From positions 1 to 37,395 of the IMG/VR virus record IMGVR_UViG_3300034123_000008: 37,395 nt of DNA; one strand, 5' to 3'. Both the position numbers and the translations under genes were made by a program. Shown here one piece after another: positions 1 to 37,395 of this stretch. The notes beneath the pieces were generated by a model, which did not search any database, was not told where the DNA came from, and saw only the letters and a list, made by a program, of their open reading frames with translations. Numbering within the stretch: position 1 is the stretch's first letter; each line of letters starts with the position of its first letter. Origin of the DNA: a virus. Lineage: Duplodnaviria > Caudoviricetes.

Positions 1-33
1 GACTGGTTTTTTATCTGATGTTGCGGGTGCGGT
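1..33. repeat. Terminal direct repeat, left copy (circularisation overlap)
   Basis: 1-33 matches 37363-37395 at 32/33 positions (t12 vs a37374). Confidence 0.95.
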
Positions 34-46
34 CTTTAAGATTCAT

Positions 47-373
47 TTAAGCATCAACTTTCTTGCGTACACGTTTAGGTTTTGGCTCTTTAAAATCTTC
101 AGCGGTTAACTTAGCCTCTTCAACCATAGAAGCGGTAATTGTTGGTGGCTCATTTGTTACCAAATATTCTGAGCAAGCGACAAGTTCTTCTTCTGTTTGT
201 TCTTGTTCAAAGATTGGAACCACAACAGGCTCAGGTTGCACTTCCATGAAAGCAGAAACAACCTTATCTGCTGGAACTTCAACGATGTCGCCTGCAATAT
301 ATCGTTTTCCATTGAAGAAGTAACTGTTTACTTTGTTTGTTATTTGTACTTTAACCATAAAATTATTCTCCAT
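47..373 (-). CDS. Small capsid-associated protein downstream of the MCP
   Basis: 108 aa; N-terminal NGKRYIAGDIVEV beta motif, acidic linker, basic tail; typical post-MCP position. Confidence 0.5.
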   Translation of the reverse strand: MENNFMVKVQITNKVNSYFFNGKRYIAGDIVEVPADKVVSAFMEVQPEPVVVPIFEQEQTEEELVACSEYLVTNEPPTITASMVEEAKLTAEDFKEPKPKRVRKKVDA

Positions 374-384
374 TATTATTATTG

Positions 385-400
385 AACAAAAAAAGAAAAG
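385..400 (-). terminator. Archaeal-type oligo-T terminator after the MCP gene
   Basis: Minus strand reads CTTTTCTTTTTTTGTT about 10 nt after the MCP stop. Confidence 0.45.
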
Positions 401-410
401 ATTTGGGAAA

Positions 411-1298
411 TTAAGTTTGTGTATTAATCTCGCATATAGCCGCTGGTCTTTTTATGATGGGAACTACAGCTTCCCAAACTTTGCCTTGATAATTCATTGA
501 TGGCAACTGAGTGAGGTATGTGCTTACATCTGCACCGACGCCTAATTCGAAGTTTCCAGGTGAAGTGTCAATTAGCAAAGTGTTGGTTGATGTACCAGCC
601 GCTGCCAAAAGATTGTTTGATACAACAATGCTGCCGGGTCCACCTAAGAGGTCTTCGAGAACTTGGAATGCAAAAGTGTCTGTAGTGCCAACGAGAACAC
701 GAAGTTGACTGTAGAACGTGCTGTTGATAATCATTTTGTAGGGTCCATAGAAGCCGTCTGTTTCAAGTTCCGCGATAGCAGCATTTGTATCTGTTATGTA
801 GTCGCTGCTCCAGTCGCCGCCGTTAACTGTGTTTCTGCCAGTTGCATTTGCGAGACCTTCAATTCCAAGTGCTGGCCATCCTGTGTATTCGCCTGTCAAT
901 ATGAGTTTGTCTTCTTCCTCTGCAATCTGTCGAGCTGCGTTAACTGCGTTAGCTGTGTTTAAGTCTTCGCCACCGTTGCGTCGTGCAAGAACATCTCGCC
1001 AATGAAGTTTATAGTCCTTCGAGATAATTGGCACTTTAACTTCGTGACCGCTGAGATCTACGAAATCCATTGATTCTTCTTCACCAGTCATGCTGATGAG
1101 GGCTTGTCCCATGTCGTTTTCAGTGTAGAAAGTTGTTTTTGTTATGCCTGCGTTGCCTAGTGATCGTGTAGGCATTAAGGTTCTGCCAACAAGCATTGGT
1201 CGAATGGTCTTTGTTATTTGGGTTTCAATTAGGTTTACTTCGTAGTCTGTTAATGTTCCTGTTGCGTTTCCGATTCTATTCATAGAGTTCATAGTCAT
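411..1298 (-). CDS. Major capsid protein, HK97 fold, Family 1 encapsulin/Linocin_M18-like
   Basis: 295 aa; LVGRTLMP, PIISKDYKLHWRDV, DLNTANAVNAARQIAEEEDKLILTG, GFYGPYKMI, PGNFELGVGAD, PIIKRPAAICEI; last gene of the head operon. Confidence 0.9.
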   Translation of the reverse strand: MTMNSMNRIGNATGTLTDYEVNLIETQITKTIRPMLVGRTLMPTRSLGNAGITKTTFYTENDMGQALISMTGEEESMDFVDLSGHEVKVPIISKDYKLHWRDVLARRNGGEDLNTANAVNAARQIAEEEDKLILTGEYTGWPALGIEGLANATGRNTVNGGDWSSDYITDTNAAIAELETDGFYGPYKMIINSTFYSQLRVLVGTTDTFAFQVLEDLLGGPGSIVVSNNLLAAAGTSTNTLLIDTSPGNFELGVGADVSTYLTQLPSMNYQGKVWEAVVPIIKRPAAICEINTQT

Positions 1299-1304
1299 AG
1301 TCTC

Positions 1305-1781
1305 CTAGATAGTCATGTCCATTAAGATCCAATCGCATGTTGTAGAGTTCGAGGAACTTGACGCTGCTTTACCAATTACTTGTCCTGCAGTTGCTGCGGG
1401 TGTAACCATTCCGAGTGCGCCTGAAGTTAAGTTAGTGCCAACAACTACGGTGGTGCCTGATATGAGAACTACTTTAACGCGGATGGGACCATGTAACACT
1501 CTGATTTGGTCGCCTGCTGCAAACGTAGTTGTAAGTGAACCTGTTTTAGCTGTGAATGCGTAGTCAGATAGTTTCTTGTCAGATGGAACATCAGCAACAC
1601 CTATAGATAGCACGGAGCCTGTTGGAGCAAATGTTATGGACCAATCGTTTGTGTCGCGTATGCATACTCTGCCAGGAGCTAATCCAGTTGCAACGGTTAA
1701 GGCTTCTTTTTCTTCAACGATTGGTTGTCCCGCTTGCAAAATGGCGTTAGCAGTCATAGCTGGAGTATTTCCTTGTGGCAT
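1305..1781 (-). CDS. Capsid decoration/cement protein (DUF2190-like)
   Basis: 158 aa G/A/T-rich beta protein immediately upstream of the MCP; GQVIGKA motif. Confidence 0.7.
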   Translation of the reverse strand: MPQGNTPAMTANAILQAGQPIVEEKEALTVATGLAPGRVCIRDTNDWSITFAPTGSVLSIGVADVPSDKKLSDYAFTAKTGSLTTTFAAGDQIRVLHGPIRVKVVLISGTTVVVGTNLTSGALGMVTPAATAGQVIGKAASSSSNSTTCDWILMDMTI

Positions 1782-2201
1782 CTAAAAGTCGCCTCCCATC
1801 TTTTGGATTTCTTCTCGGCTTTTGCCGTAGAGGTTGCCAACAGTTAAGTTACTGTCGACTGATGCGTTTCCGGCACGAATACTTTTATAGACGCCTGTTG
1901 ATGCAACATTAAAGTTTTTGCCTTTGCTCAATGTTTCTTCAATTACTTGTAGTTGTGAAGGATTCATCTTTAAGAGGTCTGCTTCTTGATATTCACTGGC
2001 TGATTGAATCTTTAGGATGAGGTCTGCTTTCAAATCGTTTTCAATGATGCTGTTTGCTTGTTCAAGTTGCTGTCTTAAAGCGGTGGCTTCTGAGGTTAAT
2101 GAGGTGTTGATGTTTTTGAGTTGAGCATTTTCTAATGCTAATGCGGCGTTTGCTGTTTTGTAGGTGTCGGACGCTATTTCCGTTTTAACATTTTCGGTCA
2201 T
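1782..2201 (-). CDS. Capsid scaffolding protein with C-terminal LTVGNL motif
   Basis: 139 aa, coiled-coil N-half, lies between the maturation protein and decoration/MCP genes. Confidence 0.7.
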   Translation of the reverse strand: MTENVKTEIASDTYKTANAALALENAQLKNINTSLTSEATALRQQLEQANSIIENDLKADLILKIQSASEYQEADLLKMNPSQLQVIEETLSKGKNFNVASTGVYKSIRAGNASVDSNLTVGNLYGKSREEIQKMGGDF

Positions 2202-2307
2202 AAATTTTTGTCTTTTGTTTTTGAACCAAATTTTTTAAAGACACTTGGGGATTGTCTACAACCGACTTCCTTTTCTCTGCTTGTTGTCCACAGAGGTCAA
2301 CTAATGA

Positions 2308-3240
2308 CTAAAAAGATAAGGGATTACGTCTTTGATGCCTTAATGCTTCGATTCTTTGTTGTTCGCCACGTTGCTGCTTCATCTGTAAAAGCTCTTGGTT
2401 GCGTTGTATGAGTTCTTGTATGCTTATAGAGGGTGTTTTAGGTTTAACTTCGGGTGTCTTGATTGGAAGCGGAGTCGTTGCGGGTGTTGTTGGGGGTGTA
2501 GGTATTACGGTGGCAGGTGGGGTCACTGAAACTGAAACATCCACTTTAGGCGCCTCAACTGCTACAGGAACAACATTAGATTCTTGTTTCTTCTGTGAAG
2601 CCGCTGCAAACTGCTTAACTTCTTCACTTGATACGCCTATTCCGCAGTTAGGATAAGTACATCTGCCTTTCCAAACGCCTGTAGCAACGTGGTCGATAAC
2701 GATGTTACGCATCGCCAAATCATAATGTTGCCCATGCCACTCCCCAGGCGTAGGATCTTCACTATAATAGAAGCCAATAGAAACGTCTGCTTTCTGTTTC
2801 TTCTCTTCCCCCGGCGCAACTATTTCGGATGCGCATGCTTGAATGTTATCTAGCCAATCCATCATGTTTCTTTCTTTAAAGATGTCTTTGCTAAATGATA
2901 AGGTGGCGCGTATTCGGTCGCGATCAAAGAAAGGTTTCTCTACAAAGCCAAAGATTTCGTCTTGTGAAGTTACGACTTTGGCGGCTGGGTGTTCTTTAAT
3001 TGTGAGTTTTGCACCGCCTGCTAGTTTAGAGGCTTTAAGTAATTCAGCTCGTGACCAAAGGCATTGTTTGTTTTCGCCTGCGTTGCCAGCGGGAAAAGTA
3101 TAGATGCCTTCCTTAGCTATAACAGCTGATACTTTTAGGCAACATGAAACATCCTCAGACACTTGCATGGGTTCTGAGAAGACAGCGTATTGAGTAGATA
3201 ATTCAGGTTTAACTATATTTTCTTTATTTGTTTCAGTCAT
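2308..3240 (-). CDS. DUF2213-like prohead maturation protein (putative protease)
   Basis: AVIAKEGIY, TIKEHP, VSIGFY, RNIVIDHVA, GRC...CGIG motifs; P/T linker and helical tail. Confidence 0.8.
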   Translation of the reverse strand: MTETNKENIVKPELSTQYAVFSEPMQVSEDVSCCLKVSAVIAKEGIYTFPAGNAGENKQCLWSRAELLKASKLAGGAKLTIKEHPAAKVVTSQDEIFGFVEKPFFDRDRIRATLSFSKDIFKERNMMDWLDNIQACASEIVAPGEEKKQKADVSIGFYYSEDPTPGEWHGQHYDLAMRNIVIDHVATGVWKGRCTYPNCGIGVSSEEVKQFAAASQKKQESNVVPVAVEAPKVDVSVSVTPPATVIPTPPTTPATTPLPIKTPEVKPKTPSISIQELIQRNQELLQMKQQRGEQQRIEALRHQRRNPLSF

Positions 3241-3242
3241 GG

Positions 3243-4103
3243 TTAAACTCTTCTTGATTTATTTAAGTAACTTATTTTTGAAGCATCACTCATAAATTCG
3301 CCTTTACGTTGAGCTTCCATTTTTTTATCAAACAACTTGTTTTTGAAATCTTGATCGAGTAGTCGCTGTTGTTTTTGCTGTTGCATAAGTAAAAACTCAT
3401 CTGTTGTCACTACATACAAGGGTTCTATAGGTGGAGCTACTGGCTGTTTAGGTTGTGTTTTACGTCGTTTTCTGTGACTGCCAAACTGAGGAATATTGTA
3501 TTGCAAAAAAGGAATTTCAGATGGCGACGCAGCATAAGGTAAAACTTGAACCTCATCTACGATTCCATTCAAAGGATAGTCTGGTCTTGCAATATATAAG
3601 CTTCCAGTCCACGCAGGAATTAACTGTACTGTTGTAGCTGAAGATAATATGTTTGTTCCATCAAAATAAATATTAACAGTATTATCTCCCCCACCATAAT
3701 GATGTGTGATAACGATAAAATGTCGGTTTCCATCAAATATTGTTGTCGGCGGTGACTGAGGTGCCGTATCTCCAGAAAAACCCGCATATATCGATCCATC
3801 TGAGAATAATAAGAAATAGTAAGTTGAATCAGTAGGATTTATAAGACCTACAAATCCTGAACTTGGCGCGGTTCCTTTAATCCAACAGCAAAATGTGAAT
3901 TGTGGACATTGCAAAGAAGATGATGCAGGTATGCTAACGTATCCACCATTTACACTGAGTGCGTTTCCATATTTGCCTTGTACCCACGACGGCAACGGTG
4001 AACCAGATAAGGTGCCATCATTGCCGTTTCCACTTGAATCATGCGCTATACTGCCTGAGTCTTCATCAAACCGTAAATGTAATACTGGCGCGTAAACAGA
4101 CAT
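3243..4103 (-). CDS. LamG/concanavalin A-like lectin domain virion protein
   Basis: LRFDEDSGSIAHDSSGNGNDGTL, GKYGNAL, FTFCCWIK, LNGIVDEVQV. Confidence 0.85.
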   Translation of the reverse strand: MSVYAPVLHLRFDEDSGSIAHDSSGNGNDGTLSGSPLPSWVQGKYGNALSVNGGYVSIPASSSLQCPQFTFCCWIKGTAPSSGFVGLINPTDSTYYFLLFSDGSIYAGFSGDTAPQSPPTTIFDGNRHFIVITHHYGGGDNTVNIYFDGTNILSSATTVQLIPAWTGSLYIARPDYPLNGIVDEVQVLPYAASPSEIPFLQYNIPQFGSHRKRRKTQPKQPVAPPIEPLYVVTTDEFLLMQQQKQQRLLDQDFKNKLFDKKMEAQRKGEFMSDASKISYLNKSRRV

Positions 4104-4105
4104 CT

Positions 4106-4135
4106 TTAAGCCTTCACTTTATTTTCTTCTGTCAT
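4106..4135 (-). pseudogene. Remnant duplicate of the maturation-protein gene start (MTEENKVKA*)
   Basis: 4118-4143 matches 3223-3248 at 22/26 nt, including the preceding GTT TAA. Confidence 0.6.
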
Positions 4136-4137
4136 GT

Positions 4138-4326
4138 TTAAACCCCTGTTAATTTTTTCAAATTTATTAATTGGATTTCCTCATTTCTACGTTGCCGCCT
4201 CATCTGAAGTAAACGGCGTTTCTTTTTAGACAACATATAGCTTGTTCTGCCCCTCGCGTAACTACCTTGACAGTGAGCACCAAAGCTTTGTTCCCGTGCC
4301 AAGTTGAAGCCATTAAAGAAACTCAT
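4138..4326 (-). CDS. Small basic hypothetical protein
   Basis: 62 aa, ATGA-coupled to the upstream gene; R/K-rich C-terminal helix. Confidence 0.6.
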   Translation of the reverse strand: MSFFNGFNLAREQSFGAHCQGSYARGRTSYMLSKKKRRLLQMRRQRRNEEIQLINLKKLTGV

Positions 4327-4544
4327 ATTTCTGTTTCATACCGTGTTAACTCAAGCTTCGTTTTAGAAGCTGTATCCATCCATGCTTTAGAAGCACGTTT
4401 ATTACGCAGCAACCTAGTTAATTCGTCGCCAGTTAAAACTTCAATTAAGTCTTGGTCTATAGTGATTTTGTCGTTTGTATCCCAAGTTATAGTATATTCT
4501 ACTTCATTGATTGTTATTTTAGCCACATATGTTGGATTAACCAT
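4323..4544 (-). CDS. Hypothetical protein
   Basis: 73 aa, AGGAG RBS upstream, within operon. Confidence 0.7.
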   Translation of the reverse strand: MVNPTYVAKITINEVEYTITWDTNDKITIDQDLIEVLTGDELTRLLRNKRASKAWMDTASKTKLELTRYETEI

Positions 4545-4562
4545 TTTTTGTTTTCTCCTAAA

Positions 4563-5162
4563 TTAATAGTATGTTACTGCAAGAACCATTTGAACATCAT
4601 TAATTTTGATAACTCCTGTAGTAGCATAAGCTGAAATCCAATTGAACTCGTAAGTTGCGTCAAAACTATCGACGCACCCAACTATATCACCGGCGCCAAT
4701 TAACCGCGATGCACCCGCTGTTTGAGATGCAGCTAACTTGAAAGTATCAGCATAAATATCGATAGCTGCACAATCATCTTCAACGCCTTGTTTATTTACA
4801 TTTATTGAAGACGTCATTAAGATTTTGTTTTCTGCAGCCAACATGTTTTGCAGTTCCCGAAAAATCAACTGTGCTTCAGCCTTCACAATATGGATGTTAA
4901 ATCGTTTAGGCAGAGTTACAGAGGGTAAAGATACACTGTAAAATTCATGGGGCACATGCACAATTAACTCCACGACAGGAGCAACCGCGCTATAGAAGTA
5001 TTCAGTAACTGAATTATTGCGTGTATGATCATCTACTATGGCAATGGCGTCTTCAATTTCAAAATCCAATTCGCCTAAACGTCCGCCGCCAACTTTAAAT
5101 TCTTTCACAGCAAAATAAATTGTGTATAGAACAGGCGAAACCCCCCCCATTCTATACACCAT
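4563..5162 (-). CDS. Putative virion beta-sandwich protein (possible C-terminal part of a frameshifted gene)
   Basis: 199 aa; overlaps the upstream ORF across a G8 run in the -1 frame. Confidence 0.6.
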   Translation of the reverse strand: MVYRMGGVSPVLYTIYFAVKEFKVGGGRLGELDFEIEDAIAIVDDHTRNNSVTEYFYSAVAPVVELIVHVPHEFYSVSLPSVTLPKRFNIHIVKAEAQLIFRELQNMLAAENKILMTSSINVNKQGVEDDCAAIDIYADTFKLAASQTAGASRLIGAGDIVGCVDSFDATYEFNWISAYATTGVIKINDVQMVLAVTYY

Positions 5163-5359
5163 GTACCAACTGTTGTCGGTGTGAAATTAAGAAGTTTGTA
5201 CCATCCAAACCCAACTTCAGAGACAACTCCAGATAGGCGGGTGTCGTCTGCCGCAATGATTGTGCATGTAGGCGTTAACCCAATTGATGCAGTTCCTGTT
5301 GCTGTAGTTGTTATGTAGCATTTATCAACGAAGTTCTCGCCGATCTTTAAGTCACTCAT
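5105..5359 (-). CDS. Ig-like virion protein (possible N-terminal part of a frameshifted gene)
   Basis: 84 aa; GLTPTC, EVGFGWYK, FTPTTVGTW motifs. Confidence 0.6.
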   Translation of the reverse strand: MSDLKIGENFVDKCYITTTATGTASIGLTPTCTIIAADDTRLSGVVSEVGFGWYKLLNFTPTTVGTWCIEWGGFRLFYTQFILL

Positions 5360-5361
5360 GT

Positions 5362-5490
5362 TTACTTTGCCTCTATAGGTATTTTGAGAACAGGTTGAAC
5401 ATATCCAAAAGTGATTAAGATAGCTGCTTCACTAGTTAAAGCACTGTGATAGGCATATACTTCTGGTTGAATTTCAATATAATTACTCAA
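5362..5490 (-). CDS. Small hypothetical protein (42 aa, TTG start)
   Basis: Open frame fills the gap between flanking genes exactly: MSNYIEIQPEVYAY... Confidence 0.5.
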   Translation of the reverse strand: MSNYIEIQPEVYAYHSALTSEAAILITFGYVQPVLKIPIEAK

Positions 5491-5493
5491 TGT

Positions 5494-5904
5494 TTATTCT
5501 TCCTTTGTTGTTGGTCCTTTTGTCCAATCTGTTCCTATGTTACTCCATAAATCTAAGTTTGATTCAGGTCCCCACTTCTCATCTTCACGTATAAGTAAGC
5601 AGCCGCATGTTCCTTCTTTTCCCCATAAGGTTTTGTGGACGTTTGCATATATGTCGTCGCCGACCCATTCATGATCTGGAAATACTGTTCTAAGTTGGCT
5701 GCCTGTGAAGGTTGAACCGTCAAACATTTCGCAGTATATGCATGATGGTCCTTCTGGTTGATGGTGGGTGTCTAAGTAGAATGTCCATAATGCGTTTACG
5801 CTATACGGGCTTGTATCGCGTAGGTGTTCTGGGATGCGTTGTTTAGCTGCTAACTGCGTTAGGTTTACGAGTGTTAGTAATTTCTGTGATAATATAGCTT
5901 GCAT
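5494..5904 (-). CDS. Short minor head protein, Mu gpF/SPP1 gp7 C-terminal-domain-like
   Basis: CIYCEMFDG...VH...CGCLL motif; directly after portal; start uncertain. Confidence 0.6.
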   Translation of the reverse strand: MQAILSQKLLTLVNLTQLAAKQRIPEHLRDTSPYSVNALWTFYLDTHHQPEGPSCIYCEMFDGSTFTGSQLRTVFPDHEWVGDDIYANVHKTLWGKEGTCGCLLIREDEKWGPESNLDLWSNIGTDWTKGPTTKEE

Positions 5905-7354
5905 CTCCTTTCGCTATTTGTTCCTGTATCTTTTTATCTTCTAAAGGATTGTTGGGCTTAGCGTCAAATGGCGCTTTCCCCTCTTGACCCAATGGCTGCT
6001 TCTTAAGTGGATCAGGATTCAACGGTAGCCCCGTAAGTGGATTCACACCTATTTCAGGTTGTGGACCGTTAGATTTGCCTTTTAAATCGTCCCCGCCCTC
6101 TTCCTTACTTAAATCTGTGCAGTCAGGATCAATCATCTTTCTAATTTCGTTTCGTTTAAAGAACGACCAAAGATAATCGACTTCTTGCGCACGAACTAAA
6201 GCCATCTGCTGCTTAGTCTGTTCATCTAGTTCGAATCCGCCTTTCCAGTTAAAAGTGAAGTCTGTTTCTTGCCCTATCAAGGCTTCTATGATTAAGCGTA
6301 TGCCGTCTTCGTAGCTGGATTGTTCGCCGCTTATCATACTCCAAAGGTTAGAGGTGTCTGTTTGTGAACCTGTTAATGCTCCTGCTTGCACACCCCTAAG
6401 AATAGCTAAGGGTATTCCTGTACCACACGAAATATGCTCCATCGGTGGCAAATAATAATTCATTGGATCAAGAGCATGGCCTTGTAAGCCTTTGAAATCT
6501 AACAGTTGATCTTCATTATGAGCAAAATAAGTACGTGCTGACAGATCCTTAAATGAACCTGACGCAATGAAGTCGTCTATGTCTTTTTTCTCTGCACCTG
6601 TAAATGTAATGTCGGGAAACCCTGAGCCGTATCTATACATTGTTTGGCCCATACCCCACCGAATATTTCTAAGGGTTGTTAAGTCGTCCCAGATAGCATC
6701 TAAAACAGATTTACCCATCCAATCATGATCTATAAGGCGCGTAGCGAAGTGAACCACTCGGCTATAATGTACTTTCATTGAAGCTAATTGCCCTGGGCGA
6801 CTAATCACGTAGTATAAGGGTAAACCGTAGCGTTCACTGTTTGGATCTTCATCTAATTGAGGCACGGATATTTGTGTGGGTCCATACGCTTTAATCTCTA
6901 CAAGTTCCCCGCTTGTTTTAGGTTCTGCAAGCGATTCTGCTGAATCATTAAAGCCAAGTACAATTATTGCCCAACCATACCCACGTTCAAAGATTGCCAT
7001 ACGGGTTAATTCTTGTTTAGCATTAATCTTATCTAGTTGCTTCTGTATGCGTTTATCGAATGCAACGTTGTCTTTTGAGGCGGGTTGTGCGGCTGTTTCT
7101 GTTGGTGCCGCTGAAGGAACACGATAGTTGCTGCCTTCAAGGGTGAACCAGTTGTCAAAGATTGCTTTAGCTATTGAGAATACAGTTCGAAACGCCACGG
7201 GTTCGCGTAGTATGGCAAAGGTGCGTAATGTGTCGTTGATGTCTTCACCATATTCGCCACCGCCTCCTGTTCCACCGCGGGGTATAGTGATGCCTGTACC
7301 TGCTTGAGTAGTAGAAGCTAAACCTACATGCTTAACTGAAACACGCTGAGTCAT
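5843..7354 (-). CDS. Portal protein (DUF1073-like)
   Basis: 503 aa; ERGYGWAII, RYGLPLYY, KVHYSRVVHF, GKSVL, GIPLAILRG; downstream of TerL. Confidence 0.9.
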   Translation of the reverse strand: MTQRVSVKHVGLASTTQAGTGITIPRGGTGGGGEYGEDINDTLRTFAILREPVAFRTVFSIAKAIFDNWFTLEGSNYRVPSAAPTETAAQPASKDNVAFDKRIQKQLDKINAKQELTRMAIFERGYGWAIIVLGFNDSAESLAEPKTSGELVEIKAYGPTQISVPQLDEDPNSERYGLPLYYVISRPGQLASMKVHYSRVVHFATRLIDHDWMGKSVLDAIWDDLTTLRNIRWGMGQTMYRYGSGFPDITFTGAEKKDIDDFIASGSFKDLSARTYFAHNEDQLLDFKGLQGHALDPMNYYLPPMEHISCGTGIPLAILRGVQAGALTGSQTDTSNLWSMISGEQSSYEDGIRLIIEALIGQETDFTFNWKGGFELDEQTKQQMALVRAQEVDYLWSFFKRNEIRKMIDPDCTDLSKEEGGDDLKGKSNGPQPEIGVNPLTGLPLNPDPLKKQPLGQEGKAPFDAKPNNPLEDKKIQEQIAKGDASYIITEITNTRKPNAVSS

Positions 7355-7376
7355 ATGTTAATATCTCCAAAATACA

Positions 7377-7718
7377 CTATCTGATTTTGCCATATAGATC
7401 GCCAGCGGTGAAACGTTCAGACACTTCTTCAACCTTCTCAGTTTTTTTGGGATATTCCATTTCTTCCCTTGCAAGATACCAATTCATAACAGCGTCCATA
7501 AAAGTCATAACTTCTACTTTTTTACCAAGCAAACCTCTTAAAACAGTGCTTTCTTCCTTTGGTTCAGGATTTGCATCTGCCACAATATACTTAGCAATTA
7601 ATGTGGCTTGTTTGTAATTGTTAGTAAACATATTCAACCACGCTGTCAAGGAATCTTCAGTAAAAATATCAAATACTGGTCCCCTTTTTTTTGGAGGGGA
7701 TAATAATTTTTGTGTCAT
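7377..7718 (-). CDS. Hypothetical protein ending in FTAGDLYGKIR (candidate capsid cargo)
   Basis: 113 aa; C-terminus resembles the scaffold's LTVGNLYGK. Confidence 0.65.
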   Translation of the reverse strand: MTQKLLSPPKKRGPVFDIFTEDSLTAWLNMFTNNYKQATLIAKYIVADANPEPKEESTVLRGLLGKKVEVMTFMDAVMNWYLAREEMEYPKKTEKVEEVSERFTAGDLYGKIR

Positions 7719-7933
7719 TTGTTAACGTCTCCAAACCATTTCTTAAACCATACTTGTCTATCAGTTGCTAATTGTGCCCAATCAGTTGTAATATCAGGAT
7801 CAGGGTTTATTTGTGGAAACTCTGTTTTTGCGTCAACAATGCAAAGGAGAATGTCTTTTGCAAGTTGCAGATTACGGTTACTTCTCTTAACCATGAACCC
7901 AATAATTTTAGTGGATAATTCACCGTGTGTCAT
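7715..7933 (-). CDS. Hypothetical protein
   Basis: 72 aa, ATGA-coupled on both sides. Confidence 0.65.
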   Translation of the reverse strand: MTHGELSTKIIGFMVKRSNRNLQLAKDILLCIVDAKTEFPQINPDPDITTDWAQLATDRQVWFKKWFGDVNK

Positions 7934-8190
7934 GCCATCGCTTTTCCTTTGCTATTTACATTTTTAAATTCGAAGCCCATATTATTTGAGAAGCCTACAA
8001 AACTGCAGTTAGAACAGTTTACTTCTGTTTCAAATGCCTTCGTATTTTCTATGGCGCGAACTAGGTTAAGTGTGCGTTGTTGACACGCTGGACACGACGT
8101 TTGAGACACTAAGGCTTTCATGCTGTTAGTTAACATAATGGATTTAGTGAATGTTTGCTGTGGCTTTTGAGGATGCAAAAGATTTAACAT
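7930..8190 (-). CDS. Zn-ribbon protein
   Basis: CPAC...CSNC; abuts the TerL stop. Confidence 0.65.
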   Translation of the reverse strand: MLNLLHPQKPQQTFTKSIMLTNSMKALVSQTSCPACQQRTLNLVRAIENTKAFETEVNCSNCSFVGFSNNMGFEFKNVNSKGKAMA

Positions 8191-9495
8191 TTAACCGAAA
8201 CTCCAACCGTGAATATCATGCTTATGAACCTGACTAAACGCACCCGATAAAGCATCAACTTGATCATCATGCTCACCAATTGGGAAACCTTCTAATTCAT
8301 CTAGGAATGCATTGTTCCATGTGCCACGTACAAGTTTAATGTTTCCTGCTTCAGCCGCTGACGCAACTGGTGCGGCTCGTTCTGCTTTGGGACCAGTGGT
8401 TTTTAATCCATAGAAGGTTTTGCCTTTCAACACTTCTCGGTTATACCTATCAATTGTATCAACGCCTGATGAACCGGGTTCTTGCTCCATCACAGTTTTA
8501 GCGTCTTTATCAAGTTGTAAATCTGAGGTTTGTTTAATGAGTGCTTCTACTTCTGCTGGGTTGCCACGCATACGCCGAATATCTATGATGTAGTAGACGC
8601 CGTTAACTTCACCTAATAACAGGCCAACTGTATAGTCAGGATCTTTGTTTGTGCTCTTTGGTTTAGTTGCTGCTTTATCCCAGAACCTTATGAGTTTAAC
8701 GTCATGTGGGTAAGCATCTACTACTTGGAACCATTCACGTTGAAAGATTGAGCCACCATGTTTAGCAGTCCAATCGCCCTCAAGATATTGTCGACGTGTT
8801 ATAGGGTCAAGATTGTTGAGTGATTTAATGTAGCTTGTTTGATCGATGTATTCGTTGTCTGTTAGTTTAGCTGATATGAATATGCGGTTGTGTTCGTATC
8901 CTTCAACCATGAATCTTTGTTTAACCCAATCATGCCCAATGCCCCCAGGGTTAGATGCGCATCTCATTCGTAGGGGTACATGGCTGTTCTTAAGCCGCCG
9001 CAACCTCGAAAACAAATACCTGTACTTATCTTCTTCAAACTGTGTAACTTCATCAAATCCGATGCTTTGAAACTCTGCGGATTGGTAACGGTATTTGTCA
9101 ACGTCTGTGTCAAGGTATCCAAACGCAAGTTTAGCACCTGAGGGAAATTCCCAACAGTTTTCTTGTCCTTTCCACGTTGCATCCGTCGGCATCAACCACT
9201 GTTTAGACCTATCCATTAAAGCGCCGGGCAACGCTAAATCACGGAAGCTGCGTCTAAAGATTATTGCTGAGTAACCGGGTACATCGACATATTGCAATGC
9301 ACACATTAAGAGCCAATCTGATTTACCGCCGCCTGCTGCGCCGCCATATAAGACTTCTTCGTTATCTAGTAAAAGAGCCAGTGCTTGTTTAGGGGTTGGT
9401 TTGTGGGGTATGTACTGGTTGAGGAGTACAGTGTTCAAGAAGAGCTGCTTCTTCAAAGAGGCTTTCGTACTGTTTAAGCAAGTCGCTTGTAACAT
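8191..9495 (-). CDS. terL: Terminase large subunit
   Basis: YGGAAGGGKS Walker A, IGFDE Walker B, ASNPGG coupling motif, RFWDKA and HDDQVDA nuclease motifs. Confidence 0.97.
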   Translation of the reverse strand: MLQATCLNSTKASLKKQLFLNTVLLNQYIPHKPTPKQALALLLDNEEVLYGGAAGGGKSDWLLMCALQYVDVPGYSAIIFRRSFRDLALPGALMDRSKQWLMPTDATWKGQENCWEFPSGAKLAFGYLDTDVDKYRYQSAEFQSIGFDEVTQFEEDKYRYLFSRLRRLKNSHVPLRMRCASNPGGIGHDWVKQRFMVEGYEHNRIFISAKLTDNEYIDQTSYIKSLNNLDPITRRQYLEGDWTAKHGGSIFQREWFQVVDAYPHDVKLIRFWDKAATKPKSTNKDPDYTVGLLLGEVNGVYYIIDIRRMRGNPAEVEALIKQTSDLQLDKDAKTVMEQEPGSSGVDTIDRYNREVLKGKTFYGLKTTGPKAERAAPVASAAEAGNIKLVRGTWNNAFLDELEGFPIGEHDDQVDALSGAFSQVHKHDIHGWSFG

Positions 9496-9829
9496 TTACT
9501 TTAACTTCTGTTTCATTTTTACTTATTGACAAAGTTTCTGTCTTTAATGTTTCGCCTGCCAACACTATAGCTAATTGATCTTTATCTGATAGTTTATTGT
9601 TGGCTGCTTTACTGATTAAGTTTAATGTGCATAGGTTTCTTAAGACGTGTATTGTTTCGGGGTTTTGTTCTGCGTCTTCTTGCGCTATCTCATTTAGGTA
9701 GCGTCTTATTGATCTGTCTGAACCGCCGAATACTGTTCTTAAGTGGTCTCTGTCGAATGATCGTGTTCTTAATGATTCTCTGATTAACTGTTTTTTTGCC
9801 TGTTTGGTCAACTTGGACATTTGCGACAT
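9389..9829 (-). CDS. terS: Terminase small subunit (putative)
   Basis: 146 aa, N-terminal HTH (SDRSIRRYLNEI), overlaps the terL start. Confidence 0.7.
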   Translation of the reverse strand: MSQMSKLTKQAKKQLIRESLRTRSFDRDHLRTVFGGSDRSIRRYLNEIAQEDAEQNPETIHVLRNLCTLNLISKAANNKLSDKDQLAIVLAGETLKTETLSISKNETEVKVNVTSDLLKQYESLFEEAALLEHCTPQPVHTPQTNP

Positions 9830-9841
9830 ATTACATGTTTC

Positions 9842-10228
9842 CTATGATTCAGAATGTTTTAAGATTAATAAAAGACCTTCAGATGTTTTCTGCCATTTAC
9901 CTTCTATTGTATCATGAGTAGCGAAACCGAACTGTTGTAGATAAGCATAGGGGATTGATATTATTCTTGTACTATGATGATTCATAGAACAAAGTTTATG
10001 CCATTCTACCTGGTTGTTGGTGTGTGCCTTTAAAACAGATTCTGAAGATGTACGACGAGGTATTTGATTTTTCTCTAAAATTCTGCATGCGGTAGATGTA
10101 GCTATTCCGTATTTAGTTTTTAAGTTAGGTAACGATAAACCGTTTTTGTAGTCAATGATAATAGACTCATGATCATATTTTCTACGTTTTAAACCAGCTA
10201 TTTTTTGCTTAGTTACTTGTTGTGTCAT
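9842..10228 (-). CDS. DNA-binding protein, HTH plus AbrB-like C-terminal domain
   Basis: GLSLPNLKTKYGIATSTACRIL...IPRR; RIISIPYAYLQQFGF. Confidence 0.65.
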   Translation of the reverse strand: MTQQVTKQKIAGLKRRKYDHESIIIDYKNGLSLPNLKTKYGIATSTACRILEKNQIPRRTSSESVLKAHTNNQVEWHKLCSMNHHSTRIISIPYAYLQQFGFATHDTIEGKWQKTSEGLLLILKHSES

Positions 10229-10230
10229 GT

Positions 10231-10281
10231 GTTGTACAACTTACCGTAATATTTTTGTACTTCAATGTACATTATTGTACA
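10231..10281. promoter_or_regulatory. TGTAC operator-like repeats upstream of the HTH gene
   Basis: Perfect palindromes GTTGTACAAC (10231) and AATGTACATT (10264); TGTAC at 10256, 10266, 10276. Confidence 0.5.
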
Positions 10282-10470
10282 TGTCTATAGACCACGTGAT
10301 GAAAGCACCTTTGCACCCACCCGCATAGACCCTCTCTAAAGGCGAGCGGTTTATGGGTGCTTGCTTTCCATTAATGATCCTGTTTCAAATGCTTCTCATA
10401 CTGAGTTATTATGAATTTGGTTGGTCCTTCCCACCAACATGTACAGAACTCACAAACTTTAATTTGATGT

Positions 10471-10614
10471 TCAGCCTTCACAATTCATATCCTCATGTAC
10501 TGTAGAGGGGTGTGTTCGTTCTTCATGTATTCCACGTAACCAACCGATTGCATACGGAACACAATATATGCTTATCACAACCACTGCTAAGATTGATAGT
10601 TGTGTTAAATCCAT
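10471..10614 (-). CDS. Small single-pass membrane protein (47 aa)
   Basis: AAGGAG RBS before MDLTQLSILAVVVISIYCVPYAIGW; the longer ORF call is probably over-extended. Confidence 0.6.
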   Translation of the reverse strand: MDLTQLSILAVVVISIYCVPYAIGWLRGIHEERTHPSTVHEDMNCEG

Positions 10615-10640
10615 TTGGGTTTTCTCCTTTGGGTTTACAG

Positions 10641-11107
10641 TGCCTTCGTATGTGAGCTTGCTGATAGAATATGAGGGGAAGTAAACGAAAAGTTGGCTAT
10701 CGAGCGCACTACGTGAAGGCATATCTGCCCCAATTGAGACAAATTAATGTTGCGCAGGTTAAGTCCGCGGCTTAGATGTTAGTATCCCATTTGCCTGCGC
10801 TCATAGGGCTTAATGCCATCATATCGCCGTAAGTTTTCCAACCGATACAACCCACGATGGAATAATGATAAGATACACGCCGTCACCAGCGTACGTTTTC
10901 ACGTCTGTACTGCAGGGTTCCTTGTCACGGTTACTATGTTCGGTTGTTACTTTATTTGGGAACTACAGACTTCGGATTCACCATGGATACTTGCTAAAGG
11001 CATCCTGGTTACCGTTGCGCACCCTTTTAGCAGAGCGGTAGTTCCCAGCAACTTTGACAGGGGTGATGCTTCCTTACTTTTCCCATCCCACTATTATGCA
11101 GGCATCA
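10641..11107. ncRNA. Candidate large structured non-coding RNA
   Basis: Consecutive and nested helices: 10641-47/10715-21, 10752-58/10794-800, 10920-27/11055-62, 10957-66/11038-47, 10991-11000/11024-33, 11064-69/11102-07. Confidence 0.5.
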
Positions 11108-11140
11108 TCATTTCAGGAAGACTCTTAGTCACTAAAAAAA

Positions 11141-11557
11141 CTATGGATGTAAAGTATTCGCGTGATATATCCAGTTGCCTACAGGTGGAACAAAACTAAT
11201 AGATGCTGTGCCTGAGGCGTCTGTTGGTGCTGATCCCATTAAGTTGCCGTTTTGATCATAAAAATCCACGTTGACTCCTGCTAATGCATCGCTAAGTGTT
11301 GTCGTTAAAGTCCATGTTGCTCCCCATGTTACTGTTGAAGGCGAAATAGTTACTTGTGAAAGAGTAGCTTGTGGTACAGGTGTAGGTGTTGGAGTGGCTG
11401 GTGGAGGTGTAGGATTTACGGTTCCAGCTGTGCTATCAGGGCTTCTTATGCCATAAACTGCAACAGCGTAACCAATCAAAGAAAAAGCAGCGATAGCTAC
11501 GCATACTGCGATTAAAGCGTATTTTTGGGTTGAAGATAATTTACTTAAGACATTCAT
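11141..11557 (-). CDS. Membrane-anchored Ig-like domain protein
   Basis: GAGGTGA RBS at 11566-72; N-terminal TM, PT linker, Big-like domain (GVNVDFYD, TDASGTAS). Confidence 0.75.
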   Translation of the reverse strand: MNVLSKLSSTQKYALIAVCVAIAAFSLIGYAVAVYGIRSPDSTAGTVNPTPPPATPTPTPVPQATLSQVTISPSTVTWGATWTLTTTLSDALAGVNVDFYDQNGNLMGSAPTDASGTASISFVPPVGNWIYHANTLHP

Positions 11558-11573
11558 ATTGTTTTTCACCTCT

Positions 11574-12155
11574 CTAAACAACTACTTTCTTTTCTATTGT
11601 AATTATTTGTTTTAATCCATCTGAGCTGGTGAATACTTTGTTTGATGGAATAACCCCGGATATTTGTGATTCAATAGTTTGTGATTGTTTAAACAACTCG
11701 GTTTTTTGTTGTTCAACAGTTTGCTGCATTGACGCATATTTATTTTGTATCTCAGAATACTGTGTGGATAACTGTTCTTTTTCTTTGCTTACTGTGGTGA
11801 ATGCTTCATCTTTCAATTTTGTTGCTGAAGTTAATTCTTCTGTTTGCCCGGTTAATGTTCCTATGGTTTCATCTTTGCCTTTAATCTCTTTTGTTGCCCA
11901 ACTTGATAATGCAGCTTTCTGCTTCTTAATTTGATTATAAGCATAACCAAACGCTGCAGTGCCTGCTAACCCTACACCTGTGGTTCCTACAAGGCCATAA
12001 ACTGTAGAAAACGTAGTTGTGATTTGCGTATGTAAATACGCGTATGCCATGTTGCCATAATACGCGAAGGGATCAATATTTAGATACCAAAGTATAGGAA
12101 ATGCAATCAAAGCTACAACAACAACTACAATTATGAGTTTAATTGCACCATTCAT
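11574..12155 (-). CDS. Membrane protein with C-terminal coiled coil
   Basis: 193 aa, two hydrophobic segments followed by a long heptad region. Confidence 0.75.
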   Translation of the reverse strand: MNGAIKLIIVVVVVALIAFPILWYLNIDPFAYYGNMAYAYLHTQITTTFSTVYGLVGTTGVGLAGTAAFGYAYNQIKKQKAALSSWATKEIKGKDETIGTLTGQTEELTSATKLKDEAFTTVSKEKEQLSTQYSEIQNKYASMQQTVEQQKTELFKQSQTIESQISGVIPSNKVFTSSDGLKQIITIEKKVVV

Positions 12156-12156
12156 T

Positions 12157-12600
12157 TTATCCTGTCCCTTCTAAATTCATGAGGAAACGAGCTTCAATTG
12201 TAAATGCAGAAGCTGCTTTAATTGTATAAGGATTATGGCTGTCAAATTGTGAATCGCCAAACATCCAAGCGTTAAATCTGTATCCAACTGCAGGTATTAC
12301 TTTAAAGGTTAAGGTGTCGCCGTTGGGGCAATTTAATGATTTAGGCAAGTCTGCAGCAGTTAATGTTAATGTTGAGCCTCGGTTCTGGTTGGTTACGGTT
12401 ATTGATTGAACTCCTATCGCTGAATTTACGGTGTAAGTTATTATTGGGGGTGGACCTGGCGTTTCTGCAACGGTTGGTGCAGGTGTTGGAGTGGCATTCA
12501 ATTTTTTAGCAGCATTAGATGCATTACTTGCTGCGGCAGCTATACCGCCGACTAACAATACACCAACGATTATAAGTATAAAATAGAAACGGGGTTTCAT
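12157..12600 (-). CDS. Membrane-anchored InlB B-repeat-like protein
   Basis: MKPRFYFILIIVGV signal/TM, PT linker, PAVGYRFNAW...NPYTI...IEARF; ATGA-coupled. Confidence 0.75.
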   Translation of the reverse strand: MKPRFYFILIIVGVLLVGGIAAAASNASNAAKKLNATPTPAPTVAETPGPPPIITYTVNSAIGVQSITVTNQNRGSTLTLTAADLPKSLNCPNGDTLTFKVIPAVGYRFNAWMFGDSQFDSHNPYTIKAASAFTIEARFLMNLEGTG

Positions 12601-13001
12601 TGCTGTAGCTCCCATTCAGGTGATGGAGGAGAATCAAGCGGTTTCTTAAGTTCAGGCATAGGCGGCATCTTAAAATCATATTTGCCTTCACGTGCATTCT
12701 GCCTAAACGCTTCAAGATCCAATACGTACCGAGCGCGATCTGCTTCCTTTGACAAGTCAAATTGATGTATTACTGTGTGGTTGACTATTCCGACGCGGCC
12801 GTATTCGTCGGGTTCAGATTTTGTTATAACTGTTTTAGCTGTGTAGCAGTTTGCTGCGCCTACACGTTTGAAGGTGCCTATTTGCTGTGCATCCCACATT
12901 GGCGCAAGTTTTTCAGGGCTTAAGATTTCAAGCAGTAGAGGCGATTCATAGGTGACTTCGACGCCGCCTATCATGCCTTTAACAAATTGAGCTGAACGCA
13001 T
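12597..13001 (-). CDS. GAP1-N2-like GTPase-associated protein
   Basis: DEYGRVGIVNHTVI resembles the D-x-x-GR-x-G-x(3)-H signature; adjacent to the GTPase. Confidence 0.55.
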   Translation of the reverse strand: MRSAQFVKGMIGGVEVTYESPLLLEILSPEKLAPMWDAQQIGTFKRVGAANCYTAKTVITKSEPDEYGRVGIVNHTVIHQFDLSKEADRARYVLDLEAFRQNAREGKYDFKMPPMPELKKPLDSPPSPEWELQQ

Positions 13002-13007
13002 ATTGCA

Positions 13008-14099
13008 TCAACTCGCTAAAGCCTGCAGCCAATCTAATACTTTGAAGCTCCAATATTCACTATAATGGATTGCGTTTACGTTGTCTTGCCAATTAGCTGT
13101 ACGATCAAAGATGTCGCGGCGTTTAATTTTAAAGTCGTTTGGATTAGCGGGGTCCCAACATTGGGGTTTACCGTTGACTTTTTCTATTTCAATGAAACTG
13201 GGGAAATATGAGATGTTGTTTAAGCCTAAGCTTGTGATTGCTGCGTATGTGGATGGGTAGAAGGCTTCCATAAACTTCTCCATTGATGCAACACTTATCT
13301 TTGTATCGAGAGGGTTGAATGGTTCACCTGTAATTCTTTGTATTTGTTCAGCTACCGGGGCTAATCCATCCCAAGCAGTCACCACGACGCCCACATGATT
13401 TAAGGGTGGAAAACTGCTATTTTGCCGTTTAAACTTGCAGATGCCTTGAACCATACGTTTAAGGTTAGCGTCACTATAGATGCTCATGCCTGATACATCA
13501 GTGGGTTCTTTCTCTAATTCTATTTCTAAACCTTGTGCTCTAGTTGCTTTAATGATTAATAATATGGCGTTTGATCTGCATACCATTGTGATGGCGCGAT
13601 CCGCTGGAATACGTGCTGCATCTTCTAAGGTGCGTGCTTGATTAACTTTCTCTATCAAGTTAATGAGGTCTTCGCCTGCAAGATCCGCCATGACAGAGTG
13701 AACAGTTTTTTTACTTAAACAGAAGCATTTGCCGCCGGGTAAATATTTAACGTGTGCATATTGAAAAGTGGCGCATGGTTCAACACTGCTTATTCCAAGT
13801 TTACCGGTTTTAGGTGGGAAATGGCCTGCTCGCATAGCTGACTTACTGTTTTCGATGTCTCCTGTGCCTTCATCAATGTTATATGTGAAAGGGTATTCTG
13901 TGCCTCGTGATTTGGTTACTTTACGGTCTGCCGCGATAAGTGTTGCTGCAAGAAAAGCTGATTTGCCGCTACCTTTGGTGCCTATCATTGTTACGCCGCA
14001 TTCAGCCATGCCCGCATCCATTATTTGGCCAACGTTTTGGTTTCTTTGGTTGTTGCTTTCATAGCCAATTAGGTCTTTAGCTGTATCCCAAAAGGGCAT
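13008..14099 (-). CDS. TRAFAC-class GTPase (DO-GTPase2-like)
   Basis: G1 GTKGSGKS, G2 FPPKT, G3 DLAGE, G4 variant TAWD. Confidence 0.85.
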   Translation of the reverse strand: MPFWDTAKDLIGYESNNQRNQNVGQIMDAGMAECGVTMIGTKGSGKSAFLAATLIAADRKVTKSRGTEYPFTYNIDEGTGDIENSKSAMRAGHFPPKTGKLGISSVEPCATFQYAHVKYLPGGKCFCLSKKTVHSVMADLAGEDLINLIEKVNQARTLEDAARIPADRAITMVCRSNAILLIIKATRAQGLEIELEKEPTDVSGMSIYSDANLKRMVQGICKFKRQNSSFPPLNHVGVVVTAWDGLAPVAEQIQRITGEPFNPLDTKISVASMEKFMEAFYPSTYAAITSLGLNNISYFPSFIEIEKVNGKPQCWDPANPNDFKIKRRDIFDRTANWQDNVNAIHYSEYWSFKVLDWLQALAS

Positions 14100-14434
14100 T
14101 AGGTAACCACCGTTTGATCAGCTGATCCGGTTTGGCTTAAGGTTTGTCCTTGTGGCATATAGGTGTTTTGTTGTGTGTTTACTTTGGTTCCTGTGATATA
14201 GGTTTTTATTACCCAGAAGATAAGCACGCCAAGACCTATGTATCCTAATGCTTGCAAGACGCCGATGATGGGTTCTACCGCGCCAAACATTGTGTAGCCA
14301 ACGAAGGCAGCGCCTATGAAGGATAAGTCAATGACTCCGAGAACATGCAGTACAGGTAACGCAATGAGTAAGCCGATTAGCAGAAAGATTATGAGCCAAC
14401 CAGATTTTGATAGTCGACTTTTAAAAGTAGGCAT
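14099..14434 (-). CDS. Multi-pass membrane protein
   Basis: 111 aa, about 3 TM segments, GAGGTGA RBS at 14445-51, stop/start overlap with the GTPase. Confidence 0.8.
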   Translation of the reverse strand: MPTFKSRLSKSGWLIIFLLIGLLIALPVLHVLGVIDLSFIGAAFVGYTMFGAVEPIIGVLQALGYIGLGVLIFWVIKTYITGTKVNTQQNTYMPQGQTLSQTGSADQTVVT

Positions 14435-14734
14435 AGTTTTTAATTCACCTCGGAGGCTTTGGTTTTATGTTGCTTCTGTTTTTTACCTAATTTAGAGTTG
14501 CTTTTACGCGCCTCAAAAAATAGCGCCTCATGGTGACTAAAATCTATGCTGTCCATCACTTTTTACCTTCTGTTACTTGGATCTTTTCTTTGACCAACAA
14601 TCAAAACAGAACTCTTTTGTGCCTTCTCTTCCCACAGAGTTCACCCATTCAAGATATGCAATTATCGATAAGGGGTTATCGTCAAGTATGAGTAAATCCT
14701 GGGTATGCATACATTTATACTGAGTCAGTTTTCA

Positions 14735-14839
14735 TCACTTGGATATGGGGCATTCATGTTTTTCTTCTGCCTTATACGTTACGTCGCAATCTGGGCAGTA
14801 CCTATGTGAAAGAGTAAAACAACTAACACATGACGACAT
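14735..14839 (-). CDS. Cys-rich micro-protein (34 aa)
   Basis: MSSCVSC...YCPDC...HEC. Confidence 0.45.
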   Translation of the reverse strand: MSSCVSCFTLSHRYCPDCDVTYKAEEKHECPISK

Positions 14840-14848
14840 TTGAAAAAC

Positions 14849-15121
14849 CTACTTTAAACCAAATTCAAAAACCCATGAATCAGGAAGCACTAACCCGTCA
14901 GGATAATTAACGGGGTCAATAGAAGCAATATGTTTTAAATCTAACACTTTCTCTGTTAATGGGTAATCTTCTGTTTGCTGCGCGATTTTACTGTAAGTTT
15001 TAAGGAAGTCTATTGTGGCTTGATTTTTTTCTTCAAGAACTTGTTTGCGTTCATATTCAACTTTACGCATTAAGTCTCTTATTTTTCTTGATTTAGCTTT
15101 ACCCATCTTTATCGCTTCCAC
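14849..15121 (-). CDS. Hypothetical protein
   Basis: 90 aa ORF; probable start at MGKAKSRK. Confidence 0.6.
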   Translation of the reverse strand: MEAIKMGKAKSRKIRDLMRKVEYERKQVLEEKNQATIDFLKTYSKIAQQTEDYPLTEKVLDLKHIASIDPVNYPDGLVLPDSWVFEFGLK

Positions 15122-15346
15122 AAGTTAATTTGATGCTTCTAGACAGTTGGCTAAATATTTTTTGATGCCCTTGTCTAAAAGTCTTCTCCGCGTGAGCAGA
15201 GGTTGAATCTCTTGTGATTGCTGTTACACAGTCACATTATAAGATAATTAATATTTAGTTAGCATATCCCTTTTTAAGCATTGTGTTTATAAAACACTAT
15301 GATATGTTGAATTATTAAAAAAACAGCCTAAATGTAGTTTATGACG

Positions 15347-15577
15347 TTATTTTTTAGTGGGTTCAAATTGTTTCTTGAAGCCACATTTAGGACAAACTGC
15401 TTTTCCTTCTTGCATATTTTCCCACTCTAAGAAAGATAGAGACTTCTTTTCAGCTTTATGGCATTCAGGGCAACAATACTCTTTTATGATGTTGCCAAAT
15501 AATTCTTTGTAACCGTATTCATCTGAATCATTAAAGTTCTTGTCAGGCATTTTGATGAACATTATTGTTTCTTTCAT
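15347..15577 (-). CDS. Zn-ribbon protein
   Basis: CPEC...CPKCG; AGGAG RBS. Confidence 0.7.
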   Translation of the reverse strand: MKETIMFIKMPDKNFNDSDEYGYKELFGNIIKEYCCPECHKAEKKSLSFLEWENMQEGKAVCPKCGFKKQFEPTKK

Positions 15578-15592
15578 TTTTTACTCTCCTAA

Positions 15593-16120
15593 CTATGTTC
15601 TTTTAATTCGAGGTCTGCCAGGTATCGGTACAAGGCGACCATTGTTCTTTAATTTTGATAATTTTGTTACTTGTTGACCAAAAAAGGTTAATGTTTCTTT
15701 ACTCCATTGACGCGGTTCTGTTTTCTTCATTTCTATGAAATAGTCAACGGTTTCTTTGATTATCAATAACTGAGCTGTTTTAATGTGTGAATAGGGCAAA
15801 ATGTCAGCCACTACCCGAGATATATCAGTAAAATTATCGATCCTTAATTCACTTGTATGTGACCAATGCTGTTTTCTGCAAGGTGAATCATTATTGCGGG
15901 TATGGATGTTTCCAGCATTTAATGTTTGATGTAAATAATTGATAATTTCTAAATCAGTGTTGGTAACTATCAAATTTACGGTTGTATAATGAGGGTAAAC
16001 TATGTATCCTTTCTTTTTGGTTAGTTCTGTTCTTGCATGCCAACCTAAGTAAACACATCCTTCTCCATCAAAGAACCCTGCAATATACGCTTTTGTTATT
16101 TCATCCATCTTATTCACCAT
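15593..16120 (-). CDS. LAGLIDADG homing endonuclease family protein
   Basis: AYIAGFFDGEG, NTDLEII, ILPYSHIK motifs. Confidence 0.9.
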   Translation of the reverse strand: MVNKMDEITKAYIAGFFDGEGCVYLGWHARTELTKKKGYIVYPHYTTVNLIVTNTDLEIINYLHQTLNAGNIHTRNNDSPCRKQHWSHTSELRIDNFTDISRVVADILPYSHIKTAQLLIIKETVDYFIEMKKTEPRQWSKETLTFFGQQVTKLSKLKNNGRLVPIPGRPRIKRT

Positions 16121-16241
16121 TATGATTATGACGGCATCTTTTTATTTCGATTAAATTGTTTGATGAATTGCTTGTCAGAAATAATGACGATTATTTCATC
16201 AACATTCTTTTTGAAATCTGCTAAGATTCTTTCTGTGTCTG

Positions 16242-16433
16242 TCATGGTTTACTTTTCACCAAGTCGGCGTTAATAATTTGTGGTTGTTTGTATCTTGGTT
16301 GATAGATAATTTCAGGGTTTGTTCGTGTGCAAATCTTTAGTGATTCATTGCCGTCTATTTCTGTTCCTTGATAGAAGTCAATAACCCAAAAACCTTCTGA
16401 CTCCCAAATATGGATTTTCTTTATGTTTATCAT
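16242..16433 (-). CDS. Hypothetical protein
   Basis: 63 aa within the minus-strand operon. Confidence 0.55.
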   Translation of the reverse strand: MINIKKIHIWESEGFWVIDFYQGTEIDGNESLKICTRTNPEIIYQPRYKQPQIINADLVKSKP

Positions 16434-16472
16434 AGTTTATTTTTTCACACTCCCTTAAGAAAGATTAGGACG

Positions 16473-16658
16473 TTATTTGTGGGTACCTAACCTTTCAGCT
16501 TTCAATAAGCATTTAACGGTGCCTCGCTGTTTACACGCTTGCAAATTACATTCAGAAGGTTTCCCGTAAATGAAGCCTTGACGCCGACTACAATCAACCA
16601 ACGTAACTTTAGCTTGTTGTTGTGTAGCTGGACAAAAAAGATTATCTTGAAGTATCAC
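16473..16658 (-). CDS. Cys-rich hypothetical protein
   Basis: 61 aa, five Cys, GTGA-coupled. Confidence 0.55.
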   Translation of the reverse strand: MILQDNLFCPATQQQAKVTLVDCSRRQGFIYGKPSECNLQACKQRGTVKCLLKAERLGTHK

Positions 16659-16999
16659 TGTTTTTTGCCTCTGCTTATTTTGCCTTGTAAATTTTCAGTT
16701 AAAGCCGCTTCCGCTTTTCCAACCTCACCCAAAACAGCGACAACTTGATTCCATTCTTCAACAGTTTTAGCAGGTCCAACAGCCAATAATTCATCTGTAG
16801 CCGCTTTGATTTCTTTAACTATGTCCACAGTTTTGAAGTGATCGGGGTATCTGCTTTTGTGGGATTCCATCATTAACGTAGAATTACCAAAAAACTGTTT
16901 ACAAGATGGGCAGGGACATGTGTCTCTTGATGGTTTACGTTCATCAAACTCTTTCTGTGATTCAGCAACAGCATTTTTTATTCGTAGTTTCTTATTCAC
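16655..16999 (-). CDS. C2H2 zinc-finger protein
   Basis: CPSCKQFF...H...H. Confidence 0.6.
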   Translation of the reverse strand: MNKKLRIKNAVAESQKEFDERKPSRDTCPCPSCKQFFGNSTLMMESHKSRYPDHFKTVDIVKEIKAATDELLAVGPAKTVEEWNQVVAVLGEVGKAEAALTENLQGKISRGKKQ

Positions 17000-17411
17000 T
17001 TTTCAAAACCTCTTTTAAATGTTCTAAGGGACAATTATTACAATCAGTAAAAGATATGCAGTTACGGCAAATTTGTTTGGTGTCAAGGATTTTGTTGGCT
17101 TCAACAATCTTATCCTCTGATTCGGTTCTGCGTGATGGTTGAGTAAAATCATATTCTTTCTGCAAGTGATGTCTTAAGAAAATTCTGTTGTTGCCGATAA
17201 TTGAACTTGATTGAATTATCACTTCTGCTGCATTATTAAAAACTTTGAGTAATTGTTCATTGTCAGTTTTTAATTGTTGATTCTCAGCTTCAAGTTTCTG
17301 GGCGTCTTCAAGTGTCACAACAAGCTGATTCCATCCTTTGCCTTTAATCCATTCATTATGGGGATTCTGCCAGTACTCTCTAACTTCTTTTGCTTTGGAT
17401 TTAAGACTCAT
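16992..17411 (-). CDS. Hypothetical coiled-coil protein with Cys cluster
   Basis: 139 aa; CRNC...CNNCPL. Confidence 0.65.
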   Translation of the reverse strand: MSLKSKAKEVREYWQNPHNEWIKGKGWNQLVVTLEDAQKLEAENQQLKTDNEQLLKVFNNAAEVIIQSSSIIGNNRIFLRHHLQKEYDFTQPSRRTESEDKIVEANKILDTKQICRNCISFTDCNNCPLEHLKEVLKSE

Positions 17412-17412
17412 G

Positions 17413-17751
17413 TTACAACTTCACCTTTGCATCTTTCAATGTACCACTACAAATTAAGCAAGTGTATGTTGTGAGAAAAGCTCCGGTCCAACCTGACCCT
17501 GAAACATTCTGTAACTTACTTTTAATTACAGCCTTAGAGCCTACTGGTATGGTGCAGTTGCAACCTGAGCATTTATGGGGCACATCAGTTTTCACAACCC
17601 GCGGCTTATTCAACTTCGCCCAGAAGGCCTCTTGCTTTTCTCGTTGGTCTGCACGCATCTTATCTAGCATGGCGTTGGCTTCGTCTAATGCGGCTTTCCG
17701 TTGCTTATACTGCTCAAGTAATTCATGCGCTCGCTCTGGTGACAGCTGCAT
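17413..17751 (-). CDS. Zn-finger protein
   Basis: HKCSGC...CLIC; start moved to the ATG overlapping the upstream TAA. Confidence 0.65.
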   Translation of the reverse strand: MQLSPERAHELLEQYKQRKAALDEANAMLDKMRADQREKQEAFWAKLNKPRVVKTDVPHKCSGCNCTIPVGSKAVIKSKLQNVSGSGWTGAFLTTYTCLICSGTLKDAKVKL

Positions 17752-17867
17752 TATTCCCACCCTGACCATTTGGCACAGACGCGGCATTCACTACTTAAAC
17801 GTGATTCATCAACGGTTTTGCCGTCGCATAATTGGGTGTTGGATGAGTTGCGATAACATTCTTTCAT
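17751..17867 (-). CDS. Cys-rich micro-protein (38 aa)
   Basis: MKECYRN...CDG...CRVC; first gene of the leftward operon. Confidence 0.5.
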   Translation of the reverse strand: MKECYRNSSNTQLCDGKTVDESRLSSECRVCAKWSGWE

Positions 17868-17894
17868 TTCTTTTTCGCCTTGTGTAGGTAAGGG

Positions 17895-17945
17895 CATAAG
17901 TTGCTTATAAGGTTTTAAATGGTTTTAAAGGCTTAAATAACTAAA
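17895..17945. promoter_or_regulatory. Divergent promoter region with TATA-like boxes
   Basis: Strand switch; CTTATAAG, tandem GGTTTTAAA at 17911 and 17921, CTTAAATA. Confidence 0.6.
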
Positions 17946-17972
17946 CAATGTATTCTCTTTTTGATGATTAAA

Positions 17973-18116
17973 ATGCCGTTGATAGCAATAGATGAACAAG
18001 AAAAAACAGCCATAGACAAATTAGCTGTAAAACTTGCAGAGAAACAAGGCGTTAAATCCGTAACTTATGCCGCTGTCATAGCGGAACTATTGAAAATGGC
18101 AGAGGTGAAAGAATGA
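17973..18116 (+). CDS. Ribbon-helix-helix transcription regulator (47 aa)
   Basis: MPLIAIDEQEKTAIDKLAVKL...VTYAAVIAELLK; first gene after the divergent promoter; missing from the ORF track. Confidence 0.7.
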   Translation: MPLIAIDEQEKTAIDKLAVKLAEKQGVKSVTYAAVIAELLKMAEVKE

Positions 18117-18472
18117 GCCTAAACAAAGAAGATATACCAGCCTTAATTAAATGGGCAACAACCAATCTAGAACCCTTCAACGTTGAACAAATCAGCTTCG
18201 ACGTAGCAATAGAAGGCGGACACCGAATATCCTTTGAAATTAAACAAGTTCCAAACATAACCAGCGTCTTATCTTGTGATTTAGACGAAGTTGATACTTT
18301 CCTTAAGCAAGGTTACATTGTGAAGGAACTCTACGCGAAAACAGCGACGCTTGTAAAACGTGAAGTACCCCACAAAGAACAACCTGATCCAGATTCCATC
18401 GAAGTAATCTTAGACGCTAATTCCCAGGCCTATGATTCATCAGACGGTAAAGTGACGGGAGCATCAGCATGA
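18113..18472 (+). CDS. Hypothetical protein
   Basis: 119 aa, GAGGTGA RBS, ATGA-coupled. Confidence 0.7.
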   Translation: MSLNKEDIPALIKWATTNLEPFNVEQISFDVAIEGGHRISFEIKQVPNITSVLSCDLDEVDTFLKQGYIVKELYAKTATLVKREVPHKEQPDPDSIEVILDANSQAYDSSDGKVTGASA

Positions 18473-18560
18473 CCTCTTCAGAGTTTGAAGCCATCGGAGA
18501 ATTCCGCAATTACTGCCAAATCGCCGTTAACATGGCATACCTAACAAAGAAGGCACAACC

Positions 18561-18854
18561 ATGATTGAATCACATTATTTCTGTGACAACTGCAGCCAAG
18601 AATTACAAGTTGCAGACAATCGTGTTTTAACTACAAACGTGACTTTATTCTCTGATACTGCTGATGAAGATCAATGGCAAGCCCTCGCCCGCGTCTTTCT
18701 AGCACCACCAACACCAACTCAAACTAAGTTGCCTGCTCAAGTCGCCAACGAAAACACCACCAAAGAATCACTTATATGTGCATGTGGAAAAGCAAAGAAA
18801 GCCGGGTTTAACCAATGCTATGAATGCTACATAAAGAGGGCAAATAAACAATGA
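18561..18854 (+). CDS. Zn-finger protein
   Basis: CDNC; CACG...CYEC. Confidence 0.65.
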   Translation: MIESHYFCDNCSQELQVADNRVLTTNVTLFSDTADEDQWQALARVFLAPPTPTQTKLPAQVANENTTKESLICACGKAKKAGFNQCYECYIKRANKQ

Positions 18855-19033
18855 CTTTGTTTAATCCTCGCCCCCAAACACGATCAACCAAAAAAACCAT
18901 GTTAATCTGCCAAACCTGCAACGGCATCTTTCCACTATTAGATAACCGAGGCCATCCACCACGCAATTGCCCATCATGCACACAACAGAAGAATAGTCAA
19001 CGCAACAGGAGAATCACTAATGAAGAAATGTAA
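18851..19033 (+). CDS. Zn-finger protein
   Basis: CQTC...CPSC. Confidence 0.65.
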   Translation: MTLFNPRPQTRSTKKTMLICQTCNGIFPLLDNRGHPPRNCPSCTQQKNSQRNRRITNEEM

Positions 19034-19408
19034 GAATGCTGCAACCTGCCAATATTATTATCCAGAATCATATGCATGCAACAACAACGATGAAGCCAAA
19101 CATACATGCGGAAAATATTTTGAACCACAACAGAGGCGCTTAATCAATGCCACCTAAATACCCATCCTTTTGTCCCCATCATCAATCGCGGTCTGTACTG
19201 CGCGTCAAATTATCAGTACACAACTGCCCCAGACGTAAACTCTATGGATGCGAGAGCTGCATAAAAGACTACGTAGACGAGGGAACACTATGAGATTTGA
19301 CGCTTGCGGATATTACATGGATGGTGTCTGCACGGAACATATGATTAGCTGCGGTAAAGTACCACTTAAAAAATGTGTCTCTATACTTGAATTACTGGAG
19401 ATAGCAAA

Positions 19409-19669
19409 ATGAAGCAGACTTCTCTTAGAGCCTATCATAACCTTAACCGCCATAAAATAAATTCACAGTATGGACGCATCCTTACATTAATCAAATCGTC
19501 TGAGTTAGCGTTGAATGACCGTCGCATAGCAGCTAAACTATCATTGCCAATTAACGTGGTTGAATCACGCCTCTGCCAACTATGCAAAGAAGGGTTGATT
19601 GTTGAGGACGGCGACAAATATGATGCTGTAACCGAGAATTATAGTCGAACTTGGAGCTGTGTAAAATGA
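19409..19669 (+). CDS. Winged-helix DNA-binding protein
   Basis: TSLRAY...LNDRRIAAKLSLPINVVESRLCQLCKEGLIVEDG. Confidence 0.8.
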   Translation: MKQTSLRAYHNLNRHKINSQYGRILTLIKSSELALNDRRIAAKLSLPINVVESRLCQLCKEGLIVEDGDKYDAVTENYSRTWSCVK

Positions 19670-19839
19670 CTAATGAAAGTTCGCTTAGTATCTTTAAGTT
19701 TGCCATAATTCTTTTTGTTATCGGATGTAGCGTTACTTTTGTAGGACTGTTCATTGACTTCATGTTTAAAATCGGTATCGCTATTTTGCTAGGTGTTTTT
19801 GTTGCGATGGTGCTTGCTTTTAGGGAGATAGAAAAATGA
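19666..19839 (+). CDS. Small two-TM membrane protein
   Basis: Two hydrophobic stretches; ATGA-coupled. Confidence 0.6.
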   Translation: MTNESSLSIFKFAIILFVIGCSVTFVGLFIDFMFKIGIAILLGVFVAMVLAFREIEK

Positions 19840-20100
19840 GAGAGTTAAACTGTCAATGGTGCGACTCTTTAAACACTGAATCCTACATGGTGTTTGAGTG
19901 GGGAGAACAAACACCTATCTATATCTGTAAAGATTGCGGCAAGGTGACAATCCCATGAGCGATCAACCTTCATGTGCAGTCTGCCATAAAACAGGTAACT
20001 TGTTTAAGCGTGTTTCAATGCATAAATCCTATTGGGTCTGCGGTGAACACCTACTCAATCAAAGTGATTTTAAAGCTCAACCAAAGAAGGAAGAAACAGA

Positions 20101-20295
20101 ATGAAGCGAATAATAATTAACAATGTAGTTCACGAGGACGCCTGCGATAATTGCGGAGAACACCAAGCAATGCACCACGGAGAAAAAGACCTCTGTTGTA
20201 AATGCTATGTTGAAGCTGGTAATCCTCCGGCTGATTGGCACCGTGTTTGTATGGAAACTTACAATATTTTAAAACGTAAGAGCGAGGTGATGTAA
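20101..20295 (+). CDS. Cys/His-rich hypothetical protein
   Basis: CDNCG...CCKC...HRVC. Confidence 0.6.
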   Translation: MKRIIINNVVHEDACDNCGEHQAMHHGEKDLCCKCYVEAGNPPADWHRVCMETYNILKRKSEVM

Positions 20296-20466
20296 TTGGA
20301 GAAGATTAGAGATATAGAATTAGATGTGAAGAAGGCAGTGGAACACTTTAAAGAGGAACTAGGCAAAATCGACGTCGACGTAGTTGACTGGGGCTTTAAC
20401 ATGGCTAAGATAGAAGGCGGCGTATGCGTTTCAGGCTTAGTAAAAATCAACATTATAAAGAAATAG
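20296..20466 (+). CDS. Small hypothetical protein (56 aa, TTG start)
   Basis: GAGGTGA RBS at 20284; MEKIRDIELDVKKAVEHFKEE... Confidence 0.55.
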   Translation: MEKIRDIELDVKKAVEHFKEELGKIDVDVVDWGFNMAKIEGGVCVSGLVKINIIKK

Positions 20467-20556
20467 GTTACTCATTTTTGAGTAGCCATTACCCATTTTT
20501 AGGTAACAAAATTAATATAATAAAAGCCCCCATTAAGGGAGCAGAGATGTACAAGA

Positions 20557-20796
20557 ATGAGTAATCAACAAAATATTAAAACCTTTTCTCAAAAAGTACG
20601 GGTTCACTGCCATCTTTGTTGCTTGAAAGGATTATGTCCCGATACCATAAGACATAGCCAATCAAGCTACAGAATAGAAAAGAACCAAGCAAGTGATTTA
20701 GATTTTGAGCAAGTTAAATATTCCACGTTAAATTGTCCACTTAAGAATCTTGTTAACGCAGCTTTTCCACACATTTTATGTGAGGTCGAAACTTGA
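20557..20796 (+). CDS. Cys-rich hypothetical protein
   Basis: 79 aa, abuts the methyltransferase start. Confidence 0.55.
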   Translation: MSNQQNIKTFSQKVRVHCHLCCLKGLCPDTIRHSQSSYRIEKNQASDLDFEQVKYSTLNCPLKNLVNAAFPHILCEVET

Positions 20797-21657
20797 ATGG
20801 AATTAACTTTTGCCTCCATGTTTGCAGGAATAGAAGCCCCACGAATCGCCCTAGAACCACTTGGTTGGAGATGTGTATGGGAAAACGAAATAGACAAAAA
20901 CTGTTGCAAACTATTAAGAAAACATTATGGAGACAAAACACTTGTTGAAGGAGACATTAGAAACGTGGACGCAAAAACTATCCCAAGCCACACCCTTCTC
21001 ATTGCTGGATTTCCTTGTCAAAGTTTCTCAGCAGAAGGTAGTAGGAAGGGTCTTACAGAAAATCGTGGCACGTTATTCTCACATATTGCCCGAATTGCAA
21101 GAATTAAAAGACCTGAGTTTCTACTCTTGGAAAACGTCAAAGGACTCATATCTCATGACTCTGGCAGAACCTTTGCCATTATCCTTCGAACATTGGGGGA
21201 ATTGGGGTATTTACTTGAATGGCAAGTGCTTAACAGCCGACACTTTGGAGTACCCCAACAAAGAGAAAGAGTGTTCATTGTTGGACATCTTAGAAACAAG
21301 CCCTCCAGACTGGTGTTTCCTCAGTTCTTCCCACAACTCATACTTGGAAACAGTAAAGAAGAAAGGTATGAAAACCATTGTGGAAAAACAGTTTCACCAA
21401 AAGGCTTTGCTGGAACAATAACAGCAAACTATGGAAAACTAAGTGGATGTTCAACTAAAGTTATTTCTGAAGATGGGCAAAAAAGGGTCTTATCACCTAT
21501 CAAATGTGAGAGACTACAGGGTTTTCCAGACAACTATACAGAAGGATTCAGCTTTAACAATAGATACCACATGTTAGGGAATAGTATGACAACTAATGTT
21601 ATCAAGTGGCTTGGAATACAAATTATGGCATTAATGCCTTTAGAGGTATCTCAATGA
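20797..21657 (+). CDS. dcm: DNA (cytosine-5) methyltransferase
   Basis: Motifs I FAGI, IV GFPCQ, VI ENV, VIII QQRERVF, IX RLQGFP, X GNS. Confidence 0.95.
   Translation: MELTFASMFAGIEAPRIALEPLGWRCVWENEIDKNCCKLLRKHYGDKTLVEGDIRNVDAKTIPSHTLLIAGFPCQSFSAEGSRKGLTENRGTLFSHIARIARIKRPEFLLLENVKGLISHDSGRTFAIILRTLGELGYLLEWQVLNSRHFGVPQQRERVFIVGHLRNKPSRLVFPQFFPQLILGNSKEERYENHCGKTVSPKGFAGTITANYGKLSGCSTKVISEDGQKRVLSPIKCERLQGFPDNYTEGFSFNNRYHMLGNSMTTNVIKWLGIQIMALMPLEVSQ
20927..21421 (+). CDS. Overlapping +1-frame ORF inside dcm
   Basis: 164 stop-free codons from an ATG; SWKTS, WGNWG, ECSLLDILE. Confidence 0.4.
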   Translation: METKHLLKETLETWTQKLSQATPFSLLDFLVKVSQQKVVGRVLQKIVARYSHILPELQELKDLSFYSWKTSKDSYLMTLAEPLPLSFEHWGNWGIYLNGKCLTADTLEYPNKEKECSLLDILETSPPDWCFLSSSHNSYLETVKKKGMKTIVEKQFHQKALLEQ

Positions 21658-21881
21658 GTAAGGAACTTCTTAATTTTAAGGTTGCAAACCAAACAACATC
21701 ACAACCCAACTTAGAAGAATGTGGATTCAGCGGCAAACAATGCTTCGAAGGATCAAGCGGACGAGAATGCACCATAGCAGACCACATCTTCTGCCCAGAC
21801 TGGAACAACCCCGCAATCTACAATATCTGCTGTTTTAAAAGAAGAGAAGAACAATACCGAGCGGACGGCATAACAAAATGA
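21654..21881 (+). CDS. Cys-rich hypothetical protein
   Basis: ATGA-coupled to dcm (MSKELL...), GAGGT RBS. Confidence 0.55.
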   Translation: MSKELLNFKVANQTTSQPNLEECGFSGKQCFEGSSGRECTIADHIFCPDWNNPAIYNICCFKRREEQYRADGITK

Positions 21882-21961
21882 TGTGTAAGACAGTTGTATT
21901 ACATCAACTTAAATATAGAAGCCAACTACAGATAGGATAAAAAAGTAAGGTTGCCTAGACC

Positions 21962-22696
21962 TTGATAGAACAAACCACAAACCAAAACTTAAAAGTTTCT
22001 ATTCAACAGACTTTTCAGAAAGACTGCAAACTTAAAAAACCGTATTCGTATGGTCGTTATAATGTAGTGCGAGGCAATCGCCAAAGAATACGATGGTCTG
22101 AAGGATGCGTCAACAACTGCCCAAACTGTTATGAACCAACAGAAATCGCTATTTTTGGTTTACCCTCACTTGTAAGAAATATTGTTGAATTTTCAGACAT
22201 GAACCCCCTCTGCAAACCTGAATCATTAGCAATGATCCGAGAACTTGAATATCTACGAGTAAACGGCAAAGTTATTAAGTTTGAATTTATTTGCGGAATA
22301 GATTACCGTTTCCTAACACAGGATCTTGCTAACGCTTTACATCGAAGTAGATTTAAAAATATACGGTTAGCATGGGATAGCCCATACTCTAATCAAAGAA
22401 AAGTCAAAAAAGCCATAGAATTATTGCTAAAAGCTGGATACCACCGCAAAGATATAATGATTTTCCTACTCTGCAACTACCGAATTGTGGATTATGAAGA
22501 ACAATGCTTAAAGCTCGACTTATGCAAAGTATGGAATGTTAAAGCTTGCGACTGTTACTTTGACGGACAAATAGGGTCAAAGATAATTTCTGTGTATTGG
22601 GAAGGCTGGCAAATTAAAACTTTTAGGCGAAAAACACGCAAGCATAATCAGATAGTTAACTTTGGGATAGATCCTGAAGTTAAAGGAGAGGAGTAG
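21962..22696 (+). CDS. Radical SAM superfamily protein
   Basis: GCVNNCPNC (CxxxCxxC), GIDYRFL, IRLAWD; start uncertain. Confidence 0.8.
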   Translation: MIEQTTNQNLKVSIQQTFQKDCKLKKPYSYGRYNVVRGNRQRIRWSEGCVNNCPNCYEPTEIAIFGLPSLVRNIVEFSDMNPLCKPESLAMIRELEYLRVNGKVIKFEFICGIDYRFLTQDLANALHRSRFKNIRLAWDSPYSNQRKVKKAIELLLKAGYHRKDIMIFLLCNYRIVDYEEQCLKLDLCKVWNVKACDCYFDGQIGSKIISVYWEGWQIKTFRRKTRKHNQIVNFGIDPEVKGEE

Positions 22697-22792
22697 TTAT
22701 GTTACTTTTACTTTATAGTTTACGTAGCTATGTAAGTACGTATAAGGTGTCTTTAGTAAAAACCCTAAAAAAAGAGAAAGAGGAATCATAAG

Positions 22793-23212
22793 ATGAGTGA
22801 ATATAAGGTGCCTATCTTTCTTGCACCTGAGATCCGTAGTGCAGTCAACCAATACGGTGTTAAAAACGACATTGACAAAATCTATGTAGTTCAACAATGC
22901 ATCCTAAAAACCCTGCATAATGAAGGCTTCATATCTAAAGAAGTGTTTGAGTATTATATGCCAAAGTATAGTCGCACTATATCTTCTATGTCTGAGCGTC
23001 CACAGAAACCTTTGAATCAAGCAGAACTTAAACAGAAACAAACAATTGATGAAAAGAACCGAGTATTCGCAGGCGTCATTAGTCAGTGGGATCTATCGCA
23101 TAAGGTTGGTTGGCGTGAAAGCTGGATTGAGCAAGCAGAATTTTGGCAAGAACAATGTCCAGAAGCTAAACGACTGCTTGAGAAAGTGGCGGAGAAGGTA
23201 TTTGTCAAATGA
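22793..23212 (+). CDS. Hypothetical protein, possible RHH-like N-terminus
   Basis: 139 aa with its own AT-rich upstream region. Confidence 0.65.
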   Translation: MSEYKVPIFLAPEIRSAVNQYGVKNDIDKIYVVQQCILKTLHNEGFISKEVFEYYMPKYSRTISSMSERPQKPLNQAELKQKQTIDEKNRVFAGVISQWDLSHKVGWRESWIEQAEFWQEQCPEAKRLLEKVAEKVFVK

Positions 23213-23258
23213 TTAATGCTTTAACGGCAAACTCAAGTAGTGGAGTGTCAGATAACAA

Positions 23259-23480
23259 ATGACAGATAAAAGAGAGCAAGCCATCTACGAATTAATGTTG
23301 CTTTATCCAAATTTCAAATGTACTTGCGATGAAGTAGTCAGAGAAACAGAAATCTTCCAAGCAAAAGGACATTATCACCACTGTATACTTTGGTTAGTTT
23401 CTCATGCAATAGAACGAAGTTTCATGTATTGTGATGGTTACCGATTAGTTAATGGCAAAATGACTAAGGAGAAAAAGTAA
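23259..23480 (+). CDS. Hypothetical protein
   Basis: 73 aa; CTC...HHC. Confidence 0.55.
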   Translation: MTDKREQAIYELMLLYPNFKCTCDEVVRETEIFQAKGHYHHCILWLVSHAIERSFMYCDGYRLVNGKMTKEKK

Positions 23481-23699
23481 ATGCATCCAGCAGCAGTCAA
23501 TGAACATAAAAAGCAGTTAATGCGAGAATTACGGCAAAAGAAAGTTCTTAGTAACAAAGAGGTGAAAAATATTATGGTAGAGAATGTTAAGAAGAAAACA
23601 GTGGAAAAAACAACTGAGAAACCAGTAGAGAACCCAGCGACTAAACCCGTGAATCCGGTTGTAGAGAAAACTGTGGAGAAAACAACAGAGGAAAAGTAA
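23481..23699 (+). CDS. Low-complexity K/E/T/P protein
   Basis: KTVEKTTE occurs twice; alternative start at 23574 after GAGGTGA. Confidence 0.5.
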   Translation: MHPAAVNEHKKQLMRELRQKKVLSNKEVKNIMVENVKKKTVEKTTEKPVENPATKPVNPVVEKTVEKTTEEK

Positions 23700-23780
23700 G
23701 GTTTAAGCCTTTAAATATACTCTTCTTTTTTTTAGGCTATTCGCTAACATAAATAAATATGACAAAAAAGAGGTGACTAA

Positions 23781-23987
23781 ATGAATCAATTTAAAAAAGA
23801 AGTATTAAACGCATCAACAATCTTGGGGTTCCCAATAATAATGTTAATGCTTACAGCAGTTTTAAGTTTCAATTATGATGTGACAGTTATGTTTATTTCA
23901 AGCATCATAACCTTGGCATTTTGTTGTATCTTATGCTTCGCCGACTTAGATCCTTTAGGCTTTGATTTTACAGAAAACAAGAATTAA
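23781..23987 (+). CDS. Small two-TM membrane protein
   Basis: GAGGTGA RBS; two hydrophobic helices. Confidence 0.65.
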   Translation: MNQFKKEVLNASTILGFPIIMLMLTAVLSFNYDVTVMFISSIITLAFCCILCFADLDPLGFDFTENKN

Positions 23988-25621
23988 CGTACTATTCGAC
24001 TGTATAATTCAGCGGTGAACTCACGGTTCTGCGTTAACTGTTTTTGCACACTGTCAAGCGGTGTCATAGAAGGAAGCACCCGAGTTGCATACGTAGCTCC
24101 TACCGAATGAATAACCGTTTGATAACCAACCTGCATATTCCATTGCTGCTCAACAGAAACTACATCAAAATCCATGTTGACGATTGCATCAGGAGGCAAA
24201 GACAAAGTTAAACGATCACCAACTAAAACATTGGTGTTTCCTGCAACAGCAAAATCAAGTCGCATAACACGGTCTTTCTGTTGATAAAGCAAGGTTTCCG
24301 ATCTTATTTGACATTCTGCTTCAGATTGCAAGTTGTCATCGGTGTATTCTGCTTCACGTATTCCATAAGCTGTTTGACTTGTTGAATCTTCAGCGGTGCT
24401 TATCCAACGTTCAGGGTAAAAATAGAGTTTATCGACAGAGAAAACTAAATCTGTTATAGCTCCACCTGATTCATGCGCTAAAAACTCTACTCCGCAAATA
24501 TTCATCCAGTTAGGCGATCCTGTTTTCTCCCATATTCCAGAGGGGTTTTCTGCAGCGTCATATTCGGCAGATTCGCCTAAAGCTAATTCGTTCCAGTGAG
24601 GCGTGGAACTAGGGGCAGATGCATCTATCACTCCCGGTTTAGTAAAGAAGGAGTTTGAAGCATCAGGCGCATGTAACCGTGCTTGAGCCACATCCACGGT
24701 GCCAACTCCGCCGGTTGTATATATTTTGTCCCAGAAAGAAACTTTGTTTATATCCCGTAAATGCACACGGGGAATAGTGCGGTAATAATCTGTTAATGAA
24801 GGATGTGTGCATACTATCCAGTTGGTGCCTGCTTTTGGAGATGTAGCGTATAAACTTAATGTTCCGCTTACAGATGTCCAACTTGTTAAACTATCGGTGT
24901 AGTCATCTTTGTTTAAGGGTACAGGTGCTTTTGCTGCGCCGTAAACTGTGACTTTATTTTTTATTGGTAAAATATCATATTTTAAACTGTAGTTTTGGAA
25001 GTCTACACCATGAGTAAATGACTCAACGTTTGCGCCTGTACGTAAGGGTCTGTCATGCCACTGCAATACGTTATCTTTATCTACATAGAAGTCTTTTTGC
25101 AGCTGTGTTCCAGCGGAAACCCAGTAATCACTAATTTTCTGCATAAGATTAAAGTAGCTTTCTGTTCGCACCGTAACCGTTTCAGCGGTTGTATCAGTAT
25201 CTAAACTGCCTGTTAAGCTTAAGTCAGATGCAACTTCCGCTGCTATGTCGTCTGCTTCTGCTGCTTGCCACCGTTTATTATATTTGAAGCGTCGTTCCAA
25301 TATTTCGCCGAGGCTTTTGCCTTCATAAGTGCGTATAGCATTGCTTGAAACTGATGTAGTGAAAGGCAGAATCTTGCCTGAGAATAGATGCACATAATTT
25401 GAGCCGTAACCAAAAAAGAGTTTTGCAGTATAATTGTTGCCTATGTCATTGTTAATTACAGTTAACCCGCCTAAAGCAGGCAACGTGAAACTGAATGAGC
25501 CCACGCCGCTTGTAACGATGTCTTTGCAGTTGCAGGCTAATATGTCGTCTGATGTTAGAGTTCGCACTAAAGTATTGGATGTATTGTATATTTCTATTTT
25601 GCAAACGGGAAAAACAGACAT
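23984..25621 (-). CDS. Baseplate hub/Tal-like tail tip protein with inserted beta-sandwich
   Basis: 545 aa; FSFTL, LFSGKI, FYVD, IKNKVTVYG, SQTAYGIRE, VGDRLTL pattern of gp27-like hubs. Confidence 0.75.
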   Translation of the reverse strand: MSVFPVCKIEIYNTSNTLVRTLTSDDILACNCKDIVTSGVGSFSFTLPALGGLTVINNDIGNNYTAKLFFGYGSNYVHLFSGKILPFTTSVSSNAIRTYEGKSLGEILERRFKYNKRWQAAEADDIAAEVASDLSLTGSLDTDTTAETVTVRTESYFNLMQKISDYWVSAGTQLQKDFYVDKDNVLQWHDRPLRTGANVESFTHGVDFQNYSLKYDILPIKNKVTVYGAAKAPVPLNKDDYTDSLTSWTSVSGTLSLYATSPKAGTNWIVCTHPSLTDYYRTIPRVHLRDINKVSFWDKIYTTGGVGTVDVAQARLHAPDASNSFFTKPGVIDASAPSSTPHWNELALGESAEYDAAENPSGIWEKTGSPNWMNICGVEFLAHESGGAITDLVFSVDKLYFYPERWISTAEDSTSQTAYGIREAEYTDDNLQSEAECQIRSETLLYQQKDRVMRLDFAVAGNTNVLVGDRLTLSLPPDAIVNMDFDVVSVEQQWNMQVGYQTVIHSVGATYATRVLPSMTPLDSVQKQLTQNREFTAELYSRIVR

Positions 25622-25627
25622 AAAGAT

Positions 25628-26023
25628 TTATCCTGTATTCATAGAGAAATCAGTTGCTGATAATCCCGTCATTATTAATGATGCTGCACCCATAGCCCAA
25701 CCGAAAGGAGTAGATCGCATAAACATGTTAAGACTCATATCCACCATTTCTATCATAACAATTAATTTAGAAAGTTGTTGCATACCACTATTAATATTGT
25801 CAGGCAACCCAAGACGTTGACTTATTGCCAAGTATCTTAATGCTACTCGTTCAAGTTGCCTAAATGTTCCTAAAGAGCGATTAGTTTGTGGCATGTCAGA
25901 GTTAATTTTCTGTGTTTTTGCTTCTACCCCTGAAAGTAACAGCATGAGTTCTTTCATGGTTGCCATTAATTCACGTGTTTCACCTAAACTCAAAGTTGCA
26001 CTATCTCCTTTTTTATTCATCAT
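25628..26023 (-). CDS. Very short tape-measure-like protein
   Basis: 131 aa, helical, TPFGWAMGAASL; immediately before the hub. Confidence 0.45.
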   Translation of the reverse strand: MMNKKGDSATLSLGETRELMATMKELMLLLSGVEAKTQKINSDMPQTNRSLGTFRQLERVALRYLAISQRLGLPDNINSGMQQLSKLIVMIEMVDMSLNMFMRSTPFGWAMGAASLIMTGLSATDFSMNTG

Positions 26024-26073
26024 TTATGAAAAGACTTAATAGACTAAGTTAGTTAGTAATATGTAAGGTAATA

Positions 26074-26235
26074 ATGATGAAAACAATTAAAGCAGTGGAA
26101 ATCTACATTTTCCGTAAATGTTCACGATGTGGAAAGGAAGAAAACCCCGAAGAAATCACGCGCCAACTTGTTTCAAGCATAATGGTTCCAGAAGATGCAC
26201 GTGTAACAGTTGAACTTCTCTACGATAATGAGTGA
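26074..26235 (+). CDS. Small CxxC protein (53 aa)
   Basis: MMKTIKAVEIYIFRKCSRCGKE...; missing from the ORF track. Confidence 0.55.
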   Translation: MMKTIKAVEIYIFRKCSRCGKEENPEEITRQLVSSIMVPEDARVTVELLYDNE

Positions 26236-26240
26236 CATTT

Positions 26241-26498
26241 ATGAAGACTTTGAATGTACCCTTCACCGACCAAGAAATCAAAGAACTTAAACAAGCCAAA
26301 GGGTTACTGACCCTTAATTGGCACGACTTAATATTAGCTGCAATACCCGCATATACTCAAGTTGCTTCTGTCGCTTGGAAAGAGGTGAAAACTGATATTT
26401 CTCGTAATAAAGTTCTAGACGACCAAACCCAATATGTCCCTGATAAATCTTTAAGATACCAACCAAAGAGGCGTAAATCAGACGAAGACAAGAGTTAA
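26241..26498 (+). CDS. RHH/CopG-like protein
   Basis: MKTLNVPFTDQEIKELKQAK...NWHDLIL. Confidence 0.6.
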   Translation: MKTLNVPFTDQEIKELKQAKGLLTLNWHDLILAAIPAYTQVASVAWKEVKTDISRNKVLDDQTQYVPDKSLRYQPKRRKSDEDKS

Positions 26499-26610
26499 GA
26501 AATATCTTAAATTAATATTTGGCGATCCAAGAAACCCACTAACATATTTTTGATTCATAGTAACAGCAATAATGATTTGGAAATTGTTGTTTTAAGGATT
26601 CTTTTCTTTT

Positions 26611-27000
26611 TTATTCAATTCCATATTTTGAGGGGTCAACGCCGATGTCTTCAAACGTTGTTTTTCTGCTACTGCCTTTCTGGTAGTCAGGAGCTTCCTT
26701 CACGTCATTTCTTATTTGGTCAATGGCTTTCTGAATTAAATGAATCATATCGCTTACATTCTCTATTTTGCCTTCTGTTTGGCAACGACAATTTGATAGC
26801 AGTCCTGATTTTTTGCCGAATTGTGGTTGTTCATGGGCTAAACTTCCTGTGACAATATTCCATACTTCGCCGTAGGTTGGATGAATTAAACTGTCTGGCA
26901 CTTCGCCTTCGAAGATCCATTTGTAACCGTCAATAGCTCGGCAAATAGGACACACTCTATCATCATGCGATGTGTGCCATGTTATAGAGACAGATGGCAT
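26611..27000 (-). CDS. Mu gpF-like minor head protein domain
   Basis: WHTSHDDRVCPICRAIDG...H...NCRC. Confidence 0.75.
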   Translation of the reverse strand: MPSVSITWHTSHDDRVCPICRAIDGYKWIFEGEVPDSLIHPTYGEVWNIVTGSLAHEQPQFGKKSGLLSNCRCQTEGKIENVSDMIHLIQKAIDQIRNDVKEAPDYQKGSSRKTTFEDIGVDPSKYGIE

Positions 27001-28358
27001 TAGGTTAAGTTCATTCCAAAACGTTCTATAACTGACTCAGAGTTAGCGTGTCCATGCCTGTACTCACGGAATGCTAAAGTTAACACGTTATCTTCAGCGT
27101 AACTTGGTTGTGGCTTCACTAATCTTGCTTTAAACTGTTTAGCAGGATAACCAAGTTTTAGCCATGTCCACGCCGTATTTATGCCCATGTAATGCCATAT
27201 TTCATCGAAGACATCTGTGTTATTTGCATCTGTTTTAGATGAAGCTGTCTGTGGACGTTTCCAAGTTAAAGCAGCAGGTTCTAAGTCTAAGAGGCACTCC
27301 ATAGTTACTGTTTTAAGTCCTGAACCTAACCCTTGCGTATAATTGCCACTCATGCCGGGTATCTCTATGATTGCGTCTTTTAGTTCTGCGGATGGATCCA
27401 TTTTCGTTACTATGGGGATGATGTAGTTTCCTGTGTAGATTTGAATAAAATCGTATGTGACGGTGCCTATTCCATCGCAGCAATACAAGGTTATAGTGTT
27501 AATTGTTTTTGACGCGGTTATTGCTACGTCAACAACGGTGAATAAACCGTTAGGCGAAGCAGACTCAGATAAAACAGTTTGTGTGCCTGAACTGAAACCT
27601 AAAATCACTTTCGCTGTAGCTGAACCCGAGGTTTTGTAGCGGATTCTTATTCTGCCATAAGTCGTACTGGATAAGCCTAAGTTGGTGCCGTTTACTGTTG
27701 ATGAATCCGCGCCAAAAACAGTTTGTGTTAATAATAGATTCTTGTCGCTTGTTATAGTTTGGGCACATGTTGAACCTGCACCCTGCGTTAATGTCCAAGT
27801 GCCTTCAACGCCGCCTGTTAAACGGTCAAGTTCAAGAGTTCCGTTTGAAGGTATGCCATAACTAAAACATGGATACGTAGGTGTATAGTTGCTGTTGATG
27901 CGTTGATATTCGAGGTTATTTTTGGTTTTGTAGAGTTTCCAGCCGCCCATATCAGTTGTTTCAGGCGTGATAGATTCAAATCTGCGTAATACGCCGAGTT
28001 CGCCGCCGAAATATGTTTCAACAATACGTCGGAGTTCTTGTTCACAGGTCCAGAGTGTACGTGTGCCTTCGCTGTTGCTTCCGACGGGATCAATCGCGTT
28101 TACAGTGACTGGAACCATCTCAGTGTAGCCGATGGTGTTATGCATCCAATTATGAATAGGACGCGAAGTAGCTGAACCAATACTGTAAACACAATCTAAG
28201 TTGTTGTCGTAATACAGTTTATGCGTACTTAAGCAATGGTCTTCCCACATAACCCACTCAACCAAAGGCGTAATAGCGTCAACCCTATACAAATTAGCCT
28301 GCAACAGGTAGGTGTTTAAGAATAAAAGGGAACGATACCTAGGGTCTTGCATAGTCAT
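27000..28358 (-). CDS. Tail protein: putative tail-terminator + carbohydrate-binding + tube-initiator/Dit-like fusion
   Basis: 452 aa; N-terminal VPVTVNAID...LWTCEQELRRIV; central IRIRYKT...YDFIQI; C-terminal IIEIPGMSGNYTQGLGS...LAFREY. Confidence 0.5.
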   Translation of the reverse strand: MTMQDPRYRSLLFLNTYLLQANLYRVDAITPLVEWVMWEDHCLSTHKLYYDNNLDCVYSIGSATSRPIHNWMHNTIGYTEMVPVTVNAIDPVGSNSEGTRTLWTCEQELRRIVETYFGGELGVLRRFESITPETTDMGGWKLYKTKNNLEYQRINSNYTPTYPCFSYGIPSNGTLELDRLTGGVEGTWTLTQGAGSTCAQTITSDKNLLLTQTVFGADSSTVNGTNLGLSSTTYGRIRIRYKTSGSATAKVILGFSSGTQTVLSESASPNGLFTVVDVAITASKTINTITLYCCDGIGTVTYDFIQIYTGNYIIPIVTKMDPSAELKDAIIEIPGMSGNYTQGLGSGLKTVTMECLLDLEPAALTWKRPQTASSKTDANNTDVFDEIWHYMGINTAWTWLKLGYPAKQFKARLVKPQPSYAEDNVLTLAFREYRHGHANSESVIERFGMNLT

Positions 28359-28485
28359 TTAGGTTTCACCTTAATTTTACTTTGGCATTTCGATAACTCT
28401 AAGCATTTATAACAGTCATAACCGTCGATGCGGTGGCTATGAATTAGTAGACAAACGCATGTTGGTAGTATGTAGAGGTTAACCA

Positions 28486-29931
28486 TTATTCAGGACAACT
28501 CAAATGAACCCATAAGCCGTGAAGCGTTCCATCACTCATTGACTTCTCAATTCTTCCACAAACCTTCTGTCCAATCTCAATGGGTTTGCCGCAGTCGCCG
28601 CAGATTCGTTCATCATTAGGCTCTTGTTCTGTAGGTGCTGGAATTACGAAGCCGCCGTCTGCTTGACAATACTTCCAAGTTGCTGTGTTTGTTCTAAAAT
28701 AGATGCGGTTATTTGTTATGTCGACGCCTAAAACGCCTGCTTTCGATGTATTAGTTAAATCTGCGTCGCTGATGGTTCCAGCTTTCACTAATGGAATTAA
28801 TCCGTCAGCTGCATACAATTGGTCATCTGTTTTTAATCCGTTAGCTATATCGTGATATAAGTTTACGTCTTCAACAGATGCGCCACCGACACCCCAATAT
28901 AGTGTTCCTGTGCTGCTTACTCGAAAAAGAGCTTGTGTATCTGTACCTGTATAAAACGCCATTAAATCAACGGGTGCGCCAGTATGGTTACGTGATAATA
29001 ACGTTACTGCTCCAGCACTTTGAGTTAACGAATAACAGTTTAAATTATTATAAGTAATGTTGAACGGTACGCCACTACAACTAGTTGGATATTGAATTGC
29101 TAAGGCTTGATGTGAACCTGTTTGATCATCAACCAATATGATTCCGTTGTCATGCCATTTCTCAAGCAGCATTGCACGGTTCCAACGTGCAGAACCTGCA
29201 CTGTTACATTTGAAAGCTGAATAGGGATTGTTTCCATTATTGCATGCTACAGTGACGCCTTCGCCTTTATCTGCCACGGCATAATTGTTTACGTCAACTT
29301 CGATGCCGATGGCGTTTCCTGTACAGCCTGCTTCTAACCAAACTAACGGGTTTAAACCCCAAATGTACCCGGCGCATCCTGCCCGAGCTATAGCGCCAAA
29401 GTATCCTGCTACACCATACTTTGTTAAGGTTGCACCAATATCTATTTCTGCACTTATTGTGCTCCATGCGTCAAGTGTTGGCGGATCATTAGTTGGTTTT
29501 GCTAAATAATGAATCATACGAACATTCTGCGTATTAGTTACTGTTGCCACTTCAGATGTTGGATTAGTAATTTCTGTCTGCTCTACACCTGCTTTAAAAG
29601 AACGCAATATAACGCCGTCTTTAGCGGTGACAGCGGGGATGTCTAAGTCTTTGAATAAAATTAAGCCTTCAGTTAACGAAGCAATCGCAGCGTTTGCTAC
29701 ATCAAGCAAAACAGCGCCGTTTACAGGACCAACATTGTATTGACTGCCGAAAAGTACAGTTGCCGATCCTGCATTAGTTCCGCCTTTTATGGCTTCATAA
29801 TAAGAGCCGTTAGGTCGAACAATTATTGATGCAGAAAACTCTAACCGTGATAGCAGAGTGTTGTATTGAGCAAGTTTCACGGTGGGGTTGCTTGTTGAAT
29901 TATATGGGGCTATTTCATTGGGGTAACTCAT
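28486..29931 (-). CDS. Tail fibre/spike protein
   Basis: 481 aa; ASIIVRPNGSYYEAIKG head, AIGIEVDVNN beta-helix, C-terminal CGDC...HLSC. Confidence 0.7.
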   Translation of the reverse strand: MSYPNEIAPYNSTSNPTVKLAQYNTLLSRLEFSASIIVRPNGSYYEAIKGGTNAGSATVLFGSQYNVGPVNGAVLLDVANAAIASLTEGLILFKDLDIPAVTAKDGVILRSFKAGVEQTEITNPTSEVATVTNTQNVRMIHYLAKPTNDPPTLDAWSTISAEIDIGATLTKYGVAGYFGAIARAGCAGYIWGLNPLVWLEAGCTGNAIGIEVDVNNYAVADKGEGVTVACNNGNNPYSAFKCNSAGSARWNRAMLLEKWHDNGIILVDDQTGSHQALAIQYPTSCSGVPFNITYNNLNCYSLTQSAGAVTLLSRNHTGAPVDLMAFYTGTDTQALFRVSSTGTLYWGVGGASVEDVNLYHDIANGLKTDDQLYAADGLIPLVKAGTISDADLTNTSKAGVLGVDITNNRIYFRTNTATWKYCQADGGFVIPAPTEQEPNDERICGDCGKPIEIGQKVCGRIEKSMSDGTLHGLWVHLSCPE

Positions 29932-29943
29932 CTTATTTTTCTC

Positions 29944-30375
29944 CTAACTTGTTACATATACTCTTTCGAATCCATCTTCAAACTTGTGTGTGTCTGATAT
30001 TGTTTCAAATCCTTGAAGATTAGAGGTAAAAATGTGAATGGGGTTACGTTCTAACTTTACTAAATCAAATAAAGAAACAAAGTAGGTGTTGCCAACCATA
30101 ATATCGCGGCGCGCTGTAATAATCCACCAAACAGACTCTAAAGTTAAATTGACTTTTTGTTCAACTATATCCATCTCGTCATAATTCGATCTGCATGCCA
30201 TCAACGCATCCGTCTTAGGATAATAGCCGACGCCGCTGATTGTTAATGCTGAACCTTTCGGGGCAATCATAACTTTAGCTTGTGTAGGTGTATACTGTGA
30301 AGCGGGGATACCTGTAATTGTGTCTCTTGCGCCGAAGCTATGTCGGTAAACAGTTAACCAAAACGAATTAGTCAT
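29944..30375 (-). CDS. Head closure (stopper) protein, SPP1 gp16-like
   Basis: 143 aa beta protein; ARDTITG; position after the adaptor. Confidence 0.55.
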   Translation of the reverse strand: MTNSFWLTVYRHSFGARDTITGIPASQYTPTQAKVMIAPKGSALTISGVGYYPKTDALMACRSNYDEMDIVEQKVNLTLESVWWIITARRDIMVGNTYFVSLFDLVKLERNPIHIFTSNLQGFETISDTHKFEDGFERVYVTS

Positions 30376-30385
30376 ATTTGCATCC

Positions 30386-32149
30386 TCAAGCTAAATTATC
30401 AATGATTTCTTCTACGTCGCCGAAATCTGTGTTTTCAAATTCACCGAGTATATCGTCGAATAATGTTTGCCAATTAGCATCTCCCGTTGACGGTGTAGGT
30501 GTTGTTACGCGGTTAAATTGTGCAGTTATCGTGTGAGATTCACCAAACGCCGCTGTTATTGTGTGGGGATTATCTGTGTATGTTGTTACGCTGTCAAATA
30601 ACCAACCGACAAATATGGAACCTGCTGCAGCGATTGCTTGCACAACCTGAGAGAGAGAAGCAACTAAACCAGATGCAGGCGACACAGTTCCTTCGCCTAA
30701 CCCAGATTTCGCAGTGACCAAAGACCAAGTTGTAGGCGTAGGCGTCGGCGGAACATACACGACGTATTCAGGCTGCAAATTATAAGTTACATTCACCGAA
30801 CCCGAAATAGAAACAGTTAAACCCCCACTTAAATAAACGCCATTTAATAGCCACTTATCAAAAACGTATCCTTCATTTGGATGCGCTGTGATAGTTGCAG
30901 ATTGCCCAACAAGATATTGTTGAGTTCCTGAGGGGGTGCTGTATCCGCCGTTTGAGTTAGCTATGTTCACAGTATATTTTTGTTGTGGAGGAGGATCGAC
31001 TGGGCCTTGGGGGGTATTCACGGTTAATGCTGCTGTGTTGCTTGAGCCTGATGTTCCTGAGCCTGCATGATACTCAAATTTGCATTGATATTGACCTGAT
31101 GTTGTAGGTGTGTAGGGATCGCTTGCTGCTACGCCACTATACAAGGTTTTAGCCGCGCCTAATTGAATCCAAGAAGTCGCCGAAGCCAATTTAGTGAAGA
31201 ATGTAATTGAGCCTGTTTGCCCTGCAACGGTGCCTGTGAGTGTTACTGAGTCGCCGACAGTAATAGGATTATTAGATGTGGTTGGCGCAGGATATGCAGT
31301 GAGTGCTGTTTCTGGATTTACAAAGATTTCAGCGTCAGCAAACCACACCGCCGCAGACTCACCAAGATTCCAACTTGCGCCAAATAAAGGGTTTAAAGCA
31401 ATAATTGTTTGTGGACCATGCGACAACGCTTGCCCATTATCTTCATGCGTATAAACCGTATAGGGAATAGTGACATCGCAGATTAGTTGCGTCCAATCAG
31501 AATTATACGGCACATACACGGGGTTGCCAACACGTAAACTAATAGGCAAAGTCCAAACTTCATCTTGCGGTACCCGAGGAGTAACTTCTAAAATGTTATC
31601 GCCGCCACTACCTACCACGTCGAAGCCGAAGATGCCGCCTGCGCCTACAGATGAATTATTTGCTTTAATCCACATCGTCATAACTACATGGTCGCCGGGT
31701 TTCACTGTTACTTGATACCCATTAACTTCACGTGCCCCATTAAATGAGTTGCCGGGGCCGTCGATGCGTATAGAGGCTTTGCCGCTTGGACCTAAAACAG
31801 TGGTGTCGCGATGTGTGATTTGGGGGTAAATGTTGGGGTTGCCAAAACAGACGTCGCCGAAGATGTGGTAGTCTCCCCAGTGGCAGAGGCTTTGACTGTA
31901 GGGTATGCCGTTTGCGTCGTTTTGAAACATGGGTGCGTAGTTGGTTCCTGTGTAGGGCATTGGGGGATTTATCTCCGTTTTAGTGTTTGATGTGTTTTCT
32001 GGTGTTGGTTGGGGATGAATAATATATGAAGATGATTGCTCAGTTACAGTGATTAATGGTTGAGGCGCTTCACCTGTAAAAATTAAGCCGCCGAATAAAC
32101 TTAAGACAATTAGCAATCCTGCAGGCAACGTTTTATCAGACATACGCAC
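30386..32149 (-). CDS. Secreted/surface adhesin-like protein (CBM-like + Ig + two InlB B-repeat-like domains)
   Basis: N-terminal hydrophobic signal, VKPGDHVVMTMWIK, PNEGYVFDKW, GSIFVGW...DNPHTI, PT linkers. Confidence 0.7.
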   Translation of the reverse strand: MRMSDKTLPAGLLIVLSLFGGLIFTGEAPQPLITVTEQSSSYIIHPQPTPENTSNTKTEINPPMPYTGTNYAPMFQNDANGIPYSQSLCHWGDYHIFGDVCFGNPNIYPQITHRDTTVLGPSGKASIRIDGPGNSFNGAREVNGYQVTVKPGDHVVMTMWIKANNSSVGAGGIFGFDVVGSGGDNILEVTPRVPQDEVWTLPISLRVGNPVYVPYNSDWTQLICDVTIPYTVYTHEDNGQALSHGPQTIIALNPLFGASWNLGESAAVWFADAEIFVNPETALTAYPAPTTSNNPITVGDSVTLTGTVAGQTGSITFFTKLASATSWIQLGAAKTLYSGVAASDPYTPTTSGQYQCKFEYHAGSGTSGSSNTAALTVNTPQGPVDPPPQQKYTVNIANSNGGYSTPSGTQQYLVGQSATITAHPNEGYVFDKWLLNGVYLSGGLTVSISGSVNVTYNLQPEYVVYVPPTPTPTTWSLVTAKSGLGEGTVSPASGLVASLSQVVQAIAAAGSIFVGWLFDSVTTYTDNPHTITAAFGESHTITAQFNRVTTPTPSTGDANWQTLFDDILGEFENTDFGDVEEIIDNLA

Positions 32150-32156
32150 CAGCCAT

Positions 32157-32660
32157 TTATGAGGTTGCTTGCCCTACTCCGAAACGTAAGCGAAAACTGC
32201 TTATTTGTGTGTTAGGATGCAAGGCGCGTAGGCGTTCGATAGCTTGGTTAAAGAAATCTACAAGGGGCGAGTTAGCGCTGTTGTTTATAGCTGTAGATGC
32301 TGATATGGCGGATGATACGCTGCTTGATTCACTTTTACTGAAGCCCATTGCAGCTACGCTTTTTGCGGTGCCTGAGGAGCCGCCTGTAGATGTTGCGTTG
32401 CTTAAGCTAGTTTTTTTTGCTTCACGTAGCATAATAGTCATTAAGAGGTTGAAGGCTGGTTCTTCATCATCTTCAATAGTGCTCGAACCTGGTGATCCTG
32501 ATAGTTTTGTGATGGATGTGCCAGCTAAGAGGTTGATGAGGTTAAAGCCACTGTTTATCATAGCTTCTGTGTCGGAGGTTGTGAAGTCTCCTGTAGAGCC
32601 TGATATAATTGAGTAGCCATTTTGTGAGAGGACTGTTGCCGCTGTTATTAGGGTTGTCAA
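32157..32660 (-). CDS. Head-tail adaptor (SPP1 gp15-like), putative
   Basis: 167 aa, helical with S-rich hairpin and FNQAIERL. Confidence 0.55.
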   Translation of the reverse strand: MTTLITAATVLSQNGYSIISGSTGDFTTSDTEAMINSGFNLINLLAGTSITKLSGSPGSSTIEDDEEPAFNLLMTIMLREAKKTSLSNATSTGGSSGTAKSVAAMGFSKSESSSVSSAISASTAINNSANSPLVDFFNQAIERLRALHPNTQISSFRLRFGVGQATS

Positions 32661-33880
32661 TTTGTTTGTTTCTCCTTAAGTTTTTGTTTCTGAATTAATA
32701 AAAGAGCATTTAACATCAACGATGGCTCTAAGAGGTCAAGGTCTTTTTGTTCTTGAGCAGACAAATGATGCCGCCCACCTGATGAGGGTGCAACTGTTAA
32801 CGCTATTCTTAGGTTGAGTTTCATGTCGAAGGTAACTTTCGCGGTGTATGTGGCGTATCCTGCTTTTGTGATTGTTAATGTGTGGGGTCCATAATCTTGT
32901 AATGTATCGCCGTTGGCTTGATTGTAGTATCCTCGACTGACAGTTTGCGTAGTGATAGCGCCAGCCGCATCTGTTGACACGCTAAAGATTTGGGTGTTCG
33001 CAACATCTTTCAATACACATGTGCAAGATTGGAGTGCGGTTCCCGCTGAATCACGCACGGTTAAGTCAAATTCATACTGACGAAAAACCTTACCCGTGCA
33101 ATTTCCAGAAAAACCTAAATGCCAAGTATCAAAAACGCCATTGATTAAGTATCCGTCAACAGTGAAAATTTCAACGTAAATAGGATATGTATTTTTTGTT
33201 ACGACTGCATTTTTGATAGTGGTTACAACATTACCATAAAAATGTAAGGCATAACTATTTGAAAATACATTGAGTCTATCGTAAGTACAAGTTCCGCAAA
33301 AAACAGCTGCTTGTGATGAAGTGTAACCCATTATATTTACGTTGTAAATATCAGCAAATGATTTGAAATTATATAAATCAACACAATTTAAGTTTGAATT
33401 ATATATTTTAAATATTCCACTACTTGCACACCAAAGCATTAATTGTCCTGACGTTGACATCAAGGTTGAACTATAAATTTGAACAGTTCCCACTTGATTT
33501 ATAACAGCATTATTTTGATTTGTATCCATACAAGAAATAATACAGCCATCTTGTGTTGATTTAGTTGTTGCATCTGTTAAGGTCCCAATAGTAAAAGATG
33601 AATGTGCTAAAACGTTGATAAACTGACCTTGCCATTGTCCTGTAAAAATTCCATTTAAGAATAAAATTTGTTTTTTAGTGTCTGTAAAAGCACAAGCGTT
33701 TGTTCCGTCACCTATCACTATTTTTCCCGCGCATATTATTTGTGTTCCTGACGCATCGGAGGTGTATTTGCCCCAGCCCCCAGCAGTATCAGCAGCAACC
33801 AATGCAGCAAAATTAGTGGAGCCAGCACCCGAAGCCGACGCCGTCGAAGTTCCAGAATTATAGCTCCAGCTCACAACCAT
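32657..33880 (-). CDS. Beta-helix virion protein with carboxypeptidase-regulatory-like domain
   Basis: 407 aa; N/I/Y-rich coils; DLTVRDSAG, TDAAG, LTITKAGY. Confidence 0.7.
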   Translation of the reverse strand: MVVSWSYNSGTSTASASGAGSTNFAALVAADTAGGWGKYTSDASGTQIICAGKIVIGDGTNACAFTDTKKQILFLNGIFTGQWQGQFINVLAHSSFTIGTLTDATTKSTQDGCIISCMDTNQNNAVINQVGTVQIYSSTLMSTSGQLMLWCASSGIFKIYNSNLNCVDLYNFKSFADIYNVNIMGYTSSQAAVFCGTCTYDRLNVFSNSYALHFYGNVVTTIKNAVVTKNTYPIYVEIFTVDGYLINGVFDTWHLGFSGNCTGKVFRQYEFDLTVRDSAGTALQSCTCVLKDVANTQIFSVSTDAAGAITTQTVSRGYYNQANGDTLQDYGPHTLTITKAGYATYTAKVTFDMKLNLRIALTVAPSSGGRHHLSAQEQKDLDLLEPSLMLNALLLIQKQKLKEKQTN

Positions 33881-33910
33881 AAATAGTACACCAACGAAAA
33901 GGAAATATTG

Positions 33911-34252
33911 TTAAGGTAATTCTACGCCAAACTGCTTCTTGAACCATGATTTAATTTCATCAATGTCATAAGAATAACTAGGTGTAACTGTACTAATTTG
34001 TCCTTCAACTTTCACATTGATTTTTTCGTTTATTGGAAACTCCTTTAAAGCATTTTCAAAGGCATCTATAACATCGCGTTGTGGAACAACTATATTATTG
34101 TAATCCATGTAGAAACTGGGTGATACGTCTTCAGGTATCTTTTTTAATTCATCCTCAGCCACAAGTTTTGAGGAATCAGCAATAGTTTTAAAAATACCTT
34201 CATATTTCTCTCTGTTAAACGTGTACATCTTTGGTTTATTTGTTGCCATCAA
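33911..34252 (-). CDS. Hypothetical protein
   Basis: 113 aa overlapping the HNH gene end. Confidence 0.6.
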   Translation of the reverse strand: MMATNKPKMYTFNREKYEGIFKTIADSSKLVAEDELKKIPEDVSPSFYMDYNNIVVPQRDVIDAFENALKEFPINEKINVKVEGQISTVTPSYSYDIDEIKSWFKKQFGVELP

Positions 34253-34697
34253 TTTTAGCCTTCAATTCAAGATATTTGTTTACTAATCCTCTATCCACAT
34301 TTTCAGCAAAGATATGGCAGTATCGGCAAAGCCACATGCCATTTTCAAGTTTATTATCGTCCCAATGGTGATATGCTCTAAGTCCTAATTCACTACCGCA
34401 AACTTCACAGATTTGAGTCCAAGGTCGCTTATTTACATTGAAAGATAATTGTTTGCCATCTTTCCAAATACGCATTCGATGTTTTCTGCCGTGTTCTCTA
34501 ACTCTTTTTCTTTCGCTTTCAACGTGATTGGCTCGCCATTTCCTTCCACGTTCAAGATTCTCTTTTGTATGAGAGTAGTAATAATTACGTCTTTGTTTTA
34601 GATAGCATGGACGACATTGATAGTCATGTTTTGCTTTAACATAGCTTAGCCAATTTTCGTCTGTAAGTTCTACACCACATTTATTGCAAGTTAGCAT
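34236..34697 (-). CDS. HNH endonuclease with N-terminal Zn finger
   Basis: CNKC...CRPC; CEVCG...HHWD...N...LCRYCH. Confidence 0.85.
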   Translation of the reverse strand: MLTCNKCGVELTDENWLSYVKAKHDYQCRPCYLKQRRNYYYSHTKENLERGRKWRANHVESERKRVREHGRKHRMRIWKDGKQLSFNVNKRPWTQICEVCGSELGLRAYHHWDDNKLENGMWLCRYCHIFAENVDRGLVNKYLELKAKIDGNK

Positions 34698-34727
34698 AAA
34701 CTTATAGTTGTAGCCAACTTATTAAAG

Positions 34728-34769
34728 TTATATGTTAGTGCCAGCGTTGTACGCCCAAGTAACAACCAT
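34728..34769 (-). pseudogene. Truncated gene start MVVTWAYNAGTNI*, homologous to the N-terminus of the 33880 gene
   Basis: Aligns to MVVSWSYNSGTST (8/11 identical). Confidence 0.7.
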
Positions 34770-34850
34770 GGTAAAACCTACATTAAACCTATCTTCTTAA
34801 GCAAAACAGCAAAAACAACAAATAATACCTCGATGAATTTTTTATGCAAC

Positions 34851-35966
34851 TCAAGGCACTTCCGTCACAGCAATTTGACACACAACACCAGCGCCATTAC
34901 GGAAATAAAGTTTGTCGCCTGTAGTATCATACACAAATCCTTGCTGCGTCAACCATTGAAAATCTCCGCCTGCAGGAGCACCTGCTTTTTCAGCTACAGG
35001 AATAAGCCCTAAAGGTGTTTCAGAATCTAAAAGCGTCATTCGTCCACCACTGCCAAAACTGTAGTGACTTCCCGTAACATCCGTGAATGTTGGATTAATG
35101 CAAGTGCCACGGTAGAAAAAGTTAGGTGCAACTAACCCATTATCGCTGCTTTCCATTTGGCACTTGTTAATTGTCCACTTATCATTCTCTAGATATAAGC
35201 AGTTTTCAAAACTGTTCAGGGTCACGTGGCTAACGTATAAGTCAAAGGGGGATGTTGCTACTTGTCTTATGCCGTAGGTGCCTGCTCCATCTGATCCGTT
35301 TGTACCGTTAATTTGTCCTCCGTGAATGCCTAATTGAAAAGTGTTGGCGCCCATGTATACACCATGTTTACATGCGTATGCTTGAATGTGGTAGATGTCA
35401 AAGTGGCATGTTTCTGTGCCTGCGTTTTCTGTGTATCCGATTGCGTAACCATTGGGAATGCTGAATAAGCGGGGATTATAGATTGCAATGTCTTGAGCAT
35501 CTTCCGCTAAAATACCGTATGTACAATTATTGTTTGATGTAGAGGCGATTGATGGATCATAAATGCGTACTCCTGTGATATAGTTGCCTGAATCTGCAAC
35601 TGTTTTAATTGCTGGTCCTGAACCAGTAAACTTTAATCTGTCGGCTATGCTTCCTCTTAAGAAATGTAGTTGTTGCCCATGCTTCTTAATCGTGATTGTT
35701 GTAGCATAGCTTGATTCACCTGTTAATAAAAGGTCGATTGGTCGGGTTCCATCATCTAAGGCTGCTTGCAAAGCAGTTAACCAACCCGCCACATTTGTAT
35801 TAATAAAAACTCTACCGTTTACTGCTTTACCTGAAGTGCTTGTTAAATCTGACGCTAACGCTTGCCCAGTGGTATCGGTTTGACTAACATAATCAGCTTG
35901 CAACGCATTACCAAAAACAGTGCTACTAATTGGCGTTCCAGTTGTAACTTGACTAATACGCGCCAT
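34851..35966 (-). CDS. Pectate-lyase-like right-handed beta-helix spike protein
   Basis: 371 aa; TALQAALD, LKFTGSGPAI, repeated beta-helix rungs. Confidence 0.75.
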   Translation of the reverse strand: MARISQVTTGTPISSTVFGNALQADYVSQTDTTGQALASDLTSTSGKAVNGRVFINTNVAGWLTALQAALDDGTRPIDLLLTGESSYATTITIKKHGQQLHFLRGSIADRLKFTGSGPAIKTVADSGNYITGVRIYDPSIASTSNNNCTYGILAEDAQDIAIYNPRLFSIPNGYAIGYTENAGTETCHFDIYHIQAYACKHGVYMGANTFQLGIHGGQINGTNGSDGAGTYGIRQVATSPFDLYVSHVTLNSFENCLYLENDKWTINKCQMESSDNGLVAPNFFYRGTCINPTFTDVTGSHYSFGSGGRMTLLDSETPLGLIPVAEKAGAPAGGDFQWLTQQGFVYDTTGDKLYFRNGAGVVCQIAVTEVP

Positions 35967-35968
35967 AA

Positions 35969-36232
35969 TTATTTCTCTCCAAGTTTCTTATCGATAGTTT
36001 TCTGCATAACTTTAAACAACTCTGTATTTTTAGACAATAAATCCTGTAGTGGCAACTTTGACATTGGAATAGACGCTTCAACTTCAACTGTTTGCGGTTC
36101 TTTAGTTTGTGCAACTAAAAATTGTTGCCTTAACCTGTTGCGCCGCGTCCGTTGATGTTGACTTGAACCTGAAGTGGGCAAATCACTATCCCAGATGGCT
36201 TGATCCCAAACACCAACATCCCAACCAGACAT
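35969..36232 (-). CDS. Small virion-type protein with WD-x3-WD-x3-WD N-terminus
   Basis: MSGWDVGVWDQAIWD, basic patch, C-terminal helix. Confidence 0.65.
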   Translation of the reverse strand: MSGWDVGVWDQAIWDSDLPTSGSSQHQRTRRNRLRQQFLVAQTKEPQTVEVEASIPMSKLPLQDLLSKNTELFKVMQKTIDKKLGEK

Positions 36233-36408
36233 TAACGTAACCCTTCAAGTTTGCTGATAATTAGTTTAGTAAGCTGCAACTCTAAATCTTCTAGTTCATT
36301 GATTGCTGCTTCAGCAAACACTGGGGTTTCTTTAGGTTTTGGCTGCTCTATTTTCCAAGTGCCACTTTTAACTTTATTTAGGTAATCAAGTTTTGAAGCA
36401 TCACTCAT
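36232..36408 (-). CDS. Small hypothetical protein
   Basis: GGTGA RBS before MSDASKLDYLNK. Confidence 0.6.
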   Translation of the reverse strand: MSDASKLDYLNKVKSGTWKIEQPKPKETPVFAEAAINELEDLELQLTKLIISKLEGLR

Positions 36409-36413
36409 ACAAT

Positions 36414-36773
36414 TCACCATCTTGGATAGTTCGCAAGAAATTCACATATGTTTGCGAGTAAATGATTATTAATTATTTTGAGTTTAAACGCTAATCGGTC
36501 AAGCGCCACAATACACGCACACCTTAAAGCTGTTAAATGCCCTTTGCGGTCAATCATCAAGTAACGCGGAAGCATCACCGTAAACGTGAATGATGGGTCA
36601 CTTTCACAATACGCTGTTGCAGGAAGTTTAGTCATGCTGAGGTAGCCGTAAGTTATCCATGTCTTCAAATTTAAGTTGCGTCTTTGCCTACACCATAAAC
36701 ATGTGATGTGAAACCGATGAATCTTCCTTGTCTTATCCATAAAGGAACGACAAACTGGAGCACAATTTAACAT
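36414..36773 (-). CDS. Hypothetical protein
   Basis: 119 aa, fills the operon gap. Confidence 0.5.
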   Translation of the reverse strand: MLNCAPVCRSFMDKTRKIHRFHITCLWCRQRRNLNLKTWITYGYLSMTKLPATAYCESDPSFTFTVMLPRYLMIDRKGHLTALRCACIVALDRLAFKLKIINNHLLANICEFLANYPRW

Positions 36774-36775
36774 GT

Positions 36776-37395
36776 TTAAGTCACTTGGAAACAGAAATCA
36801 GGAAACCTAATCTGAGGACACACATGTTTATGCAAAGCAAACTCTTGCACGGCATCCACAACCCCTTCTTGACCATAGAGATAGTCGTGTCCGCCAATAA
36901 AGCCGCCAACCTTAACTAAATCATAGTAAAGTTCTAGGTCTTCTTGCACGAACTCTTTAGAGTGATTACCGTCAATGTAAACAAAATCAAACACCTTATT
37001 CTTTAAGACTGTTTGAGCTGCTTCTGAGCTGGATAAATTCACGAATCTTACACGTTCATCATGTTTTAACGTGTTAAATCTGCTTTTCCCCTCTTTGGTG
37101 TAAGCGTCAATCACACGGTTGCCCTGCTTGTATGCGTTGCCGATGTAGGGGTCAACACAGAACAGTCGATTAATTGATAATTCTTTGAGTAAGTTCTCAG
37201 CGTTCACGCCGAAACCAAACCCTATTTCGCACCCAACCAACTCTCGAGAGCCGCTATGTTCTTTAACGATCTTTGTAAAAGGACGCGGAACCCCATGACT
37301 ATTCGAAACTGCATCATTCACCCACTTATACACATGAGGACTAAGCGCATGCATAACAGCGAGACTGGTTTTTAATCTGATGTTGCGGGTGCGGT
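36776..37395 (-). CDS. Class I SAM-dependent methyltransferase (Methyltransf_24-like); probably starts at position 46 across the junction
   Basis: EIGFGFG, VDPY, DFVYIDGNH, GGHDY; frame stays open through the right repeat copy. Confidence 0.85.
   Translation of the reverse strand, partial: RTRNIRLKTSLAVMHALSPHVYKWVNDAVSNSHGVPRPFTKIVKEHSGSRELVGCEIGFGFGVNAENLLKELSINRLFCVDPYIGNAYKQGNRVIDAYTKEGKSRFNTLKHDERVRFVNLSSSEAAQTVLKNKVFDFVYIDGNHSKEFVQEDLELYYDLVKVGGFIGGHDYLYGQEGVVDAVQEFALHKHVCPQIRFPDFCFQVT
37363..37395. repeat. Terminal direct repeat, right copy
   Basis: Matches 1-33 with one mismatch. Confidence 0.95.

Follow-up and report, generated by a model that had tools for sequence, protein, structure and literature searches.

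The window analysed here is a whole stretch of 37,395 nt, the uncultured Caudoviricetes virus record IMGVR_UViG_3300034123_000008, and the major capsid protein that it encodes is the nearest kind of viral head to the Family 1 encapsulins that we found, although the window is not an encapsulin system. A head operon, a likeness to encapsulins in sequence and fold, the topology of a tree and a conserved peptide can all be seen directly in the data. The explanation that we favour, and consider probably right, is that the gene encodes the major capsid protein of a DNA-packaging virus and lies just outside Family 1, that the likely scaffold of this virus is predicted to dock via an LTVGxL peptide, and that the stem lineage to which the virus belongs was the source both of the encapsulins and of their cargo peptide. 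The features on which the argument draws are collected in Table 1.

Table 1. Head genes and related features of the window, with the basis for each label
Feature	Positions	Strand	Basis
Small conserved gene after the capsid gene	47..373	-	homologues after the capsid gene in L001-L003, L012, L037, L045 and others
Major capsid protein, HK97 fold, Family 1 encapsulin-like, 295 aa	411..1298	-	profiles, PDB sequences, model
Capsid cement (decoration) protein, 158 aa	1305..1781	-	Atlas structure match PF22758 Phage_cement, TM 0.82; PHROG 673 weak
Likely scaffold, 139 aa	1782..2201	-	position, coiled-coil model; no Pfam family
LTVGNL codons in the scaffold	1827..1844	-	sequence; matrix rank 1
Head maturation protease, DUF2213	2308..3240	-	PF09979 39.9 bits; PHROG 2229 and 530
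Portal protein	5843..7354	-	PF06381 105.7 bits; PHROG 146
113-aa orphan ending FTAGDLYGKIR, candidate second tagged (internal) protein	7377..7718	-	relaxed pattern, peptide score
Terminase large subunit	8191..9495	-	PF17289, PF03237; PHROG 979 385.6 bits
Possible terminase small subunit	9389..9829	-	position only; no Pfam or PHROG match
Terminal repeat, 33 bases, one mismatch to window 1-33	37363..37395	.	sequence

The capsid gene lies in a viral head operon

The original prediction had set the capsid gene in an operon of terminase, portal, protease, scaffold and cement genes, and this was borne out on the minus strand, the scaffold being labelled from its position and a coiled-coil model. The Caudoviricetes head module (HK97-fold capsid, portal, terminase large subunit and maturation protease) is all present in the window, and the gene is also, as had been claimed, the sole capsid candidate, giving the one match in the record with no other capsid family among the 50 window ORFs in Pfam. 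No cargo family was found among the same 50 ORFs, beside the shell gene or fused to it, its neighbours being the cement and scaffold genes, and eight tagged neighbours of cellular shells that were tested in the same way belonged to the EncFtn, ferritin or DyP families.

A portal homologue was present at 37 of 45 loci of the viral clade to which the window belongs, compared to 0 of 17 bacterial encapsulin loci; most of the eight clade loci without one were cut by a contig end, and in L018 the portal lies 14 kb upstream. Portal or protease homologues in common with the window were found at 29 of 38 loci of viruses with DUF6260-type capsids, which speaks for a capsid gene inherited along with the rest of the head module. 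Capsid genes in Bathyarchaeia chromosomes at five loci (L014, L015, L017, L018 and L111) were considered as domesticated, portal-less cassettes, an idea that was rejected as portal genes were present in 5 of the 5 genomes checked.

A profile made from the likely tail tube genes of three relatives found 14 proteins among the loci but none in the window (best E 0.09), and a weak PHROG match at 23984-25621 is the sole tail signal there. The tail region (23984-28358, minus strand) has no recognisable tail tube, and the tape-measure position (25628-26023) holds only 131 aa (104 aa in L001), a label given by position and look, as are those of the tube-like and long tape-measure-like genes seen in other clade members. 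The subgroup of the window may have a very short tail.

Source, host and extent of the genome

The host of the virus is likely to be found among the Bathyarchaeia archaea. Seven of the best eight genome matches were Bathyarchaeota records, some of them on chromosome contigs of 0.5-2.1 Mb, and DNA of the window is contained in a peat metagenome run; a host spacer search with positions 1-19000 against 391 genomes gave no spacer-like match. The 33-base end repeat, together with a gene order across the join of the window ends that is the same as at locus L001, suggests that the record probably represents an entire genome, circularly permuted, a reading which contrasts with the IMG/VR class of the record (linear, 51% complete). 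The contigs of one run, possibly the source of the record, span 35400-37365 and end at the terminal repeat, which is no proof of circularity. Relatives with terminal repeats measure 45.7 and 46.9 kb, and complete proviruses 39.3 and 44.4 kb.

In proviruses within Bathyarchaeia chromosomes (L127 (G037:C3), L018 and L014/L015) the structural genes are separated by host-like or defence-like genes, and one genome (G002) has two head modules on a single contig with the portal frames broken in both. Within the window, a minus-strand cluster at 11141-14434, common to L001 and L008, encodes proteins anchored in the membrane that have Ig-like and InlB B-repeat domains, as well as a protein of 363 aa (13008-14099) that has a P-loop-like motif. 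Elsewhere lie a LAGLIDADG endonuclease (15593-16120, minus), a cytosine methyltransferase (20797-21657, plus, with an ORF at 20927-21421 inside it in another frame), a radical-SAM-like protein (21962-22696, plus) and a Methyltransf_24 gene (36776-37354, minus) inserted after the capsid module.

The capsid protein resembles Family 1 encapsulins in sequence and fold

All six Linocin_M18/encapsulin motifs quoted in the original prediction were found letter for letter in the 411-1298 minus-strand ORF, the plus frame over the same positions having many stops. The HMM comparison that had been proposed as a check gave 102.1 bits for PF04454 (cut-off 24.3), compared to 35.6 for PF19774 (DUF6260) and 27.6 for PF09950, and the capsid lies outside the branch of these latter families. 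The NCBIfam model NF041155 (encap_f1) scored 129.7 bits, passing its cut-off of 100, and the best PHROG scored 50.3 bits; a likeness of this size is well outside what chance would give. Among the 36 PDB sequences matched at E<=1, ranks 1-35 were encapsulins or engineered encapsulins, headed by Myxococcus EncA (1.7e-29), and the lone phage capsid had an E value of 0.11.

An AlphaFold model built from 37 relatives (pLDDT 82, pTM 0.77) retrieved encapsulins alone down to rank 46 in Foldseek, with EncA at the top (1e-26) and the T=3/T=4 types ahead of the rest; a phage capsid appeared only at rank 48 (1.6e-15), and the best match in the viral library had 1.9e-18. Family 1 shells have, as characterised in PMC8346489 and PMC11664910, a compact HK97 fold with an N-terminal helix and no extended N-arm, and this is the arrangement of the model, which has its N-terminal helix at about residues 18-35, no long N-arm and 35 residues ahead of the LxGR motif. 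The N-terminus before LxGR is mostly 30-31 residues long in encapsulins; 13 of the 14 clade rows have 32-50 residues there, and 15 of 16 DUF6260-type capsids have 42-121. Identity of the capsid protein to EncA-type shells is about 30%, which is close to the 30% of some DUF6260-type capsids.

In three related viruses the capsid gene is present a second time, as a version of 248-255 aa (L002:7111-7857, L011:6035-6781 and L220:3592-4359, all minus) that lacks most of the E-loop along with part of the next helix and has a new basic N-terminal extension. The positions of these copies vary, two of the three run against the operon direction, and they could encode a minor capsid protein or a blocker of assembly directed at competing viruses.

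The viral capsids lie just outside the cellular encapsulins

A set of 176 full-length shells from the fetched loci was thinned to 77 and then to 46 rows (24 cellular, 12 viral and 10 DUF6260-type capsids), the smaller tree being without the long branches L112, L161, L197 and L217, two truncated paralogues and 25 thinned rows. In this tree the 24 cellular Family 1 shells formed a single clade with 100/100 support (these labelled rows are bacterial and crenarchaeal, without euryarchaeal (Pyrococcus, Methanosarcina), Thermotoga, actinobacterial or T=4 IMEF shells), and viruses and encapsulins together were split from the ten DUF6260-type capsids, again with 100/100. The 12 viral rows fell just outside the cellular clade without forming one clade themselves, and a quick 77-row tree gave the same splits. 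With 131 unlabelled representatives added, the cellular clade had a support of 98 and took in 30 of them, 75 others falling among or beside the viral lineages; the loci found for two of these lineages are viral, and the search gave no locus for P0186, which of the unlabelled proteins stands closest to the cellular clade. The placing of the exact sister lineage, and with it the order of the viral lineages at the stem, had supports of 4 and 26, and the clade of the window is one of at least three viral stem lineages.

This topology supports the suggestion made from the sequence that the lineage is a sister group or ancestor of encapsulins, with the root assumed at the DUF6260-type capsids, the unrooted tree giving no direction of itself; nor did the protein cluster with ordinary phage major capsid proteins far from encapsulins. 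The other suggestion, that the virus had recaptured a cellular encapsulin, would have a viral ancestor swap its capsid gene for a Family 1 shell, with the scaffold taking over the cargo peptide. T=3/T=4 encapsulins are indeed the best solved matches, one clade member shares 40% identity with Myxococcus-type shells, and PMC13669383 argues for transitions both ways, but the cellular shells are monophyletic to the exclusion of the viruses, and the viral stem lineages surround them. In AU tests the viruses were grouped by constraint either with the four shells nearest to EncA or with the full set of 11 EncA-like shells, and both nestings were rejected (p-AU 0.00028 and 0.00034 respectively; the groups were chosen after the tree had been seen). 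A PF04454 match was found in just 10 of 301 Bathyarchaeia genomes, most of those inspected being proviral. We therefore regard such a recapture as improbable.

A root placed among the encapsulins would reverse the history, so that the viruses and the DUF6260-type phages came from a cellular shell and the short N-terminus and the peptide were retained ancestral traits. This is allowed by the unrooted topology and would agree with the proposal in PMC13669383 that HK97 shells began as biochemical compartments. It is set against section 12 of PMC8346489, which puts encapsulins within a wider viral diversity, and against the viral diversity around the clade, which is greater than the cellular among the best 131 representatives (30 in the cellular clade), and we think it an unlikely course of events. 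Within Family 1, shells with TVGSL-type cargo lie at the base (with weak support) and LGIGSL-type shells are nested, which fits TVGxL as the older form. By the pattern used, 23 of 53 cellular loci had a tagged neighbour.

The likely scaffold carries a peptide like an encapsulin cargo tag

The modelled scaffold has a 66-residue coiled-coil helix (residues 3-68), two shorter helices and a disordered tail or linker, and this tail holds LTVGNLYGK, with LTVGNL near the C-terminus at residues 120-125. In Myxococcus, EncB, EncC and EncD bind EncA via LTVGSLR, mainly through its L, V and L (PMC11126975). Searches of the scaffold against solved structures by Foldseek and by profile gave no meaningful match, and so no kinship to EncD or to any solved scaffold is claimed.

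A peptide matrix was built solely from 23 cellular cargo peptides, selected by a pattern that allowed N and D, both already seen in viruses. Applied to the 64 ORF ends of the window it placed the scaffold first with 16.4 bits, within the range of the cellular peptides themselves (15.6-19.9), the next end scoring 8.0. A score of at least 10 was reached by 25 of 48 clade picks; there was a single such score among 1163 other ORF ends, and none in 43 control viruses (46 were examined, with up to three upstream genes each, and 3 were too short). After four frameshifted or wrong picks were dropped, the strict motif was present in 32 of 44 scaffolds and missing in 12, and at <=70% identity it was present in 21 of 30 distinct scaffolds. 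In two further stem lineages, too, the scaffold region finishes with an LTVG-like core, at 6 of 6 loci with the gene, plus L057, L131/L132 and L245. These two lineages (L237-L243, L057, L131 and L245) have short encapsulin-like capsids of 277-297 aa, and the end of their scaffold, or of a fusion of protease and scaffold, is an LTVG[MEQD]-like motif.

On the side of the shell, the EncA residues contacted by the peptide, R34 and D243 (10.1101/2023.07.26.550694), which were taken as R35 and D244 in the numbering of PMC11126975, align to R39 and D257 of the capsid, neither of which varies across the 37 clade proteins. At the R39 column 13 of the 14 clade rows have R, as do all 32 non-crenarchaeal encapsulins, and in the 16 outgroup capsids R is outside the top three residues; D at the D257 column is found also in 8 of those 16. 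EncA D39 and D214, which pair with the arginine of the cargo peptide (PMC11126975), correspond to P43 and G222 in the window capsid, and the viral peptide has Y in place of that arginine. Complex predictions that paired the capsid (alignment A1) and residues 104-139 of the scaffold returned 0.00, 0.65 and 0.00 in their runs and were used neither way. Judged by sequence only, the shell has a partner protein with a C-terminal targeting peptide, and the scaffold is predicted to dock inside the shell by its C-terminal LTVGxL, in the pocket that receives encapsulin cargo.

The likeness of the peptides might instead be convergent, or the motif might be otherwise used (as a protease site or for portal binding), in which case the shells would still be related as described here and cargo loading would have arisen anew in cells. 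The motif has only six residues, the virus has neither the arginine that comes next in the EncA peptide nor the acidic residues that pair with it, and 9 of the 30 distinct scaffolds are without the strict form. However, no part of the scaffold alignment is better conserved than LTVGxL, the motif stands after a disordered linker near the C-terminus, as in cargo peptides, and it is absent from all 43 control viruses but recurs in three stem lineages, and for these reasons convergence or another use seems to us a poor candidate.

A second protein of the window may carry a similar tag. The 113-aa orphan overlaps the stop of the preceding gene and is translationally coupled within the head operon, and its end was the best of 1318 non-scaffold ORF ends when scored against the scaffold peptides of the subgroup (31.4 vs 25.1). 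A relaxed pattern, which was widened after this end had been seen, gave three matches among 1202 non-scaffold ORF ends, two of them frameshifted scaffold ends of one provirus and the third the orphan. No relatives of it were found among proteins of near lengths, and there is about an even chance that the product is packed into the head.

Proposed assembly and origin of cargo loading

In the mechanism that we propose, many copies of the coiled-coil scaffold would bind the N-helix/P-domain pocket of the capsid subunits via LTVGxL, and the scaffold, oligomerising by its coiled coil, would together with the portal set a procapsid larger than T=4. The DUF2213 protease would free the scaffold, the terminase would pack about 37 kb and the cement protein would clamp the expanded shell. 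Going by the sizes of the HK97, P22 and lambda heads, the procapsid is likely to be T=7. A T=4 encapsulin is put at about 10.75 kb and a mature T=4 capsid at 15.2 kb in PMC13669383, so that a genome of ~37 kb points to a shell larger than T=4, in agreement with the original prediction.

The history would be that a stem-group provirus lost its portal, protease, terminase and cement genes, and that the docking peptide moved onto ferritin-like enzymes to give the Family 1 encapsulins. As an encapsulin-like shell is here found with a scaffold ending in a near copy of the cargo tag, it is likely that encapsulin cargo loading grew out of viral head assembly. A bolder version, which we offer tentatively and which is on balance somewhat doubtful, would make these archaeal viruses living members of the lineage behind all Family 1 encapsulins and the targeting peptide the capsid-binding end of their scaffold; the orphan protein would be loaded by its tag, peptide-addressed loading would have preceded domestication, and a single pocket would be used in shells ranging from T=1 to T=7, the size being determined by the tagged coiled-coil scaffold.

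The origin of encapsulins from viruses and the source of their cargo loading have so far been argued from deep trees and loose structural analogy (PMC8346489, PMC13669383), and this lineage would supply a named intermediate and a residue-level link between scaffold and cargo. If the scaffold does drive an encapsulin-like shell to T=7, it would also offer a route to much larger peptide-loaded nanocompartments.

Comparison with known systems

That viral capsids resemble encapsulins is already in print (PMC8346489, PMC13669383). PMC8346489 makes the case that encapsulins are domesticated prophage capsids, and cautions that phage capsids turn up as false positives in encapsulin searches. NF041155 and PF04454 likewise call viral capsids such as this one encapsulins, so that cargo-less archaeal 'Family 1 encapsulins' need a check of their context. 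PMC13669383 (Aguilar et al. 2026) reports viral capsids with Linocin_M18 domains and groups Family I with viral capsids; its groups include mini genomes, VerdaV2 (an encapsulin-only case) and a Structural Group 5 with Haloarcula tailed virus 3 and gammaproteobacterial phages, and it lists a Bathyarchaeota 'encapsulin', A0A524NG28. The main group described there has genomes of about 9 kb without portal and terminase, unlike the window. It treats cargo and scaffold as interchangeable internal partners in a switch model without a shared peptide, its comparison of the two giving a likeness of helical hairpins only, at 4-18% identity, and the terms 'targeting peptide' and 'TVGSL' are absent from its main text. 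Our literature searches, which covered mostly the open literature, found neither a scaffold with a Family 1 targeting peptide nor a description of this clade as encapsulin-like.

The head-tail viruses of Bathyarchaeia named 'Fuxiviridae' and 'Kunpengviridae' (PMC10541130) and the BATPV proviruses (PMC11705971) likely share the host class of the window and have an HK97 capsid, portal and terminase, and the word encapsulin is absent from the main texts of both papers. The sole cultured matches to the capsid are the DUF6260 (PF19774)-type phage capsids, at 28-34% identity, with Citrobacter phage vB_CfrS_K1M, Brevundimonas phage StAshley and Halorubrum phage Hardycor1 as examples. K1M has the protease-cement-capsid order of the window, and portal and protease homologues are common to related uncultured viruses, but capsids of this type have a longer N-arm, score higher with PF19774 than with PF04454, form a branch of their own (100/100) and are without the LTVG motif.

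The best match in sequence and fold is the T=3 Family 1 shell EncA of Myxococcus xanthus with its cargo EncB, EncC and EncD (PDB 4PT2, 7S2T and 8VJO; PMC11126975), at about 29% identity and a TM of 0.77-0.79. The two systems differ in that the partner in the window is a coiled-coil scaffold and that of EncA a ferritin-like enzyme, in that D39 and D214 are not kept in the window capsid, and in that the window has portal, protease, terminase and cement genes, lies outside the Family 1 clade and has about 37 kb to hold. They are alike in the short N-terminus with its N-helix, in a partner that ends in LTVGxL past a flexible linker, and in the retention of R35 and D244.

Follow-up and report, generated by a model that had tools for sequence, protein, structure and literature searches.

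An encapsulin cargo-peptide-like tail on a likely scaffolding protein of a Caudoviricetes virus suggests that cargo loading re-uses viral scaffold docking

Introduction

The locus described here raises the question of whether the short peptide that targets enzymes to encapsulins and the tail by which a viral scaffold binds its capsid might be one and the same device. Encapsulins are widely held to derive from HK97-fold viruses; their N-terminal helix forms the peptide pocket, and a TVGSL peptide is present on the ferredoxins of Firmicutes IMEF encapsulin systems (PMC8346489). In Myxococcus xanthus EncA, as described in PMC10402063, the peptide site is made up of the N-terminal helix and the P-domain; the side chains in contact are those of R28, R34, D38, D213 and D243, and the L, V and L of RLTVGSL are each received by a hydrophobic pocket. 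As to viral scaffolds, their C-termini contact the N-arm helix in 80alpha, SaPI1 and P22, and the SaPI1 protein CpmB competes with the 80alpha scaffold for this helix (PMC12749128).

In a recent procapsid model (PMC13669383, published in 2026), the internal protein, cargo or scaffold, is proposed to be the switch that makes an HK97 shell an enzyme cage or a virus; the likeness that it describes between cargo and the P22 and phi29 scaffolds is a helical hairpin only, at 4–18% identity, and its main text contains neither “peptide” nor “C-terminal”. In the accessible text of the respective papers, “scaffold” occurs 0 times in PMC8346489, “encapsulin” occurs 0 times in PMC10541130, which deals with Bathyarchaeia viruses, and a binding element shared by cargo and scaffold is named neither in PMC8346489 nor in PMC13669383. 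In the openly accessible literature that was searched, no report of a peptide shared between scaffolds and cargo was found.

Results

The head genes and the probable host of the virus

The window (i.e., the whole stretch of DNA analyzed, 37,395 bases) is the IMG/VR record of an uncultured Caudoviricetes virus, whose features of interest are listed in Table 1. On the minus strand, the protease gene is followed by a 139-aa ORF, by a 158-aa ORF and by the capsid gene. The search of prokaryote genomes with the capsid profile retrieved 8 loci, and since all of them (8/8) belong to Bathyarchaeia assemblies, the host of this virus is likely a Bathyarchaeia archaeon.

Table 1. Features of the viral window discussed in the text (all genes on the minus strand)
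Feature	Position	Strand	Basis or remark
Virus record (Caudoviricetes)	IMGVR_UViG_3300034123_000008, 37,395 bases		IMG/VR
Terminase large subunit	8191..9495	(-)	Pfam/PHROG-type profile matches
Orphan 113-aa protein ending FTAGDLYGKIR	7377..7718	(-)	Motif 7386-7412; directly upstream of the portal gene
Portal protein	5843..7354	(-)	Profile matches
Head maturation protease (DUF2213)	2308..3240	(-)	Pro-rich linker and conserved C-terminal helix
Protease C-terminal helix ELIQRNQELLQMK	about 2377-2415	(-)	Consensus E/D-L-I-x-R-S-x-x-L-L, family-wide
Likely scaffolding protein, 139 aa	1782..2201	(-)	Position and shape
Second conserved box YKSIRAG, residues 105-111	1869..1889	(-)	In the scaffold linker
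Docking-tag motif LTVGNLYGK, residues 119-127	1821..1847	(-)	Core LTVGNL = 1830-1847
Likely capsid decoration protein, 158 aa	1305..1781	(-)	Position and weak likeness to an annotated phage gene
Major capsid protein, 295 aa, EncA-like HK97 fold	411..1298	(-)	Sequence and fold

The idea that the locus might be an encapsulin operon is ruled out by the portal, terminase and protease genes. The neighbors of the capsid gene are the decoration-like, scaffold-like and protease genes, with no enzyme cargo gene of the ferritin-like or DyP kind beside the shell gene, and its product is a viral capsid and not an encapsulin. As to the 158-aa ORF, the PHROG label “head scaffolding protein” was discarded as weak (E 2.5e-6); the ORF resembles, again weakly (E 3e-4, 26%), the equivalently placed gene of a cultured phage, which is annotated “capsid stabilizing protein”. 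In relatives, the decoration-like gene occurs in tandem, with three copies at L029:6456-7957 and two at L107:785-1768. The tail helix of the protease is likely a second docking element of the head interior, for which we regard it as a candidate.

Other genes of the window are worth recording. A gene for a LamG-domain protein (3243-4103, minus strand) is inserted between the portal and protease genes, and a Methyltransf_24 methyltransferase gene (36776-37354, minus strand), also found in the relatives L002, L003 and L067, adjoins the capsid region. A free-standing LAGLIDADG homing endonuclease is encoded at 15593-16120 (minus strand). The 363-aa protein encoded at 13008-14099 (minus strand) has a P-loop-like GTKGSGKS motif, is without a Pfam match and sits among membrane and Ig-like proteins (11141-14434), a cluster that is possibly a GTPase-based egress module. 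Lastly, a 164-aa ORF (20927-21421, plus strand) overlaps, in another frame, the gene for a C5 DNA methyltransferase (20797-21657, plus strand); such other-frame ORFs are known for some methyltransferase genes.

The likely scaffolding protein and its tail motif

The translation of the minus strand places LTVGNLYGK exactly where it was predicted to be in the 139-aa ORF, with 15 residues from the core LTVGNL to the stop codon. The protein had been described as a coiled coil followed by a flexible linker and a tail: the long helix, the linker and the tail were recovered in the AlphaFold2 model, which consists of a long helix (6-68), two shorter ones (73-77 and 81-94) that make up a small bundle, a disordered stretch (95-128) and a terminal helix (129-134), while the coiled coil itself we only infer. 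The comparison of the scaffold profile with the PDB returned generic coiled coils only; neither Pfam nor PHROG gave matches for this ORF, and Foldseek found no match to its model at E 0.001 or better. The protein is elongated and helical and its gene lies between those of the maturation protease and the capsid, as in Caudoviricetes scaffolds; on the basis of gene position and shape, it is likely the prohead scaffolding protein.

In order to define the conservation of the motif, 128 capsid loci were surveyed; in 88 of these a decoration gene preceded by an ORF was present, from which 69 distinct C-termini (the one of the window included) were obtained; the scaffold position between the protease and decoration genes was constant in these 88 of the 128 loci, i.e., those with both. 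The strict motif, defined as T[VIL]G[NSD][LIM], was found 6-15 residues from the C-terminal end in 44 of the 69 distinct scaffold-position proteins and was kept at scaffold identities down to about 20-21%. Among the 36 database homologs, 32 carry it in the last 30 residues, and two of the four that do not look frameshifted or chimeric; the expectation that the motif would be conserved in homologs is thus borne out. The very LTVGSL sequence is present in 8/69 scaffolds and RLTVGSL, which is the EncC core, in 4/69. The strict pattern is absent in the remaining 25/69, which show either near variants (TAGNL, TVGCL, TVGSK, TVPNK) or distant ones (IDLY, LHSLY, KLNNMF).

The majority residue has a mean share of 0.65 in the motif; the corresponding values for body, linker and tail are 0.41, 0.31 and 0.28. 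Some leucines of the body are conserved like the motif (L84, 0.84; L76, 0.81). Given the local composition, LTVG[NS]L is expected by chance at a rate of 2.8e-7 per position, or 7e-6 per last 25 residues of one protein, and the looser strict pattern is found in 9 of 6,985 windows of 30 aa taken from the interior of non-scaffold genes; a chance origin of the scaffold motif is excluded. The core LTVGNL differs from LTVGSL by a single S to N change, and the three hydrophobic anchors are retained; the modelling reported in PMC7925596, which indicates the GSL positions as important, bears on this change. Targeting peptides of the TVGSL type have one or two basic residues immediately behind the core; here the core is followed by YG and then by K127 and R129, and a K or R lies within six residues of the motif in 29 of the 44 strict motifs. 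The YKSIRAG box lies 10-20 residues before the tag; the pattern [YFV]K[SNP][IV][RHL] is present in 30/69 scaffolds, and variants such as YKNIHF, NSVRFG and KSILF, together with KNVRSAG in the L129 clade, were observed.

The capsid protein and the peptide groove

The earlier statement that an encapsulin-like shell stands beside the scaffold is upheld by sequence and by fold. The capsid matches Linocin_M18 (PF04454) with 102 bits (cut-off 24.3), and its best sequence match in the PDB is M. xanthus EncA (E 1.7e-29). The AlphaFold2 model (pLDDT 86, residues 1-11 at low confidence) has an N-terminal helix (18-35) instead of an extended N-arm, and the Foldseek search with this model placed EncA (8vjo, TM 0.77) at the top, phage capsids appearing from rank 38 onwards.

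Assuming, from the PDB alignment, that the EncA numbers of PMC10402063 are offset by one from the full sequence, residues R28, R34, D38, D213 and D243 correspond to R33, R39, P43, G220 and D257 of the capsid. Three of the five peptide-contact side chains (R33, R39, D257) are therefore kept; the columns of the two that are not (D38 and D213) vary among encapsulins too. One of the contacts in EncA is supplied by an adjacent subunit. In the 64 family capsids and 25 encapsulins compared, R39 is found in 100% of both, D257 in 83% and 100%, and R or K33 in 73% and 76%, respectively. D257 is present in 43/43 capsids whose scaffold has T[VILA]G[NSDC] vs. 9/20 of those whose scaffold does not; when corrected for kinship, about three of six independent pairs differ, all in the same direction, and the association with the motif is not significant by independent pairs either for D257 (median p 0.25) or for R33 (median p 0.5). 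Moreover, the non-pocket positions 115 and 119 of the capsid associate with the motif equally strongly. Co-variation of motif and pocket, which is lost after this correction, was not retained as support.

A second tagged protein in the window

The 113-aa orphan ORF overlaps the upstream gene by ATGA and ends 22 bases before the portal gene. It scored 21.5 with the scaffold-motif profile, a score of 12 being reached by 1 of 6,985 internal windows and by 13 of 1,394 other C-termini; these 13 are ten truncated or unassigned scaffolds, the orphan itself and proteins of L029 (16.6) and L023 (12.6). The 226-aa protein of L029, which ends in LTVPSQ, was discounted, as the scaffold of its virus uses IDLY. 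Apart from the scaffold itself, no sequence in the window matches better than the orphan, and none of 60 shuffled windows reaches its score. Among the 13,133 reading frames of all loci, 59 have the motif in the last 25 residues and 57 of them match the scaffold body; the two that do not are the orphan and one L005 protein. No homologs of the orphan or of its upstream neighbor were found by database searches and by tblastn on nine loci, and since the orphan is without homologs, tagged passengers are rare in this virus family. On sequence grounds, this protein is a candidate second user of the tag, either as a passenger or as an assembly modulator. Its tag DNA matches that of the scaffold at 24/33 bases with many third-position changes, which rules out a recent DNA duplication as its source; it may have arisen by an old duplication or by convergence.

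Other viral lineages and cellular encapsulins

The presence of a related tail was also observed in viruses of other capsid lineages. The loci L129 and L139 represent a provirus with terminase, portal and protease genes, whose capsid is still more EncA-like than that of the window and whose scaffold ends in RLTVGCLYHKKEQ. Ends of the LTVG[CD]L[YF]HK type were found in 7/7 viral loci examined of the L129 clade, two further loci being without upstream DNA; the L129 scaffold counterpart matches Phage_scaffold at E 0.017 only, which is under the cut-off. In a third lineage, the P0067 clade (L151-L156), the scaffold ends in [LF]T[VIA]G[AKR]W in 6/6 loci, and the tag variant carries a Trp (LTVGAWD...W). 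At L157:1236-2237 a protease is fused to the scaffold, which ends in STVATGIYNPK..W; the L158 scaffold shows no clear motif. The motif is absent in 3/3 outgroup cultured phages with more distant capsids, the distant capsid clade being sampled through three single proteins.

The provirus head module at L139:7164-18065 (G037) comprises terminase, portal, protease, scaffold, decoration and a very EncA-like capsid; no tail genes are evident directly after the capsid gene in L139 and in the related L142-L148. An L139-type provirus could be a tail-less or decaying element en route to domestication.

As to cellular shells, Linocin_M18 matches were found in 10 of 301 genomes of the Bathyarchaeia-level class. 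In a genome of this class, L128:1131-2280 is a cellular operon in which a ferritin-like cargo ending in PTIGDLKEE is encoded beside an encapsulin; its TIGDL is the TIGDL of the scaffolds of L002 and L091, and its shell groups with T=1 shells in the tree.

Capsid trees

Phylogenetic trees were constructed with subsets picked from 150 capsid-profile hits by their likeness to the query, the cellular identity of the rows being named by the sources for some clusters. In the 37-row tree, the EncA-type encapsulins form one clade (98/97), which is joined to the third lineage (97/94) and next to the L129 clade (98/95), the capsid family of the window lying outside. An AU test, with the group chosen once a first FastTree had been inspected, rejects keeping the 14 motif-virus rows together vs. 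the 16 encapsulin and outgroup rows (p 0.032). In the 33-row tree, where T=1 shells and cultured outgroups were added and nine rows dropped, encapsulins again form one clade (100/99), and the nesting nodes go down to 89/80 and 86/89. In both trees the capsid of the window falls outside the encapsulin clade. We suggest, with moderate support, that Family 1 encapsulins branch among or beside motif-bearing viral capsids; since the nesting nodes weaken in the 33-row tree, a viral origin of the groove is only moderately favored.

A headless element carrying the tag

When degenerate tag patterns were compared with IMG/VR, ten matches were obtained, corresponding to one known scaffold (L166), one 244-aa protein, ORF244 (L168), and eight internal or non-coding frames. 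ORF244 (L176:7367-8101, record G306) ends DLTVGNLYGKSP..EEIKAM and also has the protease tail helix of the family (E 4.6e-6 among 186 segments). It belongs to a 10.1-kb part of G306 (L176:329-10438, G306:C1), which has a GC content of 41% vs. about 32% beyond it and is bounded by a repeated fiber-like gene. This part contains tail-region genes 39-66% identical to those of L001-type viruses, a methyltransferase-like gene and, by position and look, a small-terminase-like gene; it gave no match to the capsid profile and none to portal or large terminase. In run X1 its depth is about 180-270-fold in most bins vs. 45 beyond, and in run X3, from another study, one contig joins position 10,438 back to 329. 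We take the 10.1-kb part to be a probable circular satellite that encodes a scaffold mimic; the IMG/VR record seems to combine two elements linked by the fiber-like gene that they share. The comparison of runs X1-X4 with the head genes of the window yielded nothing beyond fragments of 36-56 bases from related capsid and protease genes, which do not identify a helper; the element is a candidate capsid-hijacking satellite.

Discussion

The data reported in this work are in agreement with the original prediction that cargo loading and scaffold binding are the same interaction, as judged from the conservation of the motif, the EncA-type capsid, the three kept contacts out of five and the trees, the docking itself being argued by homology. 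By the same comparison, the scaffold tail probably functions in the manner of a Family 1 targeting peptide. We consider it probable that the scaffold tail docks in the groove that encapsulins use for their cargo, and that encapsulins inherited this groove from viruses of this kind. According to this idea, the scaffold would dimerise via its long helix and, through its flexible tails, fill the three hydrophobic pockets of the N-helix/P-domain groove with L119, V121 and L124, the K/R residues near the motif facing acidic capsid residues such as D257; the capsid subunits tethered in this way would be cross-linked, or bridged, into a prohead, from which the DUF2213 protease and DNA packaging would then free the scaffold. 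Family 1 encapsulins would derive from such viral capsids with the groove retained, and host enzymes that acquired a scaffold-like tail would have turned into cargo. The same tag would make the 113-aa orphan a passenger or an assembly modulator.

The closest known system is that of M. xanthus, in which EncA binds the peptides PEKRLTVGSLRR of EncB/EncC (PDB 7S2T, 7S4Q, 8TK7; PMC10402063). The two shells are alike in fold and sequence, the equivalents of R28, R34 and D243 are kept, and in both cases a C-terminal LTVGxL core follows a flexible linker and the tag-bearing gene lies upstream of the shell gene. However, the tagged protein is here a long-helix scaffold and there an enzyme; the shell described here is viral, being encoded together with portal, terminase, protease and decoration genes; S is replaced by N; YGK and a short helix follow the core where EncA peptides have RR; D38 and D213 are not kept; and the scaffold would have to leave the shell again. 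The Firmicutes IMEF encapsulins have a similar TVG[SND]L core, that of Quasibacillus being a C-terminal peptide of the TVGSL type, and their shells (6NJ8, 9FY6) rank high among the matches of the capsid in both sequence and fold, but they are cellular iron-storage compartments without viral genes, unlike the virus studied here. The likeness to 80alpha, P22 and SaPI1 is of another kind and concerns a separate scaffold whose C-terminus lies on the N-terminal helix of the inner capsid face; the segments involved in 80alpha, P22 and SaPI1 CpmB are helices or helix-turn-helix units, and these capsids are far from encapsulins and share no peptide with encapsulin cargo.

Three other explanations have to be weighed. 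The same groove might have been used in the opposite direction, that is, viruses might have taken over a host encapsulin shell together with the cargo tail, which is now the tail of the scaffold. Transitions in both directions are argued for in PMC13669383, the root of our trees rests on DUF6260-like capsids and the deep nodes of the 33-row tree are weak; against this stand the encapsulins, which with the T=1 shells included form a single clade with at least three lineages of motif-bearing viruses around it (with the AU result given above), and the full portal-protease-decoration head module, which these viruses retain in common with the outgroup phages. Thus, we consider this direction unlikely. 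It could also be imagined that the tail binds some other partner, such as the portal, the C-terminal helix of the protease, the scaffold itself or another surface of the capsid, its likeness to cargo peptides being a coincidence. The motif is merely six residues long and of a short hydrophobic-turn type, the YKSIRAG box and the conserved protease tail helix show that further interfaces exist, and the 25 scaffolds departing from the strict pattern would also fit; yet the exact LTVGSL and RLTVGSL sequences, with the low chance rate per protein end reported above, occur in the viruses with the most EncA-like capsids, and the outgroup phages lack the motif, which makes this reading quite unlikely.

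Finally, the motif might be mainly a cleavage or recognition site of the DUF2213 protease and no capsid anchor at all. It does lie in a stretch that is disordered in the model, next to the protease gene, and L157 provides a fusion of protease and scaffold; but with the site 6-15 residues from the end, little of the protein would be lost by cleavage; encapsulins, which have no protease, bind the same motif non-covalently (PMC10402063), and the motif is also C-terminal on the unrelated orphan, so that we regard this as very improbable.

Returning to docking in the cargo groove, common descent is best supported for the groove itself; the peptides of cargo enzymes could have re-evolved or recombined repeatedly; they need not descend from scaffold tails, as a groove that is kept would reselect the same peptide. 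The initial idea of a tail that targets scaffolds to the capsid has to be widened, in that the scaffold carries the tag as proposed but non-scaffold proteins (the orphan of the window and ORF244 of G306) carry it too. The tag looks portable, since both the orphan and the headless 10-kb element have it, and ORF244 recalls SaPI1 CpmB, a satellite competitor for the scaffold site. We can speculate, as a tentative possibility to which we give somewhat less than even weight, that the tag is a portable address code of archaeal-virus capsids, ancestral to encapsulin cargo loading, by which the scaffold builds the prohead, the orphan is loaded, and the satellite copies both tag and protease helix in order to hijack or resize the capsid of a helper.

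In conclusion, the analysis suggests viral scaffold docking as the mechanism that encapsulins re-use for cargo loading. The shared tag represents a link at the sequence level that is missing from the model of PMC13669383, as set out in its main text, and an EncC-type peptide on the scaffold of a capsid close to EncA offers a concrete origin for cargo loading, testable by cross-loading. For nanocage engineering, it would also make available new and larger shells compatible with encapsulins, besides natural tag variants (S/N/D/C and L/W), and it would explain why Bathyarchaeia proviruses turn up in encapsulin searches.

Follow-up and report, generated by a model that had tools for sequence, protein, structure and literature searches.

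A conserved GTPase and membrane-protein cassette ahead of the terminase genes of uncultured tailed viruses: a possible exit module

Archaea bounded by no more than a membrane and an S-layer raise the question of how tailed viruses get out of them, and the cassette described here bears on it. In the portion available of a 2024 review, the egress players of tailed archaeal viruses are called "completely uncharacterized" (PMC10791045). The window, that is, the whole stretch of 37,395 nucleotides that was analysed, contains six minus-strand open reading frames (ORFs) at positions 11,141-14,434, each touching or overlapping the next according to the ORF coordinates (Table 1). They encode, in order, a hairpin membrane protein (U), a GTPase, a small partner (G), an optional TM-InlB protein (B), a TM-coiled-coil protein (C) and a TM-Ig protein (I). 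An earlier note on this DNA had announced six tightly coupled genes here, and all six ORFs are real and in their place. The question is what such a block does for the virus.

Table 1. Cassette genes and flanking features of the window
Feature	Positions	Strand	Description	Basis or remark
U	14099..14434	-	111 aa, membrane hairpin: two strong TM, amphipathic middle, polar tail; core gene	coupled to GTPase start
GTPase	13008..14099	-	363 aa, TRAFAC, divergent DO-GTPase-like	profile matches, predicted model, motif alignment
G	12597..13001	-	134 aa, predicted longin/TagF-like alpha/beta fold, D..GR...NHT motif, predicted GTPase regulator	alignment, model, fold matches
B	12157..12615	-	152 aa, N-terminal TM and InlB B-repeat-like ectodomain; optional, window's clade only	PF18998, E 4e-4
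C	11574..12155	-	193 aa, TM, outer loop, second hydrophobic segment, ~100-aa coiled coil; near-core	topology prediction
I	11141..11557	-	N-terminal TM, Pro/Thr linker, Ig-like ectodomain	PF16640, E 4e-6
T7 run	11134..11140	-	possible terminator, not conserved	directly after last stop
Small single-TM ORF	10471..10722	-	possible accessory membrane gene, likely start near 10614	between cassette and terminase
ORF X-like	14849..15106	-	possible diverged copy of small basic ORF X	E 0.49 among 194 window ORFs; not established
Terminase	8191..9829	-	predicted small (9829-9389, by position) and large (9495-8191) terminase	then portal and capsid genes, same strand

More than 40 viral and metagenomic loci show the same order of genes, far above chance, and the cassette is a conserved viral module common to dozens of uncultured tailed viruses. 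Counted over related loci whose flanks are long enough, U is present in 35/35 (at least 450 bp upstream), G in 39/40 and C in 27/29, while B is found in 9/29 and an Ig gene, of either of two Ig types, in 22/29. Gene content across loci is fixed, not hypervariable. The coupling of membrane and surface proteins to the GTPase is borne out, and the neighbourhood check that had been proposed shows the cassette genes to co-occur strongly in other viral genomes. We found no cultured member, no match in GenBank phages, no copy in the plasmids searched and no cellular copy in two pattern scans of GTDB genomes, whose sensitivity is limited. Nor did we find a printed description in the literature searched, outside of which most subscription papers lie; it included a Bathyarchaeia virus annotation table, with no such GTPase entry. 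One preprint alludes to longin-GTPase systems that are still unpublished.

The cassette GTPase belongs to the TRAFAC class, as a divergent, DO-GTPase-like member. Its predicted model (pTM 0.80), fold matches and alignment agree on a TRAFAC GTPase fold with motifs G1-G4. The motifs quoted in the earlier note, GTKGSGKS (G1), FPPKT, DLAGE, TAWD and DEYGRVGIVNH, are all present in the window proteins, and K46 of G1, T98 of G2, G142/E143 of G3 and D244 of G4 are invariant in the GTPase family. TAWD, described there as an atypical G4, is by alignment a variant derived from TKxD: the Asp never varies (52/52), and the residue after the Thr is Lys in 28 sequences and Ala in 20. E143, the Walker B Glu, is kept in 52/52; a conserved Glu at this site is a DO-GTPase feature in the available sections of PMC7159879. 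The claim of a DO-GTPase-like enzyme in a co-occurring viral module is supported. Profiles PF19975 or PF19993 match 46/67 homologues at E<=0.05, and 9/67 pass a cut-off; the window GTPase itself reaches 15.3 bits where the curated cut-off is 27. The best structural match to the model is YcjX (PDB 6nz4; Z 14.9, rmsd 5.2 over 285 aligned residues), at only 8% identity, and atlastin matches no better than generic GTPases. YcjX is a cellular stress protein whose gene adjoins that of the membrane protein YcjF; we know of no longin-like partner for it.

The partner G had been taken for a GAP1-N2 protein. This assignment is rejected: in profile searches PF20013 matched 0/42 G members and 0/5 and 0/27 cassette genomes, while 1/14 controls passed the cut-off. 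A faint signal was obtained for GAP1-N1 (PF20012), in 2/42 members (best E 0.049) and in 2/27 genomes, both times on the partner ORF with 13-14 of 27 bits. All 42 members end after ~110-155 aa, as a lone domain without GAP1-M or GAP1-C, and no longer or fused form was seen among 7997 scored candidates, which is weak evidence. The predicted model (pLDDT 86) has a strand-helix order that fits the longin fold, and its predicted topology resembles that of TagF and of the longin/roadblock regulators Mon1-Ccz1, FLCN and GATOR1, with no sequence similarity to them. Mon1-Ccz1 gave Z 6.0 and 5.8, and TagF and a GATOR1 chain ranked top in Foldseek; these scores (Z 5-6; E about 0.02) are below the tool's noise line, with TagF/longin matched weakly in two aligners and PAS/GAF and beta-lactamase domains scoring like longin domains. 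The ESM Atlas, queried with two partner proteins, gave no usable match, PDB sequence searches were empty or trivial, and the viral fold library returned nothing at E<=0.001. On its model, G is predicted to be a stand-alone longin/TagF-like domain with a faint GAP1-N1 affinity, and to act as a GTPase regulator. An apparent excess of N-glycosylation sequons in the G family is an artefact of its NHT motif.

The remaining genes encode membrane proteins. U, previously described as a 3-TM protein, is indeed a membrane protein; of its hydrophobic segments the outer two are strong and the middle one is weak, and its relatives show two TM in 22/27 cases at a strict threshold and three in 10/27 at a loose one. 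The three predicted surface or coiled-coil proteins (TM with InlB repeat, coiled coil or Ig) are all present, with InlB and Ig matches below the curated cut-offs. For I, the ORF of which spans 11581-11141, the most likely start is ATG 11557, after a GAGGTG ribosome-binding site, rather than TTG 11581. C members measure 167-199 aa, mostly with the second hydrophobic segment, and their coiled coil is predicted to be cytoplasmic; by eye, four C relatives have a signal-peptide-like N-terminus. Faint matches to "hol-like chemotaxis" PHROGs occur in 8/30 C members, which also have generic coiled-coil matches (SbcC in 5/30, tape measure). The commoner Ig type carries 88 N-glycosylation sequons against a shuffle mean of 35 (reached in 0/200 shuffles), a richness in keeping with an archaeal protein that faces outwards; in the Ig and InlB types of the window itself there is no such excess. 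In the complete genomes G003 and G045, most of the convincing membrane genes sit within the cassette.

The proposed affiliation with DO-GTPase/GAP1 ternary conflict systems (PF19975, PF19993, PF20012, PF20013), as presented in the available part of Kaur et al. 2020 (PMC7159879), holds only in outline. Both share a TRAFAC GTPase with an invariant Walker B Glu, a small alpha/beta partner encoded next to it, and TM and beta-sandwich proteins nearby. The viral cassette differs by its single GTPase without zinc ribbons, its lone, N-domain-sized partner without GAP1-M/C, and its fixed gene content, found in viruses only, before the terminase. Neither GASH (N1 type) nor FNIII repeats (N2 type) have a Pfam match in the window or in six Ig proteins scanned; single Ig-like or InlB domains stand where this third component would be. 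No variable enzymatic effector domain was found in the window cassette, whose gene content is constant across loci. Because GAP1-M/C, GASH, FNIII and enzymatic effectors were not found, the cassette is not a canonical ternary conflict system. The proposal was to fall only if the GAP1-N2 fold and the co-occurrence of the genes were both lacking; the former was not found, co-occurrence is strong, and the finding therefore stands, with another label.

ORF X, a small basic ORF found 5' of the cassette in most relatives, marks one flank of the cassette, and the terminase marks the other. A same-strand terminase follows in 28/28 cassette loci with at least 5 kb downstream. The X-U gap is 24 bp or less in 10/23 loci, and in cassette-less kin X often leads directly into the terminase, which makes joint transcription of the cassette and the packaging genes likely. 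Expression is likely late in infection. In the window, a 400-bp gap lies upstream and a T7 run downstream. The oligo-T run at the cassette end is real and is not conserved: runs of at least five T follow the last cassette gene in 5/30 loci and 70/583 ORF ends of any kind, and a conserved terminator is rejected. A scan with a sigma-70 promoter and terminator model, which does not cover archaeal promoters, stayed at chance level. The small ORF at 10722-10471 has no family match at E<0.05.

Among GenBank phages the window TerL has its best E-value with Methanobacterium phage psiM2 (49%), and cassette terminases fall into four groups that do not align with one another in pairwise scores, which ties the cassette to a place in the operon and not to one motor. 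In L006 the GTPase is 77% identical to that of the window and TerL shares only a 69-residue local match; overall, GTPase and terminase similarities are barely correlated (Spearman 0.12). Carriers have capsid proteins 27-62% identical to the window's, and DTR-complete records whose capsid does not match also carry the cassette, a distribution that one would expect if the module is matched to the host envelope. The cassette is present in 5/5 records with capsid proteins at least 58% identical, and in 9/39 X-anchored loci, being absent from 30/39. The GTPase was not found elsewhere in cassette-less records (0/28, including 0/3 at least 90% complete), and related viruses without it include complete genomes of the same capsid family: the cassette is dispensable across the wider virus group. 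A Bathyarchaeia provirus of the same capsid Pfam family has no cassette before its terminase, and the part available of the Bathyarchaeia virus table lists neither the cassette-bearing contigs nor three sample ids. The host of these viruses is likely archaeal. Baseplate-hub (phrog_196, E 7e-6) and tail matches in cassette-bearing viruses led us to drop the idea of a tailless or enveloped capsid.

Which role fits these data? The earlier note listed egress among its options, and it is a live one. Tentatively, we read the cassette as a late, GTP-timed, membrane-breaching exit module that would act on the envelope of a likely archaeal host. This reading builds on observed gene order, conservation, intact GTPase motifs and place before the terminase, and on the predicted GTPase fold, longin-like partner fold and membrane topology, from which we infer the following steps. 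The hairpin proteins U and C, the latter with its coiled coil, would build up in the membrane, their tails reaching into the cytoplasm, and the GTPase would dock onto these tails. G may time the switch, acting as a GAP or GEF in the way that longin domains act on Rab/Rag GTPases. The nucleotide switch would then make U and C cluster, giving a lesion or a bud, and the outward TM-Ig and TM-InlB proteins might anchor the membrane to the S-layer, so that the two fail together. We hold somewhat more loosely the fuller proposal that a large group of tailed archaeal viruses has recycled a bacterial-type defence switch into an exit machine. In it a eukaryote-style switch, made of a TRAFAC GTPase and a longin-like GAP/GEF, would fire the membrane hairpins and the Ig proteins that pin the S-layer, and the envelope would open or bud.

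For an exit role we count the position before terminases of four groups, the spread over differing capsid lineages, the few other convincing membrane genes in G003 and G045, the outward Ig sequons, the partner's weak TagF/longin matches, the faint lysis-family matches and the lack of endolysin or holin matches. As the earlier note had noticed, a holin or lysin is not recognisable in any of the 51 window ORFs scanned; nor did 104 ORFs of three DTR genomes match an endolysin or holin family, in a search that covered few ORFs under ~100 aa and does not exclude small holins. Against it we count that the cassette is dispensable, that U has no lysis-family match (0/27 members), that the C matches are mixed, that the window's Ig and InlB types have no sequon excess, that the partner's fold scores are under the noise line, that the nearest described kin are predicted defence systems and that a displacement test was unsupportive. 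Indeed, small TM ORFs, any of which could be a holin, lie near the terminase in 21/28 cassette-bearing against 7/28 cassette-less loci (interval lengths differ), which gives no support to the cassette replacing holin-like genes. Holin PHROGs matched 2/11 small optional TM genes, faintly (E 0.001 and 0.05). The multi-TM gene of the cassette-less G035 and G040 is found in only those 2/46 records and has no PHROG match. We know of no lysis system that uses a GTPase.

A role in virus-borne defence or superinfection exclusion is rather unlikely in our view. It would amount to a stripped-down DO-GTPase conflict system with Ig and InlB domains as sensors of a rival virus, a threshold governed by GTPase and partner, and two-TM proteins as pore effectors. 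The nearest described kin, DO-GTPase/GAP1 systems, argue for it, with FNIII beta-sandwiches proposed as sensors and a 2TM SLATT pore effector (available part of PMC7159879), as do the patchy presence in one slot, integrases in G003, G006 and G011, and the gap and T run that set off the window block. However, conservation does not extend to the T run, many loci have U coupled to X, enzymatic effector, GASH, FNIII and SLATT families have no match in the window, and the fixed gene content, the 5/5 presence among close capsid relatives and the lack of cellular or plasmid copies in the searches above speak against it. Membrane remodelling for non-lytic spread, by GTPase-driven vesicles loaded with virions or DNA or by adhesin bridges to neighbour cells, appears quite improbable. 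Outward Ig and InlB domains are indeed more in keeping with adhesion than with lysis, and the pairing of hairpin membrane proteins with a GTPase is reminiscent of machines that shape membranes. Among their structural genes, G006 and G011 also have additional TM-Ig genes and one for a 1000-aa protein whose N-terminus carries a hydrophobic leader. Haloferax vesicle formation is also driven by a small GTPase (available part of PMC10791045). Yet the atlastin comparison lends this no weight, and since the viruses encode tail parts an ordinary tailed infection is available to them. Finally, a helper of DNA packaging or of virion assembly at the membrane would explain why the cassette constantly adjoins the terminase; it is very improbable given that the cassette persists across changing lineages of terminase and capsid, and that complete kin of the same capsid family lack it.

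An exit module of this kind would have only partial parallels. In lambda, small membrane and TM-coiled-coil lysis genes are laid out ahead of the terminase, and lambdoid holin/spanin cassettes likewise combine small membrane genes with a TM-coiled-coil gene; the viral cassette differs in having no endolysin, no significant holin/spanin homology and a GTPase switch. PVAP pyramids breach archaeal membranes through an N-terminal-TM helical protein, a single 10-kDa protein of non-tailed viruses (available part of PMC10791045), and C departs from this description (~10 kDa, one N-terminal TM, helical, no signal sequence). Haloferax OapA drives archaeal membrane budding, as a host Ras-like GTPase unlike the viral enzyme (same source). 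Neither showed homology to the cassette in this analysis.

The core of the cassette is just four small genes, and the invariant lysine of the P-loop offers a control, so that the exit question can be put to a direct test in a model archaeon. If the exit reading is true, these viruses would have a release mechanism unlike holin-endolysin lysis, pyramids or ESCRT budding. Even if the cassette serves defence, a minimal pair of a GTPase and a longin-like protein that is restricted to viruses and acts on membrane proteins would be relevant to the prokaryotic origins of membrane traffic under GTPase control.

The window is a linear record (G000) of a head-and-tail virus, and its six cassette genes lie upstream of the packaging genes, all on the minus strand and with adjacent genes touching or overlapping (see table). 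This bears out the six coupled genes described in an earlier note, and the motifs quoted there were all found in the window proteins. Two details had to be corrected, namely the start of gene I, which is likely at 11557, and the topology of U, which has two strong transmembrane (TM) segments instead of three. The oligo-T run described at the operon end is present in the window but is not conserved among loci. A free-standing LAGLIDADG-type endonuclease gene lies in a low-GC stretch upstream of the cassette.

Positions of the features discussed
Feature	Position	Strand	Record
Capsid	411-1298	minus	window
Portal	5843-7354	minus	window
Large terminase	8191-9495	minus	window
U (membrane hairpin)	14434-14099	minus	window
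GTPase	14099-13008	minus	window
G (small partner)	13001-12597	minus	window
B (TM, InlB)	12615-12157	minus	window
C (TM, coiled coil)	12155-11574	minus	window
I (TM, Ig)	11557-11141 (likely start)	minus	window
LAGLIDADG-type endonuclease	15593-16120	minus	window
X (small basic ORF)	1927-2166		L072 (and 38 other viral loci)
X candidate	14849-15106	minus	window
Minimal cassette	166-1909		L028
Minimal cassette	9542-11262		L042
Multi-TM gene (G035/G040)	10723-11169		L112
Multi-TM gene (G035/G040)	7802-8260	minus	L113
Hydrophobic ORF and retropepsin-like protease	8383-9075		L086 (also L087-L089, L091)
Coiled-coil and TM ORF	8365-8613		L111
Coiled-coil and TM ORF	10656-10910	minus	L114
Coiled-coil and TM ORF	2102-2395		L072
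Coiled-coil and TM ORF	7214-7378		L103
Coiled-coil and TM ORF	8362-8484		L099
ParB-, ABC-ATPase-, acetyltransferase-like slot genes	8551-10169		L099
ParB-, ABC-ATPase-, acetyltransferase-like slot genes	7381-8995		L103
Gene before baseplate-hub-like gene	25628-26023	minus	window
Gene before baseplate-hub-like gene	5715-5978	minus	L064
TM-Ig or large leader protein	7076-10078	minus	L069
TM-Ig or large leader protein	11905-12393		L067
TM-Ig or large leader protein	693-1112		L068
TM-Ig or large leader protein	30386-32149	minus	window

Loci L002-L049 were collected by scanning viral and metagenomic contigs; the duplicates L009, L039 and L046 were dropped, as was L023, whose GTPase ORF was not recovered. 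The neighbourhood proved conserved: among loci whose flanks are long enough, U is present in 35/35, G in 39/40, C in 27/29 and terminase in 28/28, while the Ig gene is found in 22/29, a small extra TM gene in 11/29 and B in 9/29, counts that describe the locus set and do not test it, because the profiles were built from the very loci that are counted, a few of which are near-identical. The cassette core is U-GTPase-G-C; this much of the proposed six-gene system is conserved, whereas the full six-gene form is a property of the clade to which the window belongs. Four groups (15, 8, 4 and 1 members) can be told apart among the terminases that follow the cassette, and terminase similarity barely follows that of the GTPases (Spearman 0.12); the carriers' capsid proteins range from 62% down to 27% identity, or have no match.

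The window GTPase has 53 close homologues, and 106 homologues among cluster representatives. K46, T98, G142, E143, D210 and D244 are invariant in a 52-row alignment, so the enzyme seems to have kept its ability to bind nucleotides and its preference for guanine. The family appears to grade into the DO-GTPases, since PF19975 or PF19993 is matched by 46 of the 67 homologues scanned (9/67 passing a cut-off). The family can thus be called DO-GTPase-like, in keeping with the earlier proposal, but the window protein itself matches DO-GTPase1 weakly (15.3 of 27 bits). The GTPase model (pTM 0.80) best matches YcjX (Z 14.9, rmsd 5.2, 285 aligned), followed by a Rag-like Asgard GTPase (Z 12.8). YcjX is paired with YcjF.

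The partner G forms a family of 42 members of 110-155 aa, with D65, R69, N74 and T76 near-invariant. Its proposed identity as a GAP1-N2 protein was not upheld by HMM search (0/42 members, 0/27 genomes). GAP1-N1 is matched by 2/42 members; across 27 whole records it appears in two places only, both being the G ORF and under the cut-off. In the G model (pLDDT 86), the strand-helix order is that of a longin domain. VIA-align retrieves Mon1-Ccz1, FLCN and other longins (Z 4-6) amid PAS domains and beta-lactamases, and Foldseek places TagF and a GATOR1 chain on top (E about 0.02); as both scores are under the tools' noise lines, the longin fold is a prediction. Longin domains are known to serve as GAPs or GEFs of GTPases. 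A weak search found no longer form of G.

Relatives chosen without the GTPase show how patchy the cassette is. Among nine capsid-picked records, five carry the GTPase, including all five of at least 58% identity; the other four are fragments (15-29% complete), one of which, G010, covers the slot and lacks the cassette. When loci were picked by X, the cassette lay between X and terminase in 9/39 and was absent from 30/39, which is not a population estimate because the leading sequence of the query was an X from a locus without the cassette. The GTPase was found in 0/28 searchable records of these 30, with a query that worked on the capsid-picked set. Two complete 23-kb genomes (G035 and G040), with capsids 44% identical to the window's, also lack the cassette; they have different small membrane genes, located behind the terminase and behind the tail genes. 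Thus, the cassette is fixed in some lineages and absent from others. In G035 and G040, a multi-TM gene (148-152 aa) follows the tail genes; it has no PHROG match and was not found in 44 other records.

X itself is a conserved basic ORF of ~80 aa with a DSRGxG motif, heading the packaging genes in many of these viruses, with or without the cassette. It has no family match; a role in late-gene regulation or as an accessory to packaging is possible. One lineage without the cassette has in the slot a hydrophobic ORF (69 aa) and then a gene for a retropepsin-like aspartyl protease (PF13975, E 2e-9), which could be another kind of exit pair, made of a membrane protein and a protease. Short ORFs with a coiled coil and a C-terminal TM adjoin the terminase in cassette-less viruses, and one matches a holin PHROG (E 0.026). 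The slot accepts unrelated cargo too, as ParB-, ABC-ATPase- and acetyltransferase-like genes (identified by eye) sit there in other cassette-less viruses.

U and C are built alike: both have a TM at the N-terminus, then a loop that is amphipathic or polar, then a further hydrophobic segment and, at the end, a polar tail or coiled coil. The N-terminus of four C members looks, by eye, like a signal peptide that would be cleaved off, in which case the coiled coil would be inside. N-glycosylation sequons are in excess in the commoner Ig type (88 vs 35 in shuffles; 0/200 shuffles reach this number), with no excess in the window's Ig type (6 vs 5.3) or the InlB type. Together with these sequons, the GAGGTG ribosome-binding sites in the window, a terminase whose best E-value is to phage psiM2 (Gordonia phages being about equal by identity), and the capsid, protease and InlB families that described Bathyarchaeia proviruses have in common with the window virus (PMC10848311) suggest an archaeal host. 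Genes for TM-Ig proteins, and for large proteins that begin with a hydrophobic leader, also occur among the structural genes, so that decoration of the host surface by these viruses may go beyond the cassette. The gene that precedes the baseplate-hub-like one is short (131 aa in the window, 87 aa in L064); if it is the tape measure, tails would be unusually short.

By analogy, the cassette would work in the manner of a DO-GTPase/GAP1 switch or of a GTPase paired with a longin domain. Traits of the described ternary conflict systems include a three-domain GAP1, GASH or FNIII, and effectors (PMC7159879); all were looked for in the cassette and none was found, so that, contrary to the earlier proposal, it is not a member of these systems. 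Kinship with DO-GTPase systems and patchy presence would fit defence or superinfection exclusion, but effectors and variability are missing and we consider this role unlikely. A part in DNA packaging is very improbable, fitting poorly with terminase exchange. Spread by vesicles or cell contact gives the best account of the Ig domains and is nonetheless quite unlikely; a function outside all these readings has a small chance.

We tentatively favour, short of calling it probable, a late, GTP-timed envelope-breaching module, because the slot heads the packaging genes whatever terminase comes next, the cassette is coupled to X and spread across capsid lineages, membrane genes are concentrated in it, and no lysis genes were recognised in the 104 ORFs scanned, which take in a minority of the short ones, of 232 listed in three complete (DTR) genomes. 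Against this, relatives manage without the cassette. The matches of its genes to lysis families are faint and occur alongside generic matches, and displacement of holin-like genes finds no support, small TM ORFs being near the terminase in 21/28 carriers vs 7/28 non-carriers. That the cassette is a categorically new exit mechanism is conceivable though doubtful. Two pattern scans of GTDB genomes, of limited sensitivity, found no cassette in cellular genomes. In L028 and L042, the cassette is reduced to U, GTPase and G followed by terminase, without C and Ig, and these minimal forms would be useful as the smallest test constructs.
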